In this document: positions 1 to 24,000 of the stretch, one piece after another | Layout of the letters: each line of letters opens with the position of its first letter | Numbering within the stretch: position 1 is the first letter of the stretch | Assembly: GCF_045310485.1 (NCBI RefSeq) | Contig: NZ_JBEWZH010000006.1 | Coordinates: 38,785 to 62,784 of the forward strand | Direction of reading: 5' to 3' | Origin: Aquirufa salirivi | GTDB lineage: Bacteria > Bacteroidota > Bacteroidia > Cytophagales > Spirosomataceae | DNA length: 24,000 nt | Program-made: the position numbers and the translations under genes | Notes under the pieces: model-generated | The model's database searches: none | Seen by the model: only the letters and a program-made list of their open reading frames with translations | What the model was told of the DNA's origin: nothing

Positions 1-2
1 GG

Positions 3-2051
3 GTGAAGCAAGCGATGATTGGAATGGCTCACCGTGGTCGTTTAAATGTGTTAGCGAACATCATGCACAAATCCTATGAAGCCATTTTTGATGGTTTTGA
101 AGGTAATGTACCAGATCAGATTCATGGCGATGGTGATGTAAAATATCATTTAGGTTATTCAAGCCAGCATACCAGTCCTAATGGAAACGAGATTTCTTTG
201 AAATTAGCACCCAACCCTTCTCACTTAGAGGCAGTTAATCCATTAGTTGAAGGGTTTTGTCGGGCTAGTGCCGATGCGCATTATGATGGAGATTACTCCC
301 AAGTATTACCCATTTTAATTCATGGAGATGCTGCTTTAGCGGGTCAAGGTATAGTTTACGAAGTAACTCAAATGGCCAAATTGAAAGGTTATTCTACTGG
401 AGGAACCATTCACTTTGTGATTAATAACCAGGTTGGTTTTACGACCGACTTTGAAGATGCTCGTTCAGCTATATATTGTACAGATGTAGCTAAAATCATT
501 GATGCCCCTGTATTTCATGTGAATGGAGATGATCCTGAGGCAGTGGTATTTGTGTCAAGAATGGCAGCTGAGTTCCGTCAGGAGTTTGGTCGTGATGTCT
601 TTGTGGACATGGTTTGCTACCGTAGAAATGGTCATAATGAGTCGGATGAGCCTCGTTTTACGCAACCTACTTTATATGCGAACATCACCAATCATCCAAA
701 TCCAAGAGAGATTTACACCCAAACTTTAATTAAGCGTGGTGATATAGACGCTAAATTGGCGAGTCAAATGGATTCTGAATTTAAAGCGGAATTACAGGCT
801 CGTTTGGACATGGTAAAACAAAAAGTTAAACCTCCTTATGTTCCATTGAAATTGGATAATAAGTGGTCAAACTTACGGTTCTCTAAGGCAGAGGATTTTG
901 CTTCTTCGCCGGACACAGCAATTAGTAAAGCTGCGATTGATATGGTAGCGAAGGCTATTACTTCATTACCAACAGGTTTTGTGGCATTGAAGCAAATTGA
1001 GAAAGTGATTTCAGACCGTAAAGGCTATTTTGAAAAAGGAGAATTGAATTGGGCTACTGCCGAACTATTAGCATATGGCTCTATTTTGGCTGAAGGAAAA
1101 ATGGTTCGTTTGTCAGGGCAAGATGTACAAAGAGGTACTTTTTCTCACCGTCATGCTGTTTTGCATGATGCCAATACCAATAATAATTATTGTAATTTAG
1201 ATCATATTAAAGAAGGACAAGAGAAGATGCAAATCTTTAACTCTTTGCTTTCAGAATACGGTGTTTTAGGGTTTGAGTTTGGTTATGCTTTAGCTAATCC
1301 AGATGCATTAGTGATCTGGGAAGCTCAATTTGGCGACTTTGCCAATGGTGCTCAAACCATGATTGATCAATTTGTGAGTTCTCATGAATCGAAGTGGGGA
1401 ACACAAAATGGATTAGTGATGCTTTTGCCACATGGATACGAAGGTCAAGGCCCAGAACACTCCAATGCTCGTCCGGAACGTTTCTTGCAATTAGCTTCAG
1501 AGAACAATATGGTAGTCGCTAATTTGACTACTCCAGCTAATCTTTTCCATGCATTGCGCCGCCAAATGACTTGGGAATTCCGTAAGCCGTTGGTCGTCAT
1601 GTCGCCAAAATCAATATTCCGTCATCCTAAGGTGGTTTCACCAATTGAAGCATTTACCAAAGGTAAATTCCAAGAAGTGATTGGTGATGCTTATGTTGAA
1701 AAAGCAAAAGTTAAAAAAGTGTTATTGTGCAGTGGAAAAGTGTATTTCGACTTATTAGAGAAACAAGAAAAAGATGTTCGTAAAGATGTAGCCATTATTC
1801 GTTTAGAACAATTGCATCCACTACCTACAGCTCAAATAGATAAGGAAATTGCCAAATACAAAAATGCCGATGTGTATTTTGTCCAAGAAGAGCCCGAAAA
1901 TATGGGTTATTGGTCATACATTATTCGTGAATTTGGTTGGTCTAAATTCAAGGGATTGGTTGCACGTAAGAAGAGTGCATCTCCTGCAACAGGATTCTTA
2001 AAGGTGCATGCAGAAGAGCAAGCAGCCTTGGTTAATAAAGCATTTGAATAA
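3..2051 (+). CDS. sucA: 2-oxoglutarate dehydrogenase E1 component, 5'-truncated by the window edge
   Basis: The 682-aa open frame runs from the window edge. It contains E1o-type motifs (IGMAHRGRLNVL, HGDAALAGQGIVYE, LLPHGYEGQGPEHS) and is followed directly by E2o and E3 genes. The true N-terminus lies upstream of position 1. Confidence 0.93.
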   Translation: MKQAMIGMAHRGRLNVLANIMHKSYEAIFDGFEGNVPDQIHGDGDVKYHLGYSSQHTSPNGNEISLKLAPNPSHLEAVNPLVEGFCRASADAHYDGDYSQVLPILIHGDAALAGQGIVYEVTQMAKLKGYSTGGTIHFVINNQVGFTTDFEDARSAIYCTDVAKIIDAPVFHVNGDDPEAVVFVSRMAAEFRQEFGRDVFVDMVCYRRNGHNESDEPRFTQPTLYANITNHPNPREIYTQTLIKRGDIDAKLASQMDSEFKAELQARLDMVKQKVKPPYVPLKLDNKWSNLRFSKAEDFASSPDTAISKAAIDMVAKAITSLPTGFVALKQIEKVISDRKGYFEKGELNWATAELLAYGSILAEGKMVRLSGQDVQRGTFSHRHAVLHDANTNNNYCNLDHIKEGQEKMQIFNSLLSEYGVLGFEFGYALANPDALVIWEAQFGDFANGAQTMIDQFVSSHESKWGTQNGLVMLLPHGYEGQGPEHSNARPERFLQLASENNMVVANLTTPANLFHALRRQMTWEFRKPLVVMSPKSIFRHPKVVSPIEAFTKGKFQEVIGDAYVEKAKVKKVLLCSGKVYFDLLEKQEKDVRKDVAIIRLEQLHPLPTAQIDKEIAKYKNADVYFVQEEPENMGYWSYIIREFGWSKFKGLVARKKSASPATGFLKVHAEEQAALVNKAFE

Positions 2052-2073
2052 TTAAAATAAAAGCCGAACAACA

Positions 2074-3621
2074 ATGGCCATAGAAATGAAAGTGCCCGCT
2101 GTGGGTGAATCGATTACGGAAGTTACCGTTGCTACTTGGAATAAGAAAGAGGGTGATGTGGTGAAGTTGGACGAAGTTCTTTGTGAATTGGAGTCAGATA
2201 AGGCAACTTTTGAATTGCCGGCAGAAGCAGAAGGTATTTTACATATCGTAGCAAAAGAGGGTGATGTTTTACCCATTGGAGCTGTAATTTGTACGATAGA
2301 GGTACTTGGTGCTCAAGCAACTACCGCCACTCCAGCACCAGCAGTCACCGTAGCTGAAAGTTCAGCACCCGCTCCAGTAGCGGTTGCACCAGAGGCACCT
2401 GTTGCTGTAAGTAAAGTATTGGAAGTAAAGGTTCCTCCAGTGGGAGAATCTATTTCTGAGGTGACAGTTTCTGTTTGGAATAAAAAATCGGGCGATACGG
2501 TTGCCTTAGATGAAGTTTTATGTGAATTAGAGTCGGATAAGGCTACGTTTGAATTACCAGCTGAATCAGCGGGTGTGTTACAAATTATAGCAGAATCAGG
2601 TGCTTTAGTACCTATTGGTGGTGTTTTGGCTACCATTACAGTCATTTCTGGTGCAAGCACAGTTGTTGCACCAGCAAGCTCAGTCGTTGCAACTGCAACG
2701 ACCCTACCAGCAACTGAATCCTATGCAGCAGGACATCCATCTCCAGCAGCAGCTAAAATTTTAGATGAAAAGGGAATTGCAGCTTCGCAAGTAGCTGGAA
2801 CGGGTGTTGGTGGAAGAATTACCAAAGATGATGCTCAAAATGCACAAGCAGCTGCAGTTGCTCCAGCAGCGCCTGCGCCATCAGCACCGGCAGTTGCAGC
2901 AGCTACCATTGCCTCAGATGCACGTGGCTCCCGTCGTGAAAAGATGAGTTCATTGCGCAAAACAGTCGCTCGTCGATTGGTCGCTGTGAAAAATGAAACA
3001 GCCATGTTGACTACCTTTAATGAGGTAGATATGAAGCCAGTGATGGATTTAAGATCTAAATACAAAGATAAGTTTAAAGAAAAGCATGGTGTCGGATTAG
3101 GCTTTATGTCATTCTTCACTAAGGCGGTTTGCGTAGCTTTGAAAGAGTTCCCTTCGGTGAATGCTAAGATTGATGGAGACGAAATGGTTTTCCATGATTT
3201 CTGTGATATTTCCATTGCTGTTTCTGCACCTAAAGGTTTAGTAGTACCCGTGATTCGCAACGCAGAGAATTTAAGTCTTGCTGGAATTGAATCAGAAGTG
3301 GTTCGTTTGGCTGTCAAGGCACGCGATAATAAATTGAGTTTGGAAGAAATGACAGGAGGAACTTTTACCATCACCAATGGTGGCGTATTTGGGTCTATGA
3401 TGTCTACTCCTATTATCAATGCCCCTCAAGTAGCTATTTTGGGTATGCATAATATCGTGGAGCGCCCTGTAGTCGTGGATGGTCAAATTGTGATCAGACC
3501 GATGATGTACTTAGCTTTATCATACGATCACCGTATTATCGACGGTCGTGAGTCAGTAAGCTTCTTAGTACGTGTGAAGCAGTTGTTGGAAGATCCTGCT
3601 CGTTTATTATTAGATATTTAA
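2074..3621 (+). CDS. sucB: Dihydrolipoyllysine-residue succinyltransferase (E2o) with two tandem lipoyl domains
   Basis: ATG at 2074. There are two lipoyl domains, each with the [10 protein letters not shown] lipoyl-Lys motif (K43, K156), joined by Ala/Pro-rich linkers. A peripheral subunit-binding domain ([14 protein letters not shown]...[12 protein letters not shown]) follows, then a catalytic domain with DHRIIDG. Confidence 0.93.
2080..2643 (+). repeat. Internal tandem duplication encoding lipoyl domains 1 (2080-2304) and 2 (2419-2643) of SucB
   Basis: Residues 3-77 and 116-190 align without gaps. Shared blocks include VGESI(T/S)[28 protein letters not shown]. Confidence 0.85.
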
Positions 3622-3628
3622 CAACGTG

Positions 3629-3658
3629 AATAGGCCTTAAGGGGCCTATTCCTTTTTT
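3629..3658 (+). terminator. Intrinsic-terminator-like hairpin between sucB and lpdA
   Basis: 8-bp stem AATAGGCC / GGCCTATT (3629-3636 / 3643-3650) with a 6-nt loop, followed by CC-TTTTTT (3653-3658). It lies 8 nt after the sucB stop and 11 nt before the lpdA ATG. Confidence 0.45.
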
Positions 3659-3668
3659 CCATTGCCTT

Positions 3669-5075
3669 ATGTTAGAATTTGATGTTGTCGTTATTGGTTC
3701 AGGTCCTGGTGGTTATGTAGCAGCTATTCGTGCGGCACAATTAGGATTCAAAACTGCCATTATTGAAAAATACGCCGTTATGGGTGGAACCTGCTTAAAT
3801 GTAGGTTGTATTCCTTCTAAAGCACTTTTAGATTCTTCGGAACATTATTACAATGCGATTCACCATTTTGAAGAACATGGAATAATAGGGGGAAAGCCCA
3901 AAGTAGATTTAGAAAAGATGATTGCTCGTAAGGCAGGTGTGGTGGAAAAAATGAATGGCGGGATATCCTTTTTAATGAAGAAAAACAAAGTGACTGTTTT
4001 TCATGGTTTGGGCTCATTCGAAAGCGCAAAAGTAGTGAAAGTCACTCAAGCAGATGGAAAAGAGGAATTACTAAGTGCAAAAAATATTATTGTAGCTACA
4101 GGCTCTAAGCCAACGAATTTACCATTCATTCCAATTGATAAAACACGAATCATAACTTCCACGGAAGCTTTGAAGATGAAGGAAATCCCTAAACATTTAA
4201 TCGTAATAGGGGCAGGAGTGATTGGCGCTGAATTAGGTTCTGTATATGCACGTTTAGGTTCTAAAGTTAGTTTTGTTGAATATGCAGATGGCATGATTCC
4301 AACCATGGATAGAACCATGGGAAAGGAATTACAAAAATCAATTGCTAAGATGGGAGCTGATTTTTATCTCTCTCACCAAGTTACTGGTGCCGAAAACAAA
4401 GGTAAGGAAGTAGTCGTTAAAGCGAAAAATGCAGCTGGGGAAGAAGTAGAAATAAAAGGAGATTATTGTTTGGTATGTATTGGCCGTAAGCCATATACGG
4501 AAGGTTTGAACTTAGCAGCCGCAGGTTTACAAGCAGATGAGCGCGGAAGAATAGCCGTAGATGAACATACTTTACAAACTTCTGTTCCAGGAATATATGC
4601 CATTGGTGATATAATTCGTGGAGCTATGTTAGCTCATAAAGCAGAAGAAGAAGGGGTATTTGTTGCCGAAGTAATAGCAGGTCAAAAGCCACATATTAAT
4701 TATAATTTAATTCCAGGCGTAGTTTATACATGGCCAGAAGTAGCTTCTGTTGGTAAAACTGAACAAGAGCTCAAGGCTGCGGGAATAGCTTATAAAGATG
4801 GGTCTTTTCCATTTAAAGCCTTAGGACGTGCCGTGGCTTCCATGGATGTAGACGGATTGGTGAAGGTTTTAGCAGATGCCAAAACAGATGAAATTTTAGG
4901 CGTTCATATCATTGGAGCTCGTGCAGCTGACATGATAGCCGAAGCGGTGGTAGCCATGGAATTCAGAGCGAGTGCGGAAGATGTGGCACGCATGTCACAT
5001 GCCCATCCCACCTACACCGAAGCCATGAAAGAAGCTTGTTTAGCTGCTACCAGCAAAAGAGCTATTCACTCCTAA
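3669..5075 (+). CDS. lpdA: Dihydrolipoyl dehydrogenase (E3)
   Basis: N-terminal FAD fold VVVIGSGPGGYVAA, redox-active disulfide motif GGTCLNVGCIPSK, NAD fold VIGAGVIGAELG, C-terminal HAHPT motif. 468 aa. Confidence 0.93.
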   Translation: MLEFDVVVIGSGPGGYVAAIRAAQLGFKTAIIEKYAVMGGTCLNVGCIPSKALLDSSEHYYNAIHHFEEHGIIGGKPKVDLEKMIARKAGVVEKMNGGISFLMKKNKVTVFHGLGSFESAKVVKVTQADGKEELLSAKNIIVATGSKPTNLPFIPIDKTRIITSTEALKMKEIPKHLIVIGAGVIGAELGSVYARLGSKVSFVEYADGMIPTMDRTMGKELQKSIAKMGADFYLSHQVTGAENKGKEVVVKAKNAAGEEVEIKGDYCLVCIGRKPYTEGLNLAAAGLQADERGRIAVDEHTLQTSVPGIYAIGDIIRGAMLAHKAEEEGVFVAEVIAGQKPHINYNLIPGVVYTWPEVASVGKTEQELKAAGIAYKDGSFPFKALGRAVASMDVDGLVKVLADAKTDEILGVHIIGARAADMIAEAVVAMEFRASAEDVARMSHAHPTYTEAMKEACLAATSKRAIHS

Positions 5076-5076
5076 T

Positions 5077-5430
5077 TTATTCGCTCGCTTTTTCTTCGGA
5101 AGATTTTAAGCGGTTGGTCATTTTAATCAGTAAAAACATCACAAATGCGACTAAAACAAAGTCGATAAAAATGGTGATGAAATTACCATATTGAATCGCA
5201 TTTTCTGGAGAAAGAATTTTACCAGTTGCATCATATTGAGCTTCACTCAAGACATATTTCATGGCTTTGAAATCTACTCCTGTGGTAAGTTCTCCTACAA
5301 TAGGCATGATGACGCCATCAATTAATGCGGTCGTGACTTTACCAAATGCAGCTCCCATTATAAAGGCTACCGAAATTTCGATTAGACTGCCTTTCATGGC
5401 AAATTCTTTGAACTCTTTGATCATACTCAT
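5077..5430 (-). CDS. mscL: Large-conductance mechanosensitive channel
   Basis: 117 aa. Typical MscL N-terminus (IKEFKEFAMKGSLIEISVAFIMGAAFGKV...DGVIMPIVG) and two predicted TM helices. ATG at 5430-5428. Confidence 0.9.
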   Translation of the reverse strand: MSMIKEFKEFAMKGSLIEISVAFIMGAAFGKVTTALIDGVIMPIVGELTTGVDFKAMKYVLSEAQYDATGKILSPENAIQYGNFITIFIDFVLVAFVMFLLIKMTNRLKSSEEKASE

Positions 5431-5627
5431 AGTAATAAGGGTTTAATGGATTAAGGAATGGTATACAAAAGGGTAGAATTATTTCGTTGATAATGAAATG
5501 TGACAAAGTTAAAAAACTTGTCAAACACATAGTCTTACAAAATTCACCTCCAAGAACTTGATTTTTTTTTAAATTTCAATCAAAGACGGAGAATTGTTTC
5601 AAAACATATTCCTATTCAATAATTGAG

Positions 5628-5635
5628 TAAATTTG
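5628..5635 (+). promoter_or_regulatory. Candidate Bacteroidota -7 promoter box (TAAATTTG) for the sialidase gene
   Basis: Matches TAnnTTTG and ends 18 nt upstream of the ATG at 5654. No convincing -33 TTG was identified. Confidence 0.3.
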
Positions 5636-5653
5636 ATTTTATCGTTCTTCGTC

Positions 5654-6814
5654 ATGAAAACATACCTCATTTTTTCGTCTTTATTTTTATTTTCCTGTGG
5701 ACTTTTAGCGCAAAAGTCGGAGAAAGTAAGCGTTTTTACAGCTGGTCAGGATTCCTATGCCAGTTTTCGTATTCCTGCTATTATTAAACTTCCTCATGGA
5801 GAATTATTGGCTTTTGCAGAAGGCAGAAAGAAGAATGCGGAAGATTTTGGTAATATAGATATCGTTTCCAAAATCAGTAAAGATGGTGGTAAAACCTGGT
5901 CTGCGATTCAGAAGGTGGTGGATGTAGATTCTTTGCAAGCTGGAAATCCAGCACCCGTGGTGGATTATTGGGATCCAGAATATCCACAAGGACGGATTTT
6001 CTTATTTTATAATACAGGTAACAATCACGAAAATTTAGTTCGACAAGGGAAAGGGCTTAGAGAGGTTTGGTACAAAACCTCCACCGATGACGGTAAGACT
6101 TGGTCAGTGCCTGTCAATATAACCCAATCAGTTCATCGTCCACCTCAGGAGCCATATAAGTTTACAGAAGATTGGCGCTCCTATGCCAATACACCTGGCC
6201 ATGCCATGCAAATTAGTTCAGGAAGATACCGTGGTAGAATATATGTAGCAGCGAATCATTCTTCTGGTGCTCCCAAATCAGATTTTACTGATTATGTGTC
6301 ACATGGTTTTTTTACGGATAATCATGGTCAAAGCTTTCAATTAAGTCAATCTTTGGGGCTGCTTGGAAGCAATGAAGCGACAGCCGCTGAGTTATCGGAT
6401 AATCGATTGTTATTGAATGCTAGGAATCAAAAAGGAGATGTCAGGACACGTATTGCGGCTATAAGTTCAGATGGTGGAAGTACATGGGATAAAACGTATT
6501 ATGAGACATCATTGCCAGATCCGGTTTGTGAAGGCTCCTTACTATCTATAGGATACAGACAAGGAAAAAGTGTATTAGCTTTTTCTAATGCCGCTGACCA
6601 AGAAAATCGGAATCATCTAACCTTGCGTATTAGCTTTGATGAAGGTTTAACTTGGCCAATCAGCCATGAAATAGATGGTACGAATGATCCTGTTAAGTAT
6701 CCTGATTTTACAGCTTATTCTGATATAGTGAAATTGGATGAAGACCGAATAGGTGTTTTATATGAACGAAATGATTATACTGAAATCGTTTTTGTCAGTA
6801 TCAAATGGGAGTAA
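5654..6814 (+). CDS. Exo-alpha-sialidase (GH33, BNR/Asp-box), secreted or lipoprotein
   Basis: FRIP motif (SFRIPAII). Four Asp-boxes: SKDGGKTWS, STDDGKTWS, SSDGGSTWD, SFDEGLTWP. The start is moved from the track's TTG (5633) to the ATG at 5654. This gives the signal peptide MKTYLIFSSLFLFSCG with a lipobox-like FSC. Confidence 0.85.
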   Translation: MKTYLIFSSLFLFSCGLLAQKSEKVSVFTAGQDSYASFRIPAIIKLPHGELLAFAEGRKKNAEDFGNIDIVSKISKDGGKTWSAIQKVVDVDSLQAGNPAPVVDYWDPEYPQGRIFLFYNTGNNHENLVRQGKGLREVWYKTSTDDGKTWSVPVNITQSVHRPPQEPYKFTEDWRSYANTPGHAMQISSGRYRGRIYVAANHSSGAPKSDFTDYVSHGFFTDNHGQSFQLSQSLGLLGSNEATAAELSDNRLLLNARNQKGDVRTRIAAISSDGGSTWDKTYYETSLPDPVCEGSLLSIGYRQGKSVLAFSNAADQENRNHLTLRISFDEGLTWPISHEIDGTNDPVKYPDFTAYSDIVKLDEDRIGVLYERNDYTEIVFVSIKWE

Positions 6815-6837
6815 AATTGCATTTTTTTGGCTAAGTC

Positions 6838-6880
6838 TAGCCAACGCTGTCAAGGTTTGGAACCTTGCCAGCGTTAGCTA
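6838..6880. terminator. Long imperfect hairpin between the convergent sialidase and MATE genes (probable bidirectional terminator)
   Basis: 20-nt arms 6838-6857 and 6861-6880 pair at 18 of 20 positions around the loop TGG. TTT follows on the + strand. Confidence 0.45.
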
Positions 6881-6973
6881 TTTAGCTCAAGAAATTTCAT
6901 GGAAGGCTTTCCTTAGCCAAACGAATTAAAACTCAAAAAATGTATAGTAAGTTGAAGACTATCAAGTTCTTGA

Positions 6974-8347
6974 TTAATCTTCCACTTGAAGTGAATCGAA
7001 ATCAATCACTTTGGTGCGGGCATAAAAACGCCAGGATAACAGTGCCGCTGAACAAATCAGGCTACACGTTAATCCAATCCAGATTCCAACAGCTCCTAAG
7101 TCACCATAAATACCTAAGTAATAACTTAAAGGTATCCCAACACCCCAATAAGAAATAACGGTTATTGCAGTGGGGATTTTGACATCTTGTAGTCCTCTTA
7201 GTAAGCCTAAAGAAACAGCTTGAATACCATCAAATAGTTGAAATATGGCCCCCCAAGTAACTAATGAAACAGCAATGACGATCACATCTGCTTCCTGCGT
7301 GTATCCACGTACCAACCATGGTTTGAAAGTAAACATAATAATAGCACAAATACCCATAAATAGAATCGAAAGAAGCAAGGCGGCATTTCCTGAAATAAAA
7401 ATCCCTGCTCGATTTTTCTCTCCAATATCTGTACCAACATGAATTCCTCCAGCTGCTGCTATGCCGGTGGCCATCATATACGTTAAAGATGCCATGTTGA
7501 TGGCCACAATATGTGCAGCTTGGGCAGTCGAGGAAATCCAACCCATCATTACCACAGCCATACCAAAGGTAGCTATTTCAAAAAATCCTTGGAATCCAGC
7601 AGGAATACCTACTTTTAAAATGGTCTTTTCCTGTACCCAAGTATGATGCTCAGAACCCATGTGAGCAAAATATTTAGTAAAAGAGGGAGATTTGAAGATG
7701 TATAAGCCTAGAGTAAGGGCCATAAAAATACGACAAAGCAAAGTAGAAATACCTGCCCCAAATAAACCCATGGCAGGAATGGGTCCTAAGCCATTGATGC
7801 AAATATGATTGCCAATCACATTTAAAACCAAGGCTATGATCGTGATGTTCATTGCAATACTCGTCCTTTTTAAGCCATCCGAAAAGCTCTTGAATGCCGC
7901 AAATAAAAATGTTGGAATAACAGAAATGGCAATCAACACCAAATAGGGTAGGGTTAACTCCTTATTAATGGCACTTTGTTGGAAAAGGTCATAATTCCAA
8001 CCAATAAGGGCAATAATAAAAATAGTTATTACTGAAAGGATTAAAGCTACTCGAATTCCTGCCCGCATTAAATTCCCACATTCAGCGTCCTTATTTTCCG
8101 CCACTGATTTAGAAATCATAGGTGAAATGATTTGTAAACAGATTAATCCAATAATGGCAATCGTAAAAAATATGGAGTTGGCCATTCCTGAAGCCCCCAA
8201 GCTTTCTGCCACTTGCGACTGCATTTGACCCACTTGGATGGTATCGGCTAAACCCATCAACATAACACCTAATTGTCCAATTACAATAGGTAAGGCTAAT
8301 TTGATCGTGCTTTTAATTTTACCTCCAAGGCTGACGTCCTGCATCAT
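6974..8347 (-). CDS. MATE family multidrug/sodium efflux transporter
   Basis: 457 aa and highly hydrophobic, with about 12 TM segments. MATE-like N-terminus (KLALPIVIGQLGVMLMGLADTIQVG). The ATG abuts the murA stop with no gap. Confidence 0.8.
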   Translation of the reverse strand: MMQDVSLGGKIKSTIKLALPIVIGQLGVMLMGLADTIQVGQMQSQVAESLGASGMANSIFFTIAIIGLICLQIISPMISKSVAENKDAECGNLMRAGIRVALILSVITIFIIALIGWNYDLFQQSAINKELTLPYLVLIAISVIPTFLFAAFKSFSDGLKRTSIAMNITIIALVLNVIGNHICINGLGPIPAMGLFGAGISTLLCRIFMALTLGLYIFKSPSFTKYFAHMGSEHHTWVQEKTILKVGIPAGFQGFFEIATFGMAVVMMGWISSTAQAAHIVAINMASLTYMMATGIAAAGGIHVGTDIGEKNRAGIFISGNAALLLSILFMGICAIIMFTFKPWLVRGYTQEADVIVIAVSLVTWGAIFQLFDGIQAVSLGLLRGLQDVKIPTAITVISYWGVGIPLSYYLGIYGDLGAVGIWIGLTCSLICSAALLSWRFYARTKVIDFDSLQVED

Positions 8348-9655
8348 TTAGATTCGAATGATTTCTGCTCCTAAGGCATTTAATCGAGTATCAATATTTT
8401 GATATCCTCGGTCGATTTGCTCAATATTATCAATGATGGACGAGCCTGTTGCAGACATAGCAGCGATTAATAAGGATACACCGGCACGAATATCGGGAGA
8501 CGACATGCGTATTCCTTTTAGGTTTTGCTTTCTGTCGAAACCAACCACCGTAGCCCGGTGAGGATCACAAAGAATGATTTGAGCACCCATTTCAATTAAT
8601 CGGTCAACAAAGAAAAGTCGACTTTCAAACATTTTTTGGTGTATCAATACCGTTCCTTTAGCTTGAATGGCAGTCACTAAAATAATCGATAGTAGATCTG
8701 GCGTAAAACCCGGCCATGGATGATCTGAAATGGTCAGCATAGAACCATCAATGAAGTTTTCTAATTCATAATGTTCTTGAGCCGGTACATATATATCATC
8801 TCCACGAAACTCTAGTTTGATTCCTAGTTTGCGGAAAACATCTGGAATGATTCCTAATTCAGGAATTTTACAATTTTTGATGGTGATTTCTGACTGAGTC
8901 ATCGCAGCCATTCCAATGAATGAACCAATTTCGATCATGTCAGGTAACATGGTATGCTCGGTGCCTCCAAGAATTTCAACTCCTTCTATGGTCAATAGGT
9001 TGGAGCCGATACCTGAGATTTGGGCTCCCATACGGTTCAACATCTTACATAATTGTTGAATGTAAGGTTCGCAGGCGGCATGGTAAATGGTCGTGGTACC
9101 TTTTGCTAGAACGGCAGCCATCAGAATATTAGCTGTTCCAGTAACTGAAGCTTCATCCAATAACATATAGGCACCCGTTAAGTGAGAAGCATCTACTTCG
9201 TAAAACCCTCCATCTTCGGCACTATAATTGAATTTTGCACCTAATTTCATGAACCCCGTAAAGTGAGTATCCAATCTTCTACGACCAATTTTATCTCCGC
9301 CTGGTGAAGGAATACGTCCTTTTTTGAAACGGGCCAATGTCGGTCCTAATAACATCACCGATCCACGAAGGGCTGCTGCTTTAGCTTTGTATGTTTCAGA
9401 TTCTAAGTAGTCAATATTGACCTGAGAGGCATCAAATTCAACGCTAGATTCACTTAAACGACGAATTTTTACACCCATGTCGCTCAATAAATCAATTAAT
9501 TGATTGACATCACGGATGTTAGGAATATTATGAATGGTGACAGGTTCAGCAGTTAATACTACGGCACAAAGAATTTGTAATGCTTCGTTTTTTGCACCTT
9601 GAGGAGTAATTTCCCCTGACAATTTTCTGCCACCTGTTACTTTAAATGAGGCCAT
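8348..9655 (-). CDS. murA: UDP-N-acetylglucosamine 1-carboxyvinyltransferase
   Basis: N-terminus MASFKVTGGRKLSGEITPQGAKNEAL matches the MurA pattern including the active-site Lys (GAKNEAL). The start is set to the ATG at 9655 rather than the track's TTG at 9664. The active-site loop reads PGGDKIGRRRLDTH. Confidence 0.92.
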   Translation of the reverse strand: MASFKVTGGRKLSGEITPQGAKNEALQILCAVVLTAEPVTIHNIPNIRDVNQLIDLLSDMGVKIRRLSESSVEFDASQVNIDYLESETYKAKAAALRGSVMLLGPTLARFKKGRIPSPGGDKIGRRRLDTHFTGFMKLGAKFNYSAEDGGFYEVDASHLTGAYMLLDEASVTGTANILMAAVLAKGTTTIYHAACEPYIQQLCKMLNRMGAQISGIGSNLLTIEGVEILGGTEHTMLPDMIEIGSFIGMAAMTQSEITIKNCKIPELGIIPDVFRKLGIKLEFRGDDIYVPAQEHYELENFIDGSMLTISDHPWPGFTPDLLSIILVTAIQAKGTVLIHQKMFESRLFFVDRLIEMGAQIILCDPHRATVVGFDRKQNLKGIRMSSPDIRAGVSLLIAAMSATGSSIIDNIEQIDRGYQNIDTRLNALGAEIIRI

Positions 9656-9664
9656 AAGGGTCAA

Positions 9665-10321
9665 TTATTTTTTATGATTTCTTGGATTGAAATTCCGATT
9701 GTTTCTGAAGTTTTTTCTGTAATTATTTCCACCACGGTTATTACTTGGGCCGTTTGGATATTCAGGTGCATTGTATGCATTCCGGGCATTATTGGCTACT
9801 TTGGCATGACCTAAACCTTCTTGAGACAATTCATCAACAATAGAACCTAAAAGGTTTTCAGACATTTCTTTGATGTTTTGCCAAATGACCTGATCGTCTA
9901 CCGTGTCTTTATTCCAAGTAACATAAAAACCTTTCATTAAACGAGCAATGTAGGCAACTAGGATTTTTTTATCCTCCATTTTTTGTTCGGCAATAGCCCG
10001 AAGAATTAACAATTCTACGTTACGACCATAATGTTTGAACTTCAAATGGTGTTGGTTGTAATTGACTTTTTTCGGTGCTTTACCTACTGATTCAGGTGAG
10101 GGAGGAGGGTAAGGTCCTTGTACATCCAATTGGAAGTTGGACATGATGTACAAGTCATCCCAAAGTTTTTTGGAATAATCCTGACTATTATCCTTCATCC
10201 CCGGATGTATCTGTTTCATGAGTTCAATCATGAGGAAAGCATATTTGGTTCTTTTCTCTCGATCTTGAATCGTCAGAATGTAGTTGACCAATTTTTGTAC
10301 ACTAGACCCGTATTCTTTCAT
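9665..10321 (-). CDS. DUF4290-family protein with an Asn/Arg-rich C-terminal tail
   Basis: 218 aa. The position immediately upstream of murA is typical of Bacteroidota DUF4290 genes. The C-terminal low-complexity segment is NNRGGNNYRKNFRNNRNFNPRNHKK. Family assignment is from memory of the synteny, not from a search. Confidence 0.65.
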   Translation of the reverse strand: MKEYGSSVQKLVNYILTIQDREKRTKYAFLMIELMKQIHPGMKDNSQDYSKKLWDDLYIMSNFQLDVQGPYPPPSPESVGKAPKKVNYNQHHLKFKHYGRNVELLILRAIAEQKMEDKKILVAYIARLMKGFYVTWNKDTVDDQVIWQNIKEMSENLLGSIVDELSQEGLGHAKVANNARNAYNAPEYPNGPSNNRGGNNYRKNFRNNRNFNPRNHKK

Positions 10322-10336
10322 AATGTTGTGTCAATC

Positions 10337-10714
10337 TTAATTACTAAATACCAATCGCATCCAAAGATGAGGAAAGGAAATAAGGCAAAAAACAAAGGCT
10401 GCCCAAATTGCCATGACTAAAACGGCACCAGCTGCGAAATCCTTTGCTTTTTTGGCCAAAGGATGATGTTCAGGTGCTACCATATTTGTGATATTTTCTA
10501 AGGCTGAATTAATCAATTCTGCCATCCAAACGCCCGCAATAGCTAAACTAATCCAAAGCCATTCAATGGCCATAAAGCCTAAGTTCATCCCTACGACTAT
10601 GACTAAGATTGTAGAAGCGAGGTGAATTTTAGCATTGTTTTCTTCCTTAATCAAGGTAATGATACCTGACCAAGCAATGGAAATACTGCGAAAAGCTTTG
10701 GCTATATTGAACAT
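10337..10714 (-). CDS. dgkA: Diacylglycerol/undecaprenol kinase family membrane protein
   Basis: 125 aa with three hydrophobic segments. DgkA-like motifs ELINSALENI and AKDFAAGAVL. Confidence 0.78.
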   Translation of the reverse strand: MFNIAKAFRSISIAWSGIITLIKEENNAKIHLASTILVIVVGMNLGFMAIEWLWISLAIAGVWMAELINSALENITNMVAPEHHPLAKKAKDFAAGAVLVMAIWAAFVFCLISFPHLWMRLVFSN

Positions 10715-10715
10715 A

Positions 10716-12146
10716 TTAAAATTCTGCCGATTTAGGTGTTCTAGGGAATGGAATAACGTCGCGAATGTTGCTCATGCCGGTTACAAATAATACTAAACGC
10801 TCAAAACCTAAGCCGAAGCCAGCATGAGGGGCAGAGCCAAACTGCCTAGTTTGCAAGTACCACCAAATGGAATTTTCTTCGATACCCACGTCTTTCGTGC
10901 GTTGAAGTAGTTTTTCGTAATCATCTTCCCTTTGTGATCCTCCAATGATTTCACCAATACCCGGAAACAAAACGTCCATAGCACGAACCGTTTTACCGTC
11001 ATCTTCTAATTTCATGTAGAAGGCTTTGATTTCTTTCGGGTAATGAGTTAATATAACCGGCTTTTTGAAATGTTTTTCTACCAAATAACGCTCATGCTCA
11101 CTTTGTAAGTCGATACCCCATTCCACAGGATAATTGAATTTCCCCTGTTTGTGAGCTTTAGATTGCAATAAAATGTCAATGGCTTCGGTATAAGTTAATC
11201 GTTCAAACGTATTTTCAGATACAAATCTCAATTTCTCAGAAAGAGTCATCTCCGATTGCTCTTCTTTTTTCTTCATTTTTTCCTCATCCAACAAGCGTTT
11301 TTCAAGGAAAGCAATATCATCAGCACAATTTTCTAAGGCATAACGAATCAAACTTTTAGTGAAGTCTTCTGCCAAATTCATGTTGTCAATCAATTCAAAA
11401 AATGCCATTTCCGGCTCCACCATCCAAAATTCAGCGAGGTGACGTGTCGTATTGGAGTTTTCAGCACGGAAAGTGGGTCCAAAAGTGTAAATTTTTGAAA
11501 GCGCCATAGCACCTAATTCCCCTTCTAATTGTCCAGAAACCGTTAAATTGGTTTCTTTTCCAAAAAAGTCTTCCTTGTAATCAATTTTACCTTCTTCTGT
11601 CAAAGGAGGATTGATGGCCGGTAAAGTAGTTACTCTAAACATTTCTCCAGCTCCTTCTGCATCAGAGCCAGTAATAATAGGCGTGTGCAAATAAAAGAAA
11701 CCATGATCATTGAAATATTGATGTATGGCAAAGGCTAAAGCATGACGAATACGTAAAATGGCCGAAAAAGTATTGGTTCTAGGACGAAGATGAGCAATCT
11801 CACGTAAAAATTCTAAGGAGTGTTTTTTCGGCTGTAAAGGGTATTTTTCAGGATCAGCAGTTCCGTAAACTTGGATAGAAATCACTTGAACTTCTACGGA
11901 TTGGCCTTGTCCTTGCGAAGGAATCAACATTCCTGTTATAGCAATGCATGAACCGGTAGTCACTAATTTCAAGGTCTCTTCTGAAACAACACCGTCAGAA
12001 ACTACAGCTTGAATATTATGAATGGTAGACCCATCGTTCATCGCGATGAATGCTACAGATGAAGATACACGTTTGGTACGAACCCAACCTTTTACCGTGA
12101 CCATTTGTTGGTTCGGGGATTGAAGCAGTAATTCTTTAATTTGCAT
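10716..12146 (-). CDS. asnS: Asparagine--tRNA ligase
   Basis: 476 aa class IIb aaRS. It has an N-terminal OB anticodon-binding domain, motif 2 ([21 protein letters not shown]) and the AsnRS-type C-terminus [27 protein letters not shown]. Confidence 0.92.
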
Positions 12147-12190
12147 ATAAATAAATGGTCAAATGGCCCCCAATTGGGGCAAACTAGTCT

Positions 12191-12198
12191 CAAAATTA
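12191..12198 (-). promoter_or_regulatory. Candidate -7 box (TAATTTTG on the minus strand) for the asnS operon
   Basis: The reverse complement of 12191-12198 matches TAnnTTTG, 44 nt upstream of the asnS ATG. The palindrome CCCCAATTGGGG (12168-12179) would lie in the leader. Confidence 0.25.
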
Positions 12199-12271
12199 CG
12201 TACAAAAAACGGAATAATTTTATTTATTTATGAATTACAAGTATTTTTAAAAACAGGCCATCAAATCAGCG

Positions 12272-12279
12272 TATATTTG
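12272..12279 (+). promoter_or_regulatory. Candidate -7 box (TATATTTG) for rpoN
   Basis: Matches TAnnTTTG and ends 17 nt upstream of the rpoN ATG at 12297. Confidence 0.3.
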
Positions 12280-12296
12280 TTTAATAGATTATAGAT

Positions 12297-13736
12297 ATGC
12301 AGGGATTATCACTCAAAATTTCTCAGCAACAGCGCCTTTCTCCACAACAAATTCAGTTTGTTAAATTGCTTCAAATACCTACTGCAGAATTGGCAGCTAG
12401 GATCGAGGAGGAATTGGAGGAGAATCCGGCTTTGGAAGAAGGTGTAGAAATTCGGGACTCGGATGAATTCGATGAAAAGGAAAGAGAGACTGTCGAGGAT
12501 TTAGAGCGGGAGGAATTGGAGATTGGCGATTATTTACAAGATGATTATGCGGGCTATAAAATGGCTGGCGATTCTTATGATTTCAATGAGGAGTCAAAGG
12601 AAAGACCTATGGCTACCGCGGCTAGTGCAGAGGAATATTTGTTGATGCAAATAGGTTTTGTGTTAAAAGATGAGCGGGAAGAAATGATTGCCCATCAATT
12701 GATAGGTTCCCTAGAAGAGGATGGTTATTTGAGAAGGAATATTGAAAGTATTGTCAATGATTTAGCTTTCACCCAGGGATTTAATACCGATTTTGTGGAG
12801 GTTGAAAATATATTGAAAAAAATCCAGGCATTAGATCCAGCGGGGATTGGGGCGAGAGATTTGCAAGAATGTTTATCCATTCAATTGCATCGACGAGAGT
12901 CAGACCACCCTACTTGTTTATTGGCTATTCGTTTGATTGATGAGTACTTTGAGGAGTTTTCAAAAAAGCATTTTGTTCAGTTGCAGCAAAAATTAGGTAT
13001 AGATGAAAGTGAATTAAAAAAGGCTATTAACCTAATCAAGCGCCTAAACCCTAAACCAGGGGGGGCAGAAGGAGGAAATTTAGCGCCATATTTACAACCC
13101 GATTTTGTCGTGACCAATCAACATGGAAAATTGGATATTAAGTTGAATGGAAAAAATGCCCCTGAACTACGAGTTAGTAAATCATTCCAGGAGATGTTAC
13201 AAACCTATGATCAAGGAAATAAGCAGCAAAAAGAGATTAAAGAGGCTGTCACCTTTATCAAACATAAATTAGATGCCGCTTCTTGGTTTATACAAGCCAT
13301 TCAACAAAGGCAAGGGACATTGCTGAAAACGATGCATAGTATTGTGACTCAACAATACGATTTCTTTCTGACGGGAGATGATTCAAGTTTGAAGCCGATG
13401 AAGATGAAGGAAATAGCGGCATTGATTGAGATGGATGTTTCCACGGTTTCTAGGGTTGTTTCTGCGAAGTCGGTACAAACAGATTTTGGTATATACCCTT
13501 TAAAGTATTTCTTTTCTGAAGGAATTACTCATGAATCTGGGGAGGATGTTTCTACGAGAGAAGTGAAAAATATATTGAGGGATATCATTGAACAAGAACC
13601 TGCACATGAGCCTTATCCAGATGAAACCTTAGAATTACTTTTAGCGGAAAAGGGCTTTGTGGTCAAACGCCGTACCGTTGCTAAATACCGAGAGCAACTG
13701 GGTATACCGGTAGCGAGACTTAGAAAGAAATTATAA
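12297..13736 (+). CDS. rpoN: RNA polymerase sigma-54 factor
   Basis: Gln/Leu-rich region I (LKISQQQRLSPQQIQFVKLLQ), an acidic region II, and a C-terminal HTH plus RpoN box (RRTVAKYREQLGIP). Confidence 0.93.
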   Translation: MQGLSLKISQQQRLSPQQIQFVKLLQIPTAELAARIEEELEENPALEEGVEIRDSDEFDEKERETVEDLEREELEIGDYLQDDYAGYKMAGDSYDFNEESKERPMATAASAEEYLLMQIGFVLKDEREEMIAHQLIGSLEEDGYLRRNIESIVNDLAFTQGFNTDFVEVENILKKIQALDPAGIGARDLQECLSIQLHRRESDHPTCLLAIRLIDEYFEEFSKKHFVQLQQKLGIDESELKKAINLIKRLNPKPGGAEGGNLAPYLQPDFVVTNQHGKLDIKLNGKNAPELRVSKSFQEMLQTYDQGNKQQKEIKEAVTFIKHKLDAASWFIQAIQQRQGTLLKTMHSIVTQQYDFFLTGDDSSLKPMKMKEIAALIEMDVSTVSRVVSAKSVQTDFGIYPLKYFFSEGITHESGEDVSTREVKNILRDIIEQEPAHEPYPDETLELLLAEKGFVVKRRTVAKYREQLGIPVARLRKKL

Positions 13737-13784
13737 TTTGTAAATTATAATTTATAAATTTTTTAGTTTTCGATTTTAGTTATC

Positions 13785-14126
13785 CTACCTTTCTTTGAGA
13801 GTTTTTAATATTCTTGCAATAAGGTAATAGATAGATTTTGCTTCAGCAAATACAGTAGGCTCAACATGTAAATTGATTGATTCTAGCAATTCAAGCCAAT
13901 AAATGGTTTCATTTATTTCTTTTTGTGCAATACTAAGTTTATGAATAAAATCTGCTTTTGATTCAGCATGCTGAGCTTCTCGAACCATTGCTCCAACACT
14001 AGTACCAGACTTTAATAATTGATTTGTCAAAGTATATTCGCGATTTGATTCTTGAATTGCTTTGCAAACCGATATGATGGATTTAGCAAATTCAAATGTT
14101 TTAAATTTTAGGATATTGTTTTTCAT
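13785..14126 (-). CDS. Four-helix-bundle protein (23S rRNA intervening-sequence protein family)
   Basis: 113 aa, all-helical. Family-typical motifs are LTNQLLKSGTSVGAMVREAQHAESKADFIHKLSIAQKEINETIYWLELL. It is transcribed opposite to both neighbours. Confidence 0.75.
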   Translation of the reverse strand: MKNNILKFKTFEFAKSIISVCKAIQESNREYTLTNQLLKSGTSVGAMVREAQHAESKADFIHKLSIAQKEINETIYWLELLESINLHVEPTVFAEAKSIYYLIARILKTLKER

Positions 14127-14339
14127 GTATAATGGTTAGATTTAGTGAATTAAGGTTCAAAATACGTGTCTAATTTAAATGCACAAAAGAATGAAGCGAT
14201 ATTATCAAATGTCTTATATTCATATATGGAAATAAACTTTAATACTAATCAAGTATAAATGACATAAAACGGTCAACCTATATCAGGACAAGACATTTAC
14301 AATTCATCATTTATAATTTATAATTCATAATTCACTCCC

Positions 14340-15119
14340 ATGTCTTCTTACCACTTTCTCAGCCTTAGTCAATTGAATGGAGTTTGGACAATCCATTTAA
14401 AACGTCCAGAAGTGTACAATGCATTAAATGCAGGTTTGATTCATGAGATTCGAGATGTAGCTGAAAAAGCCAAGGCTTCCGAATCTGCTCGAGTTTTGGT
14501 CATTACAGGAGATGGAAAAGCATTTTGCTCTGGGGCCGATTTAAAGTCAGGAGCCAGTGATTCAGATTTAGGAGCGGTATTGCGTGCGACATATAATCCG
14601 ATGATTTTGGCATTAAGAGGATTGGATAAGCCGGTCATTGGGGCAATTAATGGTCCTGCAGCTGGAGCGGGATGTTCTTTGGCATTAGCCTGTGACTACA
14701 TAATAGCGAAGGAAGGAGCATATTTTGCGGAGTTATTTGTGCAGATAGGTTTGACTTTAGATGCGGGGAGTACAGCCTTTTTAATGCAGTCATTAGGTTA
14801 TCATAAGGCATTTGAGTTAGCTGCAACGGCAAAAAAAATCTCAGCCAATGAAGCAAAAGTATGGGGATTAGTGGCAGAAGTGGTTTCAGAAGAAAATTGG
14901 GAGAAACGGGTCCAGACTATTGGAGATGAATTTGCCCAACGACCGACCTTGGCCTTAGCCCTGATAAAAAGAGAATTACAAAGGGCTCACCATCAGGATT
15001 TAGCAACCGTTTTAGAAATGGAAGCAGAAGCACAGCGACAAGCCGGGTATTCCAAAGATTTCAAAGAAGGTGTTACTTCATTTCTTGAGAAACGTGCGCC
15101 TAAATTTGTAGGCAAGTGA
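14340..15119 (+). CDS. Enoyl-CoA hydratase/isomerase (crotonase superfamily)
   Basis: 259 aa. Crotonase oxyanion-hole motifs are GKAFCSGADLK and INGPAAGAGCSLALACD. Substrate specificity cannot be assigned. Confidence 0.85.
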   Translation: MSSYHFLSLSQLNGVWTIHLKRPEVYNALNAGLIHEIRDVAEKAKASESARVLVITGDGKAFCSGADLKSGASDSDLGAVLRATYNPMILALRGLDKPVIGAINGPAAGAGCSLALACDYIIAKEGAYFAELFVQIGLTLDAGSTAFLMQSLGYHKAFELAATAKKISANEAKVWGLVAEVVSEENWEKRVQTIGDEFAQRPTLALALIKRELQRAHHQDLATVLEMEAEAQRQAGYSKDFKEGVTSFLEKRAPKFVGK

Positions 15120-15178
15120 AAATTGGAATAAAATTGATTTTTTTTCAGCAAGGTCTTTTCATATTCCCAAAGAAATTC

Positions 15179-15186
15179 TACCTTTG
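15179..15186 (+). promoter_or_regulatory. Candidate -7 box (TACCTTTG) for tRNA-Arg
   Basis: Matches TAnnTTTG and ends 18 nt upstream of the first tRNA nucleotide (15205). Confidence 0.35.
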
Positions 15187-15204
15187 CAGTCCCGAATGGG
15201 AATT

Positions 15205-15278
15205 GGTTGCGTAGCTCAATTGGATAGAGCATCTCACTACGGATGAGAAGGTTTGGGGTTCGAATCCCTACGCGACCA
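15205..15278 (+). tRNA. tRNA-Arg (anticodon ACG)
   Basis: Hand-folded 74-nt cloverleaf. Acceptor stem GGTTGCG/CGCGACC (one G-U), D arm GCTC-AATTGGATA-GAGC, anticodon arm TCTCA-CTACGGA-TGAGA, variable loop AGGTT, T arm TGGGG-TTCGAAT-CCCTA, discriminator A. CCA is not encoded. Confidence 0.9.
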
Positions 15279-15293
15279 CTTAAATTAGATTGG

Positions 15294-15333
15294 ATAGCCT
15301 GTGAATCATTGATTTACAGGCTATTTTGATTTT
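15294..15333 (+). terminator. Rho-independent terminator after tRNA-Arg
   Basis: 14-bp stem (15294-15307 / 15311-15324, one G-U) with loop ATT, followed by TTTGATTTT. It also faces the 3' end of the convergent nucleotidyltransferase gene. Confidence 0.6.
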
Positions 15334-15385
15334 AGGGTAACGTACAAGTTTAAGGTAGTAAAGTTTCTTCATTCTAAAGAAATTC

Positions 15386-16579
15386 TCATTCTTTTTTAAT
15401 TAATCGTTTTAGTAACAAAAAACTAGAATTTAAAAAACCCGAGAATGAATAAGCATTTGGATAATGATCCATTCGTTTTAATGTTTTAAAATATTTTAGA
15501 TAGACTATTATATGTTTGAAATAAGCGAAATCTTTATCTTGAAATTGGGTTGTTAAATATAAATGTCTTAACGTTAAAGCTCTATTACTACCCCAGTAGG
15601 AGGCTTTTTCCCATTCCTTAACGATTAAATCAATTTTAGAGCAATCAAAGTTATCCAAGTAATTATCTAAAATGGGCGGTAATTTGTAATCTAAATAAGA
15701 TTTCAAGATGGATAAAGCATTTTTGAATGCTGTTGTTAATCTGTAATCATCAACTAGTGATATAACTAATTCCCAATTGATTTTTTTATCATATTGATAC
15801 ATGAATGCATGAAAGTCTTGAATGTGTCTTAGTCTAAACCAAGATTCTTTTCCTCCATGGTGTGCTAATAACATCCAAAATAAGCCTTCTGAATTAAGCT
15901 GTTGAGTTTCAATGCCATTAAATTTCAATTTTTCGGTTAAATCAAATACTCGATCTATTAATGGTTTTTTCTCTTGATACTTTTGATAAAAAAAGTGCTG
16001 AAATAAATCCCAATGAAAATCTAGATTTATGATTCCTTTTTGTAAATGAATTTCATTGTGTAAACTTTGATTGACAATTAACTCTTTTAAATCTTCAGGA
16101 AGAATATTTAGATGGCTAAGATTAGGTGAATTGATTCTGTAACCATCTTGAAGTAAAATTTCTAATCCTTGGATAAGATGTTTTTTTTCAATTAGAACAT
16201 CTAAATCTGAAGTAGTTCGTACTTGTTTGTTTTGATATATCCCTTGAATCAAGATATTTCCCTTTAATACCAATAAGGGAATCTGATGTTCTGAAAATAG
16301 TTTTAAAAGTCGAGTTGTCTCCGCGGCATATTGCAAATTTTTAACAACTTGCTGAGCCATAAATAATTTCACCTCAGTTCGGATGCTCTCAGCCATGAAT
16401 TTTTCCTTTCTTTCATAGGAAAATATAAGCGCTTGAATTCCGTGATAACGATACAATTTTGATAATCTACCCGTATCGTAGGGTAAATCAGTAAAAATAG
16501 GTGCAAATCCTTCCTGTTCAAATTGATTTGTGATTGCCTGGATAAGTATGTCTAATTCGGGGGAAAACTCTTTTTTCAT
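15386..16579 (-). CDS. Nucleotidyltransferase-family protein (PF14907-like), putative lasso-peptide tailoring enzyme
   Basis: About 397 aa. It shows the pattern seen in 'uncharacterised nucleotidyltransferase' proteins: LLVLKGNIL...RTTSDLDVLI...DFHWDL. The start is set to the ATG at 16579, which overlaps the ABC stop in TGATG. Family call is by recollection of the motif pattern. Confidence 0.6.
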   Translation of the reverse strand: MKKEFSPELDILIQAITNQFEQEGFAPIFTDLPYDTGRLSKLYRYHGIQALIFSYERKEKFMAESIRTEVKLFMAQQVVKNLQYAAETTRLLKLFSEHQIPLLVLKGNILIQGIYQNKQVRTTSDLDVLIEKKHLIQGLEILLQDGYRINSPNLSHLNILPEDLKELIVNQSLHNEIHLQKGIINLDFHWDLFQHFFYQKYQEKKPLIDRVFDLTEKLKFNGIETQQLNSEGLFWMLLAHHGGKESWFRLRHIQDFHAFMYQYDKKINWELVISLVDDYRLTTAFKNALSILKSYLDYKLPPILDNYLDNFDCSKIDLIVKEWEKASYWGSNRALTLRHLYLTTQFQDKDFAYFKHIIVYLKYFKTLKRMDHYPNAYSFSGFLNSSFLLLKRLIKKE

Positions 16580-18342
16580 CACACCAGTTGTTGGTCATAT
16601 AGTTGTTTGAATAGGCCATTCTTGTTTTTTAACTCATGAAAGCTTCCCTTTTCTACAATTTTGCCTTCATCCATGACATAGATATAATCAGCTAGTTTTA
16701 GGTTGTAAAGTCGATGTGTAATAATAATGGTCGCTCTATGAGCAGCTATTTTTTTAAAATTTTGAAATATGGTTGCTTCTGAAATGGCATCCAATGCACT
16801 AGTGGGTTCATCTAAGACAATGAGATGAGCTGGTCTATAAAAAGCTCTAGCGATGGCTAATTTCTGCCATTGGCCTCCACTGATCTGTTCGCCACCTGCA
16901 AAAATTTTCCCTAATCTCGTCTCATATGATTGTGGAAGTTGTTGGATGAATTCGTCAGCGTCCGCTAATCGTGCAGCTTCTTGGATTGCCTCCATATCGA
17001 TAGGCTGATCTAAATTGCCCATGGCAATAATTTCTTTGATTTGTAAAAAGTATTTTTCAAAATCTTGAAAGACAAATAGGCTGTTTTGCTTAAATTGGTC
17101 AGCATTTAATTCCTGATAGCGATGACCATTCCAAGTGATTTCACCTTGACTTGGACTATATAATCCAGCTAGTAGTTTGATTAAAGTCGTCTTTCCTGCT
17201 CCATTCATCCCTACAATAGCAATAGTTTGACCTATCTGACAGGTTAGATTAATCTGTTCTAATGTTTTTCGAGTTGATCCTGGATATTGGAAATCTACAT
17301 GCTTAATTTCTAGGCCTTGTCCTGTATTTTCCATTGGTATTGTTCCATGGATAGGTTTATCCCGATCCAATGTGAGGAATTGGTTAAAATCTTGTATGAA
17401 TCGACGCTGTTGGAATAACTGGAGTAATGAATTTAATAGATTTTTTAGGGTACTTTGAATTCTTTGAATACCCTGGATATATACGATGAATAAACTTATA
17501 CCAATGGATTGTGTAAAAGCCATTTGAGCTAGTTCGTACAGAATATAAAACAAGATGGACAATTCAAGTAGTTCTGTCAAAAAACCTAAACTGATTAACT
17601 TCATTTGAAGCGAATTCTTTTTAAGGAAAATGAAGGTTTTTATTTCCTTTAAACGACTTAGAAGATAAGTTCCAAAATTGAGTGTTCGCAATTCTTTGGC
17701 ATAAGCGCTGCCTGTCAGTAAATGTATTAAATAATAAGACTCTCTTTCTTTGCTAACTAATTGTTTATCAAGTCGATGTAAAGCAAAACCTGAATACCAT
17801 TTGATCATGCTTAATGGAGCAGCGACAAATAATATTAACCACGCATAAGTTTTGATAAGGGTAAAAAAATAGAACATTAGTACGGTAAAAGTCAACAATT
17901 GCGTCAAGAATGATTTGAAGTTTTGGTAAATCAAAGGCAGATTTTGTTGTGATTGTTGCTGCGCTATATGTAAGGAGTCTTGATATTGGGCTTCTTCGTA
18001 ATACGTATAGGGTATTGCGATAGCCTTGTTTAAAATTTTATAAACGATTTCATTCGTTATTTTTTGCTCTTGAATAAATGAAATGTAGTTATCTACGTTA
18101 GTTAATAATGATTGAAAAATTTGTAATACAATCAATAGTGCAATCCAAGTTAAAATAGAATTAAAACTAGTCTGAGAAAGGTGGTTAAAATGATCAAATA
18201 TGTTTTTAGTTACAAATAAAAGTGCCGTTGGAATCAAAGCTGAAATCACAGCTATTAGAAACTGGAATAGCGTATTCTTCTTATTTAATCCAAATAATAG
18301 CTTATAAACCAGTAAGAAATCTCGAATGATGTTGAATTTCAA
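16579..18342 (-). CDS. ABC transporter, fused permease/ATPase (lasso peptide exporter, D-type)
   Basis: 587 aa. The N-terminal TM domain is followed by Walker A GMNGAGKTT, signature ISGGQWQK, Walker B LIVLDEPTS and H-loop ITHRL. Only a TTG start (18342) is available; the first in-frame ATG is codon 156. Confidence 0.85.
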   Translation of the reverse strand: MKFNIIRDFLLVYKLLFGLNKKNTLFQFLIAVISALIPTALLFVTKNIFDHFNHLSQTSFNSILTWIALLIVLQIFQSLLTNVDNYISFIQEQKITNEIVYKILNKAIAIPYTYYEEAQYQDSLHIAQQQSQQNLPLIYQNFKSFLTQLLTFTVLMFYFFTLIKTYAWLILFVAAPLSMIKWYSGFALHRLDKQLVSKERESYYLIHLLTGSAYAKELRTLNFGTYLLSRLKEIKTFIFLKKNSLQMKLISLGFLTELLELSILFYILYELAQMAFTQSIGISLFIVYIQGIQRIQSTLKNLLNSLLQLFQQRRFIQDFNQFLTLDRDKPIHGTIPMENTGQGLEIKHVDFQYPGSTRKTLEQINLTCQIGQTIAIVGMNGAGKTTLIKLLAGLYSPSQGEITWNGHRYQELNADQFKQNSLFVFQDFEKYFLQIKEIIAMGNLDQPIDMEAIQEAARLADADEFIQQLPQSYETRLGKIFAGGEQISGGQWQKLAIARAFYRPAHLIVLDEPTSALDAISEATIFQNFKKIAAHRATIIITHRLYNLKLADYIYVMDEGKIVEKGSFHELKNKNGLFKQLYDQQLV

Positions 18343-18366
18343 TAGTGAACAGATTTGTTTGTTTTA

Positions 18367-18374
18367 CAAAGCTA
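18367..18374 (-). promoter_or_regulatory. Candidate -7 box (TAGCTTTG on the minus strand) for the ABC/nucleotidyltransferase operon
   Basis: The reverse complement matches TAnnTTTG, 24 nt upstream of the TTG start at 18342. Confidence 0.3.
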
Positions 18375-18437
18375 TCTTATGTCATTGATTTATCTACAAT
18401 CATGATAGATATTCATTCATATATTTGATATTATCAT

Positions 18438-18445
18438 TAGTTTTG
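18438..18445 (+). promoter_or_regulatory. Candidate -7 box (TAGTTTTG) for the kinase-sulfotransferase-B1-B2 operon
   Basis: Matches TAnnTTTG and ends 22 nt upstream of the ATG at 18468. A second match, TATATTTG, lies at 18420-18427. Confidence 0.3.
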
Positions 18446-18467
18446 TAGAATAAATTTAACCTGTTCC

Positions 18468-19385
18468 ATGTATAAATACGTTGCATTGGGAATGCAAATT
18501 CAATCTGAAATTGAAATTCCAGGCTTGTTTCCTTTTGACTTCCAAGAAAGTGGGGACACCGTTATTGTCAAAATAGGTACTGTACCAGAGACTCTTCAAA
18601 ATGAAATATTAGAAGTAAAGCCTTTTTCTTTCTTCAACGAGCGTGAGTTTATATTTCATATTCCAGAGGCAGCAAAATTTTATATTACGAATGGGAATAA
18701 AATACTAATAGAGCCATTAACGGATAATTTGGATGAAGTGTTTTTTTATCTATACACTGGTGTATTGGCTACTGTATTATTTCAAAAAAATATACTTCCT
18801 TTTCATGTTTCAGGTGTAGTTCTTAAAAACAACACAGTTTTGCTTTTTGCAGGACACCAGAGAGCAGGGAAGTCTTCTACTTCTATCATGCTTCAAAATA
18901 GAGGTTATTTGCCATTTACAGATGATACGGCTGTATTACAAGTTAAAAATGGACTTTGTTATGCAACTTCCTCATACCCGATTATTCGGGCAATGGAACG
19001 AACTTTAGAGAAGCAATCGGTCTATTCAGATGACGAAATAACGCCGAAAATTAAAGAAGGCTTTAAGTTTGGAATAAATTTTCATAAAAAGTTTACTCCT
19101 GAGCAGTTACCCGTTAGTGGTATCGTTTTTTTAAGTGAAGATGGGGATGAGGTGGAGATTTCGCCAATGAAATCAACAGAAGCCATTAAATTGTTAAAGT
19201 TTAATATTTACAGAAAACAGTGGGTCAATGGTATGAAAAAAGAACTTCTTGAATTTCAGACGATTTCACAAATTGCTCAGAGTAAATTACATTTTTTTTC
19301 AGTTAAGCGCCCTTGGGAATCCGATAGTTTTGAGATTTTAGCACAAGCCATAGAAGATCAAGTCATTCATCAAATTGGAAAATAA
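18468..19385 (+). CDS. HPr kinase-like (HprK-related) peptide kinase
   Basis: 305 aa. The HprK C-terminal-domain pattern is HVSGVVLKNNTVLLFAGHQRAGKSSTSIMLQNRGYLPFTDDTAVL, comprising a P-loop GxxxxGKS and a downstream DD. It is adjacent to lasso B1/B2 genes, as in paeninodin-type clusters. Confidence 0.72.
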   Translation: MYKYVALGMQIQSEIEIPGLFPFDFQESGDTVIVKIGTVPETLQNEILEVKPFSFFNEREFIFHIPEAAKFYITNGNKILIEPLTDNLDEVFFYLYTGVLATVLFQKNILPFHVSGVVLKNNTVLLFAGHQRAGKSSTSIMLQNRGYLPFTDDTAVLQVKNGLCYATSSYPIIRAMERTLEKQSVYSDDEITPKIKEGFKFGINFHKKFTPEQLPVSGIVFLSEDGDEVEISPMKSTEAIKLLKFNIYRKQWVNGMKKELLEFQTISQIAQSKLHFFSVKRPWESDSFEILAQAIEDQVIHQIGK

Positions 19386-20226
19386 AAAGAATATAGTTTG
19401 GCTTGCTTCTTATCCTAAATCTGGGAATACTTGGTTTAGGAGCTTTATTTCAGCACTTAGAAATAAAGGAGAAGTCGATATCAATGCTATTTCTACTGAA
19501 GGGATATTTTCTCAAAAAAGAGGGTTGGAAGAATGTTTGGATTTGGATGCAGATGAAATACCTGTGTCTAAAATGGATCAATTTAAGCGCATATCTTTTG
19601 TGCACCAATCAAATACTTCTGCCAAGAAGTGTTTTGTGAAAATCCATGATTTGTATTCCATGTCAAAAATTGACCATCAACCTATTGTACCAGAAGAGTC
19701 TACATTGGCTGCTATCTACTTTGTGAGAAATCCGCTGGATGTAACTATTTCAATGGCAAATCATAATGGACAAACCTTGGATGAGACCATTGCCAAAGTG
19801 GTGTGTAATGAACATGCAAATTTGGTTCGATCAGAAAAACATGCGCAAGATCAGTTTCAGCAATATTTAGGCACATGGAATATGCATGTGGAAAGTTGGA
19901 AAAAGGTCACAGCTTTTCCCGTAATTTTTATTCGATATGAAGACATGAAAAAGAATCCCCAAGATTCATTTTCACAAGCTCTGAAACAGATTGAATATGA
20001 GGCAACTGAAGAAGAAATACAATTAGCTTTAGAAGCTTCCCAATTTGAAAAATTAAAAAATCAAGAAGTTGAGTTTGGATTTAGAGAAAAACCAAAAGCC
20101 TGTAAGTCATTTTTTAATAAAGGAGAGGTTGGTCAATGGAAAGAGCAATTAAATCAAGTACAAATCAATAAAATAAGACAATTTAATGAACCTATGATGC
20201 GAGAATTCGGATATTGGGAAGAATAA
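19375..20226 (+). CDS. PAPS-dependent sulfotransferase (cytosolic SULT-like fold)
   Basis: 283 aa. It has a 5'-phosphosulfate-binding loop SYPKSGNTW, a RNPLDV...H segment and a 3'-phosphate-binding motif FNKGEVGQWKEQL. A TTG start at 19375 is forced, because the PSB loop begins at residue 12 and the first ATG is codon 67. It overlaps the kinase gene by 11 nt. Confidence 0.8.
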   Translation: MENKKNIVWLASYPKSGNTWFRSFISALRNKGEVDINAISTEGIFSQKRGLEECLDLDADEIPVSKMDQFKRISFVHQSNTSAKKCFVKIHDLYSMSKIDHQPIVPEESTLAAIYFVRNPLDVTISMANHNGQTLDETIAKVVCNEHANLVRSEKHAQDQFQQYLGTWNMHVESWKKVTAFPVIFIRYEDMKKNPQDSFSQALKQIEYEATEEEIQLALEASQFEKLKNQEVEFGFREKPKACKSFFNKGEVGQWKEQLNQVQINKIRQFNEPMMREFGYWEE

Positions 20227-20231
20227 TAAAT

Positions 20232-20522
20232 ATGGAAAATATGGAAAACATGACATACGTTTTTAATGAAGAAAGAGTATTATTAACCCAATTAGGAGAA
20301 GAAGGAGTTTTATATGATATTCAATCCAATGAATATTTTACCTTAAATGAAACCTTGTTTTATATCGTAGATGGGATTAAAAAGGGACTAACTTTGGTAG
20401 AAATCGGCGAAATATTAATGAGCAAATACGATATCGATGAGAATTTGTGTTATCAAGAAATAGCCAAAGCTATCCAACAATTGGTAGAAAAAAATATCCT
20501 ATTAGAACAAAATAATGCTTAG
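20232..20522 (+). CDS. PqqD-family RiPP recognition element (lasso B1)
   Basis: About 96 aa with the PqqD pattern: EEGVLYDIQSNEYFTLNETLFYIVDGIKKGLTLVEIGEILMSKYDIDEN...QQLVEKNILLE. The start is set to the ATG at 20232 (the track used TTG at 20214). Its end overlaps the B2 start by 8 nt. Confidence 0.72.
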   Translation: MENMENMTYVFNEERVLLTQLGEEGVLYDIQSNEYFTLNETLFYIVDGIKKGLTLVEIGEILMSKYDIDENLCYQEIAKAIQQLVEKNILLEQNNA

Positions 20523-20940
20523 GGTAATTAGTCTTTTTTTAAAATTAAGTTTTCGTAACCAGAGTCTTATTTTGGGGACAATCATCCTATCTGTTTATTG
20601 TTATTTTTTATTTAAAATAAAGCCGACCTGGATTAGATTTGGCCGGATTCACCAAGTTAAATTGGAAACGGGAAAAATTGATTGGAGACTAGTTAAGGAT
20701 ATTCGGGAGTCAATTCGATTAGTAAGTAAAAGATTACCTCTTCATTTAGTTTGTCGCCATGAAGCTTACATTGCTAAAATATGGTTGAATTATTATAAAA
20801 TCCCCTACAAGATTTATATTGGATTCAAATATGGGGATGATAAAAGCATTCTGGGACATGCTTGGACAGAAGTGCAAGGCAGACAAATCACGGGGTTTTG
20901 TGATCCCCAGGATTATGTGATTCAGGCTATATATACTTGA
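20515..20940 (+). CDS. Lasso peptide leader peptidase B2 (transglutaminase-like Cys protease)
   Basis: 141 aa. The candidate catalytic Cys is in LVCRHEAYIAKIWL, the His in GHAWTEV, and a downstream Asp in CDPQD. The size and motif order match split-B lasso proteases. Confidence 0.75.
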   Translation: MLRVISLFLKLSFRNQSLILGTIILSVYCYFLFKIKPTWIRFGRIHQVKLETGKIDWRLVKDIRESIRLVSKRLPLHLVCRHEAYIAKIWLNYYKIPYKIYIGFKYGDDKSILGHAWTEVQGRQITGFCDPQDYVIQAIYT

Positions 20941-20961
20941 AATAGGAGTTTAGAGATTGAA

Positions 20962-20986
20962 CATTGATTTCAATAATAAATCAATG
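20962..20986. terminator. Weak AT-rich hairpin between the convergent B2 gene and the 50-aa ORF
   Basis: 9-bp stem CATTGATTT / AAATCAATG with a 7-nt loop. There is no clear T-tract on either strand. Confidence 0.25.
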
Positions 20987-20991
20987 ATTCA

Positions 20992-21144
20992 TTAGTAACC
21001 CAACATATGATCAGAATCAAGTAAGAATTTGAGTGGATTCAAATCGATTATTTCTTCGGTATTCCACTTTTCTAATTTAGGACTTTCCCATTTTTTGAGA
21101 TCGGGAGAATTCGTGTCATCATTCAATAATACTTTCTTCTTCAT
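20992..21144 (-). CDS. Unannotated 50-aa ORF with a lasso-leader-like motif (candidate second precursor or leader-bearing peptide)
   Basis: Hand translation: MKKKVLLNDDTNSPDLKKWESPKLEKWNTEEIIDLNPLKFLLDSDHMLGY. ATG at 21144-21142 and TAA at 20994-20992. WESPKL fits the Y/WxxPxL RRE-recognition motif. The motif spacing is shared with the ORF at 23844-24000. It lies 67 nt downstream of the SET gene on the same strand. It is too short for the supplied ORF track. Confidence 0.4.
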   Translation of the reverse strand: MKKKVLLNDDTNSPDLKKWESPKLEKWNTEEIIDLNPLKFLLDSDHMLGY

Positions 21145-21211
21145 TTTTCAATTGTTAGAGCTACATGGGGAAATGAAATAATAAATTATCTAACTTCTAT
21201 ATAATGTACAT

Positions 21212-21712
21212 TTATTTGTATTTCAATGGACTTATTTTTTTCATTAGATTTCTGTAAAGCCAATAGTTTTCTCCATAAGAAACAAAAATTTCTTCATTTG
21301 GGGGGATATCATCTCTTGCAATAATGGTCATAGTTTCTAGACGAAAATCAAGCTTTTGTATCGTGTTGGGTTTATTAGCATGGTTGTATAATGAACCATT
21401 CCCCAACGCTAAATAAACTTTGTTTCCATGTGTATTACATACTTCGCACTTGCAACTTTGATTAGCCCAAATGTAATCTAACATGGTAGGTTCCGATAAA
21501 TAGAATGAGCGCCATTTTAAAGCCAATAGTCTGGCTTCTTCAATTAACTCCCCTTGTTTGATTAGTTCATTGGAAAAAACACCAAATCCATGAATTGAAG
21601 ATTGACTTAATCTAATTTTAGATGATATACCAGCTATATCATATTTAGGTTCAGAAATTTCACAAGGATTTAACACGGTAAATATTTTTTGTTTGAAGTA
21701 ATAAATATACAA
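21212..21712 (-). CDS. SET-domain protein (putative lysine N-methyltransferase)
   Basis: SET motifs appear in order: GFGVFS (GxG), NHANKPN (NHxxxPN) and EEIFVSYGENYW (ExxxxY). There is a Cys-rich insert, CKCEVC. No ATG start is available: the options are TTG at 21712 or GTG at 21676, and the first ATG is codon 77. It lies 34 nt downstream of the cyclase stop. Confidence 0.7.
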   Translation of the reverse strand: MYIYYFKQKIFTVLNPCEISEPKYDIAGISSKIRLSQSSIHGFGVFSNELIKQGELIEEARLLALKWRSFYLSEPTMLDYIWANQSCKCEVCNTHGNKVYLALGNGSLYNHANKPNTIQKLDFRLETMTIIARDDIPPNEEIFVSYGENYWLYRNLMKKISPLKYK

Positions 21713-21746
21713 AAAATGAACTTTCTTTATTCAATACAAAAATCGC

Positions 21747-23630
21747 CTAAACAAATTTGTTTGGGTGAGATTGGATAAATAGCGCACAACTTATTGACCT
21801 TGTTAGATAAATGGAGTTATTGTATGCATTTTTGTTTCTAGGATCTTTAATGATGCTAGCAAGGCTATCTTTCATTTTTTGAATATCCAGATAATAGGTA
21901 ATCGCCTTATTTTGATCGAAAGACTCTAATAATTGTTCAAACTCTTTTGCTTCATTTGCGATTCTAAGCGAAAGATCAGTAGCCTGTCTACCTTTCTTTT
22001 TTTGGTGAATTAAATCATCTAACAATCTACCTTTCATGGCTGTTTTTATTAACCACTTTGGTGTGTCATATCGGTAATAGTATTCGTTGGGAACTGATAG
22101 GCAAAATTCTACTAAATTTTTATCGGCACTCGGATCAAAGGTTTTGATATCAAAATAGTAGGAAAGGTCATGCCATACGGCTCCAATTTTACTGAATTGA
22201 GGATTAATAAATTGAATTTGTTTTTTTTCATTTGGAACTAATTGACGAAAATAGGGATCATGGCCAGATTCCAACATCCTTTTTTCTAAATCAATATCTT
22301 CAGCAAATTTGGAGTTTATGTGAGAATAAGAATCCCAAATTTTGGATTGATCAATACCCATGTATTTTTTAAATTTTTGGGACATGAGCCCAATGTAAGA
22401 GGATATTGTTAGCTTTTCATTGCTATCAAAGCCAATAAGTTGTTTAATTTTTTCTTTGACGGAATTTTTTTCTGTATAACCCGTCCAAGAAATAGTTGAG
22501 TTTCCAAATTGACCTATCAACATGGTGTCAATTCCCTCTTTTCCGGCATTTCGATAAATTTCATAGATCCAAAAAAGATTTCCTGCTGCATGCAAAGGGC
22601 TATGATGCAGATCAGTCATCTCTTTGAGATTTTGAACAATGGAAACCTGCTCACTCCGAATTAATTGTAAATCTACATTACCTAAAAATTGAGCAGTTGG
22701 TATGGTTAGGTATGATTCATTGGTGGCAGTTAGTGGATTAAATAAATCAGAAGTATCCTCTTTTGGAATGGATGTAAATGCTGTTAAAGACTTTCCTTCT
22801 TTTTTTAAGATTTCAGATGCTACCGTGGTGATGGTACTGGAATCAAATCCTGAACTTAATTGGCTTCCGATTTTATTTGCTCCTTGTATTCTATTTCTTA
22901 CCGACTGTTCCAATTTTGCATTAAAGCGAGTCACATATTCCATTTCAGTATTCAGCTGTAGTACAGGAGTGTTTTCAGCTATCCAATATCTTTTGAACTC
23001 AGTTTTGCCATTAATAATTTTTAAGTAATGCGCAGGAAGTAAAAAATGAATGTCTTCAAAGGCTGTTTCATCATTTAATCTATCCCAAACTGTCAAAATG
23101 CCAGCTATATAGCTTTCGTTAATTTTTAGATGGCTTTTGTCAAAATCAAGAAGTCCTTTAAGTAAAGAAGAGAAAGCTATATAATCATGTCCTTTTCTAT
23201 AATAGATCGTACCAATTCCAAATGGATCTCTGGCAAGGAATAATTCTTTAGAATTACCATTCCAAATAACTAAAGTCCATTCACCGTCAATTTTTTTTAC
23301 AAAATCATCTCCTAGCAATAAATATAATTTTAGGAGAAGTATGTTGTTAGGAATAGACTCATCTATTTTCATTGACAAAAGGGTAAATAAGTCCTTTCGG
23401 TTGTCAATTCGACCAGTGGAAATAATCTGGCAATTATTTTCTGAGTATAGTAATTCTTGAGCTTGAAATTCTGTATGGAGAGATCTGGTTTGTACACCAA
23501 TGTGACTACCATGGTCTACTGAATCTGATATTAGGCTAGGGGCAAATTCACTTAAGGAATTTTGTATGATGGGAAATAGATCAGAATTAGTATCTGGGTC
23601 AAATGATACTAAACCGTACAAAATATTCAT
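21747..23630 (-). CDS. Lasso peptide macrolactam synthetase (asparagine synthetase B-like, C protein)
   Basis: 627 aa. It has an AsnB-like two-domain layout but the N-terminus MNILYG lacks the Cys2 glutaminase nucleophile. It carries a PP-loop variant, SSGFDSS. It is clustered with B1/B2/ABC genes. Confidence 0.85.
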   Translation of the reverse strand: MNILYGLVSFDPDTNSDLFPIIQNSLSEFAPSLISDSVDHGSHIGVQTRSLHTEFQAQELLYSENNCQIISTGRIDNRKDLFTLLSMKIDESIPNNILLLKLYLLLGDDFVKKIDGEWTLVIWNGNSKELFLARDPFGIGTIYYRKGHDYIAFSSLLKGLLDFDKSHLKINESYIAGILTVWDRLNDETAFEDIHFLLPAHYLKIINGKTEFKRYWIAENTPVLQLNTEMEYVTRFNAKLEQSVRNRIQGANKIGSQLSSGFDSSTITTVASEILKKEGKSLTAFTSIPKEDTSDLFNPLTATNESYLTIPTAQFLGNVDLQLIRSEQVSIVQNLKEMTDLHHSPLHAAGNLFWIYEIYRNAGKEGIDTMLIGQFGNSTISWTGYTEKNSVKEKIKQLIGFDSNEKLTISSYIGLMSQKFKKYMGIDQSKIWDSYSHINSKFAEDIDLEKRMLESGHDPYFRQLVPNEKKQIQFINPQFSKIGAVWHDLSYYFDIKTFDPSADKNLVEFCLSVPNEYYYRYDTPKWLIKTAMKGRLLDDLIHQKKKGRQATDLSLRIANEAKEFEQLLESFDQNKAITYYLDIQKMKDSLASIIKDPRNKNAYNNSIYLTRSISCALFIQSHPNKFV

Positions 23631-23707
23631 TGTGGAAATAGGTTATGGATAAAAAATATCACGTTTGTGTTTGCATGATTCAATACTTGTATCTAGGCAT
23701 ATTTAGC

Positions 23708-23742
23708 AACAATTTACAAGTATTTAATACTTCTAAATTGTT
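23708..23742. promoter_or_regulatory. 35-nt near-perfect palindrome upstream of the cyclase gene
   Basis: AACAATTTAcAAGTATT-T-AATACTTcTAAATTGTT: 16 of 17 arm positions are complementary, centred on 23725. It lies between the stop of the edge ORF (23844) and the cyclase ATG (23630). Confidence 0.4.
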
Positions 23743-23843
23743 TATATTTAATATAATTGAGTACAGATTTGATGTTCTTATGAATGAAACTAATACTATT
23801 TAACTCGATTCAAATGGAGCTAATGCGGGTTAAAAATCCTTTT

Positions 23844-24000
23844 TTATTGGTTATATGTTTTCACGCCACCGTCTACACCAACACCATATTTTAAGCCCAA
23901 ATTGACATATTCCCAAATGATGATTTGAGGGTCTATCCAATTCTTTTTTTCATAGGACAATTGAGAGTCTATTTTATTTGACTGTAGGGTAAAATGTTCA
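23844..24000 (-). CDS. Small or partial ORF ending in a lasso-compatible core (best precursor-peptide candidate); the frame is open to the window edge
   Basis: Hand translation from the window edge: EHFTLQSNKIDSQLSYEKKNWIDPQIIIWEYVNLGLKYGVGVDGGVKTYNQ*. TAA at 23846-23844. No in-frame ATG is visible. An in-frame TTG at 23960-23958 would give a 38-aa peptide. WIDPQI fits the Y/WxxPx(L/I) leader motif, and the core GLKYGVGVDGGVKTYNQ has Gly1 and Asp9. Confidence 0.4.
   Translation of the reverse strand, partial: EHFTLQSNKIDSQLSYEKKNWIDPQIIIWEYVNLGLKYGVGVDGGVKTYNQ

Follow-up and report, generated by a model that had tools for sequence, protein, structure and literature searches.

Genes for kinases, nucleotidyltransferases and sulfotransferases have been reported earlier in lasso peptide clusters (PMC8498205, PMC6993621, PMC4289311). 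Paeninodin and pseudomycoidin are the precedents for the chemistry of the first two (PMC8498205, PMC6993621). The clusters of paeninodin (Paenibacillus dendritiformis), ThcoK and SyanK have a split B1/B2, a cyclase C, an ABC exporter and an in-cluster HprK-like kinase, and the leaders of paeninodin-type precursors carry an aromatic-x-x-P-x-L motif (PMC8498205). The pseudomycoidin cluster psm of Bacillus pseudomycoides contains a kinase gene and a gene for an 'uncharacterised NTP transferase' with a DxD motif, adjoining an ABC transporter gene (PMC6993621). In lasso clusters of Firmicutes and anaerobes, a putative sulfotransferase is found in a kinase-containing cluster, on bioinformatic grounds only (PMC8498205, PMC4289311), as the preliminary description of the present DNA had noted. 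No sulfated lasso peptide was found described in the open-access literature searched.

The window, that is, the whole stretch of 24,000 nucleotides analysed here, probably carries the greater part of a gene cluster for lasso-peptide biosynthesis, the host being a freshwater Aquirufa (Cytophagales, Bacteroidota); this judgement bears jointly on the cluster, its precursors and the roles of its enzymes. The cyclase is 97% identical to its A. ecclesiirivi counterpart, in keeping with the Bacteroidota host first proposed, and synteny comparison shows a matching layout in three further Aquirufa genomes. All the open reading frames listed earlier were recovered at their positions (Table 1). The cyclase, split B1/B2, ABC exporter and four accessory genes on which the lasso-type assignment had been based could all be assigned by families or folds, and the cluster genes occur together in related genomes. 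They form the three transcription units already recognized: ABC-NTase on the minus strand, kinase-sulfotransferase-B1-B2 on the plus strand, and edge ORF-C-SET-50-aa ORF on the minus strand. Of the stop/start overlaps of 1, 11 and 8 nt given at first, the last two stand (kinase/sulfotransferase and B1/B2, respectively); the ABC and NTase genes overlap by 4 nt, the value of 1 nt resulting from the use of a second-codon ATG. With TTG taken as the start codon of B1, its overlap with the sulfotransferase gene is 13 nt.

Table 1. Features of the lasso-type cluster in the 24,000-nucleotide window.
Feature	Position	Strand	Basis or remark
Hairpin with a 16-bp stem, then a T-run	15292..15326	+	Terminator scan; flanked by the NTase gene (3' end) and the enoyl-CoA hydratase gene
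Putative PF14907 nucleotidyltransferase (NTase), 398 aa, last gene of the ABC-NTase unit	15386..16582	-	PF14907, E 1e-40
ABC exporter, lasso 'D', fused TMD and NBD, 587 aa	16579..18342	-	PF00005
Probable HprK/PEPCK-fold P-loop kinase, 305 aa, first gene of the kinase-sulfotransferase-B1-B2 unit	18468..19385	+	Profile and fold
PAPS-type cytosolic-family sulfotransferase, 283 aa	19375..20226	+	PF00685, E 4e-29
B1, PqqD-like leader-recognition element (RRE)	20214..20522	+	PF05402, NF033536
B2, transglutaminase-like Cys leader peptidase, 141 aa	20515..20940	+	PF13471, NF033537
Class-2 precursor-like gene, 50 aa	20992..21144	-	Conserved in L001 and L002
Minimal SET-domain methyltransferase, 154 aa from GTG at 21676	21212..21676	-	PF00856; ORF extends to 21712
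Cyclase C, Asn-synthetase-like lasso macrolactam synthetase, 627 aa	21747..23630	-	NF033535, PF00733, PF13537
Class-1 precursor gene, 3' part, last of the array, ending in KKNWIDPQIIIWEYVNLGLKYGVGVDGGVKTYNQ before the stop codon	23844..24000	-	Sequence reading; start codon just past 24000

On the left, the hairpin is probably a terminator and would mark the cluster boundary. The GC content is 31-35% in the cluster vs 36-46% upstream. On the right, orthologous loci indicate that the cluster runs beyond base 24000. The genes placed between 15386 and 24000 do belong to the cluster, but the cluster is not contained within these bounds. The minus-strand ORF at the edge, correctly noted as such, can now be read as a precursor gene that the window truncates; its full-length orthologue (L001, 9622-9786) has an identical core. 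In the orthologous loci, about 13 paralogous precursor genes stand in tandem, this one being the last; most of this array would lie past the window edge, and an APS kinase gene closes it off.

The core enzymes fall among their lasso counterparts, as had been expected. The best match of the cyclase is the lasso cyclase model NF033535 (E 5e-66), at 223 bits and hence below the curated cut-off of 525; its N-terminus, MNILYG, lacks Cys2 and its PP-loop reads LSSGFDSS. B1 matches PF05402 (E 5e-11, 43.3 bits vs a gathering score of 23.4), with the lasso PqqD chaperone model NF033536 as its top NCBIfam match, under the cut-off. B2 matches PF13471 (E 2e-14) and exceeds the cut-off of NF033537 (37.2 bits vs 33), its Cys being found within LVCRHEA and its His within GHAWTEV. 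The exporter matches PF00005 (E 6e-30) and, weakly, ABC_membrane; its top NCBIfam matches are MsbA-type and bacteriocin exporters.

Among the accessory proteins, the 305-aa protein, taken as a single sequence, has no Pfam match and only weak NCBIfam matches, to HprK_rel (E 1e-3). A profile of 26 sequences of its family, however, retrieves two structures of HPr kinase (2qmh and 1jb1, E 4e-4), the aligned part spanning the Walker A and DD motifs, and Foldseek relates its AF2 model (pLDDT 92.7) to PEPCK and HPr kinase folds with probability 1.0. The family invariants are H113, S115, G134-K135-S136 and D152-D153. Profile and fold, rather than a curated family match, point to an HprK/PEPCK-fold kinase and agree with the HprK-like label given before. 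The adjoining sulfotransferase gene overlaps that of the kinase in Aquirufa, Leadbetterella and Emticicia. Its product was rightly described as a SULT-fold PAPS enzyme: besides the family match, the motifs YPKSGNTW, RNPLDVTIS, KIHD and KGEVGQWK align to the PAPS-binding elements and catalytic His of SULT1B1. It is also related to Teg12, Teg14 and StaL, and its closest solved relatives are phenol/aryl SULT1 enzymes and glycopeptide phenol sulfotransferases. Outside the window, the orthologous and related clusters L001, L002, L093, L010 and L016/L017 encode an APS kinase (PF01583, E 5e-53), which could provide a local supply of PAPS. The NTase, for which the PF14907 assignment holds, has a pol-beta-type SDLDVL motif (DxD). 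It is present in L001, L004, L016/L017 and L011 and absent from L002 and L093; missing from 2 of the 3 other Aquirufa loci, it is the least conserved accessory gene and appears to be a putative, variably present tailoring gene.

The SET protein was correctly assigned to its family (PF00856, E 7e-12, 46.1 bits vs a gathering score of 22.4), but its homologues, together with a GTG at 21676, point to a start within the ORF 21212-21712 first taken as the gene. It matches vSET (1n3j) with an E value of 3e-12, and its AF2 model (pLDDT 76.6) retrieves vSET (TM-target 0.84), PFL0690c and S. pombe Set7 in Foldseek. In the alignment, YNHANKPN and FVSYG are invariant.

Two classes of precursors can be recognized. 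Statistics for the first are drawn from 33 Aquirufa class-1 peptides. Their leader motif is W-x-x-P-x-[IL], with an invariant Pro and a nearly invariant Trp, and an invariant Asp, the predicted ring residue, follows the Trp at a distance of 23-25 residues. From this Asp, the tail reads D-G-G-[S/T]-K-[T/A]-[Y/S], D+1 and D+2 being mostly Gly, D+3 Ser/Thr in 20/33, D+4 Lys in 21/33 or Arg in 2/33, and D+6 Tyr in 22/33 or Ser in 8/33. At least one Lys is present in 28 cores and none in the other five; in the L004 core, Lys is found only at position -1 or 2. A Gly, Ala, Ser or Thr stands seven positions before the ring Asp in 24/33 precursors. A ring of 7 residues is most likely, because position 1 would then be one of these four residues. 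With the corresponding predicted cleavage, position -2 is Glu or Gly in Aquirufa, and the canonical Thr in L004. A hydroxyl residue is conserved 1-4 residues short of the C-terminus. Paeninodin-type kinases (poly)phosphorylate a C-terminal Ser, and the rule invoked at first stands as a precedent; it does not fit the present peptides, of which only 4/33 end in Ser, the window precursors ending in Gln and Tyr. The 50-aa ORF, for which profile searches of Pfam and NCBIfam gave no family match, probably represents a conserved second class of precursor-like peptides. It shows a KKWESPKLEKW leader, a conserved LNPLKFL and a conserved Asp, and is found with one substitution in L001 and as two paralogues in L002. 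No acidic residue was found at a consistent ring position in class-2 peptides.

We infer the following scheme, including its modification sites, ring size and order of steps. B1 would bind the leader motif and B2 would remove the leader by cutting, after which C would adenylate the invariant Asp and couple it to the new N-terminus. A tail of 7-8 residues, D-G-G-[S/T]-K-[T/A]-[Y/S]-x(1-4), would remain, and its functional groups are the likely targets of modification. The SET protein may perform N-epsilon-methylation of the tail Lys. The sulfotransferase, using PAPS made via the cluster APS kinase, and the kinase may modify Tyr/Ser or Ser/Thr hydroxyls, and, in clusters that encode the NTase, the phosphate would be further decorated by it, on the model of pseudomycoidin. 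The ABC transporter would then export the product.

As a real, if lesser, possibility, the accessory enzymes may have other target sites, or may modify one another's products. For instance, a phospho-hexose could be assembled by the kinase and the NTase on the Ser/Tyr at D+6, with the sulfotransferase sulfating that sugar or a Ser/Thr; alternatively, the substrate of the SET protein could be a Lys of the ring, or the still uncleaved precursor. Indeed, the alternation of Tyr and Ser at D+6 would fit any hydroxyl acceptor, PsmN attaches hexoses to phosphate (PMC6993621), several cores have their Lys in the ring instead of the tail, and the known lasso tailoring enzymes mostly use linear precursors as substrates (PMC8498205). 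However, the solved relatives closest to the sulfotransferase, which are phenol/aryl and glycopeptide phenol enzymes, argue against this reading. Moreover, two Aquirufa clusters keep the kinase and the sulfotransferase without the NTase; therefore, sulfation cannot depend on the latter.

It is unlikely that the products are branched-cyclic (unthreaded) or otherwise different peptides, not threaded lassos. This reading is considered because the predicted cores, of 14-16 aa, are very short and rich in glycine, their Gly-rich tails having only 7-8 residues. In addition, class-2 peptides do not match the canonical ring, and unmodified pseudomycoidin was reported as not threaded (PMC6993621). On the other hand, the B1/B2/C machinery is complete and conserved, and the conserved K and Y/S of the tail, bulky or modifiable, are suitably placed for plugs. 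Lasso peptides of about 15 residues are also known. In the threaded lassos that we favor, modification of K and Y/S may supply the bulk that locks a short tail in a small ring.

The distribution of the SET gene bears on its role. Wherever there is enough flanking sequence, SET genes whose products are at least 48% identical all have lasso genes or a lasso-like precursor as neighbors. Lasso enzymes accompany them in four gene orders (Aquirufa, L004, L016/L017 and L015); the L006 locus shows only an NTase fragment before the contig ends, and in L013 only a lasso-like precursor is adjacent. By contrast, where the identity is 42% or less (about 75 SET loci), no relative of B1, B2, the kinase or the sulfotransferase was found nearby, and only one weak Asn-synthase-like match. 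The SET protein is also the best conserved protein between the window and the L004/L017 clusters, with 52-53% identity, whereas the cyclase and the sulfotransferase reach 32% and 33%, respectively, the kinase 30-32% and B2 21-28%. Judged from gene neighborhoods, it is specifically tied to lasso clusters; this association and the presence of Lys in most cores (28/33) give correlative support to Lys methylation. That the SET gene would instead be a passenger of virus-like ancestry, methylating a cellular or foreign protein, is quite improbable: the nearest non-lasso relatives (35-42% identity, sharing the CxCxxC insertion) lie on contigs that look virus-like by eye and have no lasso genes nearby, L013 has no lasso enzyme within about 9-10 kb, 5/33 cores lack Lys and, among solved structures, a viral histone methyltransferase is the closest, but adjacency persists across the four gene orders and at least four Aquirufa genomes, conservation between clusters exceeds that of every core enzyme, the L013 neighbor is a lasso-type precursor, and in the window the gene follows that of the cyclase on the same strand after 70 nt.

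Overall, the locus resembles the paeninodin-type clusters in its enzymes and leader motif, and differs from that of paeninodin, which has one precursor and no SET gene, and in its host phylum (Bacteroidota). The NTase, with its SDLD motif, can be likened to PsmN by description only; it is dispensable within Aquirufa, and the psm cluster has neither sulfotransferase nor SET genes. Unlike in the Firmicutes and anaerobe clusters, the sulfotransferase gene overlaps the kinase gene and, according to orthologous loci, an APS kinase gene belongs to the cluster. A SET-domain enzyme had been thought never to have been linked to any RiPP pathway. This does not hold for fungi: GigC, the SET-domain Lys N-methyltransferase of the epichloecyclin cluster of Epichloe festucae, adds one or two methyl groups to a conserved Lys of the core (PMC10540207). 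That pathway is eukaryotic, yields a DUF3328-type cyclic peptide and has no lasso machinery. The statement stands for bacterial and lasso RiPPs, for which no case was found in the open-access literature searched; the comparison suggests that a dedicated SET-domain methyltransferase is new for bacterial ribosomal peptides. By sequence and fold, the closest enzymes are vSET (PBCV-1 A612L) and the minimal SET lysine methyltransferases, which share the NHxxxPN and SYG motifs and a size of about 120-150 aa. Unlike vSET, the window protein has an inserted CxCxxC segment and an N-terminal Cys, and it is found in the context of a peptide pathway instead of chromatin.

The open reading frames named in the preliminary description are all present at the positions it gave, and its interpretation of the region as a lasso peptide cluster is supported, with some corrections; the finding is real. 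Families were assigned to the ORFs of the window with Pfam and NCBIfam (see the table). The cyclase C has the PP-loop SSGFDSS and lacks Cys2, because its N-terminus reads MNILYG. The sulfotransferase aligns with human SULT1B1 at the PAPS-binding motifs YPKSGNTW, RNPLDVTIS and KGEVGQWK and at the catalytic His, and is also akin to the glycopeptide phenol sulfotransferases Teg12, Teg14 and StaL. The nucleotidyltransferase (NTase) had no match among solved structures. The least secure assignment among the cluster genes is that of the 305-aa kinase. Used as a single sequence, it matched no Pfam family, nothing meaningful in the PDB, and NCBIfam HprK-related models at E ~1e-3 only. These searches being uninformative, the assignment required a family profile and a structure model. 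The profile (26 homologues) matches HPr kinase/phosphorylase structures (E 4e-4) over a span containing the Walker A and DD motifs, and the AlphaFold model (pLDDT 92.7) resembles the folds of PEPCK and of HPr kinase (match probability 1.0). The region is very probably a functional lasso cluster carrying these enzyme families.

Features of the window and of related loci (positions are those of the window unless a locus is named)
Feature	Position	Strand	Family match or remark
rpoN	12297-13736		housekeeping gene
23S rRNA-intervening-sequence family protein, 113 aa	13785-14126	-	PF05635, E 1e-20; between rpoN and the hydratase gene; the L001 counterpart (128 aa) is a divergent copy
Enoyl-CoA hydratase	14340-15119
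Strong hairpin	15292-15326		16-bp stem and T-run; between the hydratase gene and the end of the NTase gene
Nucleotidyltransferase	15386-16582	-	PF14907, E 1e-40
ABC exporter	16579-18342	-	PF00005, E 6e-30
Sulfotransferase	19375-20226	+	PF00685, E 4e-29
B1 (PqqD/RRE)	20214-20522	+	PF05402; top NCBIfam match, lasso PqqD chaperone
B2	20515-20940	+	PF13471; NF033537 exceeds its curated cut-off
AT-rich inverted repeat	20945-20990		cattgattt / aaatcaatg, 7-nt loop; located where B2 (+) and the 50-aa ORF (-) converge
50-aa ORF (putative class-2 precursor)	20992-21144	-
SET domain	21212-21712	-	PF00856, E 7e-12
Cyclase C	21747-23630	-	top match NF033535 'lasso peptide isopeptide bond-forming cyclase', E 5e-66, under the curated cut-off
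Edge ORF (class-1 precursor)	23844 to beyond 24000	-	core identical to its L001 orthologue
APS kinase	L001 3645-4217		PF01583, E 5e-53
Precursor array	L001 4947-9786		tandem paralogues, several ~80-85 nt apart
Paralogue without the W-x-x-P leader segment	L001 6479-6634		looks decayed
Asp/Asn beta-hydroxylase	L017 4813-5337		PF05118, E 3e-12; in a SET-containing cluster
680-aa protein, P450 and class I methyltransferase	L004 15823-19922		680-aa protein without Pfam family, squalene-cyclase-like repeats by eye
Six tandem tail-collar genes (phage), 173-175 aa	L012 4076-7880		PF07484; Emticicia sp. TH156, directly upstream of the lasso cyclase; SET-less cluster of the kinase-sulfotransferase type

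A cyclase of 97% identity is found in Aquirufa ecclesiirivi 50A-KIRBA (locus L001); Aquirufa belongs to the Cytophagales, Bacteroidota. What lies past base 24000 was inferred from this orthologous locus, in which an APS kinase gene precedes an array of 13 small precursor genes, one with its leader deleted, of the pattern KKNW[VI]SPEIxNWExxN[IL]E..GxGADGG[ST]KAYxx. The edge ORF of the window is the last member of this array. Two more Aquirufa genomes (L002, L093) have the same layout, with the order APS kinase, precursor array, C and SET on one strand, kinase-sulfotransferase-B1-B2 on the opposite strand, and then the ABC gene. Precursor genes number six before and two after the cyclase in L002, and 13 before it in L093. 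Among the Aquirufa loci, the NTase occurs in the window and L001 only; L093 lacks the class-2 precursor that lies beside SET in the window, in L001 and, as two copies, in L002. The cluster has a GC content of 31-35%, as compared with 36-46% for the upstream housekeeping genes, and the hairpin beyond the NTase gene lies at the left end of this low-GC cluster. The terminator scan gave one useful GC-rich terminator-like hairpin. The inverted repeat between B2 and the 50-aa ORF is possibly a bidirectional terminator that the GC-biased scan missed. A sigma-70 promoter scan, ill-suited to Bacteroidota, returned fewer sites than shuffled sequences, and no shared motif was seen by eye upstream of the precursor genes.

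Neither of the two window precursors matched an NCBIfam family. When 29 precursors representing all cluster types are aligned, the leader Pro proves invariant and a Trp three residues upstream nearly so; the pair corresponds to the aromatic-x-x-P motif through which lasso leaders are recognized. Residues of class-1 cores were counted in 33 peptides from the three Aquirufa genomes. The presumed ring acceptor Asp is invariant, 23-25 residues past the Trp, and is followed mostly by Gly-Gly (D+1 and D+2, where D+n is the nth residue after this Asp). Ser or Thr occupies D+3 in 20/33 peptides, D+4 is Lys (21/33), Gln (6/33) or Arg (2/33), and D+6 is Tyr (22/33) or Ser (8/33). The tail past the Asp comprises 7-8 residues in 27/33 peptides. 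At least one Lys is present in 28/33 cores, and where the tail Lys is swapped for Gln or His, a ring Lys often appears. We favor an X1-Asp7 ring in class-1 peptides, since a 7-residue ring would place G, A, S or T at position 1 in 24/33 of them. With rings of 8 or 9 residues, mostly Asn or Glu would stand at position 1, which makes these sizes less likely; for the window core GLKYGVGVD in particular, K1-D7 and G1-D9 rings are both possible. In the 50-aa ORF, a related leader (KKWESPKLEKW) is accompanied by an invariant LNPLKFL and by a conserved Asp; ring geometry is inconsistent in its class.

The involvement of a SET protein in the pathway was the most novel claim of the preliminary description, and for this reason its co-occurrence with lasso genes was examined. 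By sequence, the SET protein is closest to vSET, a minimal viral enzyme (E 3e-12); its structure model matches vSET as well as PFL0690c and S. pombe Set7. A length of 154 aa is indicated by homologues and by a GTG at 21676. All homologues with 64-95% identity are in Aquirufa-type clusters. At 48-53% identity, SET accompanies lasso enzymes in three further gene orders: SET-NTase-B1-B2-C-precursor-kinase-680aa-P450-methyltransferase (L004), SET / NTase-APS kinase / kinase-SULT-Asp beta-hydroxylase / precursor-B2-B1-C (L016/L017) and SET / SULT-kinase / ABC (L015). L004 and L017 encode tailoring genes in addition to those of the window (see the table). The L006 contig stops just past an NTase fragment; in L013, the gene beside SET is a single lasso-type precursor (..IES/GKSLQPAELSWAHS), lasso enzymes being absent within 9-10 kb of SET. 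Finally, near ~75 SET loci of at most 42% identity (metagenomes, Pseudomonadota), no relative of B1, B2, the kinase or the sulfotransferase was found, the sole related match being a weak Asn-synthase-like one (L084, E 2e-5). Between the window and L004/L017, SET is 52-53% identical, as compared with 32% for the cyclase, 30-32% for the kinase, 33% for the sulfotransferase, 21-28% for B2 and 24-32% for the NTase. Moreover, the window kinase, sulfotransferase and B2 are nearer (40-51%) to those of SET-less Emticicia and Leadbetterella clusters. This co-occurrence, the higher conservation of SET and the SET-less kin of its partners point to SET as a strongly constrained module, which related lasso clusters may have exchanged or lost. 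That SET is a chance neighbor is hard to reconcile with these data, and we consider it likely to be a dedicated tailoring enzyme.

Both a CxCxxC insertion and an N-terminal Cys occur in the lasso-associated SETs. As a marker of lasso SETs, the insertion was rejected, since it is common to a non-lasso sister clade whose neighbors are virus-like by eye. In four metagenome contigs (L019, L021, L024, L025), SETs 35-42% identical to that of the window carry the same insertion; their neighbors, virus-like by eye, comprise among others a nucleoside deoxyribosyltransferase-like gene, a GMP reductase and numerous ORFs without a family, and lasso genes are absent. These contexts hint that the lasso-associated SET has a viral relative. 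The locus L011 (Cyclobacteriaceae YHN15) encodes two Asn-synthase-like cyclases, two HprK-like kinases, an NTase, a PrmA-like methyltransferase and a glycosyltransferase, and may represent two lasso clusters, adjacent or nested.

As for the substrates, it can tentatively be proposed that SET would methylate a tail or ring Lys and, with similar reserve, that the sulfotransferase and the kinase would modify the hydroxyls of D+6 Tyr/Ser and D+3 Ser/Thr. The alternation of Tyr and Ser argues that D+6 may be kept for its hydroxyl rather than its bulk. The idea that an invariant tail Tyr serves purely as a steric plug, or as a Tyr-only sulfation site, is weakened by A. nivalisilvae, in which Ser replaces Tyr in eight precursors. 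By analogy with what was suggested for pseudomycoidin (PMC6993621), the added groups may lock the short Gly-rich tail inside the small ring. A more speculative view, which we regard as rather unlikely, is that freshwater Cytophagales make libraries of very small lassos from ~13-gene arrays, where a conserved K-x-[Y/S] tail bearing SET-installed N-epsilon-methyl-Lys, O-sulfate and O-phosphate would serve as a steric lock replacing bulky side chains.

Lasso peptides are prized as stable scaffolds in antibiotic work and peptide engineering, and a limited range of tailoring reactions is known for them. The present cluster family points to Lys N-methylation by SET and to PAPS-dependent sulfation, neither of which we found described for lasso peptides. 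If the assignment is true, SET would be the first bacterial RiPP SET methyltransferase, and bacterial SET proteins would gain a function beyond the mimicry of host chromatin. With ~13 core variants per genome, a natural substrate library would be available from which enzyme specificity could be read directly, and the possibility that post-translational groups act as steric plugs in very small lassos is testable. Bacteroidota appear as an untapped phylum for lasso peptides. Its association with SET, its module of kinase, sulfotransferase and APS kinase and its array of 13 precursor genes make the cluster less a conceptual surprise than a good lead for experiments.

The open-access literature searched contained no characterized sulfated lasso peptide, no characterized lasso peptide from Bacteroidota and no paper tying SET domains or Aquirufa to lasso peptides. 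The earlier view that SET is linked to no RiPP pathway holds, within this literature, for bacteria and for lasso peptides; it fails for RiPPs generally, because the fungal epichloecyclin enzyme GigC is a SET-domain protein that dimethylates a conserved core Lys (PMC10540207). Sulfotransferase and nucleotidyltransferase genes have been observed bioinformatically in Firmicute lasso clusters (PMC8498205, PMC6993621, PMC4289311). HprK-like kinases (poly)phosphorylate the C-terminal Ser of linear lasso precursors (PMC8498205), and the pseudomycoidin NTP-transferase places hexoses on the kinase-added phosphate (PMC6993621). In the paeninodin type, the acceptor is the C-terminal Ser, a defining feature, whereas here only 4/33 precursors end in Ser and the two of the window have Gln and Tyr as their last residues. 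In its way of working the system is like the paeninodin subtype, but it is not simply a member of it.

Follow-up and report, generated by a model that had tools for sequence, protein, structure and literature searches.

A kinase–sulfotransferase gene pair that recurs in lasso peptide clusters of many phyla points to a sulfated lasso peptide

The recurrence of a kinase gene (K) paired with a sulfotransferase gene (ST) in the lasso peptide clusters of many phyla points, at the level of sequence, to a sulfated lasso peptide. Here we describe the pair in a 24,000-nucleotide stretch of the genome of a freshwater Aquirufa (the window). ST is not an occasional neighbor: throughout a widespread family of clusters it accompanies the lasso kinase as an obligate partner, with K present in 78 of the 82 ST loci, so the modification is likely to be common and can be tested with defined genes and peptides. 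Aquirufa offers a good test case: with Tyr standing in for the usual Ser acceptor, the capability of the kinase can be told apart from that of the sulfotransferase. Placed on the threaded tail, a negatively charged sulfate might serve as a steric lock or alter target binding. The first-pass annotation of this DNA regarded sulfation as undemonstrated for a lasso peptide, and we likewise found no report of one in the searchable literature. Very few bacterial RiPPs are demonstrably sulfated, the examples being RaxX, two lanthipeptides, and some methanobactins (PMC11143521), and the co-occurrence of kinase, sulfotransferase, and nucleotidyltransferase genes was already noted in 2014–2016.

Results

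K and ST stand at the head of an operon that ends with B1 and B2

The source genome has about 94.5% nucleotide identity to Aquirufa ecclesiirivi, and A. ecclesiirivi genome L083, which was reached via a homologue of the kinase, is the near-identical comparison genome used throughout. Family-model searches find the cyclase C and the split B1/B2 in the window, and the cluster is of the paeninodin-like, kinase-associated lasso type. The first operon and the region upstream of it contain the following features.

18343..18467, no strand: divergent D/K intergenic region, candidate promoters of both operons, three TAnnTTTG matches
18468..19385, plus strand: K, HprK-like P-loop peptide kinase (predicted), 305 aa (family profile, AF2 model, invariant residues)
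19375..19385, plus strand: 11 nt shared by the end of K (stop TAA, 19383-19385) and the beginning of ST (start TTG, 19375-19377)
19375..20226, plus strand: ST, predicted PAPS-dependent sulfotransferase of cytosolic SULT type, 283 aa, TTG start (PF00685, E=3.9e-29)
20232..20522, plus strand: B1, PqqD-type RiPP recognition element (PF05402, E=4.8e-11; NF033536)
20515..20940, plus strand: B2, transglutaminase-like leader peptidase (PF13471, E=2.1e-14; NF033537, 37.2 bits, over cutoff)

K, ST, B1, and B2 run in one direction as a single string, each junction being either an overlap (8 nt between B1 and B2) or a gap no longer than 5 nt, and a scan of the window found no terminator-like site inside it. 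This arrangement bears out the earlier description of the kinase and sulfotransferase genes as the head of an operon ending in B1/B2. The start of B1 is ATG 20232 or later; the mechanical ORF opens at TTG 20214.

Two more operons surround this string. The second, D-N, is transcribed divergently from K, and the third, C-SET-A2, lies on the minus strand.

15386..16582, minus strand: N, PF14907 nucleotidyltransferase, second gene of the D-N operon (PF14907, E=1.1e-40)
16579..18342, minus strand: D, predicted ABC exporter, MsbA-like permease/ATPase (PF00005, E=6e-30; PF00664; MsbA-like NCBIfam matches)
20992..21144, minus strand: A2, precursor-like peptide, 50 aa, ending ...DHMLGY, WESP leader motif
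21212..21712, minus strand: SET-domain methyltransferase of the C-SET-A2 operon (PF00856, E=7e-12; motifs YNHANKPN and FVSYGENYW)
21747..23630, minus strand: C, lasso macrolactam cyclase, Asn-synthase-like (NF033535, E=5.4e-66; PF00733; PF13537)
23844..24000, minus strand: A1, class-I precursor, ...KKNWIDPQIIIWEYVNLGLKYGVGVDGGVKTYNQ, N-terminus running off the window end, 54-aa L083 orthologue

The nucleotidyltransferase had been annotated as PF14907-like and convergent; the family assignment stands, and the orientation is corrected by the divergence of D-N from K. The likely start of SET is 21676, in agreement with the 154-aa L083 orthologue. The D/K intergenic region probably holds promoters for both operons. 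It contains TAnnTTTG, the Bacteroidota -7 motif, at 18367 (minus strand), 18420 (plus), and 18438 (plus), and because this motif shows no window-wide enrichment, the three matches are weak promoter evidence and serve as a mere hint. Scans of the window for sigma-70 promoters and for terminators gave counts no higher than in shuffled sequence and were uninformative.

The K/ST overlap is shared among Aquirufa genomes

TTG is the sole canonical start upstream of the ST PAPS loop, the 'caaaTTGgaaaataa' junction is identical in three other Aquirufa genomes, and distant ST homologues have ATG at the position equivalent to TTG (MEN...), so the start of ST, and hence the overlap, is well supported. 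Both ORFs are real, and the 11-nt overlap noted previously is present in four Aquirufa genomes including that of the window. Across phyla, K/ST overlaps of -4, -8, -11, and -13 nt are typical. K-ST fusion proteins were sought as a sign of a complex, and none was found.

K resembles HprK/P around an intact P-loop

K carries the P-loop GHQRAGKSS (18852-18878, residues 129-137) together with FTDDTA (18915-18932) and PFHVSG (18798-18815), and residues G134, K135, S136, H113, and D152-D153 are invariant among 22 homologues. The best PDB matches to a family profile of K are the HprK/P structures 2qmh and 1jb1 (E=3e-4), aligned on GxxGxGKS...DD, and the AF2 model of K (pLDDT 92.6) has a fold resembling PEPCK and HprK/P. 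Searched as a single sequence against PDB sequences, K produced just a chance match, Pfam matched no kinase family on K, and TIGR04352 scored 18 bits (E=1e-3), far below its cutoff of 200. K is thus classed by sequence as HprK-like and not as an HprK/P orthologue. We rejected HprK/P proper because Hpr_kinase_N/C gave no full-length match and the P-loop segment alone aligns. The earlier reading of GHQRAGKSS as the P-loop of an HprK-like kinase agrees with this alignment, in which the P-loop and the DD pair coincide with those of solved HprK/P and GKS is invariant. Another role considered for K was that of a substitute for APS kinase, supplying PAPS, and this was rejected as well, since the C-terminal-Ser rule across K-ST loci (see below) marks peptide-kinase activity. 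The dN/dS ratios of K (0.16) and ST (0.18) suggest purifying selection on both genes, as calculated from few substitutions (18-26 per gene).

ST aligns with cytosolic SULT enzymes

The motifs of ST are the 5'-PSB SYPKSGNTW (19408-19434), VKIHD with the catalytic His (19636-19650), RNPLDVTIS (19726-19752), and FNKGEVGQWKEQL (20113-20151). When ST is aligned with human SULT1B1, SYPKSGNTW corresponds to ATYPKSGTTW, VKIHD to VKTH, RNPLDVTIS to RNAKDVSVS, FNKGEVGQWKEQL to FMRKGTAGDWKNYF, and NKGEVGQWK to RKGTAGDWK, where the Arg of the SULT1B1 RKG is Asn in ST. The SYPKSGNTW loop, H91, R118, S126, G250, G253, and W255 are invariant across 16 homologues. Both PAPS-binding motifs named in the first-pass annotation therefore align with SULT1B1 and do not vary within the family. 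The refuting outcome that it named, PAPS-binding or P-loop motifs out of line with family catalytic residues, is seen in neither enzyme, since they align with SULT1 and HprK/P, respectively.

The solved structures nearest to ST are SULT1B1 (3ckl, E=1e-14), Teg12 (3e-10), and StaL (4e-7), with further matches to a tyrosine-ester sulfotransferase and to SULT2 alcohol sulfotransferases. On Pfam, ST scores 102 bits for PF00685 and 16.6 bits (E=0.0097), against a cutoff of 27, for PF13469, which we take to be the family of RaxST and TPST. ST is accordingly assigned to the PF00685 cytosolic SULT type and is predicted to depend on PAPS. The RaxX/RaxST analogy drawn earlier does not carry over to a family assignment: a RaxST-type ST was rejected, being below threshold on PF13469 and strong on PF00685.

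The K-ST pair recurs beside lasso genes in more than 10 phyla

We analyzed 82 loci carrying ST from more than 10 phyla. K lies directly upstream of ST in about 60 of them, beside lasso genes and with stop and start codons that overlap or nearly touch; B1 is a neighbor in 66 loci, B2 in 61, C in 59, and the PF14907 nucleotidyltransferase N in 40. This conserved adjacency, spread over many phyla and flanked by B1, B2, and C, supports K and ST as tailoring enzymes of the lasso pathway, as had been proposed from the window alone.

APS-kinase genes occur within 10 kb of ST in 13 of the 82 loci, which is indirect evidence for the predicted PAPS-dependent sulfuryl transfer. The APS kinase linked to the L083 cluster is a frameshifted remnant. 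The remnant counts against a Tyr-sulfate product, and it would fit a sulfotransferase working off the pathway in small-molecule modification or self-protection, or persisting as a decaying passenger, as would the fact that the nearest solved relatives of ST are small-molecule SULTs. We consider such an off-pathway role highly improbable, because the K-to-ST adjacency beside lasso genes is conserved in more than 10 phyla, the catalytic residues of ST are all intact, and the gene appears to be under purifying selection.

Tyr takes the place of the C-terminal Ser in Aquirufa precursors

Both visible precursors carry a WxxPx(hydrophobic) leader motif (WIDPQI in A1, WESPKL in A2), the significance of which has been described (PMC13381572). 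The A1 frame (23844-23960) is truncated by the window end, and its 54-aa L083 orthologue indicates that the apparent TTG start is an internal Leu codon. A1 ends in ...TYNQ (...KTYNQ) and A2 in ...MLGY, so it was correctly noted that neither peptide visible in the window ends in Ser. The Aquirufa cluster has a precursor array of about 15; beyond the position of the window's end, the L083 cluster holds at least 14 further precursor genes, one of them Ser-ending (...KAYVS).

The invariant Asp (DGG) lies 22-24 residues past the leader Trp. Of the leader/core registers -14, -15, and -16 from Trp, no single one places Gly, Ala, or Ser first in the core while also allowing a 7-9 ring in every paralogue. 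A2 has no canonical D/E at core positions 7-9 in any consistent register and thus may not be a lasso substrate.

Some 30 paralogous Aquirufa precursors keep a DGGxKxY tail, in which Tyr, or occasionally Ser, lies two to five residues before the C-terminus; Tyr is kept in nearly all A. ecclesiirivi paralogues, and A. nivalisilvae paralogues have Ser at the tail Tyr position. The last codon of A2 is TAC (Tyr), compared with TCT (Ser) in the A. aurantiipilula orthologue, which ends ...RTLDS. Judged by these comparisons, the Ser ending is replaced by Tyr in Aquirufa. In related loci, 55 of 73 convincing precursors have a C-terminal Ser, 23 of these 55 have a Tyr-free core, and in 16 of 45 loci (Emticicia included) every core is Tyr-free, so Tyr is not the general acceptor of the ST family. 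The earlier suggestion of Tyr as acceptor consequently holds up locally, where it is favored by the near-C-terminal Tyr of the Aquirufa precursors and by the Ser-to-Tyr exchange in A2, and fails family-wide. From the sequences, Tyr O-sulfation in Aquirufa is plausible but unproven. The sole universal precursor feature in the ST family is the C-terminal Ser, which counts against a Tyr-sulfate product and, together with the Tyr-free loci, suggests that the ancestral acceptor was not Tyr. The conserved tail Lys and Tyr could also be mere steric plugs of the lasso, which likewise counts against it.

These patterns bear on the possibility that ST is a Ser/Thr alcohol O-sulfotransferase targeting a C-terminal Ser-type acceptor, with the Aquirufa Tyr serving only as a steric plug. 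The window peptides would then be poor substrates or none, and the relevant substrates would be Ser-bearing paralogues outside the window. The near-universal C-terminal Ser of K-ST loci, the many Tyr-free cores, the ...KAYVS paralogue of L083, the Ser-for-Tyr paralogues of A. nivalisilvae, and the SULT2 matches of ST all fit such an enzyme. We nevertheless think it unlikely, because K and ST would compete for the same oxygen and because almost every A. ecclesiirivi paralogue still has its Tyr, as does A2 at precisely the C-terminal position.

Discussion

A model for tailoring by K and ST

We propose that K and ST may act as a co-translated tailoring module in which ST forms Tyr-O-sulfate and K serves Ser/Thr paralogues, and we judge the chances of this model to be evenly balanced. 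B1 would bind the WxxP leader and present precursors to the tailoring enzymes, and K and ST would each attach an anionic group to a hydroxyl-bearing residue in the C-terminal position or close to it. B2 would probably remove the leader after tailoring, C would form the macrolactam at the invariant DGG Asp, and D would export the product. The conserved hydroxyl would be the C-terminal Ser family-wide and Tyr in the Aquirufa strain. Since the characterized lasso kinases do not accept Tyr, and since phenols are what the nearest characterized relatives of ST sulfate, ST would be the likeliest enzyme to act on the window peptides, giving Tyr-O-sulfate, and K would probably serve paralogues bearing Ser or Thr.

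The selectivity of such kinases is seen in BsfK of Bradymonas sediminis (PMC10368454) and in LppK of linear polyphosphorylated peptides (PMC13381572), each of which phosphorylates Ser3 and rejects Tyr. C-terminal Ser as the sole lasso kinase target, as assumed in the first-pass annotation, is therefore out of date. BsfB1 stimulates BsfK (PMC10368454), and LPP processing needs the RRE LppB (PMC13381572). Like K, both are HprK-like RiPP kinases, and their target is other than a C-terminal Ser; their systems share with Aquirufa non-Thr residues at leader position -2 but, unlike Aquirufa, have no sulfotransferase.

A different arrangement would have both enzymes work in sequence at one site, with K phosphorylating the single conserved hydroxyl and ST, with or without N, decorating the phosphate. 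By analogy with PsmN acting on the phospho-Ser of pseudomycoidin, this might yield a phosphosulfate on the peptide or a sulfated phosphoglycan. In its favor, two translationally coupled group-transfer enzymes are conserved although each precursor has a single conserved hydroxyl; the window and the 40 loci counted above contain N; and a review gives a precedent for phosphate decoration (PMC8498205). On the other hand, N is missing from about half of the loci, which rules out a glycan as the general acceptor, and the first step would fail on the window peptides if K spares Tyr as known lasso kinases do. To our knowledge, no SULT-family enzyme transfers sulfate onto a phosphate oxygen, and the lack of K-ST fusions also speaks against this chemistry, which we regard as quite unlikely. 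Its specific outcome, in which K and then ST act on one tail hydroxyl to give a peptide phosphosulfate (a mixed anhydride, as in APS/PAPS) or a phospho-linked sulfated group, is more doubtful still; it would explain why the coupled genes persist in more than 10 phyla despite one conserved acceptor.

Relation to known systems

For paeninodin (Zhu et al. 2016) and pseudomycoidin (Zyubko et al. 2019), the comparisons follow a later review by the paeninodin authors (PMC8498205). The Aquirufa cluster shares with the paeninodin type (PadeK, ThcoK, SyanK) the split B1/B2, C, an ABC exporter, an HprK-like kinase, and the WxxP leader, and its relatives have Ser-ending precursors. Unlike the paeninodin systems as described there, it couples a SULT-type sulfotransferase translationally to the kinase, its window precursors lack a terminal Ser, it has a SET-domain gene and a large precursor array, and its relatives carry an APS kinase. 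The pseudomycoidin cluster (PsmK, PsmN) likewise combines a kinase with a PF14907-type nucleotidyltransferase, and PsmN adds a hexose to phospho-Ser (PMC8498205). By the same account that cluster is without a sulfotransferase, whereas in Aquirufa N shares a separate, divergent operon with the exporter and the Ser acceptor is absent from the visible peptides.

SULT1, Teg12, Teg14, and StaL belong to PF00685, as does ST, with the 5'-PSB, catalytic His, and 3'-PB motifs aligned, and they carry out PAPS-dependent O-sulfation of phenolic hydroxyls. In contrast to ST, they act on small phenols or on the scaffolds of non-ribosomal glycopeptides and have no link to an RRE or a kinase. RaxX/RaxST and SslST provide bacterial RiPPs with PAPS-derived Tyr-O-sulfate, neither being a lasso pathway; SslST forms a separate clade and requires a lanthionine ring (PMC11143521).

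Organization of the lasso cluster

The lasso-peptide gene cluster lies at 15386-24000 of the window and is composed of the following genes:

15386-16582, minus: N, PF14907 nucleotidyltransferase (E=1e-40), in an operon with D
16579-18342, minus: D, ABC exporter, in an operon with N
18468-19385, plus: K, HprK-like kinase, first gene of the K-ST-B1-B2 operon
19375-20226, plus: ST, sulfotransferase, K-ST-B1-B2 operon
~20232-20522, plus: B1, PqqD-type recognition element, K-ST-B1-B2 operon
20515-20940, plus: B2, leader peptidase, K-ST-B1-B2 operon
20992-21144, minus: A2, second small peptide, same operon as C and SET
21212-21712, minus: SET-domain methyltransferase, located between C and A2 in the lasso operon
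21747-23630, minus: C, cyclase, same operon as A1
23844 to beyond 24000, minus: A1, precursor, interrupted by the window end

A 125-bp gap separates the D-N operon from the K operon; N and K are divergent, and not convergent as the first-pass annotation had described them. The operon that does converge with K-ST-B1-B2 is the second minus-strand operon (A1, C, SET, A2). The G+C content of the cluster (0.31-0.35) is below that of the housekeeping genes on its left. DNA identity to Aquirufa ecclesiirivi GCA_011250515.1 (Bacteroidota, Cytophagales) is ~94.5%, and the flanking genes are the same. Just left of the cluster there appears to be a strain-variable spot, as window positions 13739-14293, including a 113-aa ORF (13785-14126, minus), have no aligned counterpart in the A. 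ecclesiirivi contig, which is collinear elsewhere and has a PF05635 (23S rRNA IVP) gene at this place.

The ST start codon (TTG, 19375-19377) and the K stop codon (TAA, 19383-19385) confirm the 11-nt overlap reported earlier. No other canonical start precedes the ST PAPS loop, the junction is identical in three other Aquirufa genomes, and in more distant ST homologues the corresponding MEN... position carries ATG. ST belongs to PF00685 (E=4e-29), and its full-length alignment to human SULT1B1 (E=1e-14) shows a matching 5′-phosphosulfate loop, catalytic His, and RNxxDVxxS and GxxGxWK segments, all of which are invariant in 16 homologues. K gave no match to Pfam and only E=1e-3 to TIGR04352. The best PDB matches of a profile of 22 K homologues were HPr kinase/phosphorylase (HprK/P) structures (E=3e-4), with the P-loop and following Asp-Asp aligned. 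By structure, a confident AlphaFold model of K (pLDDT 92.6) corresponds to PEP carboxykinases and HprK/P, which have one common P-loop fold. Therefore, the K P-loop and ST PAPS motifs picked out in the first-pass annotation fall on the catalytic residues of both families.

Conservation of the K-ST module

ST has 7556 relatives at E<=1e-10. A scan of one genome per species gave 567 relatives, from which the best 79 loci were retained; they come from Bacteroidota, several proteobacterial classes, Acidobacteriota, Chloroflexota, Cyanobacteria, Gemmatimonadota, Verrucomicrobiota, Desulfobacterota, and others. We then counted gene content by iterative profile searches of all ORFs in 82 loci (the best 79 of 567, two earlier loci, and the window). 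K is present in 78, B1 in 66, B2 in 61, C in 59, N in 40, an APS kinase <=10 kb from ST in 13, and SET in 4. In ~60 of the loci, K immediately precedes ST on the same strand, typically with a stop/start overlap of 4, 8, 11, or 13 nt or a gap of a few bases. K-ST fusions were sought among the loci and none was seen; two Chloroflexota loci encode B2 peptidase and PF14907 in one ORF (L032:11065-12948, L071:11148-12881), in agreement with B2-N fusions in the literature (PMC8498205). Comparison of the window with A. ecclesiirivi gives dN/dS values of 0.16 (K) and 0.18 (ST), based on few substitutions. Together, module conservation, K-to-ST adjacency, and dN/dS are strong genomic evidence that ST acts in the lasso pathway, closely connected with the kinase. 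In a rival reading, ST is irrelevant to the peptides. The conserved K-to-ST order beside lasso genes supports the earlier proposal that the pair has a tailoring role. The case for a sulfo-lasso peptide is likewise strengthened.

APS-kinase genes close by are consistent with use of PAPS by ST. An APS kinase (PAPS synthesis) gene adjoins the precursor array in three Aquirufa genomes; it is intact in A. aurantiipilula (L003:10859-11371) and A. nivalisilvae (L004:18331-18819) and a frameshifted remnant without its N-terminal part in A. ecclesiirivi (L083:20254-20523). Many K-ST loci outside Aquirufa contain two or three HprK-like kinase genes (L006, L007, L009, L021, L040, L062, L070, L072, L075, and others), which may be the "HprK-related kinase A/B" pairs of NCBIfam models.

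Precursors and the acceptor residue

Because the A1 orthologue in the near-identical A. ecclesiirivi genome has 54 aa, the TTG previously taken as the A1 start is internal and the gene extends past the window end. In A. ecclesiirivi, the A1 counterpart is followed by at least 14 further precursor genes and the APS-kinase remnant; it is the first of ~15 tandem precursor genes (L083:15368-20874) with near-identical leaders and variable cores. Paralogous "class-I" precursors number 4 in A. aurantiipilula, 15 in A. nivalisilvae, and ~14 in A. ecclesiirivi, and have in common a W..P....W leader, an invariant Asp located 22-24 residues past the first Trp, and a DGGxK(A/T)Yxx tail. Window A1 (...DGGVKTYNQ) is one of them.

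The tail Tyr is the only conserved hydroxyl in class-I tails, and many A. nivalisilvae paralogues have Ser in its place (...KTSAx, position -3). Likewise, the last A2 codon is TAC (Tyr) in the window (20992-20997) and TCT (Ser) in A. aurantiipilula (L003:5822-5827). This Ser/Tyr interchange at two independent places suggests that the hydroxyl group is the feature retained in Aquirufa tails. One A. ecclesiirivi paralogue ends in ...KAYVS; the visible window peptides do lack a C-terminal Ser, as first noted, with A1 ending in ...KTYNQ and A2 in Tyr. A2-type peptides have the WxxP leader motif, but no consistent register gives them an Asp/Glu at core position 7-9, and by analogy with linear polyphosphorylated peptides (PMC13381572), they may be linear kinase substrates instead of lasso substrates.

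Outside Aquirufa, we accepted as convincing precursor candidates small ORFs in intergenic regions that encode a basic residue and then [WY]xxP. C-terminal Ser is found in 55 of 73, against a Ser share of only 9% among core residues. The predicted core has no Tyr in 23 of the 55 Ser-ending precursors, and 16 of 45 loci have no precursor with a core Tyr. In Emticicia oligotrophica (K-ST-A-B1-B2-N), the two precursors are Ser-terminated and free of Tyr throughout. From these Ser-ending precursors, many with Tyr-less cores, we infer that the acceptor conserved family-wide is the C-terminal Ser, which paeninodin-type kinases are known to modify (PMC8498205), and that, judged from the same sequences, Tyr cannot be the general target of the ST family. 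The Tyr acceptor of the first-pass annotation is plausible for the Tyr-bearing Aquirufa tails and is not a family rule.

Proposed modification of the window peptides

We propose that K and ST would be produced together from one message and that B1 would present leader-bound precursors to both; stimulation of a kinase by B1 was shown for BsfK (PMC10368454). K and ST would each put an anionic group on a hydroxyl at or near the C-terminus, after which B2 would cleave, C cyclize, and D export. For the window peptides, we consider Tyr-O-sulfation by ST the most likely modification, with K acting on Ser- or Thr-bearing paralogues, and give this assignment about an even chance. BsfK (PMC10368454) and LppK (PMC13381572), characterized RiPP kinases of the K type, do not accept Tyr, and phenols are sulfation targets of the nearest characterized relatives of ST. 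However, a plug function could account for the conserved Lys and Tyr, and in one rival reading ST is a Ser/Thr sulfotransferase and Tyr merely a steric plug. Also against Tyr-O-sulfation, the cluster-linked APS kinase is decayed in A. ecclesiirivi, no single leader/core boundary fits all paralogues, and A2 is without a canonical ring acceptor. Another rival has sequential reactions at a single site yield a phosphosulfate or sulfated phosphoglycan.

In gene content, the window cluster is like phosphorylated lasso systems of the paeninodin/pseudomycoidin type, but its peptides lack the paeninodin-type C-terminal Ser. Reports from 2014 and 2016 noted, for Firmicutes and anaerobes, that an HPr-kinase homologue, sulfotransferase, and nucleotidyltransferase occur together in lasso clusters, without settling what the sulfotransferase does. 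Sulfation is not among the lasso modifications listed in a June 2026 review, and our literature searches found no sulfated lasso peptides. Among bacterial RiPPs, sulfation is known for RaxX, some methanobactins, and two lanthipeptides (PMC11143521). The analogy drawn earlier to RaxX/RaxST holds for the chemistry and not for the enzyme, as the Pfam score rejects ST as a RaxST-type enzyme. Overall, the kinase/sulfotransferase observation is confirmed and its interpretation partly supported.

SET-domain gene

Our literature searches found no link between SET domains and lasso clusters. The window SET gene has intact motifs (YNHANKPN, FVSYGENYW), and the conserved Lys of the DGGxKxY tails is a candidate substrate. 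Three other Aquirufa genomes also have a SET gene in their K-ST lasso clusters, as does Sediminibacterium ginsengisoli, where it directly follows ST (46% identity).

Follow-up and report, generated by a model that had tools for sequence, protein, structure and literature searches.

The stretch of DNA analysed here (24,000 nucleotides, referred to below as the window) shares about 97% identity with Aquirufa ecclesiirivi and contains a lasso peptide gene cluster (Table 1). A small ORF on the minus strand of this cluster was originally predicted to encode an ATG-initiated peptide of 50 residues, and minus-strand translation reproduces that peptide exactly, as MKKKVLLNDDTNSPDLKKWESPKLEKWNTEEIIDLNPLKFLLDSDHMLGY*. 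The ORF begins 67 nt after the stop codon of the SET-domain gene, which itself lies downstream of the cyclase gene, in agreement with its predicted placement at the 3′ end of the cyclase–SET unit. It is convergent with the B2 leader peptidase gene. The cyclase, B1 and B2 genes all lie within 2.5 kb of the ORF, and this arrangement is conserved in six related cluster lineages.

Table 1. Genes and sequence features of the lasso cluster, in window coordinates
Feature	Position	Strand	Basis and remarks
NTP_transf_5 nucleotidyltransferase	15386–16582	−	Pfam; present in all related clusters
ABC exporter	16579–18342	−	Pfam; present in all related clusters
305-aa protein	18468–19385	+	TIGR04352 HprK_rel_A, weak, E = 1e-3
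Sulfotransferase	19375–20226	+	PF00685, E = 4e-29
B1, PqqD-like RRE	20214–20522	+	PF05402; NF033536 lasso PqqD chaperone, below cut-off
B2 leader peptidase, transglutaminase-like	20515–20940	+	PF13471; NF033537 lasso_biosyn_B2, above cut-off
Hairpin	20962–20986	.	Stem of 9 bp without mismatches, loop of 7 nt; between the focal and B2 genes, which converge
Focal gene	20992–21144	−	50-aa class-3 precursor-like peptide; ATG at 21144, TAA stop at 20992–20994
C-terminal Tyr50	20995–20997	−	Equivalent residue is Ser in 10 class-3 members outside the species
Candidate macrolactam acceptors D43, D45	21010–21018	−	D43 at 21016–21018, D45 at 21010–21012; 12-member table
Class-defining block L35-N-P-L-K-F-L41	21022–21042	−	Class-3 alignment and 12-member table
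Leader recognition motif W19-E-S-P22-K-L24-E-K-W27	21064–21090	−	WxxPx[L/I]xxW, local form of lasso YxxPxL
SET-domain protein gene	21212–21712	−	PF00856, E = 7e-12; immediately upstream of the focal gene
Lasso cyclase, Asn-synthase-like C protein	21747–23630	−	Pfam Asn_synthase/GATase_7; NCBIfam NF033535
Edge ORF, last class-1 precursor gene	23844–24000	−	Truncated at the window end; heads a series of at least 13 in the sister strain

The cyclase matches the NF033535 model of lasso isopeptide cyclases with E = 5e-66, yet falls below the curated cut-off of that model, and a search of the genome contigs with it returned a conspecific contig as the sole match. B1 is presumed to be the reader of the WxxPxLxxW motif. 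The true start of the SET gene is likely the one giving 154 residues (21212–21676). SET orthologs of 152–154 residues and at least 64% identity were found only in Aquirufa-type lasso clusters. Two more distant homologs, P0014 (49% identity) and P0015 (34%), occur in non-lasso, partly phage-like contexts and were set aside as uninformative on the focal peptide.

The 305-residue protein scores 18 bits against the TIGR04352 cut-off of 200. Its residues H130, G134-K135-S136, D152 and D153 are invariant among six orthologs and match the His-Lys-Asp-Asp motif described in PMC9266682. From its motif residues, the protein is probably an HPr-kinase-like lasso-tailoring kinase. Sequence and profile searches of the PDB gave one non-significant match (E = 0.72) and none, respectively, and a single-sequence AF2 model was unusable (pLDDT 31). 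An APS-kinase gene is located at the far end of the cluster in the sister strain (L001).

Within the window, no stop precedes the edge ORF, which is thus cut by the window end; its full-length counterpart in the sister strain is a 54-residue peptide, MENVHATLQSNKIDSPLSYDKKNWIEPQIIIWEYVNLGLKYGVGVDGGVKTYNQ. In the sister strain, at least 13 further precursor genes, all with the same leader motif, follow outside the part that corresponds to the window. The cluster has about 14–17 precursor genes, and the precursors fall into three sequence classes.

The hairpin between the two convergent genes folds as RNA with −10.1 kcal/mol (z = −4.07 relative to shuffled sequences) and may terminate transcription in both directions; being AT-rich, it was missed by the consensus terminator scan. 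A sigma-70 promoter/terminator scan, which does not cover Bacteroidota such as this host, returned no GC-rich terminator.

A conserved small gene with the cluster's leader motif

The focal peptide has a 98% identical ortholog in A. ecclesiirivi, recorded at NCBI as a "hypothetical protein". Class 3, to which it belongs, comprises 12 distinct relatives, every one in an Aquirufa-type lasso cluster, and the gene invariably occupies the last position of a cyclase–(class 2)–SET–(class 3) operon convergent with B2. All 12 retain Met1 together with the leader motif and the LNPL block. The peptide itself has no match in Pfam or NCBIfam. A HMMER scan of 1.84 billion representative proteins returned only five matches. 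One of the five, P0016, is a 705-residue repeat protein containing "WGAPTLEKW" ten times; this spurious low-complexity match was discarded. Of 386 stretches picked up by family-derived patterns in a JGI metagenome scan, none was confirmed.

An ORF of 50 codons in AT-rich DNA, matching no Pfam or NCBIfam family, could have arisen by chance in the spacer between two convergent genes, or could be a decaying pseudo-precursor devoid of function. The absence of a class-3 gene from two related clusters (L005 and L022) fits such a view. However, the ORF is conserved between species where the flanking intergenic DNA can no longer be aligned, and its start codon, length and stop are all maintained among relatives. 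A genuinely broken precursor looks different, as exemplified by the truncated one at positions 4243–4353 of L001. The sense frame alone is open in all 10 copies tested, the other frames being interrupted by stops in nearly all copies. The family dN/dS is 0.18–0.36, well below 1, with synonymous sites saturated between species (pS 0.65–0.93). An Rfam scan of the region gave two sub-threshold eukaryotic families only, and therefore no RNA family accounts for it. A chance or decaying ORF is refuted by the dN/dS values and the single open frame, and we consider it extremely improbable. The original prediction had named lack of conservation or a disrupted frame as what would speak against the gene, and the comparison shows conservation and an intact frame instead. 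The survival of intact class-3 ORFs in a decayed relic cluster (L016, described below) speaks for the gene as well. On this comparative evidence, the ORF of 50 codons is a genuine small gene that has been conserved.

The original prediction also claimed that the focal and edge ORFs share their leader-motif spacing and that the match is unlikely to be accidental. Both claims hold. The edge ORF carries KKNWIDPQIIIW, with W-x-x-P-x-[L/I]-x-x-W spacing identical to that of the focal peptide, and the same motif is common to class 3 and to 42 class-1 and class-2 precursors of related clusters. The six-frame translation of the window contains the pattern W..P.[LI]..W twice, once in each of the two ORFs. 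Across 500 shuffles of the window that preserved dinucleotides, the mean number of occurrences was 0.062, and no shuffle had two or more. Within class 3, W19, P22 and W27 are invariant in 12/12 members; Leu occupies position 24 in 11 of them, the remaining one having Val.

Profile searches point in the same direction. A class-1 profile built from the 13 upstream precursors of the sister strain, and containing no class-3 sequence, matches the focal ORF with E = 4.4e-4, which ranks it second of 652 six-frame window segments, behind the edge precursor. A class-2 profile matches it with E = 4.2e-5. By alignment and gene context, the lasso cluster of the freshwater genus Aquirufa has a third, divergent class of leader-bearing precursors, represented here by the focal ORF. 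Since its W-x-x-P-x-L-x-x-W is as in every other precursor of the cluster, the single B1 protein should bind its leader.

All three classes have the WxxPx[L/I]xxW leader and an Ile or Leu 5–6 residues after the second Trp. Class 2 additionally resembles class 3 in the "KKxWESP" flavour of its leader, its C-terminal Ser, its short tail and its SET-adjacent gene. In contrast, the core of class-1 and class-2 peptides is rich in Gly, and its acceptor Asp, fixed at +14 to +16, precedes a Gly or Ala, whereas class 3 has a hydrophobic LNPL[K/H]FL core, an invariant Glu31 and an acidic residue that wanders. The cluster of A. aurantiipilula (L008) is without class-1 genes, so that classes 2 and 3 are the sole candidate substrates of the cyclase there.

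Core, junction and ring register

Class 3 is defined by WxxPxLxxW-x3-E, a near-invariant LNPL[K/H]FL block, an Asp or Glu of shifting position and a C-terminal Ser. Glu31 is specific to this class. N36 and P37 are invariant, and L35, L38, F40 and L41 nearly so. An acid is present at the D43 column in 6/12 members and at the D45 column in 9/12, and every member has at least one. Orthologs with a single acid include P0017 (LNPLKFLINTD) and P0019 (LNPLKFLAEFN). The window peptide and the L006b peptide have both acids and are, judging from the alignment, evolutionary intermediates. Position 34 is Asp in the window, Asn in the sister strain and Thr, Ala or Glu in other class-3 members. The window peptide and its conspecific A. 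ecclesiirivi ortholog end in Tyr; the remaining 10 of the 12 members end in Ser.

The suggestion that the ORF encodes a second precursor is borne out in part: the peptide bears a leader with the cluster's recognition motif and is precursor-like, but its core does not follow the usual rule. As predicted, the focal peptide has no Gly, Ala, Ser or Cys with an Asp or Glu 7–9 positions later at the expected distance, and Thr29 does not sit at position −2 of a plausible core. A core starting after Thr29-Glu30 would begin at Glu31 and has no acid at positions 7–9, so this start was rejected. Thr(−2) is likewise absent from all 42 other precursors of the related clusters. Instead, 35 of the 42 class-1 and class-2 peptides have an Ile, Leu or Met nine positions ahead of the conserved acceptor Asp. 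In class-2 peptides, this residue is located six positions after the second Trp, and 11/12 class-3 members have Ile or Leu at the same offset.

In the focal peptide, D43 or D45 lies 7–9 residues from L35, N36, P37, L38 or K39, none of which is a small first residue. Across the class, a ring of 7–9 residues is possible in 6/12 members for a start at L35 or N36, in 9/12 for L38 or K39 and in 12/12 for P37. Three rings had been proposed originally. The Trp27–Asp34 ring is rejected because Asp34 varies and Trp27, an invariant residue of the motif, belongs to the leader. The Leu35–Asp43 and Asn36–Asp43 rings are favoured by homology of spacing with class 2, but an acid at the D43 column is present in only half of the class; consequently, a start at L35 needs an 11-residue ring in the other six members. 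To our knowledge, no natural lasso ring is larger than nine residues, and an 11-residue ring is unknown in nature. For the focal peptide, the spacing probably places the junction at I33-D34|L35 and the ring closure on D43. The tail would then have seven residues (SDHMLGY), or five (HMLGY) for closure on D45; class-2 peptides have 5–6 residues after the Asp, and the class-3 tail after D45 is 4–5 residues long.

Because the acceptor column is not conserved, and P37 alone gives a ring of 7–9 residues in all 12 members, cyclization of class 3 can only be inferred. It is thus conceivable that the class forms an unprecedented lasso ring, with Pro37 as N-terminal nucleophile (a tertiary amide closing 7 or 9 residues) or with rings of 10–11 residues in members lacking the D43-column acid. 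Pro37 is the only start with an Asp or Glu at ring position 7, 8 or 9 throughout the class, Asn36 and Pro37 are invariant, and the L-N|x junction of class 2 would put the cut right before Pro37. On the other hand, when distance from the leader motif is taken as the guide, the L-N of class 2 falls on I33-D34 and not on L35-N36. The perfect fit of Pro37 may simply follow from acid columns two positions apart, in a set of 12 short, related sequences and about five start columns. We know of no lasso peptide with Pro1 and of no report of the secondary amine of Pro as lasso nucleophile. A change of ring size by one residue usually cuts the yield (PMC13352647). Taken together, we regard such an unusual ring as improbable.

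Proposed maturation and its alternatives

We propose that the gene is translated and that its product, the A. ecclesiirivi member of class 3, belongs to a many-precursor lasso cluster with a cyclase, B1, B2, an HPr-kinase-like protein, a sulfotransferase, a nucleotidyltransferase, a SET protein and an ABC exporter. The single B1, a PqqD-type RRE, would bind the leader through the motif seen in the sequence. By the class-2 spacing, B2 would cut two residues after the Ile or Leu at +6 from the second Trp, at I33-D34|L35. The cyclase would then join the new N-terminus to Asp43, which at +16 from Trp27 is within the +15/+16 range of class 2. The product would be a 9-residue ring, LNPLKFLLD, with the 7-residue tail SDHMLGY; with N36–D43 closure instead, the ring would have eight residues. 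The C-terminal hydroxyl residue (Ser in 10/12, Tyr here) could be the tailoring site of the kinase, by analogy with paeninodin, or possibly of the sulfotransferase, with Tyr50 as a possible sulfation site. We consider this explanation as a whole somewhat more probable than its competitors combined, and we give the same modest preference to its central claim, that the focal peptide is a third-class lasso precursor recognized by the same B1.

A different role should be weighed against lasso formation. The LNPL[K/H]FL block is as conserved in class 3 as the leader motif, which is unusual for a RiPP core, and the block could serve recognition or function in a peptide that is not cyclized at all. 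In that case the peptide would still be bound by B1 and might also be a substrate of B2 or a tailoring enzyme. The outcome would be a linear product, a competitor for B1 occupancy or regulator, or an adaptor. Such a role fits the conservation of Glu31 alongside the block, the acid that wanders between two columns, the missing canonical ring-start residue and the restriction of the family to one genus, with the few database matches given above. It also fits a relic cluster (L016) in which B2 is a pseudogene with six in-frame stops and both class-3 ORFs retain every invariant residue, as expected of peptides that need no dedicated enzyme set. However, the genome carrying this relic has an intact main lasso cluster, and use in trans is equally possible. 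Moreover, all 12 members keep at least one Asp or Glu within 9–11 residues of the LNPL block. This, together with the two-acid intermediates, is the pattern expected of a required acceptor that has shifted. The C-terminal Ser and the 4–5-residue tail after D45 also mirror class 2, which has a fixed acceptor Asp. We know of no precedent for a lasso "decoy leader". A non-lasso role is judged unlikely, although it deserves to be taken seriously. The broader proposition, that class 3 is matured unlike characterized lasso peptides, either through a Pro37 ring toggling between 7 and 9 residues or as an uncyclized peptide working through LNPL[K/H]FL (a B1-binding regulator or a C-terminally tailored linear product), is tentative and still rather doubtful.

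The closest comparison for the proposed lasso maturation is with paeninodin-type precursors (PadeA, ThcoA, SyanA, PsmA, BsfA). These share with the Aquirufa cluster the split B1/B2, a nucleotidyltransferase gene, the xxPxL leader and an HPr-kinase-like gene, in Aquirufa a putative one. With class 3 they also share the C-terminal Ser and, likely, an Ile or Leu as penultimate leader residue, as in BsfA (PMC10368454, PMC9266682). In BsfA, from a kinase-associated lasso system, Ile(−2) has been validated in place of Thr(−2) (PMC10368454). Unlike these precursors, the window peptide ends in Tyr and has an LNPL[K/H]FL core with no Gly, Ala, Ser or Cys start and no fixed acceptor column. The Aquirufa cluster also adds a SET protein, a sulfotransferase and an APS kinase, and its kinase is assigned from the weak TIGR04352 match and the motif residues. 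A conserved C-terminal Ser is the hallmark site of kinase-tailored lasso precursors (PMC9266682); the family has it and the window peptide does not. The change from Ser to Tyr in this species means that the kinase analogy is not directly transferable. Among class-2 peptides, nine of 10 distinct sequences end in Ser, the exception being the Tyr-ended peptide of L022, a close relative.

In the caulosegnins of Caulobacter segnis, one B/C enzyme set likewise serves several differing precursors, with 8- and 9-residue rings (PMC13352647). The Aquirufa clusters differ in having three classes and up to about 17 precursor genes each, and the class-3 core departs far more from the others. Bulky first residues are found in fusilassin and cellulassin (Trp1–Glu9) and in halolassin (Tyr1–Glu8) (bioRxiv 10.1101/2020.11.25.399105). 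These show that a ring can begin with a residue other than Gly, Ala, Ser or Cys and that a large hydrophobic residue can start a 9-residue ring, which matches Leu35–Asp43. They are actinobacterial, however, with a Thr(−2) leader and a fixed acceptor, and have no sequence similarity to the focal peptide. Our literature search found nothing on lasso peptides in Aquirufa and nothing tying SET-domain proteins to lasso biosynthesis.

If class 3 is processed, one lasso enzyme set in a genus of Bacteroidota would accept three very different core types, two Gly-rich and one hydrophobic. A class without a canonical first residue and with a movable acceptor would then broaden the known rules of substrate choice by lasso cyclases and leader peptidases. 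Scoring tools that favour a Gly1/Asp8-type core and Thr(−2) are likely to give such precursor genes a low rank. The natural series of acceptors (first column only, both, second only, a shift of two positions) makes the choice of ring size directly testable. With about 14–17 precursors alongside the SET, sulfotransferase/APS kinase, kinase-like and nucleotidyltransferase proteins, the Aquirufa cluster is possibly worth heterologous expression. Should class 3 instead form a Pro37 ring or stay uncyclized, one RRE would serve chemically different product classes. And if it is not processed at all, a leader-bearing non-substrate would be maintained by selection in these clusters, which would also be new.

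Conservation of the small gene and its leader motif

Judged, as are all functions assigned here to the cluster and the peptide, from sequence and context, the genes around the focal ORF (MKKKVLLNDDTNSPDLKKWESPKLEKWNTEEIIDLNPLKFLLDSDHMLGY*, ATG start) form a split-B lasso-peptide cluster (Table). A 'hypothetical protein' of Aquirufa ecclesiirivi (Bacteroidota) shares 98% identity with the focal peptide, and the strain 50A-KIRBA cyclase shares 97% with the one in the window.

Table. Features of the window and of related Aquirufa loci (L numbers, loci; P numbers, proteins)
Locus	Feature	Position	Strand	Remark
Window	NTP_transf_5 nucleotidyltransferase	15386-16582	-
Window	ABC exporter	16579-18342	-
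Window	305-aa protein	18468-19385	+	weak HprK-related match
Window	Sulfotransferase	19375-20226	+
Window	PqqD-type B1	20214-20522	+
Window	Transglutaminase-like B2	20515-20940	+
Window	Hairpin	20962-20986
Window	Focal ORF	20992-21144	-
Window	SET-domain protein	21212-21712	-	lysine-methyltransferase-like
Window	Asn-synthase-like cyclase	21747-23630	-
Window	Precursor gene (edge ORF)	23844-24000	-	runs past window end
L001	APS kinase	1160-1732
L001	Class-1 array, intact genes	1795-7301
L001	APS-kinase gene fragment	2228-2371
L001	Broken precursor copies	3994-4149, 4243-4353
L005	Class-2 gene	9507-9671
L006	Class-2 genes	8844-9008, 9613-9774
L008	Class-2 genes	9512-9929
L020	Class-2 genes	943-1384
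L022	Class-2 genes	1144-1753
L008	APS kinase-cyclase region	6788-9191
L010	Small ORF pair	207-320, 480-644
L016	Relic locus	10001-11040		contig JBPXKM010000002
Window, L001-L004	Class-3 member
L006/L007	Class-3 members			two tandem copies
L008/L009	Class-3 member
L020/L021	Class-3 member
L018/L019	Class-3 member			gene between cyclase and SET genes
L010	Class-3 member
P0022	Class-3 member
L016/L017	Class-3 members			orphan pair

Six-frame translation of the window yields the leader motif W..P.[LI]..W exactly twice, once each in the focal and the edge ORF. In 500 dinucleotide-preserving shuffles, it was found 0.062 times on average and never twice. A profile built from the 13 upstream precursors of the sister strain (class 1), with no relative of the focal peptide among them, placed the focal ORF second among 652 six-frame segments (E = 4.4e-4), and this ORF was also matched by a profile made with seven class-2 sequences of other species (E = 4.2e-5). 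The shuffles and both profiles thus bear out the original prediction that the shared motif is unlikely to arise by chance.

The focal peptide belongs to a third class of twelve distinct relatives. No further relative was found outside this group in an exhaustive HMMER search across 1.84 billion representative proteins, whose sole outside match was a repeat protein and spurious, or in a JGI metagenome scan; Rfam gave no family match in the focal region. In between-species comparisons, synonymous sites have reached saturation (pS 0.65-0.93; pN 0.16-0.43), dN/dS is 0.18-0.36 where computable, and the intergenic flanks are not alignable. Across the 10 copies examined, no frame but the sense frame is consistently without stops. 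The focal ORF is a conserved gene, and these results are evidence for protein-level selection. The lack of conservation or disrupted frame that would speak against the original prediction is therefore not observed, and a chance ORF is extremely improbable. Two related clusters (L005 and L022) lack the gene, and their SET gene lies directly next to B2; the cluster as such can thus do without it.

In A. beregesia, a class-3 gene pair (L016) lies as an orphan far from the main cluster. Next to it, in convergent orientation, come a B2 pseudogene (44% identity, six in-frame stops) and a 15-aa B1 remnant; in the relic L017, the B2 remnant is shorter still. The L016 locus is what is left of a second lasso cluster, whose enzymes have decayed. 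Both of its orphan ORFs keep all family-invariant residues, and their integrity beside dead enzymes argues for continued selection. Presumably, the main cluster of that genome, which is intact, uses the orphan peptides in trans.

Accessory genes and the other precursor classes

The focal gene is separated from the convergent B2 gene by an AT-rich hairpin (perfect 9-bp stem; z = -4.07 relative to shuffles), which may serve as a bidirectional terminator; a consensus terminator scan did not call it. The 305-aa protein has no significant Pfam match (one sub-threshold, E = 0.0037). It shows a weak HprK_rel_A match, and residues H130, G134-K135-S136, and D152-D153 are invariant in six orthologs, in agreement with the His-Lys-Asp-Asp motif known from lasso kinases. 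Its assignment as a kinase is weak, and a single-sequence AF2 model (pLDDT 31) was unusable. HPr kinase and sulfotransferase genes have previously been noted in lasso clusters, with no function assigned (PMC4289311).

The SET-domain gene is a constant member of these Aquirufa lasso clusters. Its homologs below ~50% identity have unrelated, partly phage-like surroundings (L011, L013), and a literature search found no paper linking SET-domain proteins with lasso biosynthesis.

Past the window edge, the sister-strain (50A-KIRBA, L001) cluster contains an APS kinase gene and 13 intact and two broken precursor genes of ~50-60 codons, here labeled class 1, with the pattern ...KKNW[VI]SPE[IL]xxWENxN[IL]EN-xGGxGADGGxK[AT]Yxx. 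The Gly-rich core xGGxGADGGxK[AT]Y is present in all 13 intact genes, the last of which upstream of the cyclase is the counterpart of the edge ORF. An array of this size is unusually large for a lasso cluster. One broken copy carries a leader deletion and the other is truncated; together with a 47-aa APS-kinase gene fragment in the array, they point to repeated tandem duplication and decay. The sulfotransferase and the APS kinase belong to the same cluster, and all class-1 cores have a conserved Tyr near the C-terminus, a combination that suggests Tyr O-sulfation of a lasso peptide, of which we found no description. Lys or Gln is kept two residues before this Tyr.

Related clusters from A. beregesia-like, A. 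aurantiipilula, and metagenomic Aquirufa sources were located via the SET protein. In clusters of other Aquirufa species, class-2 genes sit between the cyclase and SET genes (...KKTWESPEIxKWxxxxxLN-L-x6-D-G-x3-4-S, with a Ser terminus in nearly all). Class 2 is absent from the window, where the listed cyclase and SET ORFs are 34 nt apart (~70 nt from the likelier 154-aa SET start). In A. aurantiipilula (L008), the APS kinase gene lies immediately before the cyclase, class-1 genes are missing from between them, and classes 2 and 3 therefore appear to be the sole candidate cyclase substrates there. On the short metagenomic contig carrying the class-3 protein P0019 (L010), two small ORFs share the end ...GKA[PS]KS[TM]IGWLKTT and may represent a different repeated small-peptide family.

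Possible core start and ring register

Residues W19, P22, W27, E31, N36, and P37 are invariant in all 12 class-3 members, S21, L24, L35, L38, F40, and L41 are nearly so, and K or H occupies position 39. Ten members end in Ser, and a Tyr terminus is confined to the window peptide and its conspecific ortholog; in the nearest other lineage (L022, SET 87% identical), a class-2 peptide likewise has a terminal Tyr. A C-terminal hydroxyl residue, not Ser specifically, seems to be conserved. The acid column shifts, with Asp/Glu at the D43 column in 6/12 and at the D45 column in 9/12, counts that are not independent as the members are related to each other. Both acids occur in three members, including the window peptide; b-type members (WC[SG]PS..., LNPLKFLAE...) have only the first and the remaining a-type members (LNPL[KH]FLINTD) only the second. 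Every member has at least one acid near the LNPL block.

Among 42 distinct class-1 and class-2 peptides, the acceptor Asp (Gly/Ala next) lies at +14 from the second Trp in most class-1 peptides and at +15 or +16 in class 2, and Ile, Leu, or Met precedes it by nine residues in 35. If this hydrophobic residue is position -2, the rings would have eight residues and, in a few cases, nine; an Ile at -2 is validated for the kinase-associated Bsf system (PMC10368454). The class-2 I/L at +6 from Trp recurs in 11 of the 12 class-3 members, and the class-2 profile aligns its own L-N|L junction with I33-D34|L35 of the focal peptide. By homology, the focal peptide would be cut before L35 and closed on D43 (+16), so that LNPLKFLLD would form a 9-residue ring and SDHMLGY the tail; with N36 as the first residue, the ring would have eight. 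This register, which fits 6/12 members by an Asp/Glu at ring position 7-9, agrees with two of the originally proposed rings, L35-D43 and N36-D43. The third proposed ring, Trp27-Asp34, is refuted, as Trp27 belongs to the leader motif and position 34 is not conserved (Asn in the sister strain, T/A/E elsewhere).

For the six members lacking the D43-column acid, a cut at L35 would require an 11-residue ring. Starts at L38 or K39 fit 9/12 members, to D45, with tails of 4-5 residues (5-6 in class 2), and a start at P37 fits all 12. To our knowledge, a Pro N-terminus has never been seen as a lasso nucleophile, and the complete fit at P37 may be a by-product of acid columns two apart in only 12 related sequences. 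Within a lasso assignment, an unprecedented ring, starting with Pro1 or exceeding nine residues, is improbable. Rings starting with a bulky Trp1 or Tyr1 are known (bioRxiv 10.1101/2020.11.25.399105).

Proposed maturation and relation to known systems

We consider the focal peptide to be probably a lasso precursor of a divergent class. The position of the class-3 gene in the cyclase-SET operon is constant. B1 would bind the class-3 leader, B2 would cut near L35-P37, and the cyclase would close the ring on D43 or D45. The C-terminal Ser/Tyr would be tailored by the kinase, in analogy to paeninodin-type systems, where phosphorylation of the precursor's C-terminal Ser precedes maturation (PMC9266682), or alternatively by the sulfotransferase. 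In the caulosegnins, one enzyme set converts several precursors to 8- and 9-residue rings (PMC13352647). That this leader-bearing peptide stays uncyclised, as a regulator, a decoy, or a linear product, is less probable. In favor of this reading, the would-be core is conserved to an unusual degree and the acid position wanders.

As a candidate lasso precursor, the focal peptide has its closest known counterparts in the kinase-tailored systems paeninodin, ThcoA/SyanA, pseudomycoidin, and BsfA. The Aquirufa cluster resembles these in its split B1/B2 genes and its kinase-like and nucleotidyltransferase genes, and class 3 resembles their precursors in the xxPxL-type leader motif, the non-Thr penultimate leader residue, and, at the family level, the C-terminal Ser. 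In contrast, the focal species has a Tyr terminus, class 3 combines a nearly invariant hydrophobic block with no canonical first residue and no fixed acceptor column, and the cluster includes accessory SET protein, sulfotransferase, and APS kinase genes. No publication on Aquirufa lasso peptides turned up in literature searches. Class 3 represents a well-supported precursor class, restricted to the genus, that departs from the usual core rules and whose chemistry we infer.

What the first reader, a model, noticed from the sequence alone, without database searches (positions are those of the whole stretch)
21212..21712. SET-domain methyltransferase embedded in the lasso operon
The 166-aa ORF carries the SET signature in the correct order: GFGVF, NHANKPN, EEIFVSYGENYW. 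It sits 34 nt after the cyclase stop and 67 nt before the 50-aa leader-bearing ORF, so it is probably co-transcribed with them. SET domains are mainly eukaryotic protein-lysine methyltransferases, and bacterial copies are sporadic. I know of no RiPP pathway that uses one. Both candidate peptides contain Lys residues in or near the putative cores (Lys3/Lys13; Lys39). Its start must be non-ATG (TTG 21712 or GTG 21676).
Basis: partly seen in the sequence, partly recalled or inferred. Interest (0 to 1): 0.7.

Follow-up and report, generated by a model that had tools for sequence, protein, structure and literature searches.

The report
SET methyltransferase in lasso-peptide gene cluster

Summary
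ORF 21212-21676(-) is a real SET-domain protein: Pfam PF00856 at 46 bits against a cut-off of 22, all catalytic motifs aligned to viral vSET, and a confident AlphaFold SET fold. It is 154 aa and starts at GTG 21676, not TTG 21712.

It lies inside a multi-precursor lasso cluster of Aquirufa ecclesiirivi, alongside a cyclase, B1/B2, an HprK-like kinase, a sulfotransferase, an ABC exporter and a nucleotidyltransferase.

The gene is not a passenger:
- It is kept in every Aquirufa copy of the cluster, including one at a different chromosomal site.
- It evolves under strong purifying selection (dN/dS 0.06-0.10) and is better conserved than the cyclase.
- Outside Aquirufa, 6 of 9 context-known lineages of its narrow subfamily sit next to differently arranged lasso biosynthetic genes. 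Two more sit beside orphan lasso-type precursor genes.

The most likely role is SAM-dependent N-epsilon methylation of a lysine in the peptide tail, in the motif D-G-G-[S/T]-K-[T/A]-Y. This is inferred, not shown. The lysine is frequent but not universal.

I found no bacterial or lasso precedent.

The parts
21212..21676 (-). SET-domain methyltransferase gene (154 aa, GTG start)
   Evidence: PF00856 at 46.1 bits against a cut-off of 22.4. The start is set by homologue N-termini. AF2 gives pLDDT 89.6 and the fold is closest to vSET, PFL0690c and Set7. dN/dS is 0.06-0.10.
21575..21592 (-). SET motif I, H29-G-F-G-V-F34 (AdoMet-binding GxG)
   Evidence: Invariant or nearly invariant in 113 homologues. 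It aligns to vSET GGYGVF.
21428..21454 (-). CxCxxCxxH insert (C75, C77, C80, H83), absent from vSET; probable Zn site together with C5
   Evidence: Alignment. C5 and the CxCxxC motif are lost together in P0108, P0115 and P0121. Zinc binding is inferred.
21365..21388 (-). SET motif III, Y97-N-H-A-N-K-P-N104 (NH motif)
   Evidence: Y97, N98 and H99 are invariant. It aligns to vSET F-N69-H70-S.
21260..21295 (-). SET motif IV, E128-E-I-F-V-S-Y134-G-E-N-Y-W139 (catalytic Tyr)
   Evidence: Y134 aligns to vSET Y105 in SYGDDYW. E129 is invariant; Y134 and G135 are nearly invariant.
21747..23630 (-). Lasso cyclase (C), 627 aa
   Evidence: Pfam GATase_7 and Asn_synthase. The best NCBIfam match is the lasso isopeptide cyclase NF033535 at 223 bits, below its exception-level cut-off.
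20992..21144 (-). 50-aa precursor-like ORF ('class III'): leader KKWESPKLEKW, core region LNPLKFLLDSDHMLGY
   Evidence: Orthologues lie directly downstream of SET in L002 (two copies) and in L012-L014. The Lys is His in A. aurantiipilula.
23844..24000 (-). Last of an array of about 14 'class I' precursor genes, cut by the window end; tail ...NLGLKYGVGVDGGVKTYNQ
   Evidence: The full-length 54-aa orthologue and the 13 further precursors are in L015 4280-9786.
20515..20940 (+). Lasso leader peptidase B2
   Evidence: PF13471 at 53.9 bits. NF033537 at 37.2 bits against a cut-off of 33.
20214..20522 (+). B1 / PqqD-type leader-recognition protein
   Evidence: PF05402 at 43.3 bits. The best NCBIfam match is the lasso PqqD chaperone.
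19375..20226 (+). Sulfotransferase
   Evidence: PF00685 at 102 bits.
18468..19385 (+). HprK-related kinase-like protein, 305 aa
   Evidence: A weak TIGR04352 hit. Homologues carry PF27840 ScmC or Hpr_kinase_C marks. TAnnTTTG motifs lie upstream at 18420 and 18438.
16579..18342 (-). ABC exporter (D)
   Evidence: PF00005 and PF00664.
15386..16582 (-). NTP_transf_5 nucleotidyltransferase; its start overlaps the ABC stop by 4 nt
   Evidence: PF14907 at 140 bits.

Best explanation
The gene encodes an active, minimal vSET-like SET-domain methyltransferase that is a dedicated tailoring enzyme of this lasso-peptide pathway. It is transcribed with the precursor genes and the cyclase.

It uses S-adenosylmethionine to methylate the epsilon-amino group of a lysine in the precursor or mature peptides. 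The most likely site is the tail lysine four residues after the ring-forming Asp, in D-G-G-[S/T]-K-[T/A]-Y, for example ...VD-GGVKTYNQ in the window. This lysine sits next to the Tyr, Ser and Thr residues that the cluster's sulfotransferase and HprK-like kinase probably modify.

Shown: it is a SET protein with intact catalytic motifs. It is under purifying selection. It is recurrently linked to lasso clusters and precursor genes in independent lineages.

Inferred: the substrate is the peptide, the residue is lysine, and which lysine it is. The degree of methylation and its timing relative to cyclisation are unknown.
For: Identity:
- Pfam SET is above cut-off.
- The profile matches vSET 1n3j at E = 1.5e-21, with the GxG, NH and catalytic Tyr motifs aligned.
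- The AF2 model has pLDDT 89.6, and its Foldseek top hits are small SET lysine methyltransferases.

Selection:
- dN/dS is 0.06-0.10, and dN is lower than for the cyclase, B1, B2 and the sulfotransferase.
- SET is 64-87% identical among Aquirufa, against 52-56% for the cyclase.

Linkage within Aquirufa:
- The gene is present in all Aquirufa clusters seen (L001, L002, L012, L015, L017).
- In A. aurantiipilula the cluster lies in a different chromosomal neighbourhood and still carries SET.

Linkage outside Aquirufa:
- Six lineages of the subfamily lie in lasso clusters of different gene order: P0083/L036, P0120/L039 (Algoriphagus), P0108/L123, P0103/L124, L044 and P0087/L125.
- P0097/L040 and L042 lie beside orphan precursor genes with the same KKxWxxPxL leader.
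- Only P0102/L122 shows no link.
- Under a rough chance model the probability is about 1e-11.
- The subfamily is narrow, with 9 representatives at E <= 1e-30 among 1.84 billion.

Substrate hint:
- K occupies position D+4 in 25 of 45 class I Aquirufa precursors.
- S-K-A or G-K-S type motifs recur in SET-linked precursors of other lineages.
- A tail Lys occurs in 5 of 7 SET-linked lineages against 1 of 13 SET-less lasso lineages.

Precedent:
- The SET protein GigC methylates the core Lys of the fungal RiPP epichloecyclin (PMC10540207).
- Lys N-epsilon acetylation of the lasso peptide albusnodin is done by a cluster-encoded enzyme (PMC9266682).
Against: - No lysine is universal. D+4 is Gln in 12 of 45 class I precursors.
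- The L124 precursor has a Lys only at the presumed leader/core junction.
- The Lys of the class III peptide is His in A. aurantiipilula, and that peptide is absent from L001.
- Ring lysines also occur in SET-less clusters.
- The tail-Lys comparison is confounded by phylogeny, because the SET-less controls come from other phyla.
- No precursor was found in L123.
- 18 lasso clusters from other phyla related to this cyclase lack SET, so SET is not needed for lasso formation.
- There is no chemical or expression evidence.
Confidence: 0.55

Rival explanations
1. Self-protection or regulation. SET methylates a lysine of a cellular protein, for example the target of the lasso peptides or a regulator, and so protects the producer in the way resistance methyltransferases do in antibiotic clusters.
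For: - Orphan bacteriocin genes are classically kept together with immunity genes. The SET-plus-orphan-precursor arrangements in L040 and L042 fit this as well as they fit tailoring.
- No core lysine is universal.
- All characterised SET enzymes act on folded proteins or their tails (established knowledge).
Against: - The clusters already carry an ABC exporter, the usual lasso immunity device.
- SET lies on the precursor/cyclase strand between precursor genes.
- I know of no precedent for protein-lysine methylation as antibiotic self-resistance.
- The frequent tail Lys in SET-linked precursors would be unexplained.
Confidence: 0.17
2. SET modifies the peptides at a residue other than lysine (for example histidine, as SETD3 does on actin), or it acts on the leader, or it serves mainly as a non-catalytic peptide-binding partner.
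For: - The K/H exchange in the SET-adjacent class III peptide, LNPLKF against LNPLHF.
- The family-specific 4-Cys insert and, in long forms, a 50-70 aa N-terminal extension without any Pfam match. These could be substrate-recognition elements.
Against: - All catalytic motifs of lysine-specific SET enzymes are intact, and the closest structures are lysine methyltransferases.
- His is rare in the cores.
- Leader lysines (KKxW) are equally conserved in SET-less clusters such as L030.
Confidence: 0.1
3. SET methylates another protein of the pathway (kinase, sulfotransferase, B1, cyclase or exporter) and so tunes its activity.
For: It co-occurs with the HprK-like gene in most SET-linked clusters.
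Against: - SET also occurs with orphan precursors and none of these enzymes nearby (L040, L042).
- Many clusters have the same enzymes without SET.
Confidence: 0.06
4. Fortuitous neighbour. A mobile or phage-derived SET gene landed in the cluster and has no role in it.
For: - The sister clade of the subfamily is phage-borne (L006, L046).
- 18 related lasso loci from other phyla lack SET.
Against: - Recurrent linkage in at least seven lineages with different architectures.
- Retention when the cluster sits at another locus.
- dN/dS of about 0.1.
- A chance probability of about 1e-11.
Confidence: 0.04

Closest known systems
PBCV-1 vSET (A612L; PDB 1n3j/3kma), the minimal viral SET-domain histone H3K27 methyltransferase
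   Same: - Both are minimal SET domains of 119-154 aa without pre-SET or post-SET modules.
- The GxG, NH and SYGxxYW motifs align: vSET Y105 to Y134, and N69/H70 to N98/H99.
- It is the best PDB sequence match (E = 1.5e-21) and among the best fold matches (TM 0.84 on the target).
   Different: - Identity is only about 26-30%.
- The window protein has an N-terminal 20 residues and a CxCxxCxxH insert (C75-H83) that vSET lacks.
- It is bacterial and sits in a RiPP cluster, not a chromatin context.
GigC, the SET-domain lysine N-methyltransferase of the fungal RiPP epichloecyclin cluster (PMC10540207)
   Same: Both are SET-domain genes inside a RiPP gene cluster. For GigC, gene disruption showed mono- and dimethylation of a core lysine. 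It is the only precedent I found for a SET enzyme tailoring a ribosomal peptide.
   Different: GigC is eukaryotic and belongs to a different RiPP class (DUF3328/kexin-processed cyclic peptides). Sequence relatedness to GigC was not tested here, and recruitment was presumably independent.
Paeninodin / pseudomycoidin-type lasso clusters (HprK-like kinase with or without a nucleotidyltransferase; sulfotransferase noted in genome mining)
   Same: - The same core machinery: split B1/B2, C, and an ABC exporter.
- The same accessory set: HprK-related kinase, NTP_transf_5, sulfotransferase (PMC9266682; PMC4289311).
- The same KKxWxxPxI/L leader type.
   Different: - Those clusters are from Firmicutes, have one precursor and no SET gene.
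- This cluster has about 15 precursor genes plus SET.
- The window's own peptides do not end in the Ser that the paeninodin kinase modifies.
Albusnodin (Streptomyces albus), a lasso peptide with obligatory Lys10 N-epsilon acetylation by the cluster acetyltransferase AlbT
   Same: A cluster-encoded enzyme modifies the epsilon-amine of a conserved lysine of a lasso peptide (PMC9266682).
   Different: Albusnodin involves acetylation by a GNAT enzyme, not methylation by a SET enzyme, and an actinobacterial cluster.
Known lasso methyltransferases (lassomycin LasF/StspM C-terminal O-methylation; PIMT homologues making aspartimide in cellulonodin-2 and lihuanodin)
   Same: They are SAM-dependent tailoring enzymes of lasso peptides (PMC9266682).
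   Different: They are class I O-methyltransferases acting on carboxylates. None is a SET-fold or N-methylating enzyme.

Membership tests
SET-domain protein-lysine methyltransferase (PF00856) | Match to the SET profile above the curated threshold | tested here: met
   46.1 bits against 22.4, covering the full profile 1-105.
SET-domain protein-lysine methyltransferase (PF00856) | AdoMet-binding GxG and NH motifs, and the catalytic Tyr of the ELxF/YDY-type C-terminal motif | tested here: met
   H29-G-F-G-V-F, Y97-N-H and S-Y134-G-E-N-Y-W align to vSET GGYGVF, FNHS and SY105GDDYW. They are invariant or nearly invariant in 113 homologues.
SET-domain protein-lysine methyltransferase (PF00856) | SET beta-fold | tested here: met
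   AF2 pLDDT 89.6 and pTM 0.83. Foldseek probability is 1.00 to 4rz0, 3kma (TMt 0.84), 5h6z, SETD8 and G9a. The pseudoknot itself was not inspected.
SET-domain protein-lysine methyltransferase (PF00856) | SAM-dependent methyl transfer to a lysine epsilon-amine | not testable with these tools
   Needs an enzyme assay or product MS.
Lasso peptide biosynthetic gene cluster | Asn-synthetase-like macrolactam cyclase (C) | tested here: met
   GATase_7 and Asn_synthase. The best NCBIfam hit is the lasso cyclase NF033535 at 223 bits, below its strict 525-bit 'exception' cut-off. The genomic context supplies the rest.
Lasso peptide biosynthetic gene cluster | Leader peptidase B2 (transglutaminase-like) and a PqqD-type RRE (B1) | tested here: met
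   PF13471 at 53.9 bits and NF033537 at 37.2 against 33. PF05402 at 43.3 bits.
Lasso peptide biosynthetic gene cluster | Precursor peptides with a leader and a core carrying Asp/Glu at position 7-9 | tested here: met
   There are 45 class I precursors in four genomes with leader K[KR]xWxxPxI/LxxW and an invariant Asp 7-9 residues after the N-[IL]-[EG] junction. The exact cleavage site is not known, and the canonical Thr at -2 is absent.
Lasso peptide biosynthetic gene cluster | Threaded lariat product | not testable with these tools
   Needs isolation with MS and NMR.
Paeninodin-type (kinase-tailored) lasso clusters | HprK-related kinase gene in the cluster | tested here: inconclusive
   The 305-aa protein gives only 18 bits to TIGR04352, whose cut-off is 200. 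Homologues carry PF27840 ScmC or faint Hpr_kinase_C marks.
Paeninodin-type (kinase-tailored) lasso clusters | Conserved C-terminal Ser in the precursor (the phosphorylation site) | tested here: not met
   The window peptides end in ...TYNQ and ...MLGY. Class I peptides of L015 rarely end in Ser. Class II and III peptides of sister species, and the non-Aquirufa SET-linked precursors, do end in Ser.
RiPP-tailoring SET lysine methyltransferase (GigC type) | SET gene conserved inside the RiPP cluster | tested here: met
RiPP-tailoring SET lysine methyltransferase (GigC type) | Conserved lysine in the core peptide | tested here: inconclusive
   K occupies D+4 in 25 of 45 precursors and Q in 12 of 45. 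A Lys is present in most but not all SET-linked precursors.
RiPP-tailoring SET lysine methyltransferase (GigC type) | Methyl-lysine in the product that depends on the SET gene | not testable with these tools
   Needs a knockout or heterologous expression with MS.

The most novel reading that the evidence does not exclude
Bacteroidota make families of lasso peptides whose exposed tails carry a short [S/T]-K-[T/A]-[Y/S] motif. Three cluster enzymes would decorate it combinatorially: a SET lysine methyltransferase, an HprK-like kinase and a PAPS-dependent sulfotransferase. This would be a 'histone-tail-like' code of adjacent methyl, phospho and sulfo marks on a secreted ribosomal peptide. It would also be the first SET-domain enzyme shown to tailor a bacterial natural product, with its nearest non-lasso relatives carried by phages.
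Probability: 0.3. Interest if true: 0.85.

Novelty: new variant of a known kind. Interest (0 to 1): 0.66.

Why it matters
Lasso peptides are sought as stable scaffolds for antibiotics and drug design, and each new tailoring reaction widens what can be made. The modifications compiled in the 2022 review I read include O-methylation, phosphorylation, acetylation, hydroxylation and citrullination. Lysine N-methylation is not among them, and I found no lasso cluster reported to use a SET-fold enzyme.

If confirmed, this would give:
- a new lasso modification that removes or fixes a positive charge;
- a defined physiological substrate for a bacterial SET protein, since the roles I know of for bacterial SET proteins concern host chromatin or are unknown (from my own knowledge, not checked here);
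- a compact 154-aa peptide lysine methyltransferase for engineering;
- a concrete, easily testable system of about 15 natural substrates in one genome.

Tried and rejected
1. Genus-specific passenger. A scan of GTDB genomes with the cyclase gave 18 non-Aquirufa lasso loci, none with SET. The first SET search also found almost only Aquirufa proteins. This looked like a genus-specific passenger. It was overturned by the profile search and by context look-ups.

2. Class III peptide lysine as the target. The Lys in the SET-adjacent peptide (LNPLKF) was considered as the conserved target. I rejected it as the sole target because it is His in A. aurantiipilula and the peptide is missing in L001.

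3. Failed scans. Cyclase alignments with distant members were too diverse for the search for related loci.

4. Promoter and terminator scans. These gave only negative information. The sigma-70 scan is not suited to Bacteroidota.

5. Long-form N-terminal extension. It has no Pfam match.

6. L123 precursor. None was found.

7. Papers not held. The RODEO lasso survey (10.1038/nchembio.2319) and the paeninodin paper (PMC4919450) could not be read. I therefore cannot exclude that SET is listed in a supplementary co-occurrence table there.

8. NCBIfam. It has no model that names this SET protein.

Full report
**1. The observation**

The minus-strand ORF 21212-21712 exists and its translation carries GFGVF, NHANKPN and EEIFVSYGENYW in order. 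Pfam SET (PF00856) matches it end to end at 46.1 bits, against a gathering score of 22.4, with E = 7e-12. The stated distances of 34 nt to the cyclase stop and 67 nt to the 50-aa ORF are correct.

Fourteen close homologues start at MLNxC or MNxC, which aligns with the GTG at 21676. The protein is therefore 154 aa and the gap to the cyclase is 70 nt.

**2. What the protein is**

A profile of the family finds PBCV-1 vSET (1n3j) as the best solved relative, at E = 1.5e-21. The motifs align as follows:

| Window SET | vSET |
|---|---|
| HGFGVF | GGYGVF |
| Y-N98-H99 | F-N69-H70 |
| S-Y134-GENYW | S-Y105-GDDYW |

These positions are invariant or nearly so across 113 homologues.

AlphaFold2 with that alignment gives pLDDT 89.6 and pTM 0.83. 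Foldseek places the model with small SET lysine methyltransferases: P. falciparum PFL0690c, vSET (TM 0.84 on the target), S. pombe Set7, then SETD8, G9a and MLL.

The family has an insert that vSET lacks, C75-x-C77-x2-C80-x2-H83. The three Cys and an N-terminal C5 are lost together in one subclade (P0108, P0115, P0121). This suggests a four-ligand zinc site, which is an inference.

**3. Where it sits**

The window is about 97% identical to Aquirufa ecclesiirivi 50A-KIRBA (L015). SET lies inside a lasso cluster with three transcription units.

| Strand | Genes (window coordinates) |
|---|---|
| minus | precursor genes, cyclase C (21747-23630), SET, 50-aa precursor-like ORF (20992-21144) |
| plus, convergent | HprK-like protein (18468-19385), sulfotransferase, PqqD/B1, B2 (to 20940) |
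| minus | ABC exporter, NTP_transf_5 (18342-15386) |

These assignments rest. The window ends inside the last precursor gene. In L015 the array upstream of C holds 14 precursor genes and is preceded by an APS kinase.

No terminator-like site and no Bacteroidota-type TAnnTTTG motif lies between C, SET and the 50-aa ORF. Such motifs do flank the divergent 18343-18467 region. Co-transcription of SET with C is therefore plausible but not shown.

**4. Is SET part of the cluster or a neighbour?**

*Within Aquirufa.* Every copy of the cluster has SET in the same place: A. ecclesiirivi, A. beregesia, A. nivalisilvae, A. aurantiipilula and a second 'ecclesiirivi' assembly. Precursor genes often lie on both sides of it. 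In A. aurantiipilula the whole cluster lies in a different chromosomal neighbourhood, among mercury and copper genes, and still contains SET.

SET is 64-87% identical between species while the cyclase is 52-56%. Its dN/dS is 0.06-0.10 and its dN is among the lowest in the cluster.

*Outside Aquirufa.* Eighteen lasso loci from other phyla, retrieved with the cyclase, lack SET. SET is therefore not a general lasso gene.

A profile search for SET relatives and context look-ups showed that the narrow subfamily at 42-57% identity is again lasso-linked.

| Lineage | Locus | Neighbouring genes |
|---|---|---|
| P0083 | L036 | C, a precursor, sulfotransferase, HprK-like, APS kinase, CysND |
| P0120 (Algoriphagus boseongensis) | L039 | C, ABC, HprK-like, PqqD, B2, precursor, NTP_transf_5, PhyH, SET, all on one strand |
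| P0108 | L123 | SET immediately after C |
| P0103 | L124 | SET, NTP_transf_5, PqqD, B2, C, precursor, P450 |
| P0087 | L125 | lasso biosynthetic genes |
| metagenome fragment | L044 | lasso cluster fragment |
| P0097 | L040 | no biosynthetic genes within 8-10 kb; orphan ORFs with the same KKxWxxPxL leader |
| metagenome locus | L042 | no biosynthetic genes within 8-10 kb; an orphan ORF with the same leader |
| P0102 | L122 | no lasso link |

That is 6 of 9 lineages next to biosynthetic genes and 8 of 9 next to some lasso element. Under a rough model of 30 kb per 4 Mb, the chance probability is about 1e-11.

More distant SET proteins at 30-40% identity, in about 75 metagenomic loci, are never lasso-linked. 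In a neighbour-joining tree the lasso-linked proteins form one cellular clade. Its sister group is a set of short SET proteins on phage-like contigs with HNH endonuclease, Dcm and lysozyme-like genes. The subfamily is small, with 9 representatives at E <= 1e-30 among 1.84 billion.

**5. What it most likely does**

The catalytic motifs, the fold, the selection and the repeated linkage to precursor genes all point the same way. The linkage holds even where no other pathway gene is nearby. The simplest reading is a tailoring enzyme that methylates a lysine of the peptides.

I examined forty-five class I precursors from four Aquirufa genomes. They share K[KR]xWxxPx[IL]xxW...N[IL][EG], then 7-8 Gly-rich residues, an invariant Asp, and then G-G-[S/T]-K/Q-[T/A]-Y. 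The position four residues after the Asp is Lys in 25, Gln in 12 and Arg in 2. The window's own peptide reads ...VD-GGVKTYNQ.

Similar small-K-small motifs occur in SET-linked precursors elsewhere:
- SKAS in L036
- SKAY in L040
- GKSL in L039 and L042
- SVKGT and FKGA in L125

A tail Lys is seen in 5 of 7 SET-linked lineages against 1 of 13 SET-less lasso lineages (Fisher p = 0.007). However, the controls come from other phyla, so this is only suggestive.

The candidate Lys neighbours the Tyr, Ser and Thr that the sulfotransferase and kinase may modify. That part is speculation.

Several points count against a simple story:
- No Lys is universal.
- The L124 precursor has a Lys only at the leader/core junction.
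- The Lys of the SET-adjacent class III peptide is His in one species.
- That class III peptide is missing in another species.

I put about 0.9 on 'SET is a functional component of this cluster family'. I put about 0.55 on 'it N-methylates a lysine of the peptides'.

**6. Rivals**

- Producer immunity or regulation through methylation of a cellular protein, at about 0.17. Orphan bacteriocin genes are typically kept with immunity genes, so L040 and L042 do not exclude this.
- Action on another residue, on the leader, or a binding role, at about 0.1.
- Methylation of another pathway protein, at about 0.06.
- A fortuitous neighbour, at about 0.04. This is now strongly disfavoured.

**7. Comparison with what is known**

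The enzyme works like, and passes the sequence and fold tests for, a minimal vSET-type SET lysine methyltransferase. Its activity is untested.

The cluster is of the paeninodin/pseudomycoidin kind, with split B1/B2, an HprK-like kinase and a nucleotidyltransferase. A sulfotransferase in such clusters was noted in early genome mining (PMC9266682; PMC4289311). It differs in its large precursor array and in having SET.

The 2022 review of lasso modifications lists only O-methyltransferases, plus Lys acetylation in albusnodin. It lists no N-methylation and no SET enzyme.

Full-text searches for 'lasso peptide' with 'SET domain', 'lysine methyltransferase', PF00856 or Aquirufa found nothing relevant.

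One precedent exists outside bacteria.

Two key lasso genome-mining papers were not available to me. A mention in their supplementary tables cannot be excluded.

**8. Verdict**

This is a real and non-trivial feature. It is a new variant of a known kind: a lasso cluster family with a SET-fold tailoring candidate. It is well supported as a cluster component and directly testable by mass spectrometry. Interest is 0.66.

Noticed in passing
window 23844-24000; L015 4280-9786: The cluster has an unusually large precursor array: 14 tandem precursor genes upstream of the cyclase in the 97%-identical genome, and 6-14 in sister species. The cores are hypervariable around an invariant Asp with a ...DGGxK/Q[TA]Y tail. 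The window shows only the last, truncated gene.
   Followed up: partly
window 21747-23630 versus L017 (A. nivalisilvae): Conservation is mosaic. Between these two genomes SET is 91%, the HprK-like protein 88%, the sulfotransferase 84% and B2 77% identical, but the cyclase is only 53%. This suggests recombination or replacement of the cyclase-plus-precursor module inside an otherwise conserved cluster.
   Followed up: partly
window 20992-21144; L002 10591-10986; L012 10549-10701: There is a second kind of precursor-like peptide directly downstream of SET. It has a normal leader (KKWESPKLExW) but an unrelated hydrophobic core, LNPL[K/H]FL[IL]xxD.... Whether it becomes a lasso peptide is unclear. 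It is absent from L001.
   Followed up: partly
L006 (1-4104) and L046 (4000-11291): The closest SET relatives outside the lasso-linked clade (45-49% identity, 138-156 aa) sit on phage-like contigs with HNH endonuclease, cytosine methyltransferase, ParB-like and lysozyme-like genes. They are bacteriophage counterparts of chlorovirus vSET with unknown targets.
   Followed up: partly
L036 8524-8775 and L125 16510-16764: A conserved 83-84 aa protein without any Pfam match (...RYNT.SDG...WRL..DG.E.LVN...DWLED.QVFKHHIT..NC...ID..G) lies next to SET or the cyclase in two unrelated SET-linked lasso clusters. It is not present in the window.
   Followed up: no
L015 3645-4217; L001 1116-1688; L036 8781-13055: An APS kinase opens the Aquirufa clusters, and in L036 a full CysN/CysD/PAPS set is adjacent. 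This implies dedicated PAPS supply for the sulfotransferase and hence sulfated lasso peptides, which have not been described as far as I know. The conserved Tyr at D+6 is a candidate site.
   Followed up: no
window 18343-18467: This is a divergent intergenic region between the ABC/NTP_transf_5 unit and the HprK-like/sulfotransferase/B1/B2 unit. It carries three Bacteroidota-type TAnnTTTG motifs (18367 on the minus strand; 18420 and 18438 on the plus strand), which are likely the two promoters.
   Followed up: no
window 16579-16582: The NTP_transf_5 start codon overlaps the ABC transporter stop by 4 nt, which suggests translational coupling. NTP_transf_5 is missing from the clusters of A. beregesia (L002) and A. 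nivalisilvae (L017).
   Followed up: no
long-form SET homologues (P0078, P0087, P0097, P0108, P0120): Most non-Aquirufa members of the lasso-linked SET clade carry a conserved 50-70 aa N-terminal extension (M.D.LK..LE.LL.K.PEL......F.G) with no Pfam match. The Aquirufa proteins lack it. It is possibly a substrate- or partner-binding module.
   Followed up: partly

What the first reader, a model, noticed from the sequence alone, without database searches (positions are those of the whole stretch)
23844..24000. Edge ORF ends in a canonical-looking lasso core (Gly1...Asp9) but has no visible ATG; a TTG start or an A7 homopolymer frameshift may apply
The minus-strand frame reads ...SYEKKNWIDPQIIIWEYVNL|GLKYGVGVDGGVKTYNQ*. 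The C-terminal 17 residues fit lasso rules: Gly at position 1, an Asp at position 9 for a 9-membered macrolactam, an 8-residue tail, and bulky Lys13/Tyr15 as possible plugs. WIDPQI matches the Y/WxxPx(L/I) leader motif bound by RRE/B1 proteins, 8 residues before the proposed cleavage site. Thr at -2 is absent (Asn instead). Start options are as follows. (a) The in-frame TTG at 23960-23958 gives a 38-aa precursor; at least two other cluster genes (ABC exporter, sulfotransferase) are forced to use TTG. (b) An ATG at 23953-23951 is followed by a run of 7 A and is out of frame by one. An 8-A run would give MKKKNWIDPQ..., mirroring the MKKK start of the 50-aa ORF at 21144. This would imply a sequencing error or slippage-dependent expression. 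(c) The ORF is simply the C-terminus of a larger protein starting beyond 24000. The core offers acceptors for each tailoring enzyme (Tyr4/Tyr15, Lys3/Lys13, Thr14), but that link is inference only.
Basis: partly seen in the sequence, partly recalled or inferred. Interest (0 to 1): 0.78.

Follow-up and report, generated by a model that had tools for sequence, protein, structure and literature searches.

The report
Truncated lasso-peptide precursor gene, one of many
The open frame at the window edge is the last 51 codons of an ordinary ATG-started 54-codon gene for a lasso-peptide precursor. It is the copy nearest the cyclase in a tandem array of ten or more sister genes in the freshwater bacterium Aquirufa salirivi. 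This is a new variant of a known peptide class, and no odd start codon or frameshift is involved.

Summary
The minus-strand ORF at 23844-24000 is codons 4-54 of a 54-codon gene, and its ATG lies 8 nt beyond the window. The window is from Aquirufa salirivi (Bacteroidota). That genome's annotation lists exactly this protein (MFL0162564.1) next to the lasso cyclase.

The TTG is internal Leu17; the A. ecclesiirivi orthologue has TTA there. The A7 run stays in frame. Neither a TTG start nor a frameshift is needed.

The peptide is a credible lasso precursor:
- It is the cyclase-proximal member of a tandem array of paralogous 47-60-aa genes: at least 10 in this genome and 13-14 in sister genomes.
- All copies share invariant W24, P27, W32 and D46.
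- The array sits beside B1, B2, cyclase, ABC exporter, HprK-like kinase, sulfotransferase, nucleotidyltransferase and a SET methyltransferase.
Lys50 and Tyr52 are conserved across the family.

The Gly1/9-ring register is the least likely. Insertions in paralogues would force 10-11-membered rings. A cut after Leu39 (Lys1-Asp7) or after Gly38 (Leu1-Asp8, Leu at -2) fits better.

This is a new variant of the kinase-associated, WxxP-leader lasso peptides. No product has been demonstrated.

The parts
23844..24000 (-). Precursor gene, truncated by the window edge. It covers the last base of codon 3, codons 4-54 and the stop (TAA 23846-23844) of a 54-codon gene (MFL0162564.1/WP_406751408.1). The ATG lies 8 nt beyond base 24000.
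   Evidence: sequence and frame; identical 54-aa protein from A. salirivi, accession adjacent to the cyclase; DNA alignment to the L001/L004 orthologues shows the ATG; family HMM, E = 4.5e-24.
23922..23939 (-). Leader recognition motif W24-I25-D26-P27-Q28-I29 (WxxPxI), the presumed B1/RRE binding site. The second invariant Trp, W32, is at 23913-23915.
   Evidence: W24, P27 and W32 are invariant in alignments A4/A5. The second Trp sits at +8 in 97 of 97 unique family tails. A WxxP motif is typical of kinase-associated, paeninodin-like leaders (PMC13381572).
23958..23960 (-). The TTG proposed as a start codon. It is internal Leu17.
   Evidence: It is TTA in the L001 orthologue. The upstream codons are conserved as coding and all family members start at an ATG further upstream.
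23871..23873 (-). Asp46 codon (GAC), the predicted macrolactam acceptor.
   Evidence: Invariant in A4/A5. The W24-to-Asp distance is 22 residues in 80 of 97 tails, 23 in 14 and 24 in 3. Outgroup precursors next to homologous cyclases have the same 22-residue distance.
23847..23897 (-). Core region. The tail G47-G48-V49-K50-T51-Y52-N53-Q54 carries the family-conserved Lys50 (23859-23861) and Tyr52 (23853-23855).
   Evidence: Register analysis. Residues 32-54 show only synonymous changes among three orthologues, 5 sites against 0 nonsynonymous.
23631..23843 (-). 213-nt spacer between the precursor and the cyclase. It holds an AT-rich perfect hairpin/palindrome at 23709-23741.
   Evidence: spacer highly conserved among three close strains; local stem present; whole-region z-score -1.29, not significant. 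Function unknown.
21747..23630 (-). Lasso cyclase (C), Asn-synthase-like, 627 aa.
   Evidence: Pfam Asn_synthase/GATase_7. NCBIfam lasso isopeptide cyclase NF033535, E = 5e-66, below that model's cut-off. Exact match to MFL0162563.1.
21212..21712 (-). SET-domain protein, a putative lysine methyltransferase.
   Evidence: Pfam SET, E = 7e-12. Best solved relative is the PBCV-1 vSET H3K27 methyltransferase 1n3j, E = 3e-12. Present in all four Aquirufa clusters and in none of 34 outgroup loci.
20992..21144 (-). 50-aa second-type precursor-like gene. Its leader is homologous (KKWESPKLEKW), but its C-terminal part differs (LNPLKFLLDSDHMLGY).
   Evidence: weak family HMM hit, E = 0.014; conserved in every Aquirufa locus; annotated as MFL0162561.1.
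20515..20940 (+). B2 leader peptidase (transglutaminase-like).
   Evidence: Pfam Transglut_core3. NCBIfam lasso_biosyn_B2 at 37.2 bits, above the cut-off of 33.
20214..20522 (+). B1 / PqqD-type RiPP recognition element.
   Evidence: Pfam PqqD, E = 5e-11. NCBIfam lasso PqqD chaperone models score below their cut-offs.
19375..20226 (+). Sulfotransferase. In relatives an APS kinase sits at the far end of the array, outside the window.
   Evidence: Pfam Sulfotransfer_1, E = 4e-29. APS kinase seen in L001/L004/L007/L008.
18468..19385 (+). HprK-related kinase.
   Evidence: A profile of 9 homologues from lasso loci hits HPr kinase structures 1jb1/2qmh (E = 3.5e-6), 3tqf and 1ko7 over the P-loop region. 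TIGR04352 HprK_rel_A, E = 1e-3.
16579..18342 (-). ABC exporter (D).
   Evidence: Pfam ABC_tran / ABC_membrane.
15386..16582 (-). NTP_transf_5 nucleotidyltransferase.
   Evidence: Pfam PF14907, E = 1e-40. Absent from the A. beregesia and A. nivalisilvae loci.

Best explanation
The edge ORF is the 3' part of a 54-codon, ATG-initiated gene of Aquirufa salirivi (MFL0162564.1). It encodes a precursor of a kinase-associated, WxxP-leader lasso peptide.

The gene is the cyclase-proximal member of a tandem array of at least 10 paralogous precursor genes. The array starts just beyond base 24000 and continues, in relatives, to an APS-kinase gene.

Inferred mechanism:
1. The B1 RRE (20214-20522) binds the leader through W24-x-x-P27-x-I29.
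2. The B2 protease (20515-20940) removes the leader.
3. The cyclase (21747-23630) activates the side chain of Asp46 and joins it to the new N-terminus, trapping the tail G47-Q54. The conserved Lys50 and Tyr52 would serve as plugs and/or modification sites.
4. The ABC transporter exports the product.
5. The HprK-like kinase, the sulfotransferase, the nucleotidyltransferase and the SET methyltransferase decorate it at sites not yet known.

- after Leu39: core KYGVGVDGGVKTYNQ, 7-membered ring, about 45%;
- after Gly38: core LKYGVGVDGGVKTYNQ, 8-membered ring with Leu at -2, about 40%;

Shown here: gene identity and start, family membership, the invariant residues and the gene neighbourhood. Inferred: every biochemical step, the cleavage register, the threaded topology and the targets of the tailoring enzymes.
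For: Identity and start:
- The identical 54-aa protein P0027 covers all 51 window codons.
- Exact matches of the window's cyclase, 50-aa ORF, B2 and sulfotransferase to A. salirivi proteins MFL0162563/561/560/558 put P0027 (MFL0162564) directly next to the cyclase.
- The DNA alignment with two orthologous loci shows ATG GAA AA|T GAA CAT..., the bar marking the window edge.

Array:
- Eight of the accessions MFL0162566-573 on the same contig were looked up and are paralogues.
- L001, L004 and L008 carry 13-14 intact copies and L007 carries 7, plus decayed fragments, all upstream of the cyclase.

Family:
- M1, W24, P27, W32 and D46 are invariant.
- A profile search of 1.84 billion representative proteins found 54 hits at E <= 1e-3, nearly all 35-80-aa peptides of the same architecture.

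Selection: among three orthologues, residues 32-54 carry 5 synonymous and 0 nonsynonymous changes, while residues 4-31 carry 8 nonsynonymous sites.

Enzymes: C, B1, B2, ABC, sulfotransferase, NTP_transf_5 and SET; HprK-like kinase.

Homology of logic: precursors beside homologous cyclases in about 20 outgroup genomes read W/YxxPx(I/L), with Thr at -2, an 8-membered x1-D8 ring and a short tail. In most of those read, the W-to-D distance is the same 22 residues.

Register:
- Only 7-9 are used for known lasso peptides (PMC12214591).
- Position 1 is A/G/S/T in 63 of 97 under the 7-ring register.
- Position -2 is I/L/M in 93 of 97 under the 8-ring register, matching the experimentally validated Ile(-2) in kinase-type lasso precursors (PMC10368454).
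Against: - No product has been observed for any Aquirufa cluster, and no paper mentions Aquirufa together with lasso peptides.
- Thr(-2), otherwise near-universal and functionally important, is absent in every register.
- The NCBIfam paeninodin-family precursor model does not recognise these peptides, although it scores paeninodin itself at E = 1e-15.
- Under the 7-ring register this peptide would start with Lys, which is unusual, and position -2 (E/G/K) would be poorly conserved. Under the 8-ring register three family members would need 10-membered rings, and position 1 would be N/L/F.
- Most kinase-associated relatives end in Ser, the known phospho-acceptor. This peptide ends in Gln, so the kinase target is unclear.
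- The cores are fairly conserved (xxGxG(A/V)DGGxKxY) rather than hypervariable. That is atypical of a combinatorial RiPP library and could point to another role.
Confidence: 0.8

Rival explanations
1. One reading: a 38-aa precursor started at the in-frame TTG (23960-23958), or expression that depends on slippage in the A7 run, yielding a Gly1-Asp9 17-mer lasso.
For: The TTG is in frame, and the G...D spacing of 9 is legal for this one peptide. Thirteen of 45 Aquirufa paralogues have Gly at that column.
Against: - An ATG-started 54-aa protein is annotated and is identical over the window.
- The TTG is TTA in the L001 orthologue, and the A-run is broken in L001 without any frame change.
- All 38 aligned paralogues begin at a Met 18-26 residues upstream of W24.
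- At the Gly column most paralogues have Glu (59 of 97). Seventeen of 97 would need 10- or 11-membered rings, including close subfamily members such as NLGLKYGKAGGVD.
Confidence: 0.08
2. The peptide is leader-processed and decorated (phosphorylated, sulfated or methylated) but stays linear. It would be analogous to the linear polyphosphorylated peptides that share kinase, NTP-transferase and RRE logic with paeninodin-type lasso clusters. The cyclase would act on only some array members, or on the 50-aa type.
For: LPP clusters show that WxxP/YxxP leaders with HprK kinase and NTP transferase can make non-lasso products (PMC13381572). The Aquirufa peptides lack Thr(-2) and a C-terminal Ser. Two precursor types share a single B1.
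Against: - The Asp and its distance from the leader motif are invariant, exactly as in outgroup precursors with canonical Thr(-2) and 8-rings.
- The array lies directly upstream of, and on the same strand as, the cyclase in four species.
- There is no second RRE and no signal-peptidase-type leader protease in the cluster.
Confidence: 0.08
3. The gene is a decaying or unused paralogue left by duplication in a birth-and-death array, and is not a productive precursor.
For: The arrays contain obvious remnants: frameshifted, N-terminally truncated or internally deleted copies, for example L001 6885-7013, 7107-7217 and 8925-9020.
Against: - This copy is intact and positionally conserved next to the cyclase in A. 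salirivi, in two A. ecclesiirivi strains and (same subfamily) in A. beregesia.
- Its last 23 codons show only synonymous change.
Confidence: 0.04
4. The ORF is the C-terminus of a much larger protein that starts well beyond base 24000.
For: The frame is open to the window edge.
Against: All homologues are 35-80 aa. The orthologous DNA places the ATG 8 nt beyond the edge, with non-coding, AT-rich sequence upstream.
Confidence: 0.01

Closest known systems
Paeninodin-type (phosphorylated, kinase-associated) lasso peptides: paeninodin, pseudomycoidin and the Sphingobium SyanA type
   Same: Split B1/B2, cyclase and ABC exporter. An HprK-related kinase and an NTP_transf_5 nucleotidyltransferase are present, and a sulfotransferase as in some clusters (review PMC8498205). 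The leader uses WxxP rather than YxxP, as in paeninodin-like precursors (PMC13381572).
   Different: - No hit to the NCBIfam paeninodin-family precursor model.
- No Thr(-2) and no C-terminal Ser acceptor.
- Host phylum is Bacteroidota.
- 10-14 precursor genes instead of 1-3.
- An extra SET-domain gene and a linked APS kinase.
- Much shorter cores (15-17 aa, against 23 aa for paeninodin as recalled from memory).
BsfA-type Ile/Val(-2) lasso precursors (Bradymonas sediminis; Duan et al. 2023, PMC10368454)
   Same: A kinase-containing lasso cluster whose leader lacks Thr(-2) and uses an aliphatic residue instead. In the 8-ring register the Aquirufa family has I/L/M at -2 in 93 of 97 members.
   Different: Bsf leaders keep Y(-17)/P(-14)/L(-12) and have Gly1-Asp8 with Ser3 as the phospho-site. 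Here the spacing is W(-15)/P(-12)/I(-10) in that register, position 1 would be Leu or Asn, and there is no Ser3.
Precursors beside the nearest outgroup cyclases found here (Cyanobium/Synechococcus, Opitutaceae, Geobacter, Acidobacteriota, Niabella, Bacteroidales; 25-32% identical cyclases)
   Same: In most of those read, the same W-to-Asp distance of 22 residues. Short tails and Gly after the Asp. Kinase, sulfotransferase and NTase often nearby.
   Different: They have Thr(-2) and mostly a C-terminal Ser. They have one to three precursor genes, usually downstream of the cyclase. They lack the second invariant Trp, the conserved Lys-x-Tyr and the SET gene.
Xanthomonin-type 7-membered-ring and sungsanpin-type 15-mer lasso peptides (recalled from memory, not tested)
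   Same: Core size of 14-16 aa. Gly-rich small rings like those the 7- or 8-ring registers would give here.
   Different: Unrelated leaders and enzymes. No tailoring genes. Single or few precursors.
Multi-precursor RiPP systems (prochlorosin-like lanthipeptide libraries; lasso clusters with 2-4 precursors)
   Same: One enzyme set sits next to many precursor genes with a shared leader motif. It is known that lasso clusters can encode several precursors (PMC13381572).
   Different: The copy number here (at least 10-14, plus remnants) is far above the 2-4 I recall for characterised lasso clusters. The cores are only moderately variable, keeping xxGxGxDGGxKxY.

Membership tests
Lasso peptide precursor (class II type, split-B cluster) | Small gene adjacent to a lasso cyclase (Asn-synthase homologue), a PqqD-like RRE (B1) and a transglutaminase-like protease (B2) | tested here: met
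   Pfam and NCBIfam hits for C, B1 and B2 within 3.3 kb. The same arrangement occurs in four Aquirufa species.
Lasso peptide precursor (class II type, split-B cluster) | Leader carries the [Y/W]xxPx[L/I/V] RRE-binding motif | tested here: met
   W24-I-D-P27-Q-I29. W and P are invariant in 38 paralogues and 27 database members.
Lasso peptide precursor (class II type, split-B cluster) | Thr at the penultimate leader position (-2) | tested here: not met
   In the three possible registers, -2 is Asn36, Leu37 or Gly38. Thr is essentially absent from these columns family-wide. An Ile(-2) exception is documented (PMC10368454).
Lasso peptide precursor (class II type, split-B cluster) | Asp/Glu at core position 7, 8 or 9, with position 1 usually a small residue | tested here: inconclusive
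   Asp46 is invariant. The cleavage site cannot be fixed from sequence. The candidates are Lys40-Asp46 (7), Leu39-Asp46 (8) and Gly38-Asp46 (9). Family indels favour 7 or 8.
Lasso peptide precursor (class II type, split-B cluster) | Mature product is an N-terminal macrolactam with a threaded tail | not testable with these tools
   Needs MS/MS, NMR, or protease and heat stability tests on the product.
Paeninodin family lasso peptide (NCBIfam NF033524) | Match to the family HMM above its cut-off (27 bits) | tested here: not met
   No hit at E <= 10 for P0027 or five paralogues. The paeninodin control scored 57 bits. UniRef nevertheless labels paralogue P0038 'Paeninodin family lasso peptide'.
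Paeninodin-type (phosphorylated) lasso clusters | HprK-related kinase, often with an NTP_transf_5 nucleotidyltransferase, in the cluster | tested here: met
   The profile of the 305-aa protein family hits HPr kinase structures at E = 3.5e-6. PF14907, E = 1e-40.
Paeninodin-type (phosphorylated) lasso clusters | C-terminal Ser of the core as the phosphorylation site | tested here: not met
   The peptide ends ...KTYNQ. Most Aquirufa array members do not end in Ser, whereas most outgroup precursors do.
Ile/Val(-2) kinase-type lasso precursors (Bsf type) | Aliphatic residue at -2 that is required for cleavage | tested here: inconclusive
   True only in the 8-ring register (Leu37; I/L/M in 93 of 97 family members). 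Needs a cleavage assay.
Ile/Val(-2) kinase-type lasso precursors (Bsf type) | Gly1-Asp8 core with Ser3 as the phospho-acceptor; Y(-17)/P(-14)/L(-12) spacing | tested here: not met
   There is no Ser at position 3 in any register. The motif lies at -14, -15 or -16, not -17.

The most novel reading that the evidence does not exclude
The Aquirufa locus is a natural multi-product lasso factory. A single B1/B2/cyclase set matures 10-14 paralogous precursors, plus a second precursor type. It recognises leaders without Thr(-2) and tolerates ring sizes of 7-9. It then decorates the conserved Lys(D+4)/Tyr(D+6) pair by SET-catalysed lysine methylation and PAPS-dependent O-sulfation. These would be the first methyl-lysine or sulfated lasso peptides. 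The enzymes (cyclase only 52-56% identical between species, flanking genes 85-95%) would be co-evolving rapidly with the precursor repertoire.
Probability: 0.2. Interest if true: 0.75.

Novelty: new variant of a known kind. Interest (0 to 1): 0.5.

Why it matters
As a single gene, this is an ordinary annotation fix: a truncated ORF, not an exotic start. The context is what would interest RiPP researchers.

- It is a Bacteroidota lasso cluster whose precursor family is missed by the curated precursor model.
- The family lacks the canonical Thr(-2) and the C-terminal Ser of its kinase-associated relatives.
- It is amplified to 10-14 tandem copies showing birth-and-death turnover.
- It is linked to a SET-domain methyltransferase, a sulfotransferase and an APS kinase. 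None of these has a known role in lasso biosynthesis.

If the peptides are made, the system offers a natural test of three things: how B1/B2/C enzymes pick a cleavage site without Thr(-2); how far one cyclase tolerates different ring sizes; and what the unexplained sulfotransferase of paeninodin-type clusters does. It would also provide about a hundred related short cores for engineering.

Tried and rejected
- Exact-sequence look-ups of the window cyclase, P0027 and P0040 in the contig index found nothing. The A. salirivi DNA beyond base 24000 could therefore not be read directly. The start was established from the identical annotated protein and from orthologous DNA instead.
- A broad 18-sequence cyclase alignment was too divergent for the locus scan. 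A 9-sequence alignment worked.
- A. salirivi itself is not in the species-representative genome set.
- NCBIfam gave no family for the precursors, the 50-aa ORF, the SET protein, the NTase or the sulfotransferase.
- An AlphaFold model of the 305-aa kinase from a single sequence was useless (pLDDT 31), so no fold search was run. A profile-versus-PDB search settled its identity.
- The sigma-70 promoter and terminator scan was at background level, and no terminator followed the gene. Bacteroidota promoters are not covered by that scan. A regex for the TAnnTTTG -7 motif upstream of the L001 array genes found nothing consistent.
- Rfam found nothing in 20900-24000. The precursor-cyclase spacer folds no better than shuffles (z = -1.29).
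- I tested whether the sulfotransferase tracks a Tyr in the tail. Outgroup clusters with a sulfotransferase (L014, L029, L036) have tails without Tyr, so a Tyr-sulfation link is not supported by comparison.
- Key subscription papers (Tietz 2017, Zhu 2016) were not available. Statements about them rest on reviews or on my memory.
- Literature searches for Aquirufa plus lasso, and for lasso plus SET domain, found nothing relevant.
Full report
OBSERVATION. On the minus strand the window ends in an open frame reading EHFTLQSNKIDSQLSYEKKNWIDPQIIIWEYVNLGLKYGVGVDGGVKTYNQ*, with its stop at 23846-23844. The frame has no stop up to base 23999, so the gene is cut by the window edge.

WHERE THE GENE STARTS. 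A search with the 51 residues found three proteins of 54-55 aa. One of them, P0027 (MENEHFTLQS...), is 100% identical over all 51 residues and comes from Aquirufa salirivi. Exact look-ups show that the window's cyclase, 50-aa ORF, B2 and sulfotransferase are A. salirivi proteins MFL0162563, -561, -560 and -558 on one 263-kb contig. P0027 is MFL0162564, the next gene after the cyclase. The organism is a member of Cytophagales in the Bacteroidota.

Aligning the window end with the orthologous DNA of two A. ecclesiirivi strains places the ATG 8 nt beyond base 24000: ATG GAA AA|T GAA CAT .... The proposed TTG start is internal Leu17, and it is TTA in orthologue L001. The A7 run reads TAT GAT AAA AAG in L001 with the frame unchanged. 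All 38 aligned paralogues begin with a Met 18-26 residues upstream of the leader Trp. Start options (a) and (b) are therefore refuted. Option (c) holds only in the sense that three codons lie outside the window.

SURROUNDINGS. The window holds a complete lasso cluster:
- nucleotidyltransferase PF14907 (15386-16582, minus strand);
- ABC exporter (16579-18342, minus strand);
- a 305-aa protein (18468-19385, plus strand);
- sulfotransferase (19375-20226, plus strand);
- PqqD-type B1 (20214-20522, plus strand);
- transglutaminase-like B2 (20515-20940, plus strand);
- a 50-aa ORF (20992-21144, minus strand);
- a SET-domain protein (21212-21712, minus strand);
- the Asn-synthase-like cyclase (21747-23630, minus strand).

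A profile of the 305-aa protein and eight homologues from other lasso loci hits HPr kinase structures over the P-loop region at E = 3.5e-6. The closest solved relative of the SET protein is the minimal viral H3K27 methyltransferase vSET. Bases 1-14000 are housekeeping genes.

THE MAIN SURPRISE: AN ARRAY. In A. ecclesiirivi (L001/L006, L004), A. beregesia (L007) and A. nivalisilvae (L008), the region upstream of the cyclase is filled with small genes that are all paralogues of the edge ORF. L001, L004 and L008 have 13-14 intact copies and L007 has 7. There are also frameshifted, truncated or internally deleted remnants. The arrays are bounded by an APS-kinase gene, then bestrophin and AraC genes. 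In the window's own genome, eight of the accessions MFL0162566-573 were looked up and are paralogues, so at least ten such genes sit just beyond base 24000. A profile search of 1.84 billion representative proteins gave 54 hits at E <= 1e-3. Nearly all are 35-80-aa peptides with the same layout. Named members are all Aquirufa.

FAMILY ANATOMY. The invariant residues, in the numbering of the 54-aa protein, are M1, W24, P27, W32 and D46. The pattern is (K/R)xW(V/I)xP(E/Q)(I/L)xxWxxx(N)(I/L)(E/G)x-xxGxG(A/V)-D-G-G-x-(K/Q)-x-(Y/S)-x1-4.

In 97 unique sequences:
- the second Trp is always 8 residues after the first;
- the W24-to-Asp distance is 22 in 80, 23 in 14 and 24 in 3;
- D+1 is Gly/Ala in 94;
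- D+4 is Lys/Gln/Arg in 78;
- D+6 is Tyr in 74 and Ser in 11.

Among the three orthologues of the window gene, residues 32-54 differ only by five synonymous changes. Residues 4-31 carry eight nonsynonymous sites. The C-terminal part is thus under purifying selection, as expected for a functional core plus proximal leader.

HOMOLOGY WITH ACCEPTED-LOOKING PRECURSORS. Next to cyclases 25-32% identical to the window's lie short genes reading W/YxxPx(I/L)-x8-Tx|x1...D8-G.... The hosts include Cyanobium, Synechococcus, Opitutaceae, Geobacter, Acidobacteriota, Anaerolineales, Deinococcales, Niabella and a Bacteroidales MAG. Most of these peptides end in Ser. They have the canonical Thr(-2) and an 8-membered ring. 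In most of those read, the W-to-Asp distance is 22, exactly as in Aquirufa. Predicted first residues there include A, G, S, T, L, V, Q and N. The Aquirufa HMM reaches several of them weakly, for example L032 at E = 2e-5. This ties the Aquirufa family to the kinase-associated lasso precursors, whose leaders characteristically use WxxP (PMC13381572) and whose clusters carry an HprK kinase, an NTP transferase and sometimes a sulfotransferase (PMC8498205).

WHERE THE LEADER IS CUT. Three registers are possible.
This column is Glu in 59 of 97 family members. The indel-bearing members would have 10-membered (14) and 11-membered (3) rings. Only rings of 7-9 are used for known lasso peptides (PMC12214591). 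The motif would sit at W(-14), outside the range seen in relatives. I put this at about 10%.
- H8 (cut after Gly38, core LKYGVGVD...). This keeps the geometry of the outgroups: W(-15), an 8-ring, and the Thr(-2) position occupied by I/L/M in 93 of 97. Ile(-2) has been validated experimentally in a kinase-type lasso system (PMC10368454). However, three members would need 10-membered rings, and position 1 would be N/L/F. About 40%.
- H7 (cut after Leu39, core KYGVGVD...). This gives rings of 7, 8 and 9 for all 97 and puts A/G/S/T at position 1 in 63 of 97. It coincides with the onset of sequence variability. However, it gives Lys1 for this peptide and a poorly conserved -2. About 45%.

Sequence alone cannot decide between H7 and H8. 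The expected masses are given for an MS test.

MECHANISM (inferred). B1 binds W24/P27/I29. B2 removes the leader. The cyclase joins Asp46 to the new N-terminus around the tail GGVKTYNQ. The ABC transporter exports the product.

The conserved Lys50 and Tyr52 are the best candidates for steric plugs and/or tailoring sites. The SET protein occurs only where the Lys is conserved, but that is a single lineage, so the correlation is weak. A Tyr-sulfotransferase link is not supported by outgroups, where sulfotransferase-bearing clusters have Tyr-less tails. The kinase target is unclear, because the usual C-terminal Ser is missing.

COMPARISON AND NOVELTY. The gene works like, and is related to, the paeninodin-type kinase-associated lasso precursors. 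It nevertheless fails the curated family HMM, lacks Thr(-2) and the C-terminal Ser, and belongs to a much larger precursor array with an extra SET gene. No paper in the library links Aquirufa or SET domains to lasso peptides. That lasso clusters can have several precursors is known. I therefore rate it a new variant of a known kind, of moderate interest.

LIMITS.
- No expression or product data exist.
- The A. salirivi DNA beyond the window could not be fetched.
- The cleavage register, the threading and all tailoring assignments are inference.
- The copy-number comparison with characterised lasso clusters (2-4 precursors) rests on my memory.

Noticed in passing
window 20992-21144 (-); also L007 11960-14171: The 50-aa ORF between SET and B2 has a leader homologous to the array peptides (KKWESPKLEKWNTEEI, with both Trp and the Pro aligned). 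Its C-terminal part is unrelated (LNPLKFLLDSDHMLGY). It is conserved in all Aquirufa loci. A. beregesia has about five further peptides of this second type downstream of its cyclase, and these end in Ser like classical kinase-type precursors. It may be a second substrate class for the same B1; its ring register is unclear, since the conserved acidic residue lies 11 residues after the aligned cut.
   Followed up: partly
window 21212-21712 (-): A minimal SET-domain protein (best solved match is PBCV-1 vSET, E = 3e-12) sits between the cyclase and the 50-aa gene. It is in every Aquirufa cluster and in none of 34 outgroup lasso loci. No paper in the library links SET domains to lasso peptides.
   Followed up: partly
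window 15386-23630 versus L007/L008: Between Aquirufa species the biosynthetic genes diverge much faster than their flanks. Against A. beregesia (L007): cyclase 53%, B1 56%, B2 65% and sulfotransferase 64% identity, compared with ABC 85%, enoyl-CoA hydratase 92%, AraC 90% and bestrophin 95%. A. nivalisilvae (L008) shows the same trend more weakly (cyclase 52%, B1/B2 77%, sulfotransferase 85%). This is consistent with rapid co-evolution with the precursor repertoire, or with allele replacement.
   Followed up: no
L001 4024-10165; L004 5478-11300: The precursor arrays show birth-and-death turnover. There are intact copies 79-99 nt apart, a 42-aa copy with the WxxP motif deleted, frameshifted and N-terminally truncated remnants, and a 47-aa fragment of the APS kinase (L001 5092-5235) duplicated into the array together with its downstream sequence.
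   Followed up: partly
L007 and L008 (A. beregesia, A. nivalisilvae): No homologue of the NTP_transf_5 nucleotidyltransferase was found in either locus. In L007 the exporter is followed directly by the conserved enoyl-CoA hydratase flank. This tailoring gene therefore appears dispensable or variable within the genus.
   Followed up: partly
window 23709-23741: A perfect AT-rich hairpin/palindrome (ACAATTTAGAAGTATTAAATACTTGTAAATTGT) lies in the 213-nt precursor-cyclase spacer, which is about 95% conserved among three close strains. It could be an attenuator or an operator. The region as a whole folds no better than shuffles (z = -1.29).
   Followed up: partly
P0038 (A. salirivi MFL0162571.1, outside the window): UniRef names this paralogue 'Paeninodin family lasso peptide', while NCBI calls it hypothetical. 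The NCBIfam paeninodin-family HMM gives no hit to it here, so the database labels are inconsistent.
   Followed up: yes
window 1-14126: The rest of the window is housekeeping: 2-oxoglutarate dehydrogenase E1/E2/E3, MscL, a BNR-repeat protein, a MatE transporter, an EPSP-synthase-family enzyme, DUF4290, a class II tRNA synthetase, sigma-54 and a 23S-rRNA-IVP-type four-helix protein. The lasso cluster is thus a chromosomal island between the enoyl-CoA hydratase gene (14340-15119) and, beyond the window, the APS kinase, bestrophin and AraC genes.
   Followed up: no
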